Assembly: GCA_012026655.1 (NCBI GenBank)
Contig: JAAILG010000007.1
Span: forward strand, 1-64,000
Source: Hydrolagus affinis
Taxonomy: Eukaryota
Reading direction: 5' to 3'
DNA length: 64,000 nucleotides
Part shown: in pieces, positions 1-64,000 of the stretch
How positions within the stretch are numbered: position 1 is the first letter of the stretch
Layout: every line of letters begins with the position of its first letter
Program-made: the position numbers and the translations under genes
Notes under the pieces: model-generated
The model's input: only the letters and a program-made list of their open reading frames with translations
Told to the model about the DNA's origin: nothing
Database searches by the model: none

Positions 1-133
1 ACAGGTCTATTAGGCTATGGGGAGCGGGCAGGGCAGTGGGATTGAATCGCTCTTTTGAAAGAGCCGGCACAGACTAGATGGGCCGAATGGCCTCCTTTTG
101 TGCCGTAAAATTCTATGATTCTATGATTCTATG
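1..133 (+). mobile_element. CR1-type LINE 3' end
   Basis: GGGCCGAATGGCCTCC hairpin and (ATTCTATG)n tail; near-identical copy at 9320-9426. Confidence 0.8.
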
Positions 134-3100
134 TACGCTTTGCTCCCAGCTGGGGTCAGAATGAAGAGCAGGAATCTTGGCTGCTGCTGTTTTTCATTCG
201 CTGCCTAACCCAGAGATGCTAATGCCAATTATAGTTCCTTTGATATCACACCAACAGATCTGCTAAGCCCATACATAGCAAGGATAGACCTGGAACCATT
301 TGTGTCTATGACTTTTAATGCCACACCATCTGGCTCATTTATCACTCCAGTCAAGAAAAGCGAATGAGGTGACTGATACTGTATGTAGGTTTACCTTTTG
401 GGTTACTCAATAATAATGATATCTGTTGAGAAAATCTTCAAATGTGTCATTAACTTGCTAGCTACTGAAAACTATTGTATATTCCATAGACTAGACTTAG
501 GAAACACTTTTTTCTTATCAGAATCGTGTCCTTATTAAACAGCAACATACTTGCAATGTAAATAAATAAATAATAATTTAGTCACTCAATCCACGACTGT
601 TAGTGAAACACTGCTGTGTGCAATTGGCTGCCGCCTTTTGTCCACATGATACTGTATACAGTCAATTCACTTTATAGCACATTCTATGAAGTGCTTTGAG
701 ACTTCTTGAAGTGTGATAAGGCGCTATAACAAGTGCACGGATTATTATTACTATAAACTGGTGTATCCAACTCGCCTTCCCTTGGCTTTTGAGTAATGAT
801 GCGGTAACTGATCAAAGAGTGGAATGTAGGAATGAACATTGGCTGTGGCGCACTGCCTTTCACTGTTTTAACACAGCATCTTATTATATAGGTGTTAAAC
901 AACAATGCCCACAGAACATTTTTGAGACTCGATAGTCTTGTTCTTGTACTTGTAATTCTTTTGAAATTTGAAGCAGCTGGTTGCAGTGTAGTTTTGCACG
1001 GATGCTTAATCTCCAGTGAAGAGCCAAAGAGATTCACACATAGTCAGAAGATACATTGTGGATATAATTCTAACATCTTGGAGAAGGAAAATTCAACAAA
1101 AGAAATAAAGAGTTTTTTTCCTTCACGGCAGAACAAATAACAGGAGCCTAAACTTTATGAATGATAGTGGATGAAGTGGAAATCTAGACTAACAAGGCTT
1201 GTGATCGACATTGCATTGTGGTTTACTAACTCTATTTGCGAATAAATATTTCTGCAGCTGTAAATAAATATAAGTGCAATTAGCAAAGGAGTTGATCATG
1301 ATAGCGCCATAGAGCTAAAAAGTTATCTCACTCTACAGTTTAACCTTTACTTATCTTTGATTATTATCAGCTCTGCTGGCATACCAGAAAGTAATGAAAA
1401 TAGTCATTACAAGCATTACAGTGCATCCCACTGAAGTGTTACAGAACCTTCCCTGGAGCCTTTCAGGAATGCAGACAGCTGTTCTGAATCCGAAGCATCA
1501 AGTGTGCCAAATATAAAAATGGCCTTAACCATGTCCCTCTGCTCGTGTGCTGCTTTGCTTTGAATATATTGCCTCCAATCCTATAAACATACCATACAGT
1601 TTGCTAAATGTTTAACACAATCCACCATGTTCCTTTTGTTTGTGTTGTACAAGAAAACTATGGGACAGATTGATATGGAGCATGACAAACAAATTCTGGA
1701 GGTCTAGAATTATTAAATTCCCTGCAGCAGAAATATAAAATAGACAAATGCCTTGAATAGTTCATCCACAGAATACATACGGTCATGTCACTTTATAGTA
1801 TATCCTATGAAGTTGCTTTGAGACATGTCATCTCAATTACATCAATCAATCAATCAAAATTACATTTATATAGCGCCTTTCACATCGGGAGGACGTCCCA
1901 AGGCGCTGGTCAAGTGGGGACCAGATCAGGCGGGGAGTGGTCAGGATAGGGGAAGGAAAGTAGGAAAATTGACTGTATATTTGCGGGCGAAATGCGGCAG
2001 CCAAATTATGCACAACAGTATCTCACAAACAGTTGTGGAAGTGGGGCCAGGGGAAAAGGAGGAAAAGAGGGTAAGATGGGAGAGGGAGGGAAAGGTGAGT
2101 GTGGGGGGGGCGGGGGGCGTTAAAATCAGGGCATGACATGATAAAGTGTAATATCAAATGCAAAGATTATTCTTATTAAGTAATGGAGGTCGTATTGAAC
2201 TACACAATCTTACATCTTTTGGTCTGATCAACCAGTTACTGATCTCTATATTTGGCTGTTACTTTCCAATTCTTTACACATGCCAGAAATGAAATGTATG
2301 GTTGACTTATTTTCAATCAGAAATCATATTGCGAGCAACTGATGCAATAGTCTTTGAAATGTATTCCAAGAACCTGATTATATTTTAAGTTGATGAATTC
2401 TTGGGGTTAAACCCAGTATGAAAATTTGAAATATACCCTTGATGAGAGTTAACATTTGCAGTTGGTTTCACCGCAACGGAAAGATTTTGCAACCGACATA
2501 ATCGCGGAATGACTTTAAAATGGGTTCTCATTCCTCAAATAGGGCTTTTTAAATGCTACAGAATGATATTCATCGATGTGCTTACCTTTCTCAGGATAGT
2601 TGATCCTATCAGAGTTCTGCTCAGCAACCTTAAACGCGCAAAGATTAACTTATAACAGCAATTTACATTTATGTATCACCTTTCAGTATTGGGAGAATAT
2701 TCTCAAAGTGCTTCATTCACCTGAGCTTGTAGAAATAGCTGGAGCAGGAGTACGGTGTTGTGGGTGTGGGTGGCGGGGGTGGTGTGTGGTTGAATATGGG
2801 GAAATGAGGCCAAGCTGAAGTGTTTGCTGTGAGACTATAAGAGGTCATAGAGGTAGAGTGGGGCAAGACTCTTGGCGCTTAAAAGTAATCTTTAAAAGAG
2901 GATGAACGGGATGAAATTACCATAGAAATTCAAATTAAGGATTAAATGCATGATGTACTTCAACCAGGTCCGTAGAAAAACCCAGGGAACGGGACACAGC
3001 TGCCTTAACTACTGGAAACTGGATCGTGTGTTCCCTTGCTCTGGCAAACGGAGAAATGCGGTAAGATAAAATGGTGTCGTTGACATATTATTAGCAGCGC

Positions 3101-5477
3101 TGCAGTATCCGTGATGACAAAAATGGAAAATGCCTCTGATAACCCATCACTGCATCCACTGACCCAGTTGGAAGAAATGCTATTTCGGGTATCCCTGTTG
3201 TGCTGCTGACACGTAATGAAGTTTTATTGTAAATAATGAAAACTGTTGATTAAATAGCCCTTAAATATCATCACAGAAGACATGGAAAACCTGCACACTG
3301 AAGTCAGAAGCTGTGGTATTTGTCAGCGCGTGTACATTAACCTTGAAATAAGAGTATTAATAATAATCCTTACATTTGATACAGTGCTTTTCTCGTCTTA
3401 TAGATGTCTCAAGGAATATACTGTAAAGCGAATTGACTGTATAATTGAGGGCAAAACGCTGTTGCACTTAATTTACATCTAAACAAGAGAAAGTGCCCAG
3501 AACGGTACAGTGTGGTGGGTCGAATACAATGCGCGTTGTCATGGTAACAGAATTTGTTTTCAAATTGCAGTCGAGTTGATTTAAAATACAAGGCGCTTGT
3601 AGGTAGCATTCATTCAAAAGCAATTTGAAGCCATGATTGTTACTTATAAACGAAACTGGTTGTTGCTCTCTGAACAAACCTCCGTCAGTGTCTGGCGTTT
3701 AGGAAAGCTCGCGATTCAGCCCAACTTCTTTTTGTTATCCCAACAGAGATCCATTTGGTTTACGTGGGTTGAGATGTAGCGCAATGATCTTCAACGATCA
3801 ACTCAAGAGCCTTATAACGAGGCCATAGATATTCTTCCCATTGTCATATTCCATTGTGTCAAGCCGTGAGCGTGCCCGGAAGACATGTAACTGTGTGCTA
3901 TTTCACCACATTGTGTTAATAAGGGAATTCTAAAACTGTGACAAGCGCCCACAATAGTTCAGCTCGTGTTTCCAATGGTTTGACATGCAGAGAAACTGGG
4001 AAGAGGCACATGTCATAATTTCACCCACTTGATGTTTTTCGTTGTTGCCTAAACCGTGTCTCCAAATTACTTTAATGGCAATTACCGTCCTATCAAACGT
4101 AATAATATTATCATGAAATTATGTGTTCACTTTTGTCAGTCCATCCTGATGGATTTTATGAAGCACCTTTCCAAGGTTATATTAGCCAGCTTTGTATAAA
4201 TGCTATCGATTGTCAAACACCTCTGTAATTCAATCCTGAAATCGGCTTCGGTGCAACTATTTTGTTTAACAAATTCTGCTGCCTGAGCTATTTGAAGATG
4301 ATAATGTAATGTGTATTCAATAAGCACTTTGAATCATGTCAAGTTTGACTAACAAGTGAGCAATAGAGAAATCTCGATTGTTTAATGAACAGTAGACATT
4401 CTCCAGATCCGAAAGTGTTTGCTCGTTGATTTTTGCTCTTTCATCATTTCAATACATAATATGTATACAACAACAATAGCAACAAAATTACACTTGTATA
4501 GCGCCTTTCACGTCAGGAGAACGTCCCAAGGCGCTGGACAGTCATTGGTTCAGACCTGAGCTGGGATCAGTGGAGGGAAAGGGGTGACCGATGGGACCAT
4601 CGAACAGGAGGGTCTTGAGGTGGGACTTGCAGGAGGCTAGGGAGGAGGCGAGGTGGAGGGACTGTGGGATGGAAGAAGACATGGTACAGGCTTTCATTAA
4701 TAAATGTTTTGTTCTGCTGCATGTATCCAATGATACCAGCAGTAGTTTTCAGTTAACACAGCAGCCATAATGACTGCAATACATTTATTTCTGAGTGTTA
4801 AGTAACAAGAAAACGGGTGCGGTAGTTTAACTGTAAATTTCAAGATGCGATATTACTTTGCAGCAATATCTTGAAATAGCTTTTTAACATAATTGTTTTT
4901 TGGGAGGGAGAATCTTTTGCTTATGAATTGCCGGATATTGGTGCTGAAGAATGAAACGGTTTGGCATTTAGTGCTAATTCGCACAGGCCAGATAGAGTGA
5001 GGTGAGATTTAGAAACATCCTAGATAGCTCAGCACATTGGACATGGGACCAAAAGGTTCAAATCCTGAGGATTCCACTCAAGCCTTCATGCAGATTGATA
5101 AATACCAAGTACTGTTTCCCTAAGCGATGATAAGTGAAGGCTTTTGGGGTTCTTGATTCATATTTTGCATGCAACAACAAGATTAACAAAACTTCCCTTG
5201 TAAAAACCCTCAAACCATCTATCAAATTGTTGTTGTTGTTCAACTAGCTCTGAAGAGATTCTTCTTACAAGCTCCTGAGTATTTCAATGTGTTTGTGATA
5301 CCTTTCTGTCTTGGAGGTGTGTACATGTGCTTAGCTTTTAGGTTCATAATTCCTAGGCCAAACCCATTTTATTTTGGTACATTCATTCCATCAATTTGAC
5401 CTAAGTACAAGTTCCAGTAGTAAAGCAACAGTGGATTAATCCAGTTCATCACCCAACCCCTGCAAATATTTTTTTTA

Positions 5478-6601
5478 CTAAAAATAGACATTATTTGCTA
5501 CTTCATGCTTTTCAAAGAAACATTGACATTAATCAAGTAACATAGATTGAGTTGTTGGTTGACTAAATTGGTGTAGATAAATTTGACTGTGTTGAGTAGA
5601 ACTAAATGCAATGTGTTGAGGTTTATAAATCCAAGTGGCATCTGATCACGAAGACAAGAGTTCTCCACTTTTCCAAACAGATGGTTCCTAAGTCACTCCA
5701 CAGCCCAAAGCTGCCTTTGATTTGCATCGATTTTAGTGCTACTTGTTCAGCTGTTTATTTTGTGGTAATAGAGCAGCTACACGTACCACTGACTGCAATG
5801 TGCAGGAGATCAACATTATTTAAGTATGAATGTAGCTCAAAGTTAAAATTGTTTAAACCACTCCTTTACATTTTGTCTTTGGTCGTGAAGGGAAACCGCC
5901 CTAATATATGTAACCTCTGAAGTCCTATATTCATATGAAGCAGTGAATTTGAAAGAAAACCATAGAATTTGTTTCCGTTATACATAGAGAGGAAACTAGT
6001 GTGCTCCTGTTCATGGCTTGCTTGTGAATTACCATGTGTTTACTTTTAGAGCCTAATGTTGCAATAAATAATTTTCCTAAGTTTTCCTAAGCGTTTCATG
6101 TCGCCTCGTAACCTCAATGTGGCGTTCGGTTACGCTTCCATTGAAAAGAAACTTTTGCAAAAATGAAAACCTGGAAGCTATTTAGTCGCTTTCTGTTTAT
6201 ATCTCGACTGTGGGAAGAATTGTGTTATTTTTAATTAAGTGGTTGTTTCCATTTGCTCGTCCAAGGTCAGATAAATGTTATTTTGTGAGAACATTTCATG
6301 TTGAGTTTCTTTGCTGATAATGAAGTAGAACTAGCAGATTAATGCTATCAGAGTAGGGTGTGTGTATGTGTGTGTGTCAGCTCTCCAAGCCAGTGATACA
6401 ACACTGCGCCTTGTCTATTTTTAACTGACTGCTCTGTACTGTGGAAATCCAGCCAGTTTTAGCTGAGCCCTTTTCCTGAATACATGTTCACAAGTGAGCA
6501 GTGCAGCTTTATTGTGTTTTGTTTCTTGCTCAGCAGTTTCCCATTCACGTTCAGCTGGAACTTCTGTCCGTGGAATTATTCGATCGACAGAGCAAGAGAC
6601 C
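5478..6601 (+). promoter_or_regulatory. Candidate CCDC141 promoter / 5'UTR with MEF2 sites
   Basis: MEF2 consensus at 5478, 6225 and 6415; CAGCTG at 5748 and 6552; free of the SINE/LINE fragments seen elsewhere. Confidence 0.4.
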
Positions 6602-6703
6602 ATGTCCCGTCAAAGTGATGCCAGAGGTCAGCCTTCAGCAACAACAATTAGCACTGTTGCTGTACAAACAGGAGACTCAAGGATTGTTGTAGCTGTACTA
6701 AAG
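6602..6703 (+). CDS. CCDC141: CCDC141 coding exon 1 (MSRQSD...VAVLK), GC donor
   Basis: ATG at 6602 in ACCATG context; 34 codons; AAG|GCAAGT donor. Confidence 0.92.
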
Positions 6704-9700
6704 GCAAGTTTACTTTTTTTCCAACCAAATCTCACTATTCTTTAACTAGCTTGCTTGGTAGAGAACTGAACATGGCCTTCCTTGTCCTATGTTTACTTTA
6801 CAGCTAAAATCTCTGTCAATGTAGAAAGTCTTTGTGGTTTTTGCACTTCAAAGAAACTTTTCAAAGGTTTGATTCAGGTGGCTTTATAGCATTAAGGACA
6901 GTTCTGCTTTGGTTACGTGTACAAAATAAAAGTGCGCTTGCTTAACAATCTTCGAAGGTGTCCATCAAACTTTGTTTTTATGTTTTCCCCCTTCAGTCCG
7001 GGAAATGTGTGGAACTACAATTGGCTGACTCAGTACCGAACCTGCTTGAAATTGGCAACAATGCAGATGAGAATCGGAAGCTACTGAATGATCATGAGAT
7101 CCTTCTTGCCAAGCTCAAGGTACAACTTGCGTCTCAATAGCCAACAAGCAATAAGTTGTCAACTTTTCAAGTTAAGAATCAATATACTGCTTGTCTGTAG
7201 GGGTGGGAATGTGCTTATCAAAGGGTCTTGTGACACTTGGAACTGTGGAGATTTGTATGTTCAGGCCTGCAGTGGTATGTCGCAGTTGACCATTGACTCC
7301 TTTGACCCCTATGCTGACGTTAGATTTGACAGCAATGCTCAGAGTGTTTGTAATCAATCTTAACTGGTACACAACAAATTGTGTTTTGACAATCACATAG
7401 TGAAACTTTTAGCCTGTTGCTGTGTAAGAATTCTGAATTCTAAAGTTGCTGAATTATCCTTCCTCCCCCACATCCGCGCCATGACCAGCACTGCCTTCCA
7501 CCACCTCTGTAGCATTGCCAGATTCCGCCACTGCCTCACTAATGTCTGGTTGTCATCTTGTATATTTTGTAACTCAATATCGGTCATAAAGAGTTCAAAG
7601 ACTTAAACTTTCACATGATATCTCATCCAAATTATAGCACGTCAATTTAGAGCAAGGATAATTAGGTAATTTTTAAAAAATGGGTGAACACAATGGAATA
7701 TGCAGTTGACATGGAAATCCAGTAAACATTTCAACACTGACGCATGCACTTTAGTGGGAGTACAAAGGGCAGGAAAACTGTCTGTTTCCATTGACAGGGT
7801 GAGTTTAGCACGGATCCTTGCATTACCGTCACTTTCAATCAGTAAAGTGTGCGGTCACAATCTCACTACATTTCCTTTGGTGACAAATGACCATTATGCA
7901 GAGCTGCTGATCTCCAGTTTCTCCTTTAAAGTCATACAATTTGTTTACCTGTCGCATTATCGAGACACCGATTGCAGGACAGCTTCATTTAATTGGAACC
8001 CATCAACTGGAACACTTTCATAAAGGCAGCAATTAGTATAGATAAGAATAAATGGTACCTGATTTCAATAATGTCCATGGACAAGAGATGATTTGAACAA
8101 GGTGGGCAGATAATGCGAGAGAAGAGACTTGATATGCTATTTGGGACCAGTGCTCAGGCAACAGGTACCAGATAGATTAATGATGTTTGTGCATGGGAGG
8201 AGGAGATAGAACTTCACCGCAAGGCCTGTGGGCAGGAGACAGAGAATCACCACAGGCACTGAGAGAAAGAGACGGAACAACTCCACAGGGAATGTGATCA
8301 GCAGGCAGGGTAACACCGAATGTTATAATTTAAACAAAATGCCAACATAACTTATTTACAGCTTCATTTCTTTAGAGGTTTTTTTCCCGTGAGTGAAAGC
8401 ATTTAAGTTCTGGGGTCGGAGGAGAGATTCGTTTTGAATTTGTCTCTCATTTTAATTCATCTCGTTTCACCCACAAATATACAGTCCGCTTTATAGTTTA
8501 TTCTGTGAATGAGACATCGATAAGATGTGAAAAGCGCTATATCAAATGCAAGGATTATTATTATTATTATTATCTTAATTTGATTCTGTTTTGTTTGTCA
8601 ATCATCTTCTTTTACGAATTCTGTGAGCAGAGCAAAGCTATGATCAGGGAACTGCAGGAATTCTGTCTTGCCTCCAGACAGTGTTTGTTTCCTCACTAAT
8701 ACTAATCGCATTGGGATTTTATTACTATTATTTTTACATTACTATTTTGAAATGAACTTCGGAGACGTCAGGATAAATCCTCTTAACTCCTATCAATTAT
8801 CTTGCTGCTTGCAAAGGGTTGAGTTGGCTCCAGGGAGGATCCACCGAACTTCTGTTCCCAGAGCTTCACTTCTCTTGCCAGAAATGTTGTGGGCACTGGC
8901 AATAGATCTGAGCCACAGTTATACATACAAGACAACTTGCTTGGAGTCATTAAACAACAATTTGCACTTATATAGCATACACCACGCACAGTAGTGTCTC
9001 AGAGCGCTTAACAGTAATGGAGCCTGATTCCGAGCTGGGGTGGTGATGGGGAGGTGGTAGGTAACCAAATGCCCAGTCGGAAAGGAAGGTTTTTCTGGTG
9101 GGACTTGGAAAAAGGGGAGAGAGTGGGGTAAGGTGGAGGGATTGAGGGAGAGTGTTCAACAGTTTTGGGGCGCACAGAGGCTGACAACACGACCTCCGAT
9201 GGTGAAGCGTAGGGTGCGAAGGACAAGTAAGAGGCTGGTGCCAGTCGAGCACAGAGTGTACTGTAATTTGCTTTGCAGTATATTCTGTGAAACGCTTTGA
9301 AACATCTCTGTTAGGTGATGGGGAAAGAGCGGGGCAGTGGGATTGAGTTGCTCTTTTCAAAGAGCCGGCACAGACTAGATGGGCCGAATGGCCTCCTTTT
9401 GCGCCGTAAAATTCTGTGATTCTATGATCTCGAAGTCATGTTGAGGCGCCATATCAAATGCAAGGATTATTATTATTATTATCATCATGCACGCTTAATA
9501 AGGTTCATCTTCAAGAGATTTTGCAGCTGGGATAGCATTCATTTCCTCCAAGTGGTAACGGCTGTCCTTTTGGTCACAGTGGAGTTTTATGGTGTTTTGA
9601 ATCTCCGCAGCAGCAGGAGGTGGAGGCAGAGAATGCAGCCTCGCATCAGGTCCTTATGTTGTCATCTGATCATTATGAAGAGGGATGGCATAGCTGTGCA

Positions 9701-12700
9701 TGACCACTCGGGTGTATGGAAAGCTGGTATCTGATTTACCAGCTTCCTGTGTTACCATTATACTTTCTACCTACTGAAAATAGTGATGGATACTTAGCAT
9801 TTAGCAATACTCTACAGTACACTGTTGCCTGATGAACTGTGTGGATTCTGTCGACTATATTTCTATATTTTATAAGTTCTCTCTCAAGCCTGAATCTTCA
9901 CGCCTTCTCTGTCTTATCTTACGCCTTCATGAGAGTACACTTGCCCCTAACTCCCATTTCACTTGTCAACTAACTCCTCTTTTTCCCAGTTTATAACAAT
10001 AGTAAACCTTGCATTTGATATAGTGCTGTTCACATTTTCTAGAAAGTGAACTGACTGCATGTTTGTGGGTGAAACATGACAGCCTTGGACAACAGTGTCT
10101 TACAAACAGTCATGAATTGAGTGACCCAAAAGGTCTTTTTTTTTTCCGTGATTGTTACTGAGCTACAGGACTCCACACGTTATACATTATGTGGCTCCTT
10201 CAACGGTCTACACTTGTCTCTTGTTCAATTTGTTGCATTGCAAGACAGAGTGGTAACTATTCCGGTAACCCTTCACTGGTGTATTTTAGAAATTTTCATC
10301 TCCTCGTTCCCTCTTTCTTACTGTAGCAATTTCTTGTGGATTCTCGTGCCCATTTAGAAAAGTCTTCTTTAGTTTTTATCGTGTTGTCTATTTCAGCTGG
10401 TCGCTTTCACATTGGGCTTTCTCAAGCTTTGGAACTTTATACCCTCTCACATCCATACACTCTTGCCCACTTTCATGGATTGGAGCTGTCAATGACAGAA
10501 CTCACATCATAACATAACTAGATTACTATTACGTAATCCAGCCAGCTAGCTAGGGTAAACTTTTTGTCCAAGGTTTCATTGTCCAGACTTTTGCTTCCAA
10601 AAGAAATAATGAAACAGGTTTCCATCCACAAACTCAAGACAATTATTTATATAGTTCAGATCCTGACTCGGTCAGTCCTCAGGGTACCATTAAGACACAG
10701 TGATTCAATCACTTTGTATAAAAAATCAGTATAACAATATAGCTCTTGCTATCATTTAGTTTCCATTGTTTTATTGTTTCATTTCTCATTGGCTTTTCAC
10801 AGTTTTGTCTGCTCTCTAGGTTTTTTCCCAAAAATAATACTGGAAAGACAGCTTTCTACAATCAATATAAAATATGTGCAACTGGCTACAGCATTTTGCC
10901 CACAAAAATACAGTCACTCCACTTTATAATATATTTTGTGAAGTGCTTTGGGATGTTGTGATGTGATAATGCACTATATCAAATACAAGGAATATTACTA
11001 TTATTACAGCTGACTTTATCTAGAATTTTAATGTCTTTTTTGCACAAAAAGTTAAACATGGGCAGAGAAGATAATAAATATAATAATAATAATACTGGCA
11101 TTTGATATGGTGCCTTATCACATAGTTGAGACATCTCAAAGTGAGTGATTGTGTGTTGTGTGAGCAAGTCACAGCAGCCACAAAATACCACAAATTGTAT
11201 TCACCAGATCTTCTAAAGACATGTGAATTAGGAGCAATGTATTTTAAGACTCTGGTATGTTTATGGAGATTAAATACATAGCAGCAAGCAGCAGCGGCAG
11301 CTGGGAGAGGAGTGGTGCTGCTGCTTCCCGTGTGGCTATGCAGTCTACCAGTAAACCTTCTCTTATTATTTCATTGCAAGACAAAATCCAGTTTGATTTA
11401 TTCACAATATAACTTGTCGTTAGGTTGTTCCAGCTATTATCACTCGTGCTTCTGAGTCAGAAGGTTGTGGGTTTGAGCCCAATACAAACTCACAGCCTAG
11501 CCTAACATTGGCGTATTTACAAAGGGAGTGTTGCATTGTTGGAGGTTCTGTACTTCAATGGAAACGTTAACCCAAGTTCCTGTCCGCTCATTCAAACAGA
11601 TGATAAAGATCTGCTGGTACTGTTTCAAAGAAGAAAAGGGAGTTCTGCTATCCTGGCCAATATTCCTCCTTAATCTAAAATTAGTAAATTTTCATTGCTG
11701 AGTAGAAAATGAGGGACAGTATAAAAATCATATCGCCCTCAAACATCACAGTATATTCTGTGAAGCGATTTGAGAGATGTCGACAGCAAAAGATGCTATA
11801 TCAAATGCAAGGATTACTATTATACAGTATTATAATATATATGTTTGGTACAAAAACTTGATGTAATGTTTTTTTTCTACAATATGACTGTTTGCATTAC
11901 TTTGAGAAAAACATTTCTGTATGCCTATCTTATTGGAAATATTCATGTGCAATGGGACAAAAACCAAACCGAGAAATAAAACTTTTGGTTGAAACAAATA
12001 ATAATTTTGTTAATTTTGGGGTGTATGTTAAAAATGTTGTGCATTAAACCAAACTGAAAATAAACTATATCAAAAAATTATAATGAATCCCAATGTTCGT
12101 AGACTATATCATAAGTGATTGATGAAGGTTTACAACCATTCTCTGCAGCTTGCTTGGGTAAGCTCCTTTAACGCACAGCATGAGTCCTTGGAAATTAATG
12201 CAAAGTGTATATTTTACAGGTTACCATGATTTATCTAGGCAGCATTTGGAATTTCTGTTGACTACAGTTACAAACTGATACAAATTCAACACAGTTGATC
12301 ATTAGACCATTTTGAGATCTGGAATGCTATCCCGCGTGAAGGGGTAGCATTCTAAGTGCAGTGCATGTTGTTGTTGTTGAGATGTCTGAATAATCCATCA
12401 CTGGTCCCATTTAAAATGATCCAGCAATATAATATTGACTATTCCTTTAACTTGCTCTATTTCTGGTCATTGGGAGTTGAACAAGCAGCTTGAAATGTTC
12501 ATTGAGCTAAACTACAGCGCAATCGTTTCTAAATGACATCCCTTAAACACTTCTACCTTTCAGTATCGAAAAAATTGTTGGCAACTTTATTGCAATTAGT
12601 TGGTGGTGTGTTTAGCTTAAAGCCTCCTATTGCAACCATCCCTTTGAGATTGTGTGGTTGCACTTCTTTTCAAACAGTTTTGCAACTTAGCAGCTTTGAT

Positions 12701-15700
12701 TATTCCATTGGTGTTTACTTTTGTATTTGATGTAAAATACTAAGATTGCAAACAATGGTGAAGACTAATCTCAGCAATCCCAACTGTTCAATTCAGAGCT
12801 CCCAGTGATAATCAGGTCCTTAAAGCTCATCACACTATGTATTATTCAGAAGGTTGAATAAATGATGAGGAAATGGCCAGTTCGCATGCAACTGATGCTT
12901 CAGTGGGAAGCGTAACATTTCTGTAACGATATCTAACATATTGAAAATCACATTCCCATTGTATGTCCTTAACCATGGATGCAATGTTTCTCCATTTCTT
13001 CTTCAGCTGTCAACTGGTTCTGAAATATCTAAATAAGGACATTTTTTAAAAAAAAAGGTTATGTTCCTTTGTGGATTGAACTGAGATGCTCGGGCCAGGA
13101 ATGCCAGAACATCATTGATTTATGGCCTGAGTCTTATTTGAATTGGATAGTGGGAAGTAAAGGGAATTTTGACAGACGTATTGCGGATTCACTTAAAGAA
13201 GTGGTTGTGCCATATTGCCTCAGGCTCTGGATGCTGAGGGAATTTCTCTTTGTTATATTTGGGAGCAGTTTCAAAGCAGTCAGAACAACAGAAAAAAATA
13301 GCTAGACAAGTGCAATCATTTTACAGTATGAATTATGGCTGTTTCTGACAGTCATGCATTCCAGAATACATTCTTTGACTTTCCAGCACCTTGGGATGTC
13401 TTCAGACATGAATGCAATTGATTGTTGTTGTTCTTCATCCTAAACTCTCTTATTATAATCATCCGTCAAGCTCTAAATAATTTTCCCTACGTATTCCTCC
13501 TCCTCCTTGTTTTTTCATCCTATGCTGTCGTCAAACTTATCAAATTATTTCTTACATTAACTCAATTCATTCCCAGGGCCTCAAAAACTTTGGAACTGTT
13601 TTCCTAACCCAATCTCCCCTTCCTCTTAAAATCTACAAACCCTAAATTAGTATAATCTGACCACTTCTGATTTTCCTTGCTACTCTTTTAAATCTTGGTG
13701 ATGGATTGCAATATAAGCCTTAAGTCTTTACCTCAGTTTTCCATGTATTTTTAAAAACGCTTTCCGTATGAAAGCAGATTCTCAGGGGATACCAGTGTAC
13801 AGTGATTCAATGTGTTCCAATGATTCAACATTTCCGAAGCTTGAATCTAGTGATGAAAATAACTTCTGAAAAATAAATTATCCAGCAAACTCTACTCAAA
13901 CATTCCTTTTAACTGAATAAAACTGCAAAATGGGCTCAGGATAGTAATGGGATAGTTTCGAATGAGTTATTTATTTTAAAGCTGTGTTGTTAGGGAGAAT
14001 AAAAATCACCAATTTGACCAAAATGGAAGGAATTTCCATGTATGGAAACTATGAACCCAGTATATAAATTCTAAAAATACACCAATTTAAAGCTTTGAAC
14101 TGTGATCTTTAGAAAGATCCTTCAAAATCATACCACCTGAAAAATGGAAATGCATCGTACTGAATTTCCACTTGATGCTGTATTCTGAATAATACTTTAC
14201 AACATTAGATATAATGGTGCATAATATAGGTAGAGAATTGATATGTTTTCAACGGGTTGTGTTTAATTATGTAGCCTTGTTTGCCTTCTGCGAGACCACT
14301 TGTCAAGATATTGAACAAATGCAAATGGAATCCATTCTGATACCAAGGGCATTGAATAGCAATTAATCTTCTTGTGTTTTATTGCTATTCACCATAGACG
14401 CAAGAAACAGCACTGGTGAGAAATTATCTTGGGATCCTCATATCTCGGCCACTGGCTGCCATCCCCGTATCTTCAGATAAAACAATCTGTATCCCTTTGG
14501 GATTCTTTTGGACATTATTGCACAGTTTACAAAGTTAATCATTATTGTAGCTTAACAATAATATCTATAATTCTTTCAAAGAAATATAATCGGCGGATAC
14601 GGATAAAATTATCAAAAATTGTAATGGATCAATTCATCCAAATTCTTTGCAACCATTTGCTTTGAGAAATTAACTGCAGCGATGACTTCTGTGCTTAGAT
14701 TTGTTCAAATGGGAAAGGCATTTTGCTAACTCGTGTTTTTCTTTCTGAAAGGGACATGAAGATGATGTGTGGGGTTTACTGTATGAAGCTGACAAAACAG
14801 CAGAAGCTAATAAAGATCATTCCCAGCTGTATGAAGCAATGGCAAAGACTCTGGGGGAAAATTGGACAGCTCTCAATGAACTGCTTATAGGCCGCAGGAG
14901 ACTTTTAAGCCTGGCATCGGAATTTTTTGACCAAGCTTTAGAGGTTGGTAATCCACCGCATAATAAAAGTGCGTCCAAAATATAATAGAGATTTGTGCTT
15001 CTTTTCAACAAGGAATTAAAACATACAATTAATTGAATGTTAATCGGGTGCAGCGCTGCTGTAATTTTTATCGTCTCTGTGCTGAAATGCATTTGTCTTT
15101 TTAGTTTGCAATAAAAATTGATGAAGCTGAAGACTTGCTGAACAGTGCACAAGTGTTTGAGGACTCCAGGTCCTTAAAGCAACTCTTTCACCAGCATCAA
15201 CATGTCACAAAAGGCAAGTTGTTGTTGTGCTTACACTGTTTTTGTGTGTTTGTAAAAGGGTGTGAGTTCTGATTCATGCTTGTATTGTTGGAGCCCTATG
15301 TATGGTTCATTGAACTAAAGGTGAGTACAGTATTAGGACATACGAAAGTTATTGGGACACAAGCAGAATATTGGGGACTGCAAACATCACCCAAATCGCT
15401 GTTGATAAAACATGTCTGTTCTGTGTACAACATTCCGTATGTTGTGTCGATCGCATTGACAACTAAATTAAACAAATTCTATCGTGGTATGTTTTACAAC
15501 AAATAAAAACAGCCCAAAAGATCCATTTTATGCATCTCTGAGCCGCACAGGATCCCAGAAATAATAGAAGGGAGAATAGGAACTCAGGTCACATTGACTT
15601 TATGCATCAGTGACTGAGACTGTTAATGTTGGCCAAAGTGAACCAGGGCAGGCTTGTAAACAACTTCTCTTAGTAGGCATTGATACCTCATCCAGGTCAC

Positions 15701-18700
15701 GTAGCACACATCACATGCAGTTTCCAGATATATACCAGTGCCATCTAATGTCCCATTTATATTCTGCAGAACACATTTGCCCTGGAAGAGATAAACCACA
15801 AGATTGGTCCCAATGCATGTGCAATCTGTGCAATAGTTTCTAAGTGATTCTGTTGTAACCTTTACTTTCTAATCTGGTTGTGTCTGAAAGGTCTTCGCAC
15901 TGCAATGAGGTTTTAAAAATACGTTGTTGGTAGCTTCAAAGGCATGAGTGAATTAACGGTCTATTTTGCTGGCGAAAAGCTGCAAGTGGAATATCATGGG
16001 CCGAGTGACGAGAACAATCCCAGAACATTGCTTATTAAGCATATCCAATTCTCCCCTTAAGAACAGCATGTAGCTCAATGGTTAAATTGAGTCCCCAATG
16101 GTTGCAGTCCCCAATATTCTTGCAAGCGAGAAACCTGGATTCGATTCCAGGCAGAGGCGAAACCTTGGGCAAGTTTCCTTACTCCACACGCCTGATAATA
16201 ATCCTTCAAAAAAAAATTGGTCATTTTCAATCCACGGGACTGTCTGTGGGACACTGCTGTACGCAATTGGCTGCCACCTTTCACCCATAAATTAACAGTC
16301 AATTCACTTGACAGTATATTGTGTGAAGCGCTTTGAAACACCTAGAAGACGTGAAAAGCGCCATGTATATCAAATGCAAGGATTATCTTCTATATATATA
16401 AAAGCCTTAGGTATGTTTCCGCAATTGTGTCCTCCTGACGCGGTTGTCGTTGTGTCAAATCTATCTTCAATATATATATAAAAGCCTTAGGCATGTTTCT
16501 GCAATTGTAAAAAAAAAATAAAAAATTCTAAAAGGAAAACAAAAATCAATACAGCTTAAAAACAAAAAACATCAACAAAGAAAAACAACCTCGTGATTAA
16601 AGCTCACGCTTTTTTTGTAAACAACAAATACATTAGTTTAAAAAAGTTTTGAAATATATGAATAAACGTGTTCAAAAACACTAGGCTGTGTATGTTAAGC
16701 GATGGGTACAGCTAGTTATCATTATTATGAGTATTATCTTCAAGTCACCTTAATTTTAACACAGATGAATGTTGTAACTTGTTGCTGCGCTGACCTTTAA
16801 TTCTGAACCCTGATTTCCTTTTTGCCACAGTTCTTTTAACAAGCTCCATGACGCTTCTAAACAAGAGTCAAGAGTTACTGAATGTTATCCAGACTTTCAA
16901 ACCCGCTGGTCCCCTAGTGAGCTCGGAGCTGATACATGGAGCTCAGAGTAGCTGTATGAAGATCGAGAGCCTGTTGGAATTGCTGCAGGACAGGAGGAGG
17001 CAGCTAGAGGAACAATTGCATCGGAGGTGGCGAGACCTCGAGCAGATTCTTCGGATCTACCAATGGGACCAGCGGGCAGATGAGGTAGGAGGAAATAATA
17101 TTAATAATTTTTGCGTTTGATATAAGCTGCCCAACACATCGCTGAAATGCCTCAAAGTGCTTCACTCGATGTACGGTAAAGTGAATTGACTGTATTTTGT
17201 GGACATAATGAGACCTTAATACTGAATACAAGAGAGACCCACACACACAGAAATCCAAATCCATCTTTGATCCTAAACTATTACAATGTTCGGCTGAGAA
17301 CAAAGACTGCTTCTTGAAAGTCGTTACCTGTTTAATCTGTATTTTTTTTTGCCATTTACAACGGTTCATAAGGGAGGGGGAGGGAAAGAGAGAGACAAGG
17401 AAGGAACACTGCTGTCAAAATGGTCCCATCTAGTAGATTGAAGATGTCTCGGGTATAAAAAGTACGTTTGCAGCTGTTTGCTTGTTTGTGCAGGCTCACA
17501 CTGCTTAGTTCCAGATGTTCAGCTGGCAGGATGTGGCTTCATTTGCGTGGCTTGCGGGTCTCTGCCTATCACTGTGTGTCATGGTTGTTTGTATATCCCG
17601 AAGATATTGAGATCTGGCCATTTCACTTGTTTGTGGTCAAATGGTTATCTTTGAAATTGTTGTTCATGTGTGTTACTAACCTAATGCCTAATACTCTCTG
17701 GTATTAGGTAAGGCAGGGTGCGGTCCTCTGGGGAGAGAGTACACATTCCCATTCCAGACCCAGGGACATTTCCATGTTTAAGTGGCATACATATGTGGAT
17801 CACAGTCATGGTTTAGTTACTCTTAAGTGGGGGAGTCCGCAAAAGCACCAAAGTGAGTAAAAGGGCAACAAACAAAAACGTTCTCTTCCCTCGTCTCCAT
17901 TGCTCCTTGTCAGCACTGTGGAGCACTTAAAACATTCATCCCATGTGAAAGGCATTATATAAGTATAAGTTGTTATTGTGACAGTGGTAATACCAATCAG
18001 GGTAAATGCCATGCAGTATTTCTGCCATAGTTAATTAGGCAGTGGTGCAAGACCTTGTAGAAGGTTACTGTTTGACAGTGTTTGTCTCAGTTTTGTTACC
18101 ATGAAGATATAAGTGTTGCTTGTACTCTCCATTATCAGCAAGCAAAGAGATTAGTGTGTCGCTATCTCCACGTGTCACTCAATGATATGGAACTTGCACT
18201 GATGCTACTGCACATAAAACATTGTCACTCCTTGAATAGCACAGTAAGTGTACCGCTCTTAACATAAATATAGAAACACATTTCTTTCCCACACTTAGAA
18301 TAAACACATTGGAGCCAAACACTGTTAATTATCAGGAACACTGTTCCACACGTTTACACACACTACGTTACCATTGGAAACTGACATGATAGATGTTGTT
18401 TCGAATTACGGACTTAATTGTTATACTGCATTAATTTTGTCTCTTGCGGTATTAAATAGTAAACCCTACCATAAAAATAACTCAGAGTGGGAACAAAAAA
18501 TCTGGGTACCCTATAGTTGTCCTCTGATCACTGATATTTCCAGTTTCAACAGACTGAGGAGTGAGCCTTCAGGCACGTGCAGTGGCTATATGAAAAATGA
18601 CAGTTCTGAACCACTTGCATTAGAAATACTATTTAATTTCTAGCTGATGAATACTTGGAATTTTGGCATAATTTTAACACAAGTATCACTTTTCATATTA

Positions 18701-21700
18701 ACGTTAATAATAATGTTTGAGTTTAATATGGCACATTTAATATGAAACATCTGTGTTACACAGGAATTACTGTAAACTATTATTTTTTGTCGACAATGTA
18801 TGCCTTTTCATCACAAACAACAAAGGGCATAACAGCTGAAATAAGTGTTATTGTTATAATCCTGTGGCCAAATAATATTTCAGTCCAAATCATGCTATGA
18901 AATAGTACAGTACTATAAACTAATAAAGTCTGCCAAACTTAAATAGGATTCTCAAATGGAAAATGATTTTGCAGCTGAAAACCCAGAGATATGAGAATTA
19001 ATTTTATACTGTATATACAATGTATATATAAATGTAACTTATATATACTCTATAAATATAATTGTGCTGTTTTTGTAATTGGTGGACTGGTAACATGGCA
19101 AATTTATAAATGGCCTTATTTTTAATTTATATTTATATTAAGTTAGGGTTAAGAGTATGGTAGAAGTCTATCCTAAAAATGTTGTAGCTTTATTACTGTA
19201 ATTAATGTTACTGAGTGTTAAAGTAAATGAAAAATCACTGCTGGGATCTCCTAACTTCAGCACTGCTGTTATACTGTTTCATTTACCATCTGTCTGCCTT
19301 AGATCGATAACAAATTATGAAGGATTAATATATCGTCTTCTCATAAAATCTTGTTCATTAAAGAAAATTGAACCGTTAACAAGGTTTCAATCATAATTAG
19401 AGGTTGAAATAATATTTTCATGTATGATTTCAGTTGTTCTGTTTGCCTATTCCCAATATTGCAGCATATAACTTACAAAGTAAAAGTTTAATATTTTTAT
19501 TTGATGAGAATATTTTGAAAGATGATTATAGGGCTTTCCAAAGGAGTTTGAACGAAATGACATGCTTTGTGCAGTGTGTAAGTGCTTTGCGGATGCCTTC
19601 AGAAGTACATTACTGTTCAGATACAGATAAAGAATAAGCCTAGGGCAACATAATTTGTCTTCATAATGCTATAATAAATAACCTTCAGAAGGCAATGCAA
19701 AATAAGTCAATGTTCTTCTGTGTGTTCAATGAAGGTGATACAGTGGATCAGGCAGCAAGGAGATGCTTATTTACAGATTGAACAGCTTGGCTCATCTCTG
19801 ACTGAAAATGAACAATTATTGCTGGAATATAAAGAATTTGTGAGTAAAGCCAAGGTAAGAGCAAGTCTCTCCTGAAGAGCGTTCAGCCACTGCTCCACCT
19901 AGTCATTGTCTAAATAAATCACCCCAGGCACCCTATAGAGACTGTAGCTAACTGAAATGTGAATCATACAGCAACTTAATCCAAAATGATATGATCAGGA
20001 ATTCAAGAGGCCTGTTTTTTGTTCCATTATTTCACTGCGGAGCAGATCAGTATATAGCGAAAATTAACTTCTGGAAAGCTAATTCGCCTTCCAAATGTAT
20101 CTTTCCAATTTCAGTCAATTACTTTTTTACGTTCTGTTGCCAATGTTAATAAAATATGGTTGCGTGTGCTTACTGAGCTTGGAGCTTATATGAATAAATT
20201 TAAGCACAGTTAAAAATTATATATATTCCTAGAGGAAACGAAAATCCTGAAAGTCTCTCCATGGATAGAGTATGGAAAGCAGTTAAGGAGTTTGCAAGAT
20301 GCAGAGGAGCGCAGTTTGGATATTGACTATGTGCTGTGCGCTCTGAGACGCTACCTTGCACGAGGGGAGCTATATGATCGCAAGTTTGTGTTGTTTTTGA
20401 TGATAGAGATATTTTTGCAAAAATGCAGCTTGCATGGCTGTGAGATAAAAGACTCTACTGACTGGAACAAATTAGGATTAAAAAACTGTGAAGAATGTTT
20501 CAAAGCTTTTTCACGCAGTGGGAATGTCTACCCAATAGCAAAGGATGTATAGGATATGGTGTATGCTAGTAAGAGCGATTATTCAGCTTTCATTCAGCCG
20601 TTCAAATCAAATTTACCTGTGCCAATTTTAACCCCTTAAATACCTCACAAAAGAGTAACGACAACAACATAATTATGTTTGTATAGCACCTTTCACATCC
20701 TAAGGGCAGACATCCCAAGGTGCTGGGCAGGCAGTATTCCGGACCCAAGCTGGGGATGGGGGATTGGGGGATGGTGGAGGGGGCAAGGAGGTTGATCAAA
20801 AGTACGGTTGAAGAGGAGGGCCTTGAGGTGGGTCTTGAAGAAGGCAAGAGATGGGGCAATCATTCTTAAGTTTAAAAAAATGATTTGGGTGCTGCTGGAA
20901 CTCTTGCTGTTGCTTCTAACCTCCCCCTTAACGCTTCCAATGATGATCTTAAACTGAGCTTATTGTTGCCAATTTACCAGCCAGCAGGAACACTCTTGTA
21001 GATATTATCATGCATAATAGTTGCAAAAAAAATCAGATTTTCAGATTTCCTCCTGCCAGTACTACAGTACGCAAATTAAAACGTACATTTGTGCCTGTTT
21101 ATGATTTGGGCCCAGATGTGATATCAGTCATAAATAATAGAATTTAAACCTTTCTGTCCAGGGCTGTGCTCCAGAAAGACTAGAAGCTGAGGCTGAAGAA
21201 ATTCTGCTTACGCAAGGCTTTCCTGATAAGGAACAGGTGACATTTCGGAATCAGAAACTGAAGCTGCTGTGTGAGGAATTCTGGCAGCTGGTAGAGGAAC
21301 GAGGAGCACTGCTCCAGGAAGCCCATGATTTTTACAGCAGTGCAAATAAGGTTAGTTTGTGAACCAAACATGCATTGACCTTTTAACGTACATTTGTGTA
21401 AATGCTAAAATATACAGTACTCCTTGCAACTGAACACTTTTTTTGTGATGTGAGTAGTTGGGTGGGGGGTTTAGGGTTGGGATCGGGGGCATGTTATTCT
21501 ATTTATTTTCCTTTCACTAAGCAACAAATGTTGTGGGTGTGTGTTAATGTTGCTTTGAACTGGTAACTAGGAGGTGTCAAAGGTAAGACTAGGTACTCCT
21601 GCAGTGCAGTTGCTTTTGTGGACTTGAACGAAATGTCTGTTCGTTAATAATTCTTTAATAATAAAGAGGAATTCCTCTTTTTAAAGAAAAAAAATGACAT

Positions 21701-24700
21701 TTTATTCTAGGAATCCAAGCTTTTAATAAAAAATACTAGATGGGTTCCATAAAAAATAGATTGGTCATAAACTATGAATTCAATGGAGGCGCAAGATCAG
21801 AGTTAACTTGAACTTTCCCACACAGGTACTTCCTGAGCCCACTGATCTTGCTGGAAGTCTGTGTCAGACAGAACCTGGGAGGATCAAAGGCTCATGTTCC
21901 TGTCAGTCGTGGAACTCTTGATGTTTGCCATGATAATAATATTGCTCTTATTGTTCCTCTCAGCTGAGGAACGGACACAGGAATGATGGAAACATAAAAT
22001 CACCAGATTGGTTCAGATGAAAAAAGTGAAGCAATTTTTGAGCTTGCAGAACACACACCATACCATCCTCTCTCTCATCACAGTGTCAAACTTTATTTGT
22101 TAAATGAGTCCAGTGTCATGGCCTCAACCTATCCCAATCGTTAATTACCCTTGAAGTAAAGAAATACTTCCTGGTGTGTCTCTCCGGTCCAATTAAATAA
22201 GGATCAGTAAATGTCTTATTTATGGAGGTCAGATGGATGGCTGGTACAGGAAACAAATTTAGCAGTCAATAGGGAAAAGGTAACTGTATGGAGGTTAGGA
22301 TTACAGTAGGTTTGGGTCGGAGTAGAAGGAGCATGATTTGCAACTGGCTATAAAATGGTGACATCCGGGTGGAAATATTTTCTATTACAAAGTCCAGTAG
22401 CTTTGAGGATGTGGCCTGCCAGAAGGCAAAAGCCCCTGGTTATCACAAGTCAGCAACCCCTGCTATATTTAACGGCACAAGGGAATTTTTTTTGTAATAA
22501 TTCCATACTCCACCAGTACTGAAACCCCTAAATTGTTGAGGCATGAAATATAAAAAATCTCATAAACAGGCATGGAATTAATATGCACGGTGNNNNNNNN
22601 NNNNNNNNNNNNNNNNNNNNNNNNNNNNNNNNNNNNNNNNNNNNNNNNNNNNNNNNNNNNNNNNNNNNNNNNNNNNNNNNNNNNNNNNNNNNGGATTGGG
22701 GGATAGAATTCCATAGGGTGGGAGCGGAGAAACTGAAGGCCCGGCCTCCAATGGTGGGACGGTTCGGGAGGGGGGCTTGGAGCAGGCCGAGTCCTGCTGA
22801 ACGGAGGGTCCGGGTGGGCTTGTAGGGGGAGAGTAGATTGGTTAAATAGGGCGGGGCAAGGCCATGTAAGGCCTTGAAGGTTTTAGCTGTGATGAAAATG
22901 TTGCGGTTTGTTCTCACACAGTTATCAATATAACGATAATCGTACTGAAGATGATAAAGGAAACTTGTCATGTAGCTGCAAAAGCCATAAAATGAAAGTC
23001 GCCAGAATCTTCTGCTCTTATGGAAGCAGTTTTTGTTTGTCTGCTGCCATCTGATGGATTTGAGATGTTAGATGCTGAATTTCTTCACCTCACAATGAGT
23101 GCAGTAATTTGCAGCTATGTATTAAATTGCAAGTAAACCTCTTCTAAACTTGGAAACCACAATAATAAAAATTGGTCATTTTTAATCCATGACTGTTTGC
23201 GGGACACTGCTGTGCGCAATTGGCTGCCGTGTTTCTCCCACGAACATACAGTCAATTCACTTTACAGTATATTTTGTGAAGCGCTTTGAGATGTCGATAA
23301 GATGTGAAAAGCGCTATATCAAAGGCAAGGATTATTATTATAAACAGTGAACAATATTTCAATCTGTACGGAGAGTGATTGGCATTTCATTATCAATTGA
23401 TTTTTTGTGGTGGACTGGGTGACCCAGCTTGTCTCTCGCCTGTTTAATGATAACAAAGAGATTCCCACTTGGTTGCAATGATCAGAACATTTAAAGACGT
23501 AAAGACCAACATTGAGGAAGGTCACAGTTGCAGAAAGAATGAGTCCCAGAGTCAGTTTTAAAAATAATATCAAGCTATCAGATCACCCTCGATCAGGTAT
23601 TGAGTCGAGTCCAGCCTCTCACACACACACACTCGCAGTAACAAGAGACTCTCTTTCTCTCTGCTGCTTTGCTATGCCCCCTAATGGTTATCTCAGGCAA
23701 GACATTGGTAAAGGTTTGGGAATATCACACGTCAGCAATCGCTGCTATATTTAATGGCACAAGGGAATTTTTGACCAAGGCATGAATTTTTTTTAAATAG
23801 GTAACTAGGATGGGGTAAGCAATAAAAAGATTTGAAAAGCTTTATGTTTCTGTTTGTCGCTTCTTAGTGTAAGACGGGCTTTCAACAGATGCTGTTTTGT
23901 CTCGAGAACGAAATATCTCTCCTGGATTAAACCAACCAAATCTGTGAAATATTTCTGCGCGCTACTTGTGTCTTCTACACAAAAACGTGTTTAGCAAAAA
24001 GAAGCAGGAAAAAGTGAATGCCTTTGTACTGCAGCTGGTTATAAACAAGGAATTATAGTACTTGGCAGTATAACAAACTCCCTTCATTGTCAGCCTGGCT
24101 CATTTAAGAGGGCTCTAAATCAGATGCTTGTAGGTTCAAGCCCTACATCAGTACTTTAAAGTTCCAGTGTATGCTGACACTCCATTACGGTTCTGGTGAA
24201 TGCCTCTTTGTTGGAGGAGCCACCCTATGCATCGGATGTTAAAGTGAGATCCCTCCTTCCTCTTCAGCTGGATGTTAAAAAGCCCATGGTACATTTGAAA
24301 GCTGAACTGATTTTTTTTTCCGATCTCATGGCCAATTAATTGGTCATTCACATCATGTTGTGGAACAATGCTGGGGGCAAATTAGCCTCCAAGTTTACCT
24401 ACAAAATACAGTCATGACACTTGATAGTAAATTCAGTGAAGCACTTTGAGATGTCCCTCTGCCTTGAACGCAAGGATTAATGTTAAAAATTAGCAGGTTT
24501 TCATGCCCGCAATTGTAAAGGTAAACTATAGTTTGTGCACTGCTCAGCTTGATCCAAATGAATTTCGATGTGATGGTTGAACAATTCACAATGTAATCAG
24601 AATTCTAAGTCTGTGATGTAGCTCAAAACACAACCTGACATTTCAAAGCATATGTTTAGGCTAGAGTGATTTTTACAGTGATTGCACTTTTATGTTTGAG

Positions 24701-27700
24701 TTCTCAGCTTTCTTTATTTTCTATCTTCCATTTATGGTCTGACAGCAAACAAAGACACAACTGTGCCTGTGAATATCTCTGTATATTTGTGGTATACGTT
24801 CTATGTCTAACATTCTACATTCGGTCATTTGTTTTTTAAACAGCTCTGACCAATGTGACAAAAAAAAATGGTATAAATTAGGCTTCCGCACTCACTATTC
24901 CTCTATTGCTGGAAGTGGTGTTGCTTCATGTCCAGCAGCAATAACATGCGAGGACACCATGGAATGGTTTGTTGGTATTTTTTTTCAACCCCCAGTGTCA
25001 GCATTAAACGCTTACAGATGAACTGTACCAGAACCAGATGAGGAGCGTGCCTTCTACTTTGCCCAAAACTGTACTTTAATTTCATGCTCCAATTGCACGA
25101 GTGCAAAGCTTTTTATTTCCTACACTAACCCATCCTTCTCATCCTGCTTCTGAGTCAGTGCTGAACATAGTGCCTAGTTGTGCCAAATTATGTGTCAGCT
25201 TCTGCTGTCAGATTGTTATCTTCCGCAAGCTAAGTAAAACATTTCCAGATCAATTGAAATTTTAATTGCCTCATTTTTACTTGCATCTAATTTATAAGAA
25301 TGAATGCTCAAACCCAAAATTATTTACAGGAATTCAGATAAAAATAATAACCTGTCCAAAAAAACACAATAATAAAAAAATTTCAATCCACGACTGTTTA
25401 TGAGACACTGCTGTGCGCAATTGGCTGCCGCATTTTGCTCACAAATATACAGTCAATTCACTTTACAGTATATTCTGTGAAGCGCTTTGAGATGTCGACA
25501 AGATGTGAAAAGCGCTGTGTCAAAATGCAAGGATTATTATTATAAAAAGTTATTGAGGTTGTATTTAAGACAGTAGCATTATCCAAGGAATTCACATGCT
25601 GTCTATATATAAATACTTTGTTCTCCGTATGCAATGAGCTACACATCAAGGGCCTGATGTTTGCACTCGTTTGCTGCATTCATACAATGTGGATCAAGCT
25701 GCATAACTAATTTACATGAAGAACCCATTTTGAAAATAAAATCCAATGTTAGAAAATGACTAGCCATTACAGAGCTAACCAACTGTGTAGTGCTGCTCTA
25801 AATGTGTTCTTCATAGCATTTCTAATTAATCACCAAGAGAAAACACACCATGCTTGACATGCACATTCTCACACTCACAAAGCTAATGAAGTCATTTTAC
25901 ATGTTACCCTTCATTCTTCGGCTGATGTCAACAACTTTAATCGATGCTGAGTTACTACGTACCATTATCCTGAAAGACATGTAAAAATAATCCCAAATAA
26001 TGATGAACATCAACAGGGACCAGCACACTACTATTTGACAAGGTGCAACATTCAAAATTACTCGCTAAAATTAATATCCCATGGAATTGCAGTCACTCCC
26101 ATATAATGCAGAGAATATTATTTGGGAGGTAGGGAGTGAGGATACGAAGGACATTTGATGAATGGCGGGCAGTGACAGGTGAATTTGCAATTGCAGATGG
26201 TGTTTCACTTTCAGCTGGTTTCACAGTCAAGGAAAAGACTGAAAAGGTTGAAGAGCACAATGACTGCTGCAAAATAGCCACCGAGAGAGTAAAGCTTTTT
26301 CCTTTACTCAAAGGGAATTTAACAACTGAAACAGATTGCCAGGAAGAGTGATTAAGGCTAAGATACTGGACTCATTCAAAAATCAGCTTGATGAGGCAGG
26401 GGTTGGGGGGAAGAGAGAAAGAGAGATACAGTATGGTGAGTGGCCCTGAAACAATGAGATTGGATAGGCTAAAGGGCCTTCTTCGTCCAAACCAATCTTG
26501 TGATCCTGTGTGATCTTGTAGCTCAGTTTGCAAGCGAGAGACCTGGGTTCAATTCCAGGCAGGGTGAAACCTTGGGCAAGTTTCCTTACTCCACATGCCT
26601 AATAATAATCGCTCAAGACAAAAAACAATAATAAATGTATCATTTAAATCCAGAACGGTTCGTGGGACACTGCTGTGTGCAACTGGGTGTCGTGTTTCAC
26701 CTACATATACACCGTTAATTCATTTTACAGTATATTCTGCGAAGCGCTTTGAGACATCTAGAAGATGTGAAAAGCACGATATCAAATGCAAGGATTATTA
26801 TTTTTATCTTTACTGACATTTTCATTCAGCATTTTCTTTTAGTGAATTTGTAGATGAATGGCCCAATTGTATTCGCAAATTGAAAGTTGCATTTGTTGGA
26901 GCAATTTTTGGTTGGCAAAAGGTACATTTTAGACGCCATTCTCAATTGGTTATTGAACCTGCTTCTTGAAAAATTATAATGTTCAACAGGGTTTTTATGT
27001 AATCTTGTACCACTGTGGATTCTCTTTTCTTATTTTTCCTTTACCTGTTGTCCAGTTGTTCGTTCAGTGTCTCCAGAATAAATTTCTGCGGGATTGAAAG
27101 TTTGAAAATACATAAGTATTAGTTGCACTGACTGTAACGCTGTGTGTATATTTCTGAAGCTTAGCAGGGTAATATAATTCCTTAAACCATAGGTGCTGTT
27201 AAATGAGAAAGTGGAAGACGTGGAACGAATGTTTAAATATGAAGCAAATCAAAAGATGAATTATAAAGGGAAGAAATATATTTTTTAAAAAGTAATATAC
27301 CAAGGAATGAACTGCTGGTCTATTGAAAACTGTACAGTGGTAACTTGCGCTTCAGGGAGTTGGGATTTTGACAGCTCTTAAAGGTCAGGAGTGATATAAG
27401 CCTTGGCCATCTCCACTCCCAGTGGAAAACATCACAGTCCAAACTGACTTAACGTGGTGACTAATTGGCACAAGTGGCTTTACGCCGAGTGTATGTGTAG
27501 GGAATGGAAATATTGCAAAAACAAAGTGAGTCACTGTTCAGGATGAGGTTTAAATGGACGGTCAGCAAGAAGAAGTCTTGTTTTTTTGGGTGGGTGGGGT
27601 GGTGTGGAGTGGGTGTAGGGAAAGGCATAGCTTTGTCTTCGCAGTCAATATTTGCTGCTGCATGTAAATTGGAAGCTCTCTGCATCACTGTGAGCCAAAG

Positions 27701-30700
27701 CGGAGACCAATTGTGTTTGGAATAGGGTTCTTACTCATCAAGACACACTCCCCTCAGGGTGAAGCAAACTTTTCACGCTGTAACCTATAATTGTGAGTAA
27801 TCATTGGAGCAGATTGTTAAGTACAAAAGGTTACAATTAGCAGGTGGAACTCTTTATTTCTGGATTATTCTTGGATGTGAGCGAGATCAATATGTGCTTT
27901 GCTATTGATCCTCAGTTGAGCCGAAGAAAGCTGTTGAGAATGTGTCTTGGTAAAAATATTCATGGATTTAATGCAAAGCCCAGTGAGAAGGTGTCAATCA
28001 GTCCAGTACAACAGCTGGATGTCTAGAGATGACCTTAACTCTTTCTACCATACCATCAGTGCTTTTCACAAGGTTATCAAACATGATTCCCTCTGCTCTA
28101 ACCATTATGAGGTTAACTGCAGCATTGATTTTCTTAACATCGAGTCTTTTCGAGCCACGTAGAAATTCCTCTGTATTTTTTTGCAATGTGATATACATCA
28201 TATACCAACTGCTGACCAGTTTAACTTCAAGGATTTTAACACACAATGCAGACAAAGTTTAAGGAGTGATAGATTTGTTCGGGCTTTCTGTCCTGCATTT
28301 CACTTCATTGATTCCAAAATATTCATGATTTTTCCTCATTATTCAACAAGCAGCCCACCTACCATCCGCATTAAATAACCATAATTATATTTTCCTTGGT
28401 TATCTTCTCTCTTAAATGTCAGCCTCTCCGTATTCTGCTCTTATACAACCTCATTATCATTTAGGGAAATGTTATTTTGATTGAGTATTATAGTCATTGT
28501 TGGTTAATCTGTCCGTCAATTAATCTCCCTTGTTTCTAAATTTGCTTCAATTATCTGCATTTTACTCATCAATAACTTGAACTTTATCCCTCGTTGACTC
28601 ATTGGCTGTTCAGATGGATGTTAAAGTTCCCGTGGCACTATTTGAACAGTAAAGAGAGTTTGTCCCAGTTAGAAATCAACTTTGGTCATTCGCTTCATGG
28701 CTGCTGTTTTGTTTATTGATTGGAAATGTCAAGTGCGCCAAGCAGGGAATAGGATACCCCCAGAGCCACCCCAGTTACCAACTCTGAGATGCAATTCAGT
28801 TTGACGGATGCTGAGCTGGATCAGAAGTTGTCTCTGTGAGGTTGTAATGAGGTACAGGTGCTGAGAGCTGTTTAGATTAAAACTGTACATCAATTCCGTA
28901 CAACCAGATTCTTAATAAGTCACCTTACAAAAGGAATGTAGAAGGAATCCTTTCATCCGGAGTATAGTTGGGATGTGGAATGCTCAGCTGAATAGGGTAG
29001 TGGAGGTAGAATCCTTTGCAGCTCCTTTCCTCACTCCTTTCGCCTCGCCCCCTCTCTTCCCAATTTCAGGTCACGGCTGAAGACCTTTCTCTTCGATCGC
29101 GCCTTTGGTCACCTTTCTGCCCCTGCCCCTGGCTCGGTCCTGGGATCCGCTATTGTAAAGCACTCTGAGACGCCATCTGGCATGGAGGTCGCTATATAAA
29201 TCAAAGTTGTTGTTGTTGCAGCTGTCAAGAAGTATGAAAGAGGAGGGCTGGAAGGGGTATGGGGATAAGATGGGGTAGGGGGATTGAGCCCTTGCTCTCT
29301 GAGCCAGTGCAGGTTTGATGGGCTGAATAGCCTCCTTCTGCACTGTAGATTTCTATGTTTCTATGTTTTTACATATTCTAAGAAACATGGGTGTTTTCAT
29401 TCAATGATGCATAAAATGTTAGTTCAAACAATTTAATAATATCAAAGTGATATGTGTGTGTATAAGGCGAAGGTTTTGGAGTCCTGTAGCTCAGTGGTTA
29501 GAGCACTCGTCTTCCAAGCAAGAGACCTGGGTTCAATTCCAGGCAGGGCGAAACCTTGGGCAAGTTTCCTTACTCCAAACACCTAATAATAATCCCTCAA
29601 AAAAAAATTGATCACTTCAATCCACGACTGTTTGTGGGACACTACTGTGTGCAGTTGGTTGTCACATGTCACCCAGATATATACACTTCACAGTCAATTT
29701 ACTTCACAGTATATTCTGTGAATCACTTTGAGATGTCTAAAAGACCAGAAAAGCACTATATCAAATGCAAGGATTATTATGCCTTTACTCATATCCCTTG
29801 TTTCATCATGCTTTAAAATATGGTACAAGATGATTGAATAACTTGTTGTATTCATGTAACCAGGGCTTTGACGTACTGGGAATCATCGAAATCCATCTGA
29901 AGGACCTTGATTCTCAGTCCCTGTGCTTGCTTGAACTTTCTAAAGAACATCAATCTCTGTGCCAGGCAATCAGTGATGCAGTTTCAGTTGCTCTTCACAA
30001 GGGAGAAATGCTACTGAATAAAATAGGGCCCCAAAGGTAAGAAAATGACCCTATTTTTATATAATATTTACGCTATTTGTGTGTGAGTTTCAATTAATAA
30101 AATGGAGAGGCTGATTCCTTACGTAAGTAAAGCACTTTTAATGACATATTGTGTGTTTGGTCAGGTTAGAATATGCACTTCTGGAACAGAAAAGGTTTCT
30201 GACAGTTCTTGAGTGATGTACCCATAGATGGCAGCACTAGGATCACTTGGCAAACCTGATGCTCAGAACATTCAATCATTTTTTAATGATAAGTAGAGCT
30301 GTAGTTACGCTGGAGTTGGTGCATGTTTGTAAATATATATTAGAATCTCAGCCACTGGTACAAGTTTAGGAAAATACTCCAGCTTTGTCTATTTTCATTT
30401 TTGCTTAAATTTTAACATCCTAATTTTACAAAAAATTCTATATTCTAAGAACATTCCTAATATATGTATGTTTGTGTGTATGTATATATATATATATATA
30501 TATATAGTAAATGTGAGTTCAGATAATGTATTAGAACATTTGAACTGTTAACATGTTGTTTGGTAAATCCATTGCAAGGTCAGAGTGAGGATATGTTCTT
30601 CATGGAAATGGTGTGTGTTACTGATGCCTGACTATTTTTATTCTATGTCTGTTCTGAATTCATTGAGTCCTAGCTCAGTCCCTTTATTGGGTAGGGAGCT

Positions 30701-33700
30701 ATACCAGCAGCTGTCTGTGTGTGTTTAGTTCTAGAGCCAGTGGAATTCAGCAGATGGTGGGCTACATTCGTGAGCGAGAGCGTCAACTAACTGGGCAGTG
30801 CTTCGCTCATAAAGAATGGGACTTAAAGAAGCAGGATCTGATCACTTGCTTTGAAGATCACTTTGATAAGGTATCCAAGAAAACAAGAGCGACCACTACA
30901 AGTCAATCTGTGACGTTAAGAAAACCGATTCCCTTTTATCAGTGAACCTCATTTAAAAACATCATATCCTATACATGATCCCATATATCATCATCATATA
31001 TAATAATTATCATATATAGTAAAAAAAACAAAAAACAATAATAAATTGGTCATTTCAATCTCTGACTATTTGTGGTGCTGTGGTACAATTGGCTGCGGCG
31101 TTTCACCCACATACATCCAGTCAATTCATTTACAGTATATTCTATGAAGAGCTTTGAGACATCTGGAAGACATAAAGTGCTATCAAATGCAACGATTTTT
31201 AGTATCCTATTTCAAAAAGATGTAACGTATCACTTATTCAGTTAATTTTATGAAATAATGTTTCACCTTGCAATCACACACAATACATTTCAAGGTCATG
31301 TAATTTTCCAGTGTCGATCATAGTTTTTAGAAGTTCATTCATACTATATAATCAAGAGGAGAGAACAAGCTGCTTGCCTCAGTCAATGCTCATTCAATCC
31401 TTCCATCAGATTATGTAGATCTTACACTTCAATGGACTTTCCCCAATATGCCACATTCAATGCGCTGCAGGAGGCAAACTGTAAGGATTATTTTAGCTGT
31501 TAGCTTAACGGAATCATATACTTAGATAAATCACATGGAAAGTAAAGCGGGCTCCAAATATGAAACACCAGCAAACACATTTGAGTGTAATGTAGAGAAC
31601 GTTTAAATTAGTACAAGATCTATGTCAGTGAAATAAATGTTTGGAACTTTTATGCGTGGAAGCATTCTCAGAATATTCGTCTGACTATAAATGTATAATT
31701 TCTCAAGGTCTCAATATGGCTACAAACATATAGTCCGATATTTGCTGGCAAATTGGAACCAGGATCCTCGCTCTCTGAATCTGAAGATGTTTTACACAAA
31801 CACATGGAAATATCTGATCAATCCAAGGTAAAATATTGACTGAAACTTTGTAAACTTTATATATATATATATATTTTATATATATATATTTATGTAGACA
31901 CACACAAACATATATAATATATAAAGACAGATTTTTCCCCCCTGCTATCTGTTTATACATCTGACCAGCATATTAGACAGACAGACAGACAGACAGACCC
32001 TGATCACAAGAATAAATGAGGTAGTTGGGGCATATTACCAATGATCATAAAAGCTTATGAATGATAGATTCTACGGCTATTTATATTTGGAATCCCTGTG
32101 AATATACTTATAAGGCTTATTAGTGGAACCCCAGCCTGACTGCATATTTCATGGATGGATATTACCTTTTGTGATTATGCACAAATGTCAAATTATAACA
32201 TGTAACCAGGGCTGGTTCTCATGTTCTTCATTGAATTGTCTTTGTGATTGTTTTTTAGAACGCTTTATATTTTGATTTGTGTAATTATCAGTGGCTCTGT
32301 GATACTTAGTTTTCAACCTGATGTGTACATCTGACCAACATTAAATGTCTCCTCTCATAGAATTTGATGAAGATAGTGACATTTTAGGGAGTCCTGAAAA
32401 GATTTATTTTGTTGATATTGTAACACATTCGTGCCTGATAAGGTTTTTTTCCAATAAAAATGAGATGAACCCTTCTTTAAGTTCTTTGTAAGGTAGTACC
32501 GTACATCATATGATTAAGAAATAACAAACAAAGGAGGTTTGGTTTGGCAGAGCAAAGGAAAAAAAGGAACAAGGTAGATGTTTAAGAGCATTTTGCTAAG
32601 TCAATAGACACAGTGCATGTTAATTTTAATACTATTGTTCACCTCCATGAGTGTTGAACGCATCTAACTGCAATTATGTTCTATTGCTTCAGGGGGTAGC
32701 GAAAAAAATAGCAGTCATCACTGACATCATCAAACAAGGAGAAATGTTGGAAATTCCAGAAGCAAAATCGTTTTCCGAAAAGTTTACTTTACTGAATGCG
32801 GAGTGGAAAGTATTGCGCCGGAGCCTGAACATAAGAATCGAACTCCTACAAGCCTACAAGTCCTGTCTGAAATATGCTGAAGAGGTGGAATTCTCTTTAC
32901 TTTTAAAATAAAAAATGTCAACCATTGTATTAATTCATATTGAATTGAAATTGGTATCGTTTTTTAAAAAAAGTGAATACATATTGTTAGGTAAATCATT
33001 GAAACAAATCCATAGCAATTGGATACTGCATAAATCTCAACAGAAGCAAGATTTAAATGGTATCTTTATTCCTTGGTTCAAAGACATTTATTTTGTGTAG
33101 TTCAATAAGCTTTAAGGCACAACTCATTTATTCATTACTTGAAATATTATTTACAAATTAGTTGTAATACTTTGCAATATTTAAAATAATGCATTTTAAT
33201 GAAGTAGCTCATATCTCCCTTGCAGGGCTAAGAGGAGCTGAGAATAGTTCTCTGACTCACTACATGGAGGGTGCTACATATGTGCAAGTTGTTGTTGGTG
33301 TTGAGAATTCTTGCTCTCAGTAGATAGTTGGTTCGTCAAAAAACTCATTGGTTAATTGGGTGATTGAAGTGATAGATTGAAAGTTTTATACAACAACAAA
33401 ATTACATTTATGTAGCGCCTTTCATGTCTGGAGGACGTCCCAAGGTGCTGTAATATAATTAACTTGGGTTATATTTAATATGTTCAGGTGGAAGAGGCCA
33501 TGCAAAGCTTGGAAGGTTATTATCAATCTTGTCCTGTAGAAGAAGACAATGAAGAAAAGACTAAGGTCATGCTGGAGGTTGCTGACACCAAATGGCAATC
33601 TGTCCTCAAGTGCTTTCTTTCACTCCAAGATATGGGGTTCAATTTCAAGAGTTCAGTACTCCTGGTAAGAGTTTTTCAAACTAAATCTTTTGATGTGAAT

Positions 33701-36700
33701 TTCTCAATTTAATCAGCAAATTATTGCATTTCTTTTAAAAGTTTTCACAAGTATAGATGCATTCACTTGCACGAAAGTTACTAGTCACATTCCCTTTAAC
33801 CCATGCAAATAAATGAGGCTGTGTTCTGAACATTCCTGATTTATGGGACTGTGAATTTGTAGTCTGTGGGTCAGATGTTTGTATCATTTACCGAAGCTTG
33901 ATTCAGTCACCCTTATCCACCATCACTCTTGTCAAATCAGAAGACGTTTTAATGTTTGCACAAAGAAACAGGGGGAAAAAAAAGAAAGTTAGTTGCATAT
34001 TTGATAAGAAGCCACATTGTTCAGGAATTAATTCCAGATGTGAGAATGAACAGGAATGAATTGCTCTTTGGGTGTTTGGCTTGTATGCAATTGTCATGTC
34101 TGTTATTCACCCTGATCATTTTTCACTCCTTCAATAGCTAGAAAGAAATAAAATCTCAACTCGTGTACCGTTCATAGATTACCACATTACTGACAAAGCT
34201 CAGTTCAGGTTTAGAATGTAAAGATTAAATGGATAACTGTAAACAGGTGATCAAATATGCTATTGAATGCCAGGGTTTAATTGGATGTGAATCTCATCTG
34301 TAGGCTGCAGTTGCTAAGGGTTAAAACTTACATATCGGAATATTATATTAAGTGAAGTATTTATGCAATGACCTTTGGGAGTTGAGAAATCTGTTAATCT
34401 TCACACATGTTTTATGTGTAATTATTTACTTCCCTGTGGAGATTAAATAAACTGGCTAACTAGTTCCAGCACTCAGTAAATTATATCTCTAGTGATAGGC
34501 TAAATAGGCTGAAGGGCCTTTTGTTATCCTTATTGTTATCGCTTTTGTTGTGACATTATACTGAGCCTCTTAAATTCAGGTCTGTATGGAAATAACTGAT
34601 TGCCCTTGTTGGAAATGGTTCCATGGTTTAATTATCTGATTAGTGTTGTGAATTCAACAACATGAATGTTACTTACTTGCAGATAGCGAATATTGTGTGG
34701 ATGCATTCCTCAAACACTAATGATATGACATTGTGGTGTGACGGAAAATATTATGGAGACTAATTAGAAATATAAATTAAAAATCTGAATTTGACAACAT
34801 ATATGTGGAAGGTTGATGCACCTGATGAAGGATGTAATGAACTGCATATTTTATTGACCTAGTCAAATAAAAATCCGGTGATTGAAGCATTGGAATATTG
34901 TAGTGGAAATAATTGTGTCTTTTACTGCAGTGGTTTCCCAGTGAAACTTGCTTATTTATTTGTTTTTCCAGACAAATGAAAGTTTGAGTCAAAACATGAA
35001 AACTGCTGTGACCGTGATCGACAGCACAGTGGATCAGTTGGACAAGAGAAAATTGGCTCTCACAGACCAGTGGACAACATGCCAACTGCGCCTAAATCGA
35101 ATTAAATCAGTCAAAAAACAGTGGAAGAAATTCAAGGAGCAAGTTAAAAAGGTAGGGCAAACTCAGGCAAAGTTATTCAGGTGTTAAGAAACCAATACTC
35201 ACAACTTTGCTTTGGATATCTAAAGCAGTTTACCATTACTGTGGTTTGTCATTTGCAGTTTAATTGCTGAAGGAAATGCCTCCTGTAGAAAACTATGCAA
35301 TAATAAATATACAGTATCCTAATTTTAGCAGGTCAGGGAAAACATTGTAAATAAATTTTCAGCTGGAATAATGTCAAAGAGAAGTGGCTCCGAATCACAG
35401 GGCATGCAACATAGATTTATTGGTAAGAAAGTTCCAAGACTAAAAAAAATTCTTACAAGGTCAGTGAGACCTTCCAAAAATGTAATAATTGTTAAATATT
35501 CAAAGGATCAATCACAATTAACCATGTGTAGTCTATACTAGTTATGTGTTTACACATTGGTCACTGTTTGTACAGAAACATAGTGCGTCATGAGGCAGTT
35601 TTAAAAAAGAATTGCAGTTTAACTAAAACCCTAATGCTTTACCTTGAAAGACATGAGTGTCACTGAAGAGAAAGGAGATGAACGTTTTTTTTCCCCCTCA
35701 AAGGTGATTTATAGATTATAGGTGAATAGAATCCAAACAAATTGCTTTGGCTCCTAACCCATGGATATACAACTGTTCTGAATTTGTCCCCTAATTTATA
35801 TCCACATTTATACTTTAAGTCTTGCAGGAATCATGTTCAGATAAGGTCAGGTTGACTGAATCAGAATTGCAGTTCCCCCATGGCTGACTCCAGGTCAGAG
35901 CTAACTATTTGCTCAATAGAAGGTATTCACTTCCACACCAATGAACACATTGCATTTTACTTCTATTAGAATTGGCAGAAAATTTGCATCAGTTATATAT
36001 GTACGGTTGATTTGAGCCTGGCTTTCAGTTCAAGTCTGCATTAAGGTTAAGGGTTGTAAGATTAATTCTGGGGTAGTGATCTTGCGAATAACCTATTTAT
36101 TTTAAACTGTACCATGCATCTTTGTACTTCAGAGCGGTTCATAACAAACGCAGCCTTGCAGTTTTATGCTGTTATTGCATTGCTGGAAGTACGAGGTAAT
36201 GGTTTGGAGCAGTAAGCTGGATTTATATTTCCTGCCAAGGGCTTAATCTACTCAGCTGCATGTATCCAAGTGTATAATATTTCATCAACCACAGTCAAGA
36301 CATGTGGGATTTTTAATATCATTAAACATCTAAGAATGTGACTATCTCTCTAAAATAACATTGCAAAGCTTAATTCTAAAAGCCTGAGCTAAAATCAAAA
36401 TAAAATAATGGTCTACCATGTGACAGATTTCCCCAATTCTCCCTCTACCCTCCACCTCTTTTAATTCCAACCCCCAGCTTGGGTAAAAACCCGTATCTGT
36501 CCAGCGCATTGCGATGTCTTTCTGATGTCAAACCTCTATATAAATGTAACTTGTTGTATAGCATCCTTCTTCTTTGTCTCTGTCAGTGGCGTGAAGTGCT
36601 TTGAGATGCCTTGGCGATGTGAAAGCCGCTGTATATTCGAATTGTAATTTTAATTGTCTGTCAATCTTTGCAAAAATGTTTTACGAAATATACACTGTTA

Positions 36701-39700
36701 AGAAGCAGAGCGATTTGTATCATACAGTTTTACATGTCTGTGATAGAAAAATAATTGATGGACAAACAGACTTTTTCTAATTCCTTGCATTTTTTAAAAG
36801 TTCATCATCGTTGTATTTATGCTACTGAAGAGTAATTTAGAGCAGCATTTTATGTGAACATACTTCACGGCTGATTTACAAAATGCAATTGTCTTCACCA
36901 TCTCCAAGTAAATTCTTCCCGAACAAGAATTCTATGTTGGATATTTCTCTTGTTCAGACAATTGGCAGTCTGAAGACCCTTGAAGAGGAACTTGTCCCCG
37001 AGTCTAGGATCGACCTTGGTACCAATCTTGAGACCATTGCCAATTTGCAGGAGAAATTCAGTAAAGCAAAGCCACATTTACAGGTGAGGGCTGCTGCTTG
37101 ATTCCTGTTAAAATGCTGAATCACGCCGCACATTTAATTACTGAATAAGCTTACAACATTTGTGAGTATGCGAGAACTTCTCTCCACGAGTTCATCCAGA
37201 ACATGTAAACTAGATGAAAATATTAGCCGACAGAAGTACATATTCATCATCCTTTCCAATTTTTTTTAATAAAGGCTGATTTTGACGTCTTTGCTCATGT
37301 AGAATAAGGAATACGGTGAAATTATTGTGCATTTATATTATGTATATTTATTTTAATATTGGACTAGGGGTCAATATTTTATACGCAGCCACAGCTAAGT
37401 GAGATTGCATACTTTGAGAAGGTTTCTCAACTGACAGACTTACTGGTATTTAACGGTATTCAATGGCAGAGAAAGATTGACCAAGATATTAGTTTTAGCA
37501 GCTTGCTTTGGGAAAGATTTTGACCAGGCACTGTTTCCCTGCATCTCGTTATCACTTAATCTGAATTGCTTTTGTGGTTTTGATTTCATGACTAGCAATT
37601 GAACGCTGAGGTGGAGTATATTGTAAAAACGGCTGAGCTCTTGGTGCTGAAAGGTATCTCCCAGAAGGAAAAAAGTGAAAGGATTGTGGAGCTTCTCACT
37701 GTTCATCAGCAAGTCAACAAAACAATAAAAGAATATGAAACTGTTCTTCAGATGGCAGTTACATTTCATCGGACCACTCAAGAGGTATATAACAGAGTGA
37801 ACCTTTTGTTTCCTTAATTGATTTAGTTAAAGGGTTGACTCAACATGGTTCTGACTAGCTGGTATCTCCAATCTGCCCACCCTACATCCGTGACCTTCTA
37901 ACCCTTTACCAATCTGCCCACCCCCTCCGCTCAGCAGGCACTGGCCTGCTCAACGTTCCCCGACCCATTCGCCCCATCATTGGTGGGTGAGCCTTTAGCC
38001 ACTCTGCTCCAACCTCTGGAACTCCATCCCACAGTCCCTCCGCCTCGCCCCTTCCCTGGCCTCCTTCAAGTTCCGCCTCAAGACTCTCCTCTTCAATGGT
38101 CACATCGGCAACTCTTAATTCCCCCCCTTCCCTCCCACCACTGTACCCAGCTTGGGCCTGAAGCAGTGACGGTCCAGCGCCTTGGGATGTCTTCCTGACG
38201 TGAAAGGCGCTCTCTATAAATGTAATTTTGTTGTTGTTGTCCTCCTGACGTGAAATGCGCTATAACAAGTGTAATTTTGTTGTTGTTGTTGACTACACCC
38301 TGAAGCTTTAGAACTCTCTCCTGTCCCCTCTCTTAAATCACGACTAAAGACCTGCCTCTTTAACCGTGCACTCCCCCGGTTCTACATCAGGCTCAGCCAC
38401 TGTTAAGTGCTCCGAGACACTGCCCAATGTGAAGGGTCCTGTATAAATCCAAGATGTTGTTATTGTTGTTTGTTGTTTTCATCATTATTGTTCCTTTGCT
38501 ATGGATAATGACTATTTATTCCAGCTCGAAAGCCTAATGAGATCCGGAGACCTACATTACCCAGAATCAGTTGCCGTGTCACGGGACATCTCTCAAGCAA
38601 AGGCCCAACATAGTCACCATCAGCAGAAACAAGCTCATGTGCGCTATTTATATAAACTAGCCCTCACGTTGGCAGTGGATGTCATTTCCATTGTACAGCA
38701 TTCGGTAAGTTCGTCTTGCATTGCACGAACGTCTCACCTGGACACAAATTAGTGCTGGTAAACTCATACCGGTCTGCCTTTCTTTAACAACTATCATTTG
38801 TTTTGGGAATAGAAATCTGTTGTCGCTTCAGTGGAGTCGCTTCAGCGGAAACTCGAGGTCCTGGAAACTGACAGTATCCAATGGAGCGCAAACGCAGAGG
38901 AACATGGGGAGAAGCAGCAAGCAAACCTGGAATACTGCACAGCCAAAGAGGAAATACAAGAGGTTACATGTCTTTCACATGTTTTGAAATTCATAACCAT
39001 TTATATCTGCTTCAGACTTATTGATGACAAATCATTTTGCGCCGGGACAAATTCACTGTACAGCAGCAGCAATTTCAATGCAATGACAAAACGATGGCTG
39101 CAAAACACTGATTTTTACATTGTATCAGAATACAATGTGATCCCATATTTTTGAGTGCAGTAAAACACACATACAACAAAAAGCTATTTATTGCCTGCTA
39201 AATGAACGTTGTGAGTTTAAAAGTGAATTGAGCAGGCAGGTGCTCTTTTCCATGCAATTTCATCTCTTAAATAAATCGCAGACTTTTCTACCGGCAGCTC
39301 TCGTAAAATATTTGCTTTTTGACAGAATCTTAATGTTTGATCTGACACCTTCTAAATCTGAGCAAACAATCGGTTTAGAAATTCGGTTGTTCAATAGGGT
39401 CAGCCAGCTGGCGCTTCTCATCTCCTACAGTCAGAGAAAAGAACCCCTTTAAACACGATCAGTACATAACAGATTGTGTTTGTGTAACTGTGGCAGCGTG
39501 TTACCTTATTAGAGCAATATGTTTTCATAAACAGCATGATGAATGGCTTTGGATCATCTCACATTTAATGGTGAGGTTCTCAGCATCAAAGCTGTGTGAA
39601 AGAGGCGAAACATTGAAATTATTGACTTTACTTTTTTTTCTAACGTAAACATGTTAACATTTGAACAAGATGACCTTTTGCACTGGTTTCCATTTGATCA

Positions 39701-42700
39701 CTTCAGGCTTGTGCGTGGCTAGATAATTTTCGATTCATTTATCATTATCATTTTTTTAAAATAGTAAATATGAGACCGTTTCAATCACAATATGCAGGAA
39801 ATTAGCACTAGAATATGTTTGTTGAAATAAATGTGCTTTCTTAGCTTGCAATGTGAAAAACAAGGGTTTTTATCAATCTTATCTTATCTCATGGGTGGTT
39901 CTCATAGTGGGGTGAATCTCAGCAGATAGCAGCAGAAGTCTCTTCTCATGCCATGGTTCTGACAAGGCAGCTAAAATTAGAGGCAGATGCTTTTGAAAGA
40001 CAGAAATTGAACCAGCAAACATTATTCACTCAGTGACCATAGTTATTTCTCTGAACCTGTATAAATTCATACAGTATTATTACTACACTTACGCTTTGGG
40101 CTAAATTGTCTTGTATGTGTTTGCGATGAGGTGACAAACTGAAATGAGCTCAGAGCTTGTCTGCATTTGGAGAGGATGGCATTTCAAGGAAGTTAATGCC
40201 TCTATAGCTATTAAAAGAAATGGGGGGAAGGGATAGCCCAAACAGCTGTCTGCTTTTGACACATGCACCAGAATAGAAATTCTGTGATTCCCATTTCAGT
40301 AATCCAGTACTTAAAAAAAAGGGCAGACTCAGGCATTGTAAATCATTGGCTGGGGAGAAGCAAAATCTACCACATGAACTAAAACATGTTCTTGTACTCT
40401 TCTTTATCTCGGTTTCTGGCTGGGAAGGGATGGCAAGTGTTTCAAGCAACAATGACAAATTGACATTCATAGAGCGTCTTTCACGTTGGGAGGACGTCCC
40501 GAGGTGCTTCAAATGAACCTTTGCGAATAGCTGATCTTTTTAATACATTTTTCTGACGACTTACTGATGGACGATTGTCTAGGTGCGAGGTGAACAATGT
40601 GCTCAGTTTGCTCGAACAGAAACCTTTCCCTGAGCAGGACCAATTCAGGGCAGGAAATGATATATCAGGGTCCTGCACTCAAGTGCCGAAAAGGATATTG
40701 GATCTGGTATAAAGTGGGCAGAAATCATTTACTCAGTTGCTGTCATTGTTGGTTTGATTTCCAACAACAGTTGTCCCTTCCTAGTACTCAGTTGGGGTTT
40801 ATAATGCTGTCCGGCAATGAAAACCAGCTGATACCTAGTCCATCAGTCCATCTGCCACCACACATACATTTGCTTATGTCTGTGGATGGACACTGGGGGC
40901 TGGGAGTCAGGAAGATTTCTTGACCTTACAGTCCCTTGTTTGCAGTAAAAATAAATAGTTGTATTACCATTTTAAAAAAAAAAGAATATCTATTAGTTAA
41001 ACTTCTGATCTTTTATTGATGTGTAGCTGTGTTGCATTATAGTTTTTATCACTCAGGAATGATCCCTACTGATTAATATTGTGTTTCTTTTGCGGTAATT
41101 GCTGTCACTAGTTATTTATTTCCATTATAAAATCATAGCAAAAAGATCAACCTGCATATGATAGAGCCAATTATTACCTCATGTATCGTATAATATGATG
41201 GTGTAATATTGTCTTGAATTATCGTTGCACTAATTATTACCCAATGCCTGTGCACTTTTAGTTAGTCTGAAGCTATTTATAAAGCTGATTTGTTGAATGA
41301 AATAAAAAGACTGTAAAAATTTATCCTTAGCTGAAAGAATCCTATAAAGATCTCAAGAAGAAGTTTAACAACTTGAAATTTAGTTACATGAAGAAAAATG
41401 AAAAATCCCGCAATCTGAAAGCTGTCAGAAGCCAAATGCAGCAAGTTGACATGTACAGCGAAAAAATTCAGGTAAATGATGTTTTTCACCTTCTGTTTCA
41501 CTGTCATTTCACTTTCACCGCACTTCAACATTTTTGGAGAAGAAAAATCCATACACGTATTGTGTGTTTCCTGTCTTCAGATATTTAAGAGGAAAATTAT
41601 TCAATACGTGAAAAAAGCCACTTCAGTACTAGAAAAACAAACCCTGGGTTCCGAAACAAATGTGCTCGAAGCATCCATCTGTGAGTTGCAGAAGCAGGTT
41701 AATGAACTTGAAAAGACTGTGGACGACTACAAACAAAACCTGGAAGTGACTGTTCGCATGCAGCAGGCTATGGAAGAGGTATGTAATGCAGAGCGTAGCA
41801 AGACCTCATGTTTTCAAAAAAAAAAATCTCATTTTACATTTGGTCAATAAATCTACGACTGTTTGTGGGACACTGCTGTGCACAATTGGCTGCTGTGTTT
41901 CACCTACAAAAATACACAGACAATTTAACTTTCAGTACATTCTGTGAGGCGTTTTGAGACATCTCAACAACGTGATAAGACACTATAACAAATGCAAGGA
42001 TTGTTATTATACACAGTTTCCTTAATTGAATTTACCAATTTTGATATCATGTTTTTAGTATGAAAAAAACAGACGATTGCAATTCAGTTGTCATGAATCC
42101 ATCCTAAGAATAAAAAGCGCCGAGAGCTGACTTTTGTTTTATTTACGATTCCCCTGCAGAGCCAGTTTTGGTGTGAAGAAACAAGCGGTGCGATTGTGCG
42201 AGTTGGGAAATATTCTACCGAATGCAAGACAGAGGAAGCAGTGGGAATTCTGCTCAAACAGTTTGAAAAGTTTGTGTGGCCCACGGTCCCACCACAGGAG
42301 ACGAGAATCCAGCACACCACTGAACTGGCGATGCGCCTATATGGTTAGAACTGACTATATTATCAGAGACCACATACAGGACCAGGGATATCTGTTTTGA
42401 CAGCTTTCCTTTTTTTATTATAATAACTAACAAATTCAGACAAAGGCGTACTTATTATTAACAATTTTACCACCAGTTAAAATGCCTGTGACTGTTGCGC
42501 AACAATATTCCTAGACATTGGCCAACTATTTACATTAACTTCACGTGTAAAGCAACTGGAGCTAATTTTTTTTTACATTGGGCAATCTCTGAATGTCAAG
42601 TGGGAACAAAGTGAGAAGAAAAAAGAGAAGCAAATGAAACGAACGTGTCCAAATGAAACATGGGCAGGACTAAATCGTCAGTTGTTAATAAAGTAATAGA

Positions 42701-45700
42701 TTGCTCACTCTTCCGGTCCAACCCTTTCTACAATAATAATCCTTGCATTTGATACTAATTATTAAAATTCTACAATTCACTGAGAAGTGCAATTAAAATC
42801 TATCGTGATGGTAATTTTGTTTAGCAATCTGCAATATCATTTAACCCCTATTCTAATTGATATTCACATGTCACACAACAATTAAAAGGCCTAAAATGGT
42901 TGCTGTTAAAATAATAATTTTATTCCTACAAACGACACATTTTGTTCCTCAACTGTTTAAAAAACACTTTTGGGTTCTGGCATGTTTTTCTTTATTATCT
43001 GGCTTGATTTGTGACTTTCTCTCCCATCACCTTTATTTGTCACATTTACACATGGGCTCCTTTCATAACAAGCCTAGTTTGACACTTCCCTGTATTATAA
43101 CGTCAAACCCTCCTATCTCCTCCTCCCACAGCTTGTCTTCCAGCTCTCATCAAATTTAAATCCAACTTCTCATCAAAATTCACTACCACTCTGGCTCTGA
43201 TTAAACTCATCTTTCTATCCTGTTATATTCTCCCAATTTGTATGTTAGATATTTTAAAATATATTTTGTGGCATCAGCATCATCAGAACTGTGGAGAACG
43301 CACACTTATATTAAAGTGTCTGCAGCCCATTTGCCTTCATTGCAACCAACATATCCTTGTCCTGGGCAATTTTGAATCTAACCATTGTATCACATTGCTT
43401 GTTCGATGTGAATCTGTATATTAGCAATTTCACTCTATGAATCTCAAATTGAATCTCAAGTTAACAAAGCCTAGGCCTACAGTGTGTGTTTTTTAAATGT
43501 GTGACATATGAAGAGTAAAACCTATCAGGAGAATTTGTAAACTGGTTTGGACTCTGTTTAAAATTTGAGGATATCCATTTAAAACGGGAGGTAGCTACAT
43601 CTATCTATATGCCAAGCTGCTATGGATTTAGTGGCTGACATATAAATCCCATTGCTATTTATATATTTGCCTGCCTGGCTTGCAATGTTGCTATTCCTGA
43701 TTGCACTGAATGGGTCCAAGTACAAGATAAGCCTCCAATGTGTATTAATTGCAAAGTCTCTTTGGCATTCACTGGTTGAAAGTCTATCAACAGTGTAGCC
43801 CGATATATGCTGTGGACCAAATTCCAACCAGGGTCCACATCAGTGGTTCTTGATCTTGATGTGTGTTAAGTCTGCACTCAATGACACTGGAATGTTCTCT
43901 ATAAAGAAGTGCATTCCGACTGCATTTGTCAGCAAGAATCAATAGGTGATGTATGATAGACTCCCATTCAATTACTAAGATTATTTTTTGCCAGTATGGT
44001 ATATATTTTCTATTCGTTTCCCATTAGGTTCTTAATTGTTCAAATTTTAGTCATTTATTTGCGTCAAAAGTTAATTGCTAATAATTATTTTATTTACGGA
44101 GTATTTAACACAAAATGGTAGCGATCCAGTCCAGGTATACAAATTGGAAGAATATAACAGGATAGATAGATGAGTTTAATCATCAGAATATTACCCTTAT
44201 ATTTTAGTCCTCATTGAGGACATTGCTTGATGCCTTGCATAGATGGCATGCACATCACAAAATACATGTTCTGCTTTCAGATTGAAGCCTTTGCAAGTTC
44301 TTGCTGTGTGAGCTTAGATCAGTGGTTGCAACCTACCATTACATAGAAAGCAATAGCTGCACATCATAATTCACAAAAAGAACTAGCTTTGAGGCATTTA
44401 GAAATAACACCTTTTTCATCGTGTCTGAATCTGAAAACTGATCTTTGATCATGATCTTCAATGAACTGCAAGACTTAACAGGTTGAATAAAGTGGAACAC
44501 TACGCAATAATTGCACTATGAATGTAAAGAGAGTACTCTAATTTGTAATGTGTATCTTTGTGTCTAAAAAGCATTTCACAATCAATTACTGTTAAGTGGA
44601 AAGTGTGTGGGGAGATAGCAGCCATTTGGCACCAACCATACCCCACAAACTGCAATCGGATGAATGGGCAATGAATCTAATTTTGATGGGTTTGTAAGAG
44701 GGAATGGATAGTGATCAATCTGTCTTCAATCTGCGAGAAAATAACAGTTGAATCTGTCTCTTGTTTTACACTTCAAGGCAGTGAAGAAGGAAAGAAATAC
44801 GTGGAGAAAACCGTGACAAAGCACAGTGAAATCCTGGAATCCATGAAGGAATTGTGCAATGGTCTAAGAGAGCTTCAACTAAAGCTGCAGATTAAGGTAC
44901 AAACTGAAATTGTGAAATTAATATTTTATACTCTTCGTGCTAATCCTGCGGCAAACAATTGAGAACACGCCGGGCAACCTGAAGCAAGTATCTATGGTGC
45001 AAGTCTTTGGGTTGATCTGTGCTCCTCAGGCTCCCGTTGCAGTTCAGATAGAGCCCAATGATAAGTGTTTAATCATTTGCTACTGCTGTCGTCTGATCAG
45101 TGAGTTGTTTCTCTGGTCTAAATTGCTGATTGGACTCACACAGCAACAGAATCCAACTCCTGCCAAGAGACTGATGGAGGTTTTTGGGTTGATGAATTGT
45201 TACAGCTCCTTGGGACGTCCTCCCGACGCGAAAGGCACTTTATAAATGTAAGATTGTATTGCACATGTCAAATCATCTCTGGACAATCTCCTGTATTGGG
45301 CCTCTGAGTCCTTAATTGTGTTTGATTGTACAACATTGAACCAAATAGAGTGCTGCATTTCAAGCAGTGTGATCAAATGTGTTATCGGGTATTCCTTCTA
45401 GGGAATTTGGCACTGTTAATACTGACATCAATTCACGTGTTAGAATGCTGGTTAGCAATACTCACCATATAATATAGGAATAAGCAATACTCACCATATA
45501 ATATAACTCATTATACTCAATATAAGGGTAATATTCTGAATGGGCTTATCCTTGAGCTAGCTGCCTGTTAATTGTGCTTTTGTGTTCATTTCTGCTGGTC
45601 AAACGTATCTACATAGATAATACAATTCTGCAATATGTTTGATAATAGCAACAATAATAATAATCCTTGGGTTTGATATAGCATCATTGAGACATCTCAA

Positions 45701-48700
45701 AGTGCTTCACAGAATACACTGTAAAAGTCAACACAACGTATGTTCTGTGGGTGAAACGCGGCATCCAATTGTGTACAGAAAATTGCATTGTTTCCCACGA
45801 CCAAAGAAATGTTCAATGACAAATCGCGCAGTATAAACCCAATGTAAAACTACACTGTCACTTTGCTTGAGCTGTTCTGACTTTCTCTCTGTCAATTTTC
45901 AACAGACCGATGCCCCTGGACAGAAGAAATCAGAAGAAGGTGCAAGTAGATCACAAGAAACAAGTGTTGAAAAGGAAAATCAGGTAGCAATTTGCCAGAT
46001 TCAAATAACTTGGCATTTATTAAGGAGTTTTCATTGATAGCCAGGTACTGTATATGTTTACCGATTTTAAGGCAAAGATGGAGAGAAACAGTCCACCTAT
46101 TTCCCTGATCTGGATTTAACCCCAAATCCTAGCGAGGAAAGGTCAGCATTCCAGTCTGCTGTTCACTAACCTGATAAATTGAATTATACTGTGTTGTTTG
46201 TGGTGCATTGTGCTCATTTTATTGATGAGCCACAACGAGTTATGCAAAGTAAATCAAAGCTAATGAAATCGGTGCTAGAATTCTGCCTCTCAAAAAGCTA
46301 ACTTCAATCACTCTGTTATTGTATAAATGCAACAGCCGTGAATAATACTGGGCTCCGCTCCTCTGTGGCTCCTTGAAAGCTCCCAGGCAATCCATTGGGC
46401 AGCCAATCAATAGACCCTTATTGTAATGTTATCAAAGAGGTGATCATCTCAGCTGTAATATTAATGCTAAATTCCTAATGAAGTGTTCTGTGCATCAACA
46501 GAAATCAGATGCTTATTTTGAATGGGGTTAATGGAATATAAATCCAACATCCTGTCCCACAACACTGTACTACTGCAAGCGAAGCCACATCCCTTTCAAT
46601 ATAGGAACGCAGTAGACATGTGTACTGTGTAATATTATTTCTGTGTTTTTGATGAAACAAACTTGATGAAATGTTACTTGATTGCATCAAATCAATGAGA
46701 AGTGAAGTCAAAAACTGAACTAAATTAATTCTGACAGGGAGAAAACATTATCTCTACCCAACGATCACTCGTGGAGACTGGTTTGAAAGCGAGCTATCAG
46801 TCACTGGACAGCTGTAAGCAAGAGAGGAAGGTGGAAACTTCATCAAAAGCCACTCTGGACTCAACAACAGTGATGAAAGGAAGCCATGAGCTGGATTCCA
46901 TACTTGTTAGCATAGATCACAGTGATGCTTATAGCACCAGCAGAGCTGCTGTAGAGGATTCCCAGACAGTAACAGATAACATTACAATCTCCTCTGAAAG
47001 AGAGATAATGAGTGTTCAAAGTTACACTGCCACCTTTTCACAGCAATTTAGTATGAATGCATCCCACGGACAATCACTCTGTCGATCAGTGGTTCCCACT
47101 GATTCAGGAAGGAGGGTTTATGCCCTTCAGCTGATAGAAAACAAGGCAGAATCCACAACACCTTCTGACATCAATCCAGGGACATCATTGCCAGTTTCAG
47201 CCAAGATTCCTCGACATAATGAAATGGAAGAGAATCGATACATCACTCAGACCCTTGAGGAACAACAGGTGTCACACAGCTATGTAGGTATTTCTTTAAA
47301 ACCCTTCTTAATGTTAGAAGGGAAAAGGGTCATACAGAATGCTCCAGAACTACCCCTGCTCCTGGCTCGGTCCTGGGATCTTTTATTGTGAAGCGCTCTG
47401 AGATGCCGTCCGGTGTGGAGGGCGCTATATAAATCAAAGTTGTTGTTGTTAACAGCAGCAACACACCTCACACTCCGCTCAAACCTATTGCAATCTCTAA
47501 CTTTCCTTTCTCACGCCCAGCAACAAACTACCTCTAGAATAATTACATTCTAGCTACTACTAAATATGACTTTAATATATCTAATGATGCCAATAAATAT
47601 GAAGCATAATATTCGACAGAAGGTCATTTGCACTATATTCATAACATCATTGGGTTAATGCACTTAGGCATCATAAATTCCTTATGGAAGATTACCAATT
47701 TCTATAATTTACTTCTAAAATACTTATTTGGATTTTTTTTGCAATCGATCGCCATGAACATGTACACTCATGAATCTGCATGGCATCCACCAACTCCATA
47801 GGTAAAGTATTGAAGTGTTAATTGTTCAAGAAATAAATCAAAGTAATCTGTGATCTATCTAGGTACATGAGGAGTTTTGAGAGGGGACATTTTCACAAGT
47901 TTTTTGAGGAGTGGGGTGATGGCAGCAGTTTTAAGGGGGCAGGTGGAGAGGGACTGGTTGATGATGTCAGCCAGCAGTGGGCAGAAGAGGGGGAGCTGGG
48001 TGACCAGTAACTTGGTGGGAAGTGGGTCGTGGCAGCAGGTGGTGGACTTCATTGATGTGATGGTGCGTGAGAGGGAGGAAGGAGAGACGGGGGAGAAGGA
48101 GTATGGGAAGAGGGTCGTGGTAGGAGCTGATGACGGAGAGAGTGAGGGGGATGGAATGGGGGTGGTGGTGGGCGACAAGAGGCAGGAGGATGACGCTGCC
48201 TGGCGGATATTGTGGATTTTGGAGGAGGAGAAGTCCATGCTTCCTCGCACTTCGCATTCGAAGTGAAGATTGAGGAGGCCTGAGGAAGCGCATGGAGGAG
48301 GTGGTGGGTGGTGGAAAAAAGGACTTTCGGGTTGTTTTTAGCCTACAGGATGATAGTTGAGTAGTAGGCTGTTTTCGCGCGTGATAAAGAACGGCGGTAA
48401 CTGTGGAGATGCTCGAGCCACAGTTGGTGGTGAACTGTCATACCAGTTTTCTTCCACCTGCGATCGAGCAGCTGGGTTTGGGTTTTTAGAGAGCGGAGAT
48501 GAGTTGTACCAGGGGGAACGGGTAGGTTTGGAGATGGACCTAAAATGCCGGATTTCAGGGGGACGAGAAAGTTACAGGCTAATGCAGCTGTGAGGATGAA
48601 ACATCGGCTTAATATTCTTTGGGGGTTTGGGGGAACCTTCAGGGGGAATTTCTCATTGGATGAAAAATAAATTTACATAATAATAATGATCCTTGCAATT

Positions 48701-51700
48701 GATATAGCGCTTTTCACATCTTCTGGACGTCTTAAAACGCTTCACAGAATATACTGTAAAGTGAATTGACTATATTTTGTGGGCAAAACCCGGTAGCCAA
48801 TTGTGCACAGCAGTGTCCCCACAAACAGTTGTGGATTTATGTTCGTATCTGGATTCTAACCATAAATTTATTGTGGTTAGATCAATGCCAACCCTGGGGT
48901 TGGGGGGAAAAGGAAATCCCTTTAACTGTTATCATATCGCACATTGTTATTTCTGCTGCCAAACAAAATGTCTTGTGATGGAATCATATTGCTCTCCCTA
49001 GTTTTCCAGGGAATGTTTCATCCTGAATGGCGACAGACGCAACCCACAAAGCACGAAGAGGGAGGGTATATGTAGAGTTTGAGGAGGGTAGGAGGGGTGA
49101 TGCTTCTGTAATGTTTATGTTAAGTGAACTCCTTCTGCTTTCTCCAATGTATCAAATTGTACCTTTCCAATTTCTTCCCCCTGTTTATTTTCAAGGAAAT
49201 TTTAAACATTAAGATGGACCGACTGACAAACCATCAGATCACAGAATCGGTGGCGTGCGATCGATATTCACGGGAAACTACTGAGCATCTCTGTTCTTGG
49301 ACAGAGGGCAGCACGGTGACTGACGGAGACCCGCAAACTGAACTTTTAGTGGACGAAACCCTATCGGTGGAAGAATATGAATGCATGTCACCAGACGACA
49401 TATCTTTGCCTCCGCTTCCTGAGACTCCGGAATCGAACATGCTCCATTCTGAAACCGAACTGGATGAGGTGTCCCAATTAAGTTCTCATAGTCGGCATTT
49501 TGGACCTCACAGTGCAAAGCCACAAATGGAAATGGACTGGAGCAGAATGACTGATCGCTCTGACCCAGTAACACCTGTTGCCACGGCTGACACCATAAAT
49601 CATTCAAGACCGCAAGCTTCTCATGAGCCTGACTATTATTCATCTCGCTATTCAATTCCCTGCACCGGACCCTCCCCCGCATACAGATCTGAGCCTTCCT
49701 CTTTTATCCAGCACCCACTGACCATCCCTGCACCCACTCTCGTTTCCAGCACCCTTTTGAGTATTGCGGCATCCCAAACCGTGACTAAATCCTCAACCCG
49801 TGATGCTATCTGTCGAGTGCATGAGTCTCAGCTGCAGACCTACGACGTGCATGAGAGTGCGATTGAGACCCAGCAGTCACTACTGCATGAATCCAAGAGT
49901 GACCGGTTTGCAAACCAAATGGATTCTAACAGCAATGAATTCCATGTTTCAACTGAATTACTAACAGCACCCCTCGGTGTGCACCCACCCATGCATGACA
50001 CCGCAGGCCACCACAGAGAAACCATCATCCGGGAGGGCATTCGAGATCCATTGAACAACACAGCTGTGCGCTGCCTGACTGGCACAACACCAAGCTTCTC
50101 CAAGCTCTTATCTAATGTCAATGTGGTAGAAGGTTCTCCTGTGACCTTGGAAATAGAAGTAGCAGGATTCCCAGAACCAACTTTGACGTGGTGGGTAGCC
50201 TATAACAAGCAGCAGTAATATCTACATTGCATTCAGTTGGAGGTTCAGCATGAACTTCTGACAACGGGGCCTGATTTTATTTTCAACGTTGTTCTATTTC
50301 ACGATGCAATTGCGAACCAAATTGCTTTGCTTTGCAAACATTGGTATTTTCTGTTTCTGAAGCCAATGTAATAAAAATGATGTCCAAATTAGGTGCAACC
50401 GTAAGCTAAACTTCAAACCAGGAAATTATCCATACATCATAAGTAAAGTGGAGGATGGATAATTTAGACTTATAAAAAAGCAACCCATACATAAGAAAAG
50501 TAATATTAATACCACGATAGACATTCACCAAAAATGCACGATACCTTACAGTAAATCCTGTAAACCGCTTTGCGATATTTTAGTTGCGTAATTAGATACA
50601 ATATTGAATCAAGGAGTAATATAATTATTATATCATGAAGTCATTTCATAGAATATATTTTGCTGCAAAGGTGAGTATATTATGTACATTGCACCACCGC
50701 CAAGTAATTCTCATAAACGATTCGCAGTCGTCGAATGGTAATTGTTTAGTTCAATGGCAACACACTACTTTCATGTTGTCTACAGTATGGATCAGGATTC
50801 ATCCATGCAAAACCTTAAATTGTCGGGAGAAAAATAACCATTATCATTCCAATGTTTCTGCCATCATTTCTCCTCGTAGGGGAGAAAGGGTAAATCTGGG
50901 ACCAACTTGGCAGCCTTCTCCCAAGTCGTACATTCCTATATTTCTAAGCAAATTTAAATTCTTACTCGCAACAGATGACAATAACTTCACAAAAGTGATT
51001 CTTGGAATCTCATAATCCTTTAAGCTTCAATTTTTCATAACATTTGGACTTGCGTTAAGTCACTGAATTTGATATCACTAATTGTGCTCCGTTCACCGGT
51101 TTTGATGGGGGTTCGTGGTTTGAAGGAATACAAAGGTGAAGAAACATAACAATTATAAAGAGATTTGGAGGCCCTGGAAGATTGAAGTAAACCTTTGCAT
51201 GCTTTTGTCACACAGCTAGGAAACCAATGATAATTTTAGGATGAGAATGAATCCATTATAAATCACCTCCATCTTCCAGAGGCACAATGAAAATATGAAC
51301 CGCAAATCTTTGCAACTTTGAATATATTTCCAAAATCAGGTCCCAAGTTATCAGTTATTTAAGATTGTTACTAACACTTAACTTATTTTAGAGTTAGTTT
51401 GTCGTACTAAAAAATGTTACATACTTTGCTTATATGCAGTTAATATAAAATTCATATTCTGTCTTTTTAGATGTTCTTGTTTTAATCAGGTGTTTAACTG
51501 GTGTTTGTAACTGCTTGACTTGAAAATGCACTCTTTACTTCAGGTACAAGAATGGACAGAAGCTGACAACAGATCAGCGCTTAGAAGTTTCACAAAAGGA
51601 AGGCAAACACATTCTTTTCATTCAGAAGGTGTCTGATAAAGATTCAGGCATTTATGTTGTACGAGCTATAAACTCTAGTGGCACTATCAGTTCCACTGCT

Positions 51701-51820
51701 ATACTTCAAGTACAAGGTAAATGCAGTCTCGGATGTTTCCACACTGATCCTATAGACTGGCTCACCTTTCTAGCCTGGCTGTGCATAGTGTGTGTTAGTT
51801 TGTTTCTAATGTATTTCTAG
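6602..51820 (+). CDS. CCDC141: CCDC141 (CAMDI), 25 coding exons, about 5241 nt / 1746 aa for the Ig + TM-tail isoform
   Basis: Hand-spliced exons join in one continuous frame with matching phases. Peptides match recalled human CCDC141 ([92 protein letters not shown]). The gene lies directly upstream of TTN, as in other vertebrates. Confidence 0.96.
6997..7119 (+). CDS. CCDC141: CCDC141 exon 2 (SGKCVELQ...LLAKLK)
   Basis: cccttcag acceptor, AAG|GTACAA donor, phase 0/0. Confidence 0.93.
8945..9255 (-). mobile_element. L2 LINE 3' fragment
   Basis: Reverse-strand (GTT)n tail and L2-like 3' region, similar to 58950-59180 and 63650-63990. Confidence 0.75.
9309..9426 (+). mobile_element. CR1-type LINE 3' end inserted in a SINE tail
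   Basis: Near-identical to 1-133; flanked by the two halves of a SINE 3' end. Confidence 0.8.
11430..11700 (+). mobile_element. Ancient DeuSINE (SacSINE1-like) relic
   Basis: CTGAGTCAGAAGGTTGTGGGTT head and GGGAGTGTTGCATTGTTGGAGG...GGGAGTTCT...CCTGGCCAATATT Deu-like core; related copy at about 24090-24460. Confidence 0.6.
14752..14943 (+). CDS. CCDC141: CCDC141 exon 3 (GHEDDVW...DQALE)
   Basis: ctgaaag acceptor, GAG|GTTGGT donor, 192 nt. Confidence 0.92.
15105..15213 (+). CDS. CCDC141: CCDC141 exon 4 ([10 protein letters not shown]...QHVTK), GC donor
   Basis: ttttag acceptor; AAG|GCAAGT phase-1 donor that fits exon 5. Confidence 0.9.
16069..16385 (+). mobile_element. tRNA-derived SINE, near full length (Deu-like core, L2-like tail)
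   Basis: TAGCTCAATGG A box, GGATTCGATTCC B box, GGGACACTGCTGT..CAATTGGCTGCC core, CAAATGCAAGGATTA end. Confidence 0.85.
16386..16715 (+). mobile_element. Non-autonomous Helitron-like element
   Basis: Starts TC(TTCTATATATATAAAAG), ends ACAGCTAG, lies between A and T with no target-site duplication, and interrupts the SINE (ATT)n tail. Confidence 0.7.
16831..17084 (+). CDS. CCDC141: CCDC141 exon 5 ([12 protein letters not shown]...QRADE)
   Basis: ccacag acceptor, GAG|GTAGGA donor, phase 1/0. Confidence 0.93.
19735..19854 (+). CDS. CCDC141: CCDC141 exon 6 (VIQWIRQ...VSKAK)
   Basis: Spectrin-like W...LGSSL motif; AAG|GTAAGA donor; 120 nt. Confidence 0.9.
21162..21350 (+). CDS. CCDC141: CCDC141 exon 7 (GCAPERLE...YSSANK)
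   Basis: gtccag acceptor, AAG|GTTAGT donor, 189 nt. Confidence 0.9.
22593..22692. other. Assembly gap (100 N)
   Basis: Run of exactly 100 N in CCDC141 intron 7. Confidence 0.99.
22693..22882 (-). mobile_element. L2 LINE ORF2 C-terminal fragment
   Basis: [16 protein letters not shown]...[17 protein letters not shown], a typical L2 ORF2 end. Confidence 0.9.
26517..26802 (+). mobile_element. tRNA-derived SINE, same family as 16069
   Basis: Shared head, core and tail. Confidence 0.85.
29478..29780 (+). mobile_element. tRNA-derived SINE, full length
   Basis: TAGCTCAGTGG A box, GGTTCAATTCC B box, shared core and tail. Truncated + copies lie at about 575-750, 23160-23345, 25370-25545, 31040-31200 and 41840-42010; - copies at about 45660-45790, 48680-48840 and 54945-55180. 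Confidence 0.88.
29864..30036 (+). CDS. CCDC141: CCDC141 exon 8 (GFDVLG...KIGPQ)
   Basis: accag acceptor, AG|GTAAGA phase-2 donor. Confidence 0.92.
30483..30506. repeat. (TA)n microsatellite; others at about 31858-31890, 55033-55071 and 60885-60915, (CAGA)n at 31977-31998, (GT)n at 6358-6377
   Basis: Read directly from the sequence. Confidence 0.9.
30729..30870 (+). CDS. CCDC141: CCDC141 exon 9 (SRASGIQQM...DHFDK)
   Basis: tttag acceptor in phase 2, AAG|GTATCC donor. Confidence 0.9.
31708..31827 (+). CDS. CCDC141: CCDC141 exon 10 (VSIWLQ...SDQSK)
   Basis: 120 nt open frame, GSSLSESE motif, AAG|GTAAAA donor. Confidence 0.88.
32693..32884 (+). CDS. CCDC141: CCDC141 exon 11 (GVAKKIA...KYAEE)
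   Basis: cttcag acceptor, GAG|GTGGAA donor, 192 nt. Confidence 0.88.
33488..33664 (+). CDS. CCDC141: CCDC141 exon 12 (VEEAMQ...SSVLL)
   Basis: ttcag acceptor, CTG|GTAAGA donor, 177 nt. Confidence 0.9.
34972..35151 (+). CDS. CCDC141: CCDC141 exon 13 (TNESLS...EQVKK)
   Basis: ttccag acceptor, AAG|GTAGGG donor, 180 nt. Confidence 0.92.
36958..37083 (+). CDS. CCDC141: CCDC141 exon 14 (TIGSLK...KPHLQ)
   Basis: gttcag acceptor, CAG|GTGAGG donor, 126 nt. Confidence 0.92.
37596..37784 (+). CDS. CCDC141: CCDC141 exon 15 (QLNAEVEY...RTTQE)
   Basis: actag acceptor, GAG|GTATAT donor, 189 nt. Confidence 0.9.
37860..38292 (+). mobile_element. L2 LINE 3' end with duplicated tail
   Basis: Decayed ORF2 end and two tandem copies of CCTGACGTGAAA..GCGCT..TGTAATTTTGTTGTTG. 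Confidence 0.85.
38525..38704 (+). CDS. CCDC141: CCDC141 exon 16 (LESLMRS...IVQHS)
   Basis: ttccag acceptor, TCG|GTAAGT donor, 180 nt. Confidence 0.92.
38813..38962 (+). CDS. CCDC141: CCDC141 exon 17 (KSVVASVE...EEIQE)
   Basis: aatag acceptor, GAG|GTTACA donor, 150 nt. Confidence 0.87.
41331..41471 (+). CDS. CCDC141: CCDC141 exon 18 (LKESYKD...SEKIQ)
   Basis: ccttag acceptor, CAG|GTAAAT donor; highly conserved peptide. Confidence 0.94.
41581..41778 (+). CDS. CCDC141: CCDC141 exon 19 (IFKRKI...QAMEE)
   Basis: cttcag acceptor, GAG|GTATGT donor, 198 nt. Confidence 0.93.
42160..42343 (+). CDS. CCDC141: CCDC141 exon 20 (SQFWCEE...AMRLY)
   Basis: ctgcag acceptor, phase-1 donor G|GTTAGA; [12 protein letters not shown] motif. 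Confidence 0.94.
44778..44896 (+). CDS. CCDC141: CCDC141 exon 21 ([10 protein letters not shown]...KLQIK)
   Basis: Phase-1 ttcaag acceptor, AAG|GTACAA donor. Confidence 0.9.
45906..45983 (+). CDS. CCDC141: CCDC141 exon 22 (TDAPGQKK...EKENQ)
   Basis: Strong pyrimidine tract and caacag acceptor, purine-rich 78 nt open frame, CAG|GTAGCA donor, phase 0/0; little recognisable homology. Confidence 0.72.
46738..47268 (+). CDS. CCDC141: CCDC141 exon 23, S/T-rich (GENIIST...LEEQQ); alternative end at 47283
   Basis: 177-codon open frame with gacag acceptor; two in-frame candidate donors. Confidence 0.75.
47872..48600 (-). mobile_element. L2 LINE internal ORF2 fragment (start of RT domain)
   Basis: [15 protein letters not shown]...[11 protein letters not shown]...[11 protein letters not shown] on the minus strand. 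Confidence 0.85.
49196..50190 (+). CDS. CCDC141: CCDC141 exon 24 (large S/T/P-rich exon plus N-terminal half of the Ig domain); reads through to a stop at 50218 if unspliced
   Basis: Matches ORF 49124-50218; ttcaag acceptor, TG|GTGGGT phase-2 donor. Confidence 0.93.
51544..51820 (+). CDS. CCDC141: CCDC141 exon 25 (C-terminal half of Ig domain plus hydrophobic tail); internal donor after 51716
   Basis: WYKNGQKL...[14 protein letters not shown]...[20 protein letters not shown]; AATAAA at 51882. Confidence 0.92.
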
Positions 51821-52831
51821 TTTATTTAACTGTTATGTATCACTGTTTTGATTACATTGATGTTTTTCACCTTGTACTAAAAATAAAGTTGGTACCTGGC
51901 CTTACCACAAGTAATATCACAATGCAATGTTTCAATGCACTACCTCTGCACTGCAAAAGAGTTTTGAATGTTAACTTTTTTATTGAAAACTCCAAGTTTC
52001 ACTGAAATGCTGGTAAATGTTAATAATGTAATTTAAAACATTGACTGTTATTTCTCAGTAAGATATCATAATATTCCAGTACCCATGCACAGTATTAATG
52101 GAATCGTACTGTTAATAACACAATCAGTGACACTGATTAAAACCTTCACTGTATTCGTTCACATTCACAGTATTGTTAGCACAAAAACTGAGCAATTTGA
52201 CTTGGCAAATTAATTTGCACACTTTCTGATATCCTTATCTGTTTGCAAAGAAAAAAAATTTAAACTATTTTTATGACGAGTTTAAACCTATCTATATATT
52301 TTAACATATGAAACATTTTTTCTGAGATTTTTTTTATCTTCCTGATACTGTTTGTGTGATATGTTTTGGAATAGATGCAATGGAAAATTATTAGGTGGAA
52401 TTTTAGATGAATAGGTAGTGGAGTGTGTTAATGTTATTATGCACTGTGCACAGAGCAGTAGAAAATGTCCTGCGTTTTCCCCCAAACTGGTGATAGAGTA
52501 TACATTTGCAATCTGATAGCAAGACAGTGGCTGAAGTCTGGGAACAAACGAGAATGCCTGCACGCTCAGCCAATCTACCAGACAGAAGGAAGGGAGTAAA
52601 ATAAGAATTTACAATCAATGAAGGTTCAACATACTGTAAGTTATGACAAAGACTATAGGGAAGTCATACAAAAAAGCATTTAAAGCAAATTAATTCTGAG
52701 GCTGCATTGACTAAAGTATACATCGGATCACCAATATACTGTAATTACATTTCAATCTTCTATTAGGATGATGGAAAGGCTGTGTATCCCTAAAATGAAT
52801 TGCATTTCCCCCTGCATATTTCCCTATACAG

Positions 52832-53001
52832 CTTTGCAATGCGTTGACAACACTTTTATCAACAATTTATTGGTGCACTTGTATTGGTTCCTGGTATTGT
52901 CACTCTTTTCCATTGTGTGCATTGCAGTATTATTCCTCACCTTTGGTTCCACTCACTCTGAGACCAATGAAATCCAATTTATTGAATCTGGCCTTCGATA
53001 G
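52832..53001 (+). CDS. CCDC141: Putative alternative terminal exon of CCDC141 with a transmembrane helix
   Basis: Pyrimidine-rich acceptor (tttccctatacag) in phase 1; encodes (A)LQCVDNTFINNLLVHLYWFLVLSLFSIVCIAVLFLTFGSTHSETNEIQFIESGLR*. Confidence 0.55.
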
Positions 53002-53414
53002 TGGAATGGTATCCAATTTAACGAAACTGACTAAGAGACACTGAAACATGCAGCGTTAACACAATGCACTTTCTACTCTGCTCATTGCAATGAAAATACA
53101 CTGGACACGCTGGCCTGTTTCGAGTCCGACTTACATGGAGGTTGGATCAAAGGTAGCTCACATTAAAAATCACTTCTGATGTTCATATTTTACAATTTAA
53201 ATTAATTCCTATGTATGAAAGATGGCATGAATGCAGTTCCTCTCCCACATCAAACAAAACAAGGCAAACTAAACAACATGCAATAAGCAGAGATTAACTT
53301 ATGTTTTTTTTCTTATTTTTACATTTTGCTCTTGTAAATCAAAAAATGTAATTAAATTTAGGAGTATCTCCCTATGTCTCCCTACGTACATGTTCTACTG
53401 GTGCAGCAATATAT

Positions 53415-53620
53415 CATAGAATGTTACAGCACAGAAGGAGGCCATTAGGCCCATCGAGTCTGTACCGACTCTTTGACCGAGCAAGTCACTTTCATTAACC
53501 CCAATCACCAGCTTTCTCCCCATAACCCTGCAAACCCGTCTTCCCCAGATACCTATCTAGTTCTCTGTTAAAAGCTGCTATCGAATCGGATCTCACTACC
53601 CTTTCAGGCAGATCATTCCT
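53415..53620 (-). mobile_element. CR1-type LINE 3' end
   Basis: CATAGAATG..ACAGCACAGAAGGAGGCCATTAGGCCCATCGAG is the reverse of the CR1 terminus. Confidence 0.8.
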
Positions 53621-56600
53621 ATGGGTTACCAGTGGTAACTTTATGGTCTATGGTGTCAGATGTCATCTGAAGGCAAGGCTCGATTGTTTAATTCTGTTAA
53701 CTCTGGTACAGCACATAACAAATAACAGTTCAGCTGACAACTACACCTGACATTTCTGTTGTAGCATTCCTGGATATCGTTTGTATAAAAATGCAGTTGG
53801 GTGCAGGGACAAAGAACAAAGAGAAAGCAAACTTTGCACAGCTTGACCTCTCAGCAAGAATTAATAGTGAGGTTATTCTCCTCAACGGAAGTGAATTGAG
53901 TTTCATCACACGGTGGTCATGCACACTGCTGATGCATCTGAGGAAACCACTTGCATACAGTGTTGACCCAATAGTGATAAAGTAATCTTTGCATTTGATA
54001 TAGCGCCTTATCACGTCTTCAAGACGTCTCAAAGTGCTTCACGGAATATACTATAAAGTGTAGTGACTGTGCAGTGAAATTAGATATTTTAGCAAAGTGG
54101 CCTCTCTTAAAAAAAGGTGGAAACAGAAGAATATTTTGCTATTAGAATAATGCAGGAATGTAGTAATGTGACAGGAAAATGCCTTGCAAACTCAAATTTA
54201 TGCAAACCTGGACAACCTAAATGAACGTGGATGTATTTGCTGCAAAAATATGTTCACTTTGATATTGATATTCCTTCAAAAGTCAATCCAAAGTAAATGT
54301 TTACAGGGGTGGAGTTCATGCGCCTGAGGTGAGAAGCAATAGACTATATTACTAGTCTCAACAAATATACACATTGAGTGTATTGACCGGTAAAAAATCC
54401 AGAGTTGATTTTCATTGTATTAATGTGTCTCCTACTGGTTCAGATATAAAATAAACTTGAGATTATTCATTGTGTTACTAAGAACTATTATTTTTTTCTC
54501 AGATGAGTCTTGTTTTTGTGTAACAATGTACAATGTAAGGTCTTTGTGTGGCTTTTGTGTCAACATAACAACTGGAAATTTATAAAAATGATGCACTAGT
54601 CATAATGATAGCTCCCTCACAACCTCACACTTACTCGCAGTATATTGCTCAGTTGGTTGTCCATTCTGCCAATCAAATATAATTGATGTTTTTTCTTTAA
54701 ATCATTGAGCAACAAAGCCAAGTTGCTAGGGTTCTTCAGTTGGGAGAGGACAACTCAGAGGAGACCACATAGAAGGGTAGAAAATGTTAAATGAGATTGC
54801 AAAAATAAACCCAGATGAATCATTTAGGTTGTTTCAGGACAATAGAATAAGAGGACAAAGGTTCAGAGTTTTAAAGGATGATTTTAGGACAGATACCAGG
54901 AAGATTTTCTTTAGGCAGAACGTAATCAATAATAATAATAACAGTCCTTGCATTTGATATAGAACTTTACACATCTTCTAGATGTCTCAAAGTACTTCAC
55001 AGAATATGCTGTAAAGTGAATTGATTGTATCTATATATATATATATATAGTATATATATATATATATATATTTGGACAAAACGTGGCAGCCAATTGCACA
55101 CAGCAGTGTCTCACAAACAGTTGTGGATTGAAGTGATCAATTTATTATTGGTTTTTTTTGAGGGATTATTTTTAGGCATGTGAAGAGTGCCAATTGACTG
55201 GACTCTTGACTCATTTAAAAGGCAGCTCGTTTGAGGGAAGGTTGGTTGGTGTTTGGGAGGTATGAAATGGGATGGGCTGAAGTAATTTCTTTATATCAAT
55301 CTTGTTATCAAACCATTTTCTGGTCTTTTGGTTGAGATTTCCTTCAGCTACAAAGGGCCAAACAATCTCTGCACTGCTTTTCTTGGTGAAAGATGGGTCC
55401 AGGGGGGTGAAGTGCTGTTCCAAATGCAACTGCTCTAATAATCATGGTCTTCTTCAGCCTCTAAAATCATGATACAGTCAGACATTTAATCAAAGCCGAG
55501 TCCAGCATTAAGCAGCAATAGCTCCAGCTCTATGCATACGTGAGCTACCTTACAATTGCTCACAAGTCCTAAAAACCACAACAGCTCAATCATGGTGATT
55601 TAATTCCTGATTTAATCTTGGATGGATATTCAGATGAGACACTGAAATTAATTTCAGGAACTCTGAAATACGGAAGAGATTAGGGCATTGGGGGTGGGAG
55701 AGACTAGAAATTAATACAACAAAAGAAGAACTTTTTTAAAAGAAGTTACAGAGATAAGGTATATTCCTAAGAAAAGGAGACTAGCAGAAGGCTGAGACAA
55801 TAGTAGATTAATTGAGGACATCGGTTGTAACAAAAAGGTGCAGAAGGATTTAAAGGACTCAGCGAATCAAAAAATAGTATGAGATAGAAGTCTTATTTAA
55901 GTCTTAATTATTTGAATAAGTATTAGAGAGGCTAAGAAGAAAATAGAAGGATTGGTGAAAGTAATAAGAGGAATAATTTTAAGCTGTGTAGAAAGTAAGG
56001 GAACTTTAAATGCCCGTCTACTTATGGGAGCAAATTTGTGGTGATCATCAACAAATTCCTCCCAAAGGCTCTCGTGAATGAAAGCTGTGTACAAGCTCTA
56101 GATCTAATCAACAAGGAGTCTTTGGACAGTCTGAATTCTCTGGTTCTATAGGCTGAACAGAAATCAATTCACTTCACTGGCATTTTAGAATTCTTTTAAT
56201 GTCCTCAACATGAGAGGGGCCTGAAATTCAATCAAAAGGTAACCCGGCAACTGGCCTAATAACATCCCTTCATTTATTCCACATAGTCAAAACACTACAG
56301 CTGGTATTAATGTCAAATAAATCCGCACAGATTCACGGGAGCATTTGCAAGTACTGTAGAAGGAAATTGTAAGCTTCACTTTAAAATAAAGAGCCCGACA
56401 TTCCTGTCATCTCAATTCCAGTGATCATCTAGACGTGCACAAATAGGGCTGATTGTTGAGAGATTGCATTAATAGATAATGTATTACTGTCGGTTTTCCA
56501 AACCTTAGAAAATGTTTTCAGTTACAAGGCTGTGAAAAAGGCCAATTTAGTTTAATAAGGTCTACATAAAAGGTATTAGAGTGAAACATAGTACACCAGA

Positions 56601-57995
56601 CACCTCTAATTGAATTATTAATGCTATTTCATGAGTGATTTATTGAAGGATATTAAGGTATCACTAAAGCAGTCAGAAATCTTTGCCCCTGTATGAGAAA
56701 TTAATACAGAACAGTCTTACAAAGACATAGCTACATTGGGCTGCATATTGGAGTGAAGAAGTCCCAAGTACATGGAAAGTACTCATTTTAGTACCAATTT
56801 GATTGCTATTATTTTTGTGCAGGTTTATAGTCAATTTAATTTTGCTACATTCATGAATCTCTGAGAACATTTCTTTGTGAAATGAATTAATGGAGGAGGT
56901 AATTGTATCATCAGGATTGTCGCTCTATTCACGTCAACAGTTACCAACAGCAGGCGCACACGCAAAGATGCCCTAGAGGATCACATTGCTCATTTCTCGT
57001 GAGCTCTGCAACCGGGCACCATATGGATGTATTAATAGTCAGAACTATATGCTGTTCCTATTTAGTTTTTGCTGCCTATTGCATATATTTTATGCGGCTT
57101 ATGCATGAAACTCGTAGTTATTTGGTAAAAAAATATCACTTATTGGGAAGTGACTTGCTGAAATTGTTCTGTTTGAAAACAAAGTCAATTCAAACACCGT
57201 AGAAGATTAAATGAATCACAAAATGATTGTGTAGAAGTGTATTGAATGGATCATGGTAATTAAAACACACTGCATCTCTGTCAAGGAAAAAAAAGAAACC
57301 AACAACTTTGCTGTTCGCCGAGTGTGTTTTCACCATCGATTTCCCTATATAGTCTTGAGATATGCGCAAAGCCTGGTATTTGGAGTTGAGGAACAAATCA
57401 GCCATGATCTAATAGAATGACAGAACAGACTCAAGGTATGAACAGCCTTCTTCTGTTCCTATATTCCTGTAGATAGAAGGCTTGAAAAATTAAAATTAAA
57501 ATCTAATTAAATAAATAAATCTAAATTAAAAAAATGCAGTTAAACAAACTCTCAGTTAGCTGCCAATAGTATTCAAATTCCTTCATACCAGAACCATCCC
57601 TGGAATTAGCATTTTAACTCTCTACCAGCACAATCCTTTCAGTACAAGATATAGGCTATTGATAAACAGTGGATTGTATTGTGGTAAGTGTATTGCTAAA
57701 TTGATCAAACTGGCAACTTTTTCCTCGGTTCTTCTTTATCTGAAACATTCCATTTTCTCTCCATTATAGCAAACCCATCTGTGAAAATGAATCAGGAGTA
57801 ATTTGCATGGCCTTGTTTATTACAGTGGATGATTCTCTGCACGCTCTCTGTCTTTCTAATAAAGCGTTTTATCCAAAAGAAGATCCTTGTTCAAGAAACT
57901 TTATTTCTAAAAATAACTCTCACTGCTAACCTCATTCCACCATAATTACCCACAAAATGTATTTTTTTAAAAAGAACAATGTCATTTATTTCTAG

Positions 57996-58150
57996 TACAA
58001 GACAAGGCGCCTGACTTTGAAAAGAGATTTGCTGATTGTGTTTTGATGCAAGGGGATGATCTGATACTCCAGTGTATTATATCAGGACAACCCAAGCCAA
58101 GTGTGATGTGGTTTAAAGATTCCACAGTGCTGTCACCCAGAGATTCCAAT
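57996..58150 (+). CDS. Extra Ig I-set domain, N-terminal half (downstream exon)
   Basis: tttctag phase-1 acceptor; (V)QDKAPDFEKRFADCVLMQGDDLILQCIISGQPKPSVMWFKDSTVLSPRDSN; AAT|GTGAGA donor. Confidence 0.88.
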
Positions 58151-58272
58151 GTGAGAATCACTTGCTTTTATTTTTTGCTCCATTTACACACTCGTTTCGT
58201 TAGATAATTCAGGTGTAATCTGTTTAGTCCAGCACCCATTATTGAACGAGTGCAATGTGTTGTTTTGTTCAG

Positions 58273-58402
58273 GTAACAAGTTCAGGTGAAACGCATGTAT
58301 TCAGGAAAAGAAACGTTGGCTCAGCTGATAGCGGCTTGTATCGTTGTATTGCCACAAACACAGAAGGTGAAGTGTGCTGCTCTGCTTCAGTAGTTGTTAC
58401 AG
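58273..58402 (+). CDS. Extra Ig I-set domain, C-terminal half (downstream exon)
   Basis: ttgttcag acceptor; VTSSGETHVFRKRNVGSADSGLYRCIATNTEGEVCCSASVVVT; CAG|GTAATT phase-1 donor. Confidence 0.88.
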
Positions 58403-59269
58403 GTAATTATGGAATGATTTAATACAATTTAAAAATGTTTGGATATTTCCTGCATTATGTACCACAGTGCTTATCATTAATCCAGTGATGATAACCAGAT
58501 GACAATTATGGATTCAAGATAAAATGCTAACATTCAGGTTTGCACAGAACTAGGAGGATGCTCATTTCTCAGTCAAAAGGGTTGAAGATCAGATTGCGAT
58601 TCAGTGACAGTCTCTGGTGACTGGAGCGCTAAAGGTCGAAGCTAATCGTATTATTTCCAAGTAATCGACTGACAAAAGTTCTCAATAAACTTACAACACA
58701 GAAATTCTTCAAGCCAAGCTGCTGAATGTGAATGTGCAGCAACTACATGAAGAAGCCTGGGGGAGAAAAAAAACTTCAGCTGAGAACATCAGCCATTATC
58801 AGCTCAAAAATAAACTGAATAATGCCACCTATTCCGGTTATGGTAATCATGGAATTAAATCAATTATAGCAGACAAGGGGGGCCTTTGCACTCTTCAAGA
58901 CTATCTCTTCAAGATTGTGTAAGGTTCATCGATTGGGAGCTATCTAAACTAATACAACAACAACATACACTTATATAGTGCCATCCGCAAGGGTAGCGTC
59001 TCAGAGCACTTAACAGTAATGGAGCCTGACTCCGAGTGGGTGGGGTAGGTGACCATAAGCATGGTCGAAAAGGAAGGTTTTCAGGAGGGATATGAAAAAG
59101 GGGAGAGAGGAGAAAAAGCGGCAGGATTGAGGTAGAGTGTTCCAGAGCTTTGGGGTGTAGTGGTTGGAAGCGCGACATCCAATTTTAAGCCCCCTCCCTG
59201 CTCTTTCTCTGCATTGTTATGTATTCTACATCTTCAAATCCTTATCCAATTCCCTTTTTCCACGATTAT

Positions 59270-59530
59270 TATCCCCACCCTCTGGAACTCCATCCCACAG
59301 TCCCTTTGCCTCGCTTCCTCCCTTGTCTGCTTCAAGGACGGTTTCAAGACCCTCCTCTTCGATCGTGCCTTCTGCTGCCCTCCCAACTCTATCCCTCCCC
59401 ATCTAACTCTCTCCCTCCCGTTCCCACTACCCTGTCCCTCCGCTTGCTTGGGTCCCGACCTGACTGTTCAGCGCCTTGGGACGTTGTTCTGACGTGAAAG
59501 GTGCTCTAGAAATATAATTTTGTTGTTGTA
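59270..59530 (+). mobile_element. L2 LINE 3' end, head-to-head with a minus-strand copy at about 58950-59180
   Basis: [17 protein letters not shown] coding remnant and GTTGTT tail. Confidence 0.82.
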
Positions 59531-60328
59531 TTATAAAGACAATCCCCCAAACATTCCAGAAAACAGAATCCAAATAGTGTATAATGAATACCTTAGAATT
59601 GGATTTGATTTCCGACTGATTGTTACATCTACACTAATCTCTCTTCCACATTCATGACATCAAAAAAACATTAATTAGATGAGTCTCCCAATGATTTGAC
59701 TGCCTCCCTATTGTTCTCTTGAGAAATGCAAGCAGAAAAGGTAGGCATTTTTCAAGTTGAAAAATGTAGGCGTGTATGAGTTTACACCGTTCAACCTTAT
59801 CGTTGATTTGCAAGTGCTAAGCAATGTTTATTTCATTGGTTTGTCACCCTTAATATCATATAGCATCATCAGTACAGACATATATTGTCATAGTTAATGC
59901 TTAGGTTTGTGTTAATATTTAAGTGGCAGTTTATGATGAATGATGCTGTAAAAATCCAATTTTCTCACAGAAAGCAGTAAAACAGTCTGCGAGCTTTCAT
60001 TATGGGTATAAAACACTTAACCTCTAATTCTATATTTTAAACCATTTACTTCAATCAAACTTCTCCTTGTTGAGGGCAAAGGGTATTTGACCTGTCATTT
60101 GAAATCATATCCTATAAGATAGGTTTGACACTAATATTTAATCATGTTTCCAACTAGACCATCAATGCAAAAACAACTACAGTATTATAATGACTATTTT
60201 GTCTAAATCCACAGAATTTAAAAAGATCCATATAAAACCAGTATAACGTGAAAAATGCCTAATTGATGAATTTATACGCAATTTGGGGAAACATTTCTAA
60301 TTCCACTTGATCTCAATTGCCATTTCAG

Positions 60329-60491
60329 AAAAAACTAAAGGACAACTATGCACTTTTATCAAGGACACTGCTGAAAAAGGTCGTAAAGATATGACAATGA
60401 CAGTGACAACTGAATCAGCTGCAAATCTGAAATGCCTTGCAGCAAGTTATATAAAAGGCCAAAGATCAGAGATTGGACAAGTTCAGTTGGG
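60329..60491 (+). CDS. Putative linker exon between the extra Ig domain and TTN
   Basis: catttcag phase-1 acceptor; open frame (E)KTKGQLCTF...IGQVQL(G); GG|GTAGGT phase-2 donor. Confidence 0.5.
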
Positions 60492-61899
60492 GTAGGTTAT
60501 TCAACGTCTATTTATGTGGCAGCTGATGCCTTTCAGTTTGTGTCACCATGGAACACATAGGACAATCCTTCAAAATGCACATAACCCTTTCATATCAGAT
60601 TAAATGCAAAGATACTATAATAAAGTGAAGCAACACTGCATTGGAGTGTCAGTCAAGACTGTGCGCTACCAACTGAGCCACGCTGATCCCTTTACAGTAT
60701 ATACATACGTTTCTCTCCTCTTTGACTATGCCTTCGGCCACGCTCCGACCCTGCAGGCACTCCACTCTCCCTGATCCCAATCTCCCCCCATTCGGGTCCA
60801 AATCCCTGACTGTCCAGTGCATTGTGACATCCTCCCGATGTGAAAGTTCTTATACAAATGTTATTTTGTATTGTGTGTGGGTGTATATATACATATATAT
60901 ATATATATGTATATACACAGTTCACTTTACAATATGTTTTGTGGAGCTCTTTGAGAGGTCTCAACATTGTGAAAAGTTGGAGGGATTAGGCAAGGGTTGT
61001 CAGTACATGTAGTTTGAAATTGAAAATCTGAAATGTGAGGCGTTGAAGTATTCATTGTGGAACTACAGAGCACCCTGATGGGTTTACCTACATAAAATTC
61101 CTCATCTTAATTTTGCCCGGTAAAATCATCAACATCTCAGCTTTCGATTTGGTGTTAATAGATTTCGATTTGTTAGCAGAATTGTATTTTTATTGTAATG
61201 CAATATATAGTAAAAATAAATTTCTAATTTGATTAAGATGTAGCTTGCAGAAGTATAATAATCAGTTTCTCATGAATAGTTTCTACTAATAAGTTGAAAG
61301 TAGTGTAGTTTTATATCTCATTATATTTTAACAACTTAACCTTCAAATCAACCAAAGCAATTGGCCCCTCATTACGTTTCAGTCCACTTTTACAATGAGA
61401 TAGAATTACACATCATTCTATCTTATGCCCCTTTGAATATGTTGAGCGTCTTTGACTACTTACAAATACAAAAAGAAACAATTGTGGAATCCCCCACAAA
61501 AAATATTTCCGTAGTTTGGAGTTTGTCTATATTTGGAAACATTTGAATTAGATTTGCTCTTTTGTAAATAGAAGAGTTTTGCGTTTGGTTTGGTGATTGG
61601 CACATACAGTTGCTGGTGTCCATGTGTCAGAGGAGCAAAATGGTCTTGAAATTGATTGACAGCGACAGACAGGACTTGTGCATTCAAATGCGCCCTGTTG
61701 CTAAGGGCTTCATTCTTTCCTTATCAGTTTTGGTGATAACAAGAATACAGTAAGAATACAGTAAGAACCGACCAAGGAAAGGGTCTCAGATACATAGTCT
61801 GTTGTTACTTGAACTGAACTTAGTCATCGTGAGCAAGATGGTGGAATAGAACTAACCCTCAGAACTTAATGCGACAAAATTAGCACTGTCTGCATAAAA

Positions 61900-62053
61900 G
61901 TGAAGTGACTGACAGCTGTTGGGTTCCATATAACGGATCGCTTTCCCATGAAGCCTTGACGGAGTACCCAATCAGAGGTCTTGGGGTAATCATGCTGCAT
62001 AATTATCAGTAGAGCTGTGGTATAAAAGGTAAAACGACCATGTTAGCAATTCT
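61900..62053 (+). promoter_or_regulatory. TTN: TTN core promoter
   Basis: TATAAAA at 62021-62027, about 30 nt before the conserved exon-1 start; E-box CAGCTG at 61913; near-CArG CCATATAACG at 61926. Confidence 0.75.
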
Positions 62054-62270
62054 GAGCGGTTCAGGCACTCCCAGCCTTGCCTCGGGTGTAGGGATTGCAT
62101 AGGAAAATTAAAACTACACCCAGACCACAGCCTGCGTGTAGTTTTGTTTCCTTTTAGTAAGAGGTATACCCATTCTCTCGGTGGATTGTTGAAAAATATC
62201 TGGATAAGGAGGCAGTTTCCAAACCTATATTCCATAGGGCTTGGCCCATTTACTTAGGCACTCTTGAAAG
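62054..62270 (+). other. TTN: Titin non-coding exon 1 (5'UTR)
   Basis: Blocks CCCAGCCTTGCCTCGGGTGTAGGGATTGCATAG, AAAACTACAC..GTGTAGTTTTG and TTAGGCACTCTTGA match the human TTN 5'UTR as I recall it; AAG|GTCAGT donor; synteny with CCDC141. The start site is approximate. Confidence 0.85.
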
Positions 62271-62449
62271 GTCAGTAAATTTCTGTTTCTTACAAAGTGG
62301 CGTTTTGTTCCTCTTGATGCTTTGTTTAATTGAAGTTTTTTTTTAAGACAAGTTTTTAAGTTGTATCATATTCCCTCAAGTATAAGTGCCTCAGGAGCGG
62401 GAAAAGTGAATTTGAAATATACATTTTTAAACTTTGATCACTTAATTCA

Positions 62450-62900
62450 CACGTTAGTCGGTCTTTTGTGTATGAAATTCATCGTTGGACAACGATCAGT
62501 GTTGAAATATTTGGAAACAAACTCTGTTTGGGAAAATAGCTAGAAAATAGCTGTTTAATTAAATGAGGGAAGCCTAAAAGACGACTGTAACTTTTAAAGT
62601 TTTCAAGGTTAGGCTATGGATGGATGAATTGAGGACTGCTAAAAATAGTGCTGATGATATGCATGTGGCATCAGCCAGGCAGTGATGACTTTTTAAGGGA
62701 ATCAGTGCATGAGCTATTATTTGTACCACTAGCTATGTGGCACTTGTCCTCTGTCAATCATTGACATTTGGCTAAATTTAAACCTCAGCTCTTCAACCCC
62801 AAACCAGCTGATCATCGCTTATACAGACACCATGGTTCAGATTTAGAAAATGTTGCAAGCTCACTTACACTCCAATAAAGAACTACAAGTGGTGCAACAT
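62450..62900. promoter_or_regulatory. Candidate TTN intron-1 muscle enhancer
   Basis: MEF2 sites CTAAAAATAG (62639) and CTAAATTTAA (62772), NKX-type CACTTAA (62459), E-boxes CATGTG (62662) and CAGCTG (62805). Confidence 0.55.
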
Positions 62901-63649
62901 AAAGTTGTTTATCAAAGTTACTGGATTGTTGGCATTGCATATATATGTATATATATTGGTATTTCATTAAACGTAATATTTGCTATATCCTTTTTTTTAA
63001 TTGTGCAATTTAATTTAAATAAATGATTTATTTCTGATTTGATTTGAAAAATATTTTTCTGTTTCTTTCCTGAAAATACATTGATCAGAAAAATATCAAG
63101 CACTTATTAACACCTTTGCCTGCATTTGGACAACAAATATGATCTGTGATCATAGCAGGGCCAATCTGAAGTCATAATAATAATCATTGCATTGGATATA
63201 GAACCTTATCATGTTATTGAGACAGGTCAAAGCGCCTCACAGGATATGCTGTAAAGTTGTGTAACTGTGTGTATTTTGTAGGCAAAGTAGAAATGTTACG
63301 TATCACAAGTTTGTTTTATCTCTTTCTTTTTATAACGTCCAAAGCTTTTCAGTATCAACTGTTTTAATAGAACTTTGTCACAAACAGCTCGAATTACGTC
63401 CCACAAGTATCTATGGGGTTTATCCACACGCTAATGACTCACACCACAACTCCATCTCACATTACATAGCTCTGCTATAAGATAAAGAATAAAAGAAGAA
63501 CATAACACATGGAAATATCAAGATTAAATCTTCTTCAATATGAGGGCGAACTGCACACAATTTTAATGTTTCCTCACTAGAAACAGCTCAAAGGGGAAGA
63601 ACTATTTTAAATCATTGCCGCTAGTCAGCCAAATGCTGTGATTTATGTT

Positions 63650-63990
63650 GCTCGCATATTTACCCAGACCAGACTGTTTACCCCCATCTCACCAGTTTTG
63701 CCCGGGCTCCACTGGCTCCCCATCATCGAACAAATCGTCTAAGATCCTCACACTCGTGTTCAAATACATTCACTACATGGCACCTCCCTACCTCTATGAC
63801 CTCCTCACTCCCCAATCCACCACCCGGTGCCTCCGCTCAACTGGGACCGGTCTCCTACTTGTCCCTCGCACATTGCACTCCACCAATGGAGGTCGTGCTT
63901 TCAGCCACTACGCCCCCCAAACTGTGGAACACTCTCCCTCAATCCCACCGCCTTGCCTTCTCTCTCGCCTTTTTCAAACCTAAGTTTTCA
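63650..63990 (+). mobile_element. L2 LINE ORF2 C-terminal fragment in TTN intron 1
   Basis: KILTLVFKYIHYMAPPYLYDLL...GGRAFSHYAP. Confidence 0.88.
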
Positions 63991-64000
63991 AACACGCTTA

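Follow-up and report, generated by a model that had tools for sequence, protein, structure and literature searches.

Organization of the locus

The stretch of DNA analyzed here (hereafter, the window) consists of positions 1-64,000, on the forward strand, of contig JAAILG010000007.1 from the Hydrolagus affinis assembly GCA_012026655.1. On balance, the window appears to end with the 3' end of a gene for a spectrin-like/Ig protein that has the layout of CCDC141, followed by a TATA-type promoter that we take to be that of titin. The names CCDC141 and TTN are assigned here from gene layout, and the two genes are accordingly referred to as CCDC141-like and presumed titin. Upstream of the first Ig domain (Ig1), helix-rich open frames are found at 14.7-35.2 kb, with sub-cut-off matches only to the Pfam spectrin profile (E = 0.0084 and 0.073). 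The C-terminal Ig domain and the hydrophobic tail in the last exon reproduce the layout of CCDC141 isoform 2, as outlined in PMC12657953.

Downstream of Ig1, a chain of exons leads towards the presumed titin promoter (Table 1). When re-read from the sequence, the coordinates, splice dinucleotides, and phases of the whole chain all agreed with those in a first-pass annotation of this DNA, and the codons split at two of the chain junctions are GTA and GAA, neither of which is a stop. Splice sites were scored with rough frequency tables, by which the acceptor of the first half of the second Ig domain (Ig2N) rated only 0.5. The G+C content is ~38% in the region of this second domain (Ig2), where stops are frequent.

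Table 1. Features in the 3' part of the CCDC141-like gene and the interval up to the presumed titin exon 1 (a slash marks a splice boundary)
Feature	Position	Strand	Details
Ig1, first half	50007..50190	+	phase 1 in, phase 2 out; split codon TGG
Ig1, second half	51544..51716	+	173 nt; acceptor ...ttcag/GT; donor CAAG/gtaaat; phase 1 out
Unspliced tail	51717..51820	+	34 residues counted from the codon starting at 51716; hydrophobic end, then TAG
AATAAA	51882..51887	+	62 nt past the tail stop; from the motif list
Candidate alternative tail exon	52832..53001	+	acceptor ...tatacag/; second hydrophobic segment and stop in the phase-1 translation
Ig2, first half (Ig2N)	57996..58150	+	155 nt; phase 1 in, phase 0 out
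Ig2, second half	58273..58402	+	130 nt; phase 0 in, phase 1 out; donor CAG/gtaatt
Candidate exon X	60329..60491	+	163 nt; phase 1 in, phase 2 out; donor GG/gtaggt
AATAAA	60619..60624	+	124 nt past the TAG behind X
TATAAAAG	62021-62028	+	putative titin TATA box of the first-pass annotation
Donor AAG/gtcagt	62268..62276	+	cut after 62270; score 8.6; end of the presumed non-coding titin exon 1

A donor at the boundary between Ig1 and the tail

Ig1 is divided between two exons. With the enclosing open frame as the query, the first half matched positions 1-36 of the Pfam I-set profile (PF07679, 90 positions) at E = 8e-6, and 51545-51715 matched positions 35-90 of the 90 at E = 7e-12; the second exon has an open frame with 1 nt left over at its 3' end. 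The donor after 51716 (score 7.4, phase 1) is located exactly at the boundary between Ig1 and the tail. On the + strand, one donor as good as this is found per 765 nt, and on the - strand, one per 1818 nt; at such densities, the chance that one would fall so close to the boundary, a few bases away at most, is ~0.4-0.9%. In the frame that continues past this donor, the tail reaches a best 19-residue Kyte-Doolittle mean of 2.38, and the AATAAA at 51882 is the likely poly(A) signal of the predicted tail-anchored form. The candidate alternative tail exon that follows produced no Pfam match.

A second, complete I-set domain

The claim of the first-pass annotation that two Ig exons lie downstream of this donor was borne out by profile searches, in which both exons scored above the Pfam I-set cut-off of 23.7 bits: 57998-58150 matched positions 1-44 (E = 9e-9, 35.8 bits), and 58273-58401 matched positions 50-90 (E = 3e-6, 27.8 bits). 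Because both halves of the profile are matched, in order and on one strand, the two exons together represent one whole Ig domain, and the assignment of Ig2 as a complete I-set domain is well supported by these matches, far beyond chance. I-set domains are marked by a Cys in strand B, a Trp in strand C, and the motif D-x-G-x-Y-x-C in strand F; the translation of Ig2 contains the Cys, the Trp, and the motif. A scan of 51700-62060 for the strand-F motif yielded the match at 58327 and one other, at 57010, which has a stop within the printed context. All four splice sites of Ig2 are canonical, with donor scores of 6.5 and 8.0 (the latter after 58402), and the reading frame is intact through 94 codons over the two exons. 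Besides Ig2, none of the 10 + strand frames tested (at least 61 residues, 52.8-61.8 kb) matched a Pfam family at E = 0.01.

Structure searches of the PDB matched Ig2N to titin, Robo, DCC, and others, and the second half likewise has PDB matches; the Ig domains of Robo and contactin are as close to Ig2 as those of titin, so that Ig2 is not specifically titin-like. The Atlas recognition value of Ig2N is 3055, with a best cluster score of 0.94, for I-set. No in-frame ATG precedes the domain core in the open frame of Ig2N, which means that an upstream coding exon is needed. The introns inside Ig1 and Ig2 differ in phase (2 and 0, respectively) and in place, and only Ig2 has kept the Cys pair, which argues that Ig2 is no recent copy of Ig1. 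Given the Pfam matches of Ig2, together with the score of the 51716 donor and its position at the domain boundary, the step from this donor to an extra Ig domain, also proposed in the first-pass annotation, is a sound deduction from the sequence.

If the donor after 58402 is ignored, six further residues are encoded before a stop at 58420-58422, with AATAAA downstream at 58684 and 58809. The strength of this donor (8.0) argues for splicing downstream of Ig2, for which exon X, and even titin exon 2, are possible partners.

Candidate exon X and the presumed titin promoter

Exon X contains several stops in both of its other frames and ends in a donor with a score of 8.2. Its 64-codon frame is one of 18 frames of at least 64 codons (44 of at least 45 codons) on the + strand of 50000-62060, and at all thresholds tried, X is the sole phase-1-in exon candidate in 58420-62000. 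The number of such exons expected by chance was estimated from a control scan of the opposite strand, per 3.58 kb interval. For X-like exons with phase 1 in, it ranged from 0.06 to 1.27 over all thresholds, and from 0.06 to 0.52 when phase 2 out was also demanded. With thresholds set to the splice scores of X itself, the expectation was 0.06; with the weakest sites accepted elsewhere in the chain, it was 0.87, or 0.35 with phase 2 out added.

The protein-likeness of X is low (Atlas recognition 1360, versus 3055 for Ig2N), and neither Pfam (best E = 0.13) nor the PDB yielded a match. The first-pass annotation had treated X as a link exon on the way to titin, a role that found no backing beyond the open frame itself, given the lack of a Pfam, PDB, or homologue match and the chance expectation of 0.06-1.27. 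Two other identities for X were considered and rejected. A half of a third Ig domain is contradicted by the lack of an Ig profile or structure match and of a strand-F motif downstream, and a weak match to FCRL5 (22.8 bits, 0 stretches passing) disappeared once the full open frame was queried. As part of a repeat, X would have a second copy, which does not occur within the window. Sequences that are repeated within the window are located at 58954-59531 and 60805-60978.

When the donor of X is unused, one more codon is read before an in-frame TAG at 60493-60495 that overlaps the donor, and X serves equally well as a last coding exon. The AATAAA at 60619 would fit X as a terminal exon, which is weak evidence because AATAAA and ATTAAA hexamers are frequent here (22 in 51501-62060).

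The TATA-like site that had been reported ~1.5 kb past X is indeed present, with TATAAAAG starting 1.53 kb after 60491. An Rfam search of 51500-62060 gave 5 matches, all far below the gathering scores; three mir-297/466-like matches and one Pestivirus 3'UTR-like match sit on TA/CA-rich repeat stretches. A scan for bacterial promoters and terminators, irrelevant here, gave results at the level of shuffled sequence.

Homologue and sequencing-run searches

The Ig2N exon (51 residues) was compared with protein representatives and matched 3471 proteins at E <= 0.001. The best 150 of these, ranked by summed score, are giant multi-Ig proteins with 28-38% identity. In a local blastp search of five exon peptides against those 150 proteins, the top match was that of Ig2N (48.8% identity over 43 residues); among the 150 proteins, no orthologue-level match was found for any of the five peptides, and exon X had no match at E = 1e-3. 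A word-indexed protein search was blank for all three open frames submitted (Ig2N, the second half of Ig1 with the tail, and exon X); this search is confined to proteins whose length is 0.55-1.75 times that of the query, a rule that makes these blanks uninformative. One locus on a metagenome contig (from 398 pattern matches) was considered and rejected as an unrelated Ig gene (48% identity over 24 residues).

Among the listed sequencing runs that contain the stretch, none is recorded as RNA, and one, a set of contigs with no stated data type that contains 0.54 of the words, is probably the source DNA. The same listing includes three single-cell RNA runs that carry another organism label.

Proposed alternative C-termini and competing explanations

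CCDC141 is a heart-muscle protein that binds titin and nesprin. Several elements of the picture drawn in the first-pass annotation are already in the literature. On the grounds of synteny and of genes from cnidarians and placozoans, a single ancestral gene SESTD1-CCDC141-TTN, 'connectitin,' has been proposed, and CCDC141 has been equated with Drosophila zormin (Hanashima et al. 2025, J Mol Evol, PMC12198301); the single-gene and zormin framing of the annotation thus matches what is in print. Transcripts spanning CCDC141 (FLJ39502) and TTN have been reported for mammals (Labeit et al. 2006, J Mol Biol, cited in PMC12657953 and PMC12198301). The ancestral-gene idea and the joint mammalian transcripts are, accordingly, already known, whereas the available sections of PMC12198301 describe no vertebrate intergenic Ig module. 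Keyword searches of the literature on tail-anchored CCDC141 or CCDC141-TTN read-through returned nothing.

We consider that the exon chain is, by a modest balance of probability, best read as encoding alternative C-termini of the CCDC141-like protein, rather than as a path to a fusion with titin. The last canonical exon would be a composite, 'splice-or-stop' exon. When the 51716 donor is ignored, translation would run into the hydrophobic membrane tail, the stop, and the poly(A) signal, giving the tail-anchored form that is known from mammals; when the donor is used, the tail would be dropped and the frame would continue, either into the further tail exon at 52832 or, 6.2 kb on, into the complete second I-set domain. 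The form with Ig2 would most likely end soon after that domain, either by read-through of the 58402 donor, with six residues, a stop, and the AATAAA at 58684, or in exon X, with the TAG one codon past the last base. Both of these ends combine an immediate stop with a nearby AATAAA.

Should Ig2 be expressed, this lineage would have a soluble, two-Ig form of CCDC141 beside the membrane-anchored one, and a single donor site would act as a switch between anchoring to the nuclear envelope or SR and binding to the sarcomere. The extra Ig module is modestly interesting; an in-frame fusion, if real, would surprise titin specialists.

An unlikely, albeit not negligible, alternative is that the Ig-rich linker of the ancestral gene SESTD1-CCDC141-TTN survives in Ig2 as an unexpressed relic, with X a chance frame and the tail-anchored form the only product. 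Phase-1 compatibility of Ig modules can be inherited and need not mirror current splicing, and the searches described above yielded neither an RNA-recorded run nor a homologue; furthermore, the vertebrate CCDC141 is described with one Ig domain in the available sections of PMC12198301 and PMC12657953. A relic, however, would hardly be expected to keep an intact 94-codon frame in surroundings of 38% G+C, all the hallmark residues, and four canonical splice sites, nor would it account for a strong donor exactly at the Ig1/tail boundary.

It is also conceivable, although improbable, that CCDC141-TTN read-through RNAs exist without encoding a fusion; in such RNAs, the join of 51716, 58402, or 60491 to titin exon 2 would shift the frame or bring in a stop, and the products may be degraded or purely regulatory. 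Joint transcription is in the literature, and a figure legend in PMC12657953 marks stop positions ('S') on a CCDC141 diagram with the spanning transcript. Two of these three donors are phase 1 and one is phase 2, so that whatever the leader, no more than one of these classes would be in frame with it.

A fusion protein of CCDC141 and titin, as put forward in the first-pass annotation, is unlikely. In that scheme, transcripts from the CCDC141 promoter would be spliced at 51716>57996, 58402>60329, and 60491>titin exon 2, skipping titin exon 1, and would produce, in one frame, a titin with an N-terminal spectrin/Ig extension. Put in evolutionary terms, Ig2 would be a living remnant of the connectitin linker that is spliced with X into a low-abundance, one-frame CCDC141-titin mRNA, and some titin would carry a spectrin-repeat/Ig extension comparable to insect zormin-Sls; in either wording, we rate the proposal as even less probable than non-coding read-through. 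Within the window, the phases all fit, no stop arises at the junction codons, strong donors follow both 58402 and 60491, and X is alone as a candidate between 58420 and 62000. In titin-family genes, however, Ig modules are usually carried on phase 1-1 exons, and matching phases are, therefore, weak evidence for present-day joining. According to the first-pass annotation, human titin exon 2 has 13 nt ahead of the ATG, and the final step of the scheme leans on this human leader length; the titin exon 2 of this species lies outside the window. X contributes neither a Pfam, PDB, or homologue match nor appreciable protein-likeness, is of a kind expected by chance at 0.06-1.27 per interval, and has an in-frame TAG overlapping its donor; the transcript, moreover, would have to cross several AATAAA signals and an active promoter. 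From the literature, the joint FLJ39502(CCDC141)-TTN transcripts of mammals and the sls locus of Drosophila, which yields both zormin and titin isoforms, favor such a fusion (PMC12657953, PMC12198301), but the mammalian pair is also stated to be 'transcribed from separate genes' (PMC12657953).

Least probable of all is a role of Ig2, with or without X, as alternative upstream 5' coding exons of titin, with a promoter located somewhere at 51.9-58 kb: titin Ig domains match Ig2 as well as other I-set domains do, and the presumed titin promoter is only 3.6 kb away, but Ig2N opens in phase 1 with no start codon before the domain core, none of the 10 other + strand frames tested at 52.8-61.8 kb (at least 61 residues) has a Pfam match at E = 0.01, and Robo and contactin Ig domains are just as near.

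Comparison with known systems

The closest counterpart of the preferred arrangement, that of alternative C-termini, is the mammalian CCDC141 gene, which has 24 exons and one Ig domain split over the last two of them, the last exon containing the second Ig half and a transmembrane tail whose presence distinguishes the isoforms 1 and 2, and which is located directly upstream of titin (Hanashima et al. 2025, Commun Biol, PMC12657953). The Hydrolagus gene, which is likened to it by layout, differs in having a strong donor at the Ig/tail boundary and a whole second Ig domain 6.2 kb downstream. The joint FLJ39502-TTN RNA embodies the same idea as the first-pass annotation, namely, an RNA that spans both genes and hints at isoform relationships; it has been reported for mammals, whereas for Hydrolagus it is a proposal from the DNA sequence.

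In Drosophila, the sls locus encodes the zormin, kettin, and Sls/D-titin isoforms (Burkart 2007, cited in PMC12198301 and PMC12657953). Comparable to the presumed Hydrolagus layout, a spectrin-repeat and Ig protein (zormin) is encoded on the 5' side of a titin-like gene; zormin, however, is an accepted product of that gene itself and contains several Ig domains. At the Hydrolagus locus, in contrast, at most two Ig domains are present, and a separate promoter-like (TATA-type) region lies in between.

The secreted and membrane forms of immunoglobulin mu arise from a composite terminal exon through a choice between splicing and polyadenylation. As proposed for the CCDC141-like gene, an internal donor in a terminal exon picks between two C-termini, one of which is membrane-anchored; the difference is that in the CCDC141-like gene, the anchored form is the unspliced one, and the donor is a predicted one.

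Finally, if part of the region that connected the genes in connectitin had survived, it would be expected to look like an Ig module located between CCDC141 and titin, and an intact module in this gap would be physical evidence for the hypothesis of one gene that preceded the three neighbors.

Exon chain between the two genes

The names CCDC141 and titin (TTN) are putative and rest on layout, namely an Ig domain with a membrane tail followed by a TATA promoter. The upstream open frames are rich in helix, with only sub-threshold spectrin matches in Pfam. Homology searches were run on separate exons or open frames, each apart. Exon-sized queries drew a blank in the word-indexed protein database, the cause being its length rule, and multi-Ig giants dominated among the matches listed by an exhaustive protein search. 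G+C content is 38% across the window, and the single gap (100 N, 22593-22692) lies inside the upstream gene.

The first-pass annotation had proposed that four pieces, spliced 51716>57996, 58402>60329 and 60491>titin exon 2, could fuse CCDC141 to titin in frame. Their coordinates, splice sites and phases were recovered as described (see table); all four are open in precisely the frame demanded by the phase order, and the codons divided by the two long junctions read GTA and GAA, neither of which is a stop.

Features of the region between the CCDC141-like gene and presumed titin
Feature	Position	Length	Strand	Details
Ig1 (Ig domain of the CCDC141-like gene), second half	51544-51716	173 nt	+	acceptor ttcag/, donor CAAG/gtaaat; phase 1 out
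Ig2N (first half of Ig2, the extra Ig domain)	57996-58150	155 nt	+	phase 1 in, 0 out
Ig2, second half	58273-58402	130 nt	+	phase 0 in, 1 out
Exon X (candidate link exon)	60329-60491	163 nt	+	phase 1 in, 2 out; donor GG/gtaggt
TATAAAAG (TATA box assigned to titin)	62021-62028		+	sequence reading
Interspersed repeat copies	58954-59531, 60805-60978, 63887-63976			several relatives elsewhere in the window

Two distinct Ig domains

In Pfam, 51545-51715 corresponds to I-set profile positions 35-90 (E 7e-12), 57998-58150 to positions 1-44 (E 9e-9) and 58273-58401 to positions 50-90 (E 3e-6), all exceeding the curated cut-off, and both pieces of Ig2 are thus borne out as Ig exons. The partner of the Ig1 piece, 50007-50190, covers profile positions 1-36; there are therefore two Ig domains. 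The Ig1 intron is in phase 2 at the strand C Trp, the Ig2 intron is in phase 0 and further along the domain, and the Cys pair is kept in Ig2 and absent from Ig1. The two are no recent copies of one another. Compared with solved structures, Ig2 was about as close to titin as to Robo, DCC, contactins and other proteins; separate queries drew 196 sequences (E 1 or better) and 69 (E 0.01 or better). Judged by sequence, Ig2 reads as a generic I-set domain, not specifically a titin-type one, and is a real coding module that is probably functional. An Ig-like stretch (5001-5093) of a 56.9-kb JGI metagenome contig, 48% identical over 24 residues, was rejected as a relative of the locus, being an unrelated generic Ig match.

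A proposed splice-or-stop exon at the end of the upstream gene

When the donor after 51716 is left unused, the frame runs on for 34 residues to a TAG, the last 19 residues being strongly hydrophobic (Kyte-Doolittle mean 2.38), with AATAAA downstream at 51882. This donor scores 7.4 on a rough in-house scale, and the frequency of donors of that quality is one per 765 nt on the + strand against one per 1818 nt on the - strand. The exon that contains it is the terminal one in mammals, and the donor sits in phase 1 and exactly on the domain/tail boundary, adjoining the Ig domain as first annotated; such a position is unlikely to have arisen by chance. The segment 52832-53001, a phase-1 acceptor exon with no Pfam match, reads as another hydrophobic tail closed by a stop, and is a possible alternative membrane anchor spliced from the same donor. 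Given the boundary donor, this tail exon and the intact Ig2, a composite "splice-or-stop" exon with alternative C-termini is the most economical reading: ignoring the donor would yield Ig1 with the hydrophobic membrane tail, and using it would yield either the 52832 tail or the Ig2 extension. On balance, as the best explanation we lean towards Ig2 being an alternative extension of the CCDC141-like protein at its C-terminus, with this donor making the choice.

Exon X and the step into titin

The donor after 58402 is strong (score 8.0); unspliced, the frame adds six residues before a stop, with AATAAA at 58684 and 58809. At every threshold tried, exon X is the sole phase-1-open internal-exon candidate in 58420-62000. 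Its open frame, phases and donor stand as first annotated; it matches no family, structure or homologue. Pfam gave no convincing match (best E 0.13, an unrelated family), a PDB match with a 53-residue query was gone once the 64-residue open frame was used, a search of the word-indexed protein database drew a blank under its length rule on queries, and a motif scan found no Ig strand-F motif anywhere downstream. Language-model "recognition" came to 1360 and the best cluster score to 0.75, versus 3055 and 0.94 for the equally short Ig2N. Of the 44 frames of at least 45 codons on the + strand of 50000-62060, 18 reach 64 codons, that of exon X among them.

As a chance control, the opposite strand of the window was scanned for exons with phase 1 in, expressed per 3.58 kb. 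The expectation was 0.06 at exon X's own splice scores, 0.64-0.87 at the scores of the chain's weakest accepted sites and 1.27 with a looser donor threshold (0.06, 0.29-0.35 and 0.52 when phase 2 out was also demanded); a single candidate, as observed, can therefore be accounted for by chance. If its donor is unused, one more codon precedes a TAG, with AATAAA 124 nt beyond, and exon X, if real, might do no more than end the coding sequence.

Human titin exon 2 has a 13-nt leader. Ig modules in titin-family genes are phase-compatible as a rule (phase 1-1 exons), so the phase agreement of the chain says little about present splicing. An in-frame CCDC141-titin fusion is a formal possibility that we consider very improbable: it needs exon X, which no homology backs, its transcript must pass through a promoter, and it depends on a titin exon 2 leader beyond the window end.

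Around that promoter, the TATA box is preceded at about 61720-61745 by GATA-like motifs (CTTATCAG, TGATAA), and a good donor follows 62270. Within presumed titin intron 1, CTAAAAATAG (62639-62648) is a perfect MEF2-type site.

Relatives of the repeats occur, for example, near 4480-4673, 8953-9170 and 38009-38237. A TA/CA microsatellite (60880-60920) draws sub-threshold mir-297/466 matches. The 112-codon ATG open frame at 63645-63983, with a repeat copy under at least part of it, matches 59093-59181 on the opposite strand at its 3' end and is probably no gene.

Relation to published work

Searches of article text turned up no paper in which another Ig domain is described in the interval from CCDC141 to titin. 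The interpretive core, one ancestral gene and joint transcription, is already in print. The text of Hanashima et al. 2025 (PMC12198301), which cites Burkart et al. 2007 among other works, proposes a common origin for SESTD1, CCDC141 and titin in a single ancestral gene, "connectitin," and equates CCDC141 with Drosophila zormin. A second article (Hanashima et al. 2025, PMC12657953) writes of "an overlapping transcriptional unit" and mentions "joint transcription events of FLJ39502 ... -TTN"; in mammals, by its account, CCDC141 and titin are transcribed from separate genes.

Follow-up and report, generated by a model that had tools for sequence, protein, structure and literature searches.

The interval between CCDC141 and titin (TTN) in the chimaera Hydrolagus affinis holds three exons, A, B, and C, that are best read as an intact cassette conserved across jawed vertebrates and that probably serve as a minor alternative 3' end of CCDC141, in which the membrane anchor following the first Ig domain (Ig1) is swapped for a second I-set Ig domain (Ig2) and a short linker. 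We put the probability of this reading at roughly 0.7. By its sequence, Ig2 is an old and constrained domain, already present in databases, and not a relic.

The window, by which we mean the whole stretch of DNA analyzed, comprises the first 64 kb of a 238.7-kb contig (GCA_012026655.1, JAAILG010000007.1). The elephant-shark CCDC141 protein aligns to it in 23 colinear pieces, mostly at 79 to 95% identity, and we therefore identify the gene in the window as CCDC141. TTN lies downstream on the same strand; its first coding exon begins at contig position 64270, 270 bases beyond the window end, carries a 13-nucleotide leader before an ATG at 64283, and must be entered in phase 2. Titin Ig, PEVK, and Fn3 exons extend up to the contig end. 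Exons A, B, and C sit between the conventional CCDC141 stop (51820) and a putative TTN promoter, and the features on which our argument draws are the following.

50075 to 50190, + strand: closing part of the long CCDC141 exon, which encodes the first half of Ig1 (Pfam I-set model positions 1-34), with a phase-2 donor after 50190
51544 to 51716, + strand: second half of Ig1; its terminal phase-1 donor is where the membrane tail and the Ig2 cassette diverge
51717 to 51820, + strand: read-through hydrophobic (TM) tail and conventional CCDC141 stop, the main isoform in reads
57996 to 58150, + strand: exon A, first half of Ig2 (strands A-C'), Pfam I-set 35.8 bits
58151 to 58272, + strand: 122-nucleotide phase-0 intron within Ig2, GT-AG, at a position shared with alligator models
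58273 to 58402, + strand: exon B, second half of Ig2, Pfam I-set 27.8 bits, with a phase-1 donor
60329 to 60495, + strand: exon C, a 55-codon linker with a phase-1 acceptor and two candidate ends, the stop codon TAG at 60493-60495 and a phase-2 donor following 60491
60599 to 60624, + strand: candidate poly(A) signals ATTAAA (60599) and AATAAA (60619), which apply if exon C is terminal
62021 to 62270, + strand: putative TTN promoter with TATAAAA at 62021, together with a non-coding exon 1 whose start is approximate and whose donor follows 62270
62639 to 62648, + strand: MEF2-type site about 600 nucleotides past the putative TTN start, at the position of the human TTN intron-1 enhancer

The initial annotation, made from the letters of the DNA, had proposed two short exons that splice into an Ig domain without a stop or frameshift. 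We recover both exons to the base, all of their introns are bounded by GT and AG, and the Ig1 exon (51544-51716) spliced to A and B reads through with 0 stops in frame. Exon A, with an acceptor ending in ttctag and the donor gtgaga, is entered in phase 1 and left in phase 0, and its acceptor ranks at the 98th percentile among local AGs under a crude matrix. Exon B has an acceptor ending in gttcag and leaves in phase 1 through the donor gtaatt, which falls at the 32nd percentile under the same crude matrix, one that also ranked the Ig1 donor low. Read-through of exon B would add 6 more residues before a stop at 58420-58422, and an AATAAA lies at 58684. A next exon near 58520 was considered and rejected because no AG stands there in the right phase. 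The distance of some 6 kb from the conventional stop was also right (6.2 kb from the TM-tail stop codon at 51818-51820), and the suggestion that the transcript can continue past exon B agrees with the further exon that we locate at 60329.

The I-set identity proposed for the domain is confirmed by Pfam PF07679, against which each exon alone exceeds the cut-off of 23.7, exon A at 35.8 bits (model 1-44) and exon B at 27.8 bits (model 50-90). The core motifs of the fold are all present (P-x-F, the B-strand Cys, G-x-P-x-P, Trp, D-x-G-x-Y-x-C, and A-x-N-x-x-G), and alignment upholds the further claim that Ig2 keeps the core Cys pair while Ig1 lacks both. When the profile was made exclusively from 14 bony-vertebrate orthologs, the spliced Ig2 of the window scored 109 bits and Ig1 42 bits. 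Run against the whole 238.7-kb contig translated in six frames (7,754 peptides), this profile gave its top match to the exon A frame alone (61.9 bits), and the best titin Ig reached 57.9 bits. Given 109 bits versus 42 for Ig1 and 57.9 for the best titin Ig, the domain encoded by exons A and B is not a chance match.

The domain had also been described as hidden, a description that does not survive comparison with the databases: orthologous exons already figure in the RefSeq/UniRef gene models of CCDC141 for numerous jawed vertebrates outside the mammals, one shark among them. The long CCDC141 exon, used as a query, matched 377 proteins, and our counts are taken from the 120 listed, 47 of which carry a complete second Ig after Ig1. 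The models that bear Ig2 come from sturgeon, paddlefish, gar, bichir, lungfish, lizards, snakes, turtles, alligator and crocodilians, birds, and the epaulette shark, and every one of them places it directly after CCDC141 Ig1. Chondrichthyans contributed 61 records, 54 of them longer than 1,000 residues, and Ig2 occurs in 1 of these 54, from the epaulette shark Hemiscyllium ocellatum (XP_060684102.1; P0136); the three elephant-shark records all end in the TM tail without Ig2. Among the matches listed, Ig2 was found in 0 of 14 amphibian and 0 of 7 teleost records, and no mammal appeared among the 120 listed of 377. Loss in amphibians and teleosts is not established by these counts, because 53 of the 54 long chondrichthyan records lack Ig2 as well and gene models under-report the cassette. 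A word search of low sensitivity with the lungfish Ig2 region gave 9 matches of 86 candidates (lungfish, six birds, and one titin) and no mammal, amphibian, or teleost CCDC141; the same kind of search with exon A alone gave 2 candidates, neither of them scored, and was uninformative.

The window copy of Ig2 is 58% identical to that of the shark, 42 to 52% identical to those of bony vertebrates, and 19 to 29% identical to Ig1 and titin Igs. Of the columns that are invariant among 57 distinct Ig2 orthologs it preserves 23 of 23, and of the near-invariant ones 7 of 14; it matches 30 of 38 conserved columns versus 12 of 57 others (Fisher p 2e-8). The earlier view that the domain is intact rather than a relic is thus well founded, and it looks functional. 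An unusual Lys near the end of strand E, tried as a sign of decay, was rejected as such, for it is invariant across the Ig2 family. The internal intron of Ig2 falls at the same position in the intron-retaining alligator models P0042-P0046. In our tree, Ig2 forms one side of a branch with 95/95 support, window and shark join at 100/100, and the window end branch is short (0.14); one titin row (Z1), mis-spliced, was disregarded though it is still in the tree. The epithet "titin-type" given to the domain consequently fits its predicted fold and not its relationship, since it groups with the CCDC141 Ig2 orthologs rather than with the titin Igs of the contig. Ig2 has diverged much faster than Ig1: the chondrichthyan stem branch measures 0.69 for Ig2 versus 0.13 for Ig1, and window-shark identity is 58% versus 85%. 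A turtle ortholog of Ig2 is predicted as an I-set domain with pLDDT of 85 to 97 over the domain and below 50 in a disordered tail, and its best solved matches, at about 1 Å, are obscurin-like-1 and titin Igs. The jawed-vertebrate ancestor likely had a second CCDC141 Ig together with a membrane-free ending.

Exon C was located through the epaulette-shark model, which has a 54-residue tail after Ig2 and whose last exon is orthologous to exon C. Downstream of exon B and before TTN exon 1, 86 AG sites open a phase-1 frame of at least 15 codons, and we scored each of them against this tail. The acceptor at 60329 was the best of the 86, with a score of 43 versus 14 for the next independent site and a background maximum of 28 among 3,376 sites; none of 2,000 shuffles reached it. 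Exon C can be terminal, because its TAG at 60493-60495 is followed by ATTAAA and AATAAA. Its orthologs differ in length by whole codons (38, 51, 53, 55, and 56) despite identities of 8 to 34%; the exon is shortened in the rattlesnake and kagu models and missing from those of sturgeon, paddlefish, and alligator. Bird, turtle, lizard, and reedfish models splice exon C to local exons, not to titin, and tblastn of the bird, turtle, and lizard tails beyond exon C returned nothing significant in 51.7-64.4 kb.

Several models preserve what looks like read-through of a phase-2 donor at the end of exon C. The sequences of nine database models (gar, alligator gar, bowfin, bichir, lungfish, Zootoca, Pogona, great tit, and rhea) and of 4 Logan ORFs terminate at the aligned position, where an R, K, or G precedes a stop or Cys, and sister models continue after the same residue; these 13 ends were selected from models ending near that point, and 8 others, including the shark, lack the trace. 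In wall lizard, two isoforms translate the exon that follows in frames offset by a single base, over 26 of 26 codons, and this identifies the wall-lizard exon C donor as phase 2. Judged by these models, the phase-2 donor of exon C is old and conserved across jawed vertebrates.

Upstream of the cassette, CCDC141 has further endings. ORF 49124-50215 includes the last part of the long CCDC141 exon plus read-through past 50190, which reaches a stop at 50216-50218 and corresponds to a half-Ig isoform. The window at 50191-50218 encodes a short W-V-A-Y-N-type tail and stop, and similar tails occur in salamander and skate records. The half-Ig isoform, known from mouse, looks equally old on this comparison. 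The elephant-shark protein P0003 ends in the same TM tail as the window at 51717-51820. Many shark and ray models join the Ig1 donor to short unrelated tails (P0004, P0009, P0129, P0137, P0138, P0155, P0159, P0160, P0163, and P0165), and because they splice there, chondrichthyans use the Ig1 donor even in species whose models omit Ig2.

RNA evidence came from three stranded single-cell runs (X2, X3, and X4) of one sample of a very close relative, 27 to 30% of each run, and from one contig set, all placed on 49196-58940. Depth over the Ig1/TM bin (51471-51795) was 20.2, 2.35, and 20.6 in the three runs. The two Ig2 bins had depths of 1.24 and 0.91 in X2, sense only and with empty flanking bins, and 0 in X3 and X4. 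Ig1 with the TM tail is the dominant form in this sample, and use of Ig2 is at most minor. No Ig2 splice junction occurs among the 15 joint rows listed of 762, all 15 of which lie in repeats. X2 also shows sense depth of 1.9 to 2.7 in the intron that precedes exon A (56346-57320), flanked by empty bins; this signal is either read-through pre-mRNA or an unnoticed non-coding exon, and given its presence the X2 reads over Ig2 may themselves be unspliced read-through. Expression of Ig2 in this species is weakly indicated. Sense depth further runs about 2.6 kb past the TM-tail stop (51821-54400) and is gone by 55371, marking an extended 3' UTR for the main form of CCDC141, with an approximate end position. 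A read pile-up at 54390 was rejected as a poly(A) site, as it precedes a run of six A and likely reflects internal priming, and a dip in X1 depth over 57.6-58.9 kb was set aside as a possible filtering artifact.

The start of TTN bounds the cassette on its other side. The region of the putative TTN exon 1 presumably resembles the human TTN 5' UTR. MEF2-type matches number 5 in the window versus 1.6 expected. The TATA-like element at 62021, the donor after 62270, and the MEF2-type site at 62639 likely mark, on sequence grounds, the TTN promoter, exon 1, and intron-1 enhancer. In human TTN, PMC11827840 (also PMC11827849) places the intron-1 enhancer about 500 bp past the start. The putative exon 1 contains an internal AG acceptor at 62158. 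Minimum-energy and centroid folds both form a long hairpin at 62090-62165, inside this exon, whose 3' arm carries the pyrimidine tract of that acceptor, and such a hairpin could mask 62158 from transcripts arriving from CCDC141; the whole exon folds no better than shuffles (z -1.2). An early titin exon region at contig 68141-69283 holds a long Gly/Ser/Ala/Thr low-complexity repeat that is open in several frames on both strands.

We propose that the Ig1 donor acts as a switch. Read-through yields the membrane-anchored form, which is seen in the sequence and is the main form in the reads. Use of the phase-1 donor would skip the TM tail and its 3' UTR and splice to A, B, and C, as in the orthologous models, and the resulting transcript would most often end at or soon after exon C. 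Its predicted product combines spectrin repeats with two Ig domains in tandem, lacks a membrane anchor, and, by extrapolation from mouse, may be a soluble sarcomere-binding form free of the nuclear or costameric membrane. A fraction of transcripts may run on into titin. The exon structure, open frame, orthology, shared intron positions and residues, and the orthology of exon C all argue for the cassette; the lack of an observed junction, the zero Ig2 depth in 2 of 3 runs, the single Ig2 among 54 long chondrichthyan records, the fast divergence of Ig2, and the low exon B donor score argue against it.

An alternative reading is that chimaeras have recently silenced these exons, which bony vertebrates conserve, and no longer splice them. 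The 53 long chondrichthyan records without Ig2, the absence of depth over Ig2 in X3 and X4, and the long chondrichthyan stem branch all lean that way. We consider it very unlikely nonetheless, for the window retains all 23 invariant residues, both introns, every splice dinucleotide, and a third in-frame exon, its end branch is short, and a shark model includes the cassette. It is scarcely credible that the exons belong instead to TTN, whether as an upstream first-exon set with a separate promoter or as a titin Ig exon recently duplicated nearby. They do lie 3.6 kb from the putative TTN promoter, nearer to it than to the CCDC141 stop. However, the phase-1 acceptor of exon A matches the Ig1 donor, every model with Ig2 attaches it to CCDC141 Ig1, the titin Igs of the contig are single exons with 19 to 29% identity that fall outside the Ig2 group, and there is one DNA match in the genome. 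Ig2 is, moreover, upstream of the putative TTN exon 1 and outside the titin rows of the tree.

A third alternative, compatible with an alternative 3' end, is that some transcripts splice the phase-2 donor of exon C over the TTN promoter into the first coding exon of titin to encode a single protein, much as fly Zormin and D-titin arise from sls. The path Ig1-A-B-C-titin over GT-AG sites contains 0 stops: exon C converts phase 1 to the phase 2 that titin requires, whereas direct joins of Ig1 or exon B to the same acceptor are out of frame and stop after 22 codons. The titin first coding exon also has two AGs two bases apart (contig 64270-64272); spliced to the second, weaker one, the phase-1 donors of Ig1 and exon B would enter titin in frame without exon C. 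The age of the exon C donor (9 models, 4 Logan ORFs, and the wall-lizard isoforms) and the whole-codon variation in its length despite low identity favor such a bridge, and the local exon after C in lizards, read in different frames, offers a poor reason for keeping phase. PMC12657953 and PMC12198301 report RNA that runs across CCDC141 and TTN in mammals, and a single gene that yields both Zormin and D-titin. Against this, the bridge frame would arise by chance 1 time in 3, and the supporting donor ends were hand-picked (13, with 8 other printed ends lacking the trace). A search of 1.84 billion representatives with an exon C profile found no fused protein among its 6 matches; the word searches covered up to 2,000-2,862 residues, too short to reveal one. 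Known models join exon C to local exons (bird, turtle, lizard, and reedfish), shorten it (rattlesnake and kagu), or omit it (sturgeon, paddlefish, and alligator). Of the 205 AGs between exon C and TTN, 4 outscore the titin acceptor, and one of these, 62158 within TTN exon 1, would give a 32-codon tail and stop. No C-to-TTN junction read was seen; the reads were placed on 49196-58940, a stretch that ends before exon C and TTN. We regard the bridge as rather doubtful.

A broader conjecture, possible at best, is that non-mammalian jawed vertebrates still make a CCDC141-titin fusion, with Ig2 and exon C as the frame-converting bridge of an ancestral gene ("connectitin") kept for about 450 million years. 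Titin would thereby gain an N-terminal spectrin-repeat extension able to tie its Z-disc end to nesprin or costameres, and lineages without the cassette would be left with the out-of-frame spanning RNA reported in mammals. If the in-frame join is used, living sharks, fish, reptiles, and birds have not completed the proposed split of connectitin into CCDC141 and titin, and their titin carries an unrecognized N-terminal extension.

The alternative 3' end of CCDC141, our preferred reading, has consequences of its own. A second Ig corrects the one-Ig picture of vertebrate CCDC141, and together with the membrane-free ending it bears on how this heart-rate and cardiac-stress gene docks onto titin. 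In mouse, PMC12657953 reports that the CCDC141 C terminus binds the titin C- and P-zones, and that the TM form localizes to the nuclear envelope and Z-line and the TM-less form to the A-band/M-line. The titles and abstracts listed in our literature searches, which covered mainly open-access papers, contain no description of a second CCDC141 Ig or an in-frame bridge, and the word CCDC141 is absent from the main text of the elephant-shark titin paper (PMC12241362). The Ig2 cassette is annotated in gene models, yet undescribed in the literature searched.

The closest known counterparts are the two-Ig RefSeq/UniRef isoforms of CCDC141 (XP_060684102.1; Lepisosteus oculatus XP_015214533; Protopterus annectens XP_043931242.1; Taeniopygia guttata XP_041573471.2), which share with the window an Ig2 of the same length right after Ig1, its internal intron, its invariant residues, and a linker exon of similar length. 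These isoforms are computed gene models, and unlike them the three elephant-shark records lack Ig2. With the titin, obscurin-like-1, and telokin I-set Igs (PF07679), Ig2 has in common the hallmark residues and, judged from the model of a turtle ortholog, the fold; it differs in being split over two exons, in a slightly shorter C'-D region, and in its invariant Lys near the end of strand E, a position that is hydrophobic in titin Igs. The window holds both endings of mammalian CCDC141/CAMDI isoforms 1 and 2, namely the half-Ig read-through and Ig1 with the TM tail. Compared with the mammalian gene as described in PMC12657953, with one Ig and 24 exons, the window would add a third ending. Beyond vertebrates, the portion of PMC12198301 at hand proposes an ancestral SESTD1-CCDC141-TTN gene, connectitin, cites transcripts spanning CCDC141 and titin for human and fly, and contrasts the one Ig of human CCDC141 with the several of Zormin. 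That same portion treats vertebrate CCDC141 as a one-Ig gene separate from titin and makes no mention of an in-frame splice route in vertebrates. The likeness to Drosophila Zormin/sls and connectitin lies in an order of spectrin repeats and then several Ig domains, in a location ahead of titin, and in transcripts that cover the two together (PMC12198301), and a two-Ig CCDC141 product would stand closer to the multi-Ig layout reported for fly Zormin.
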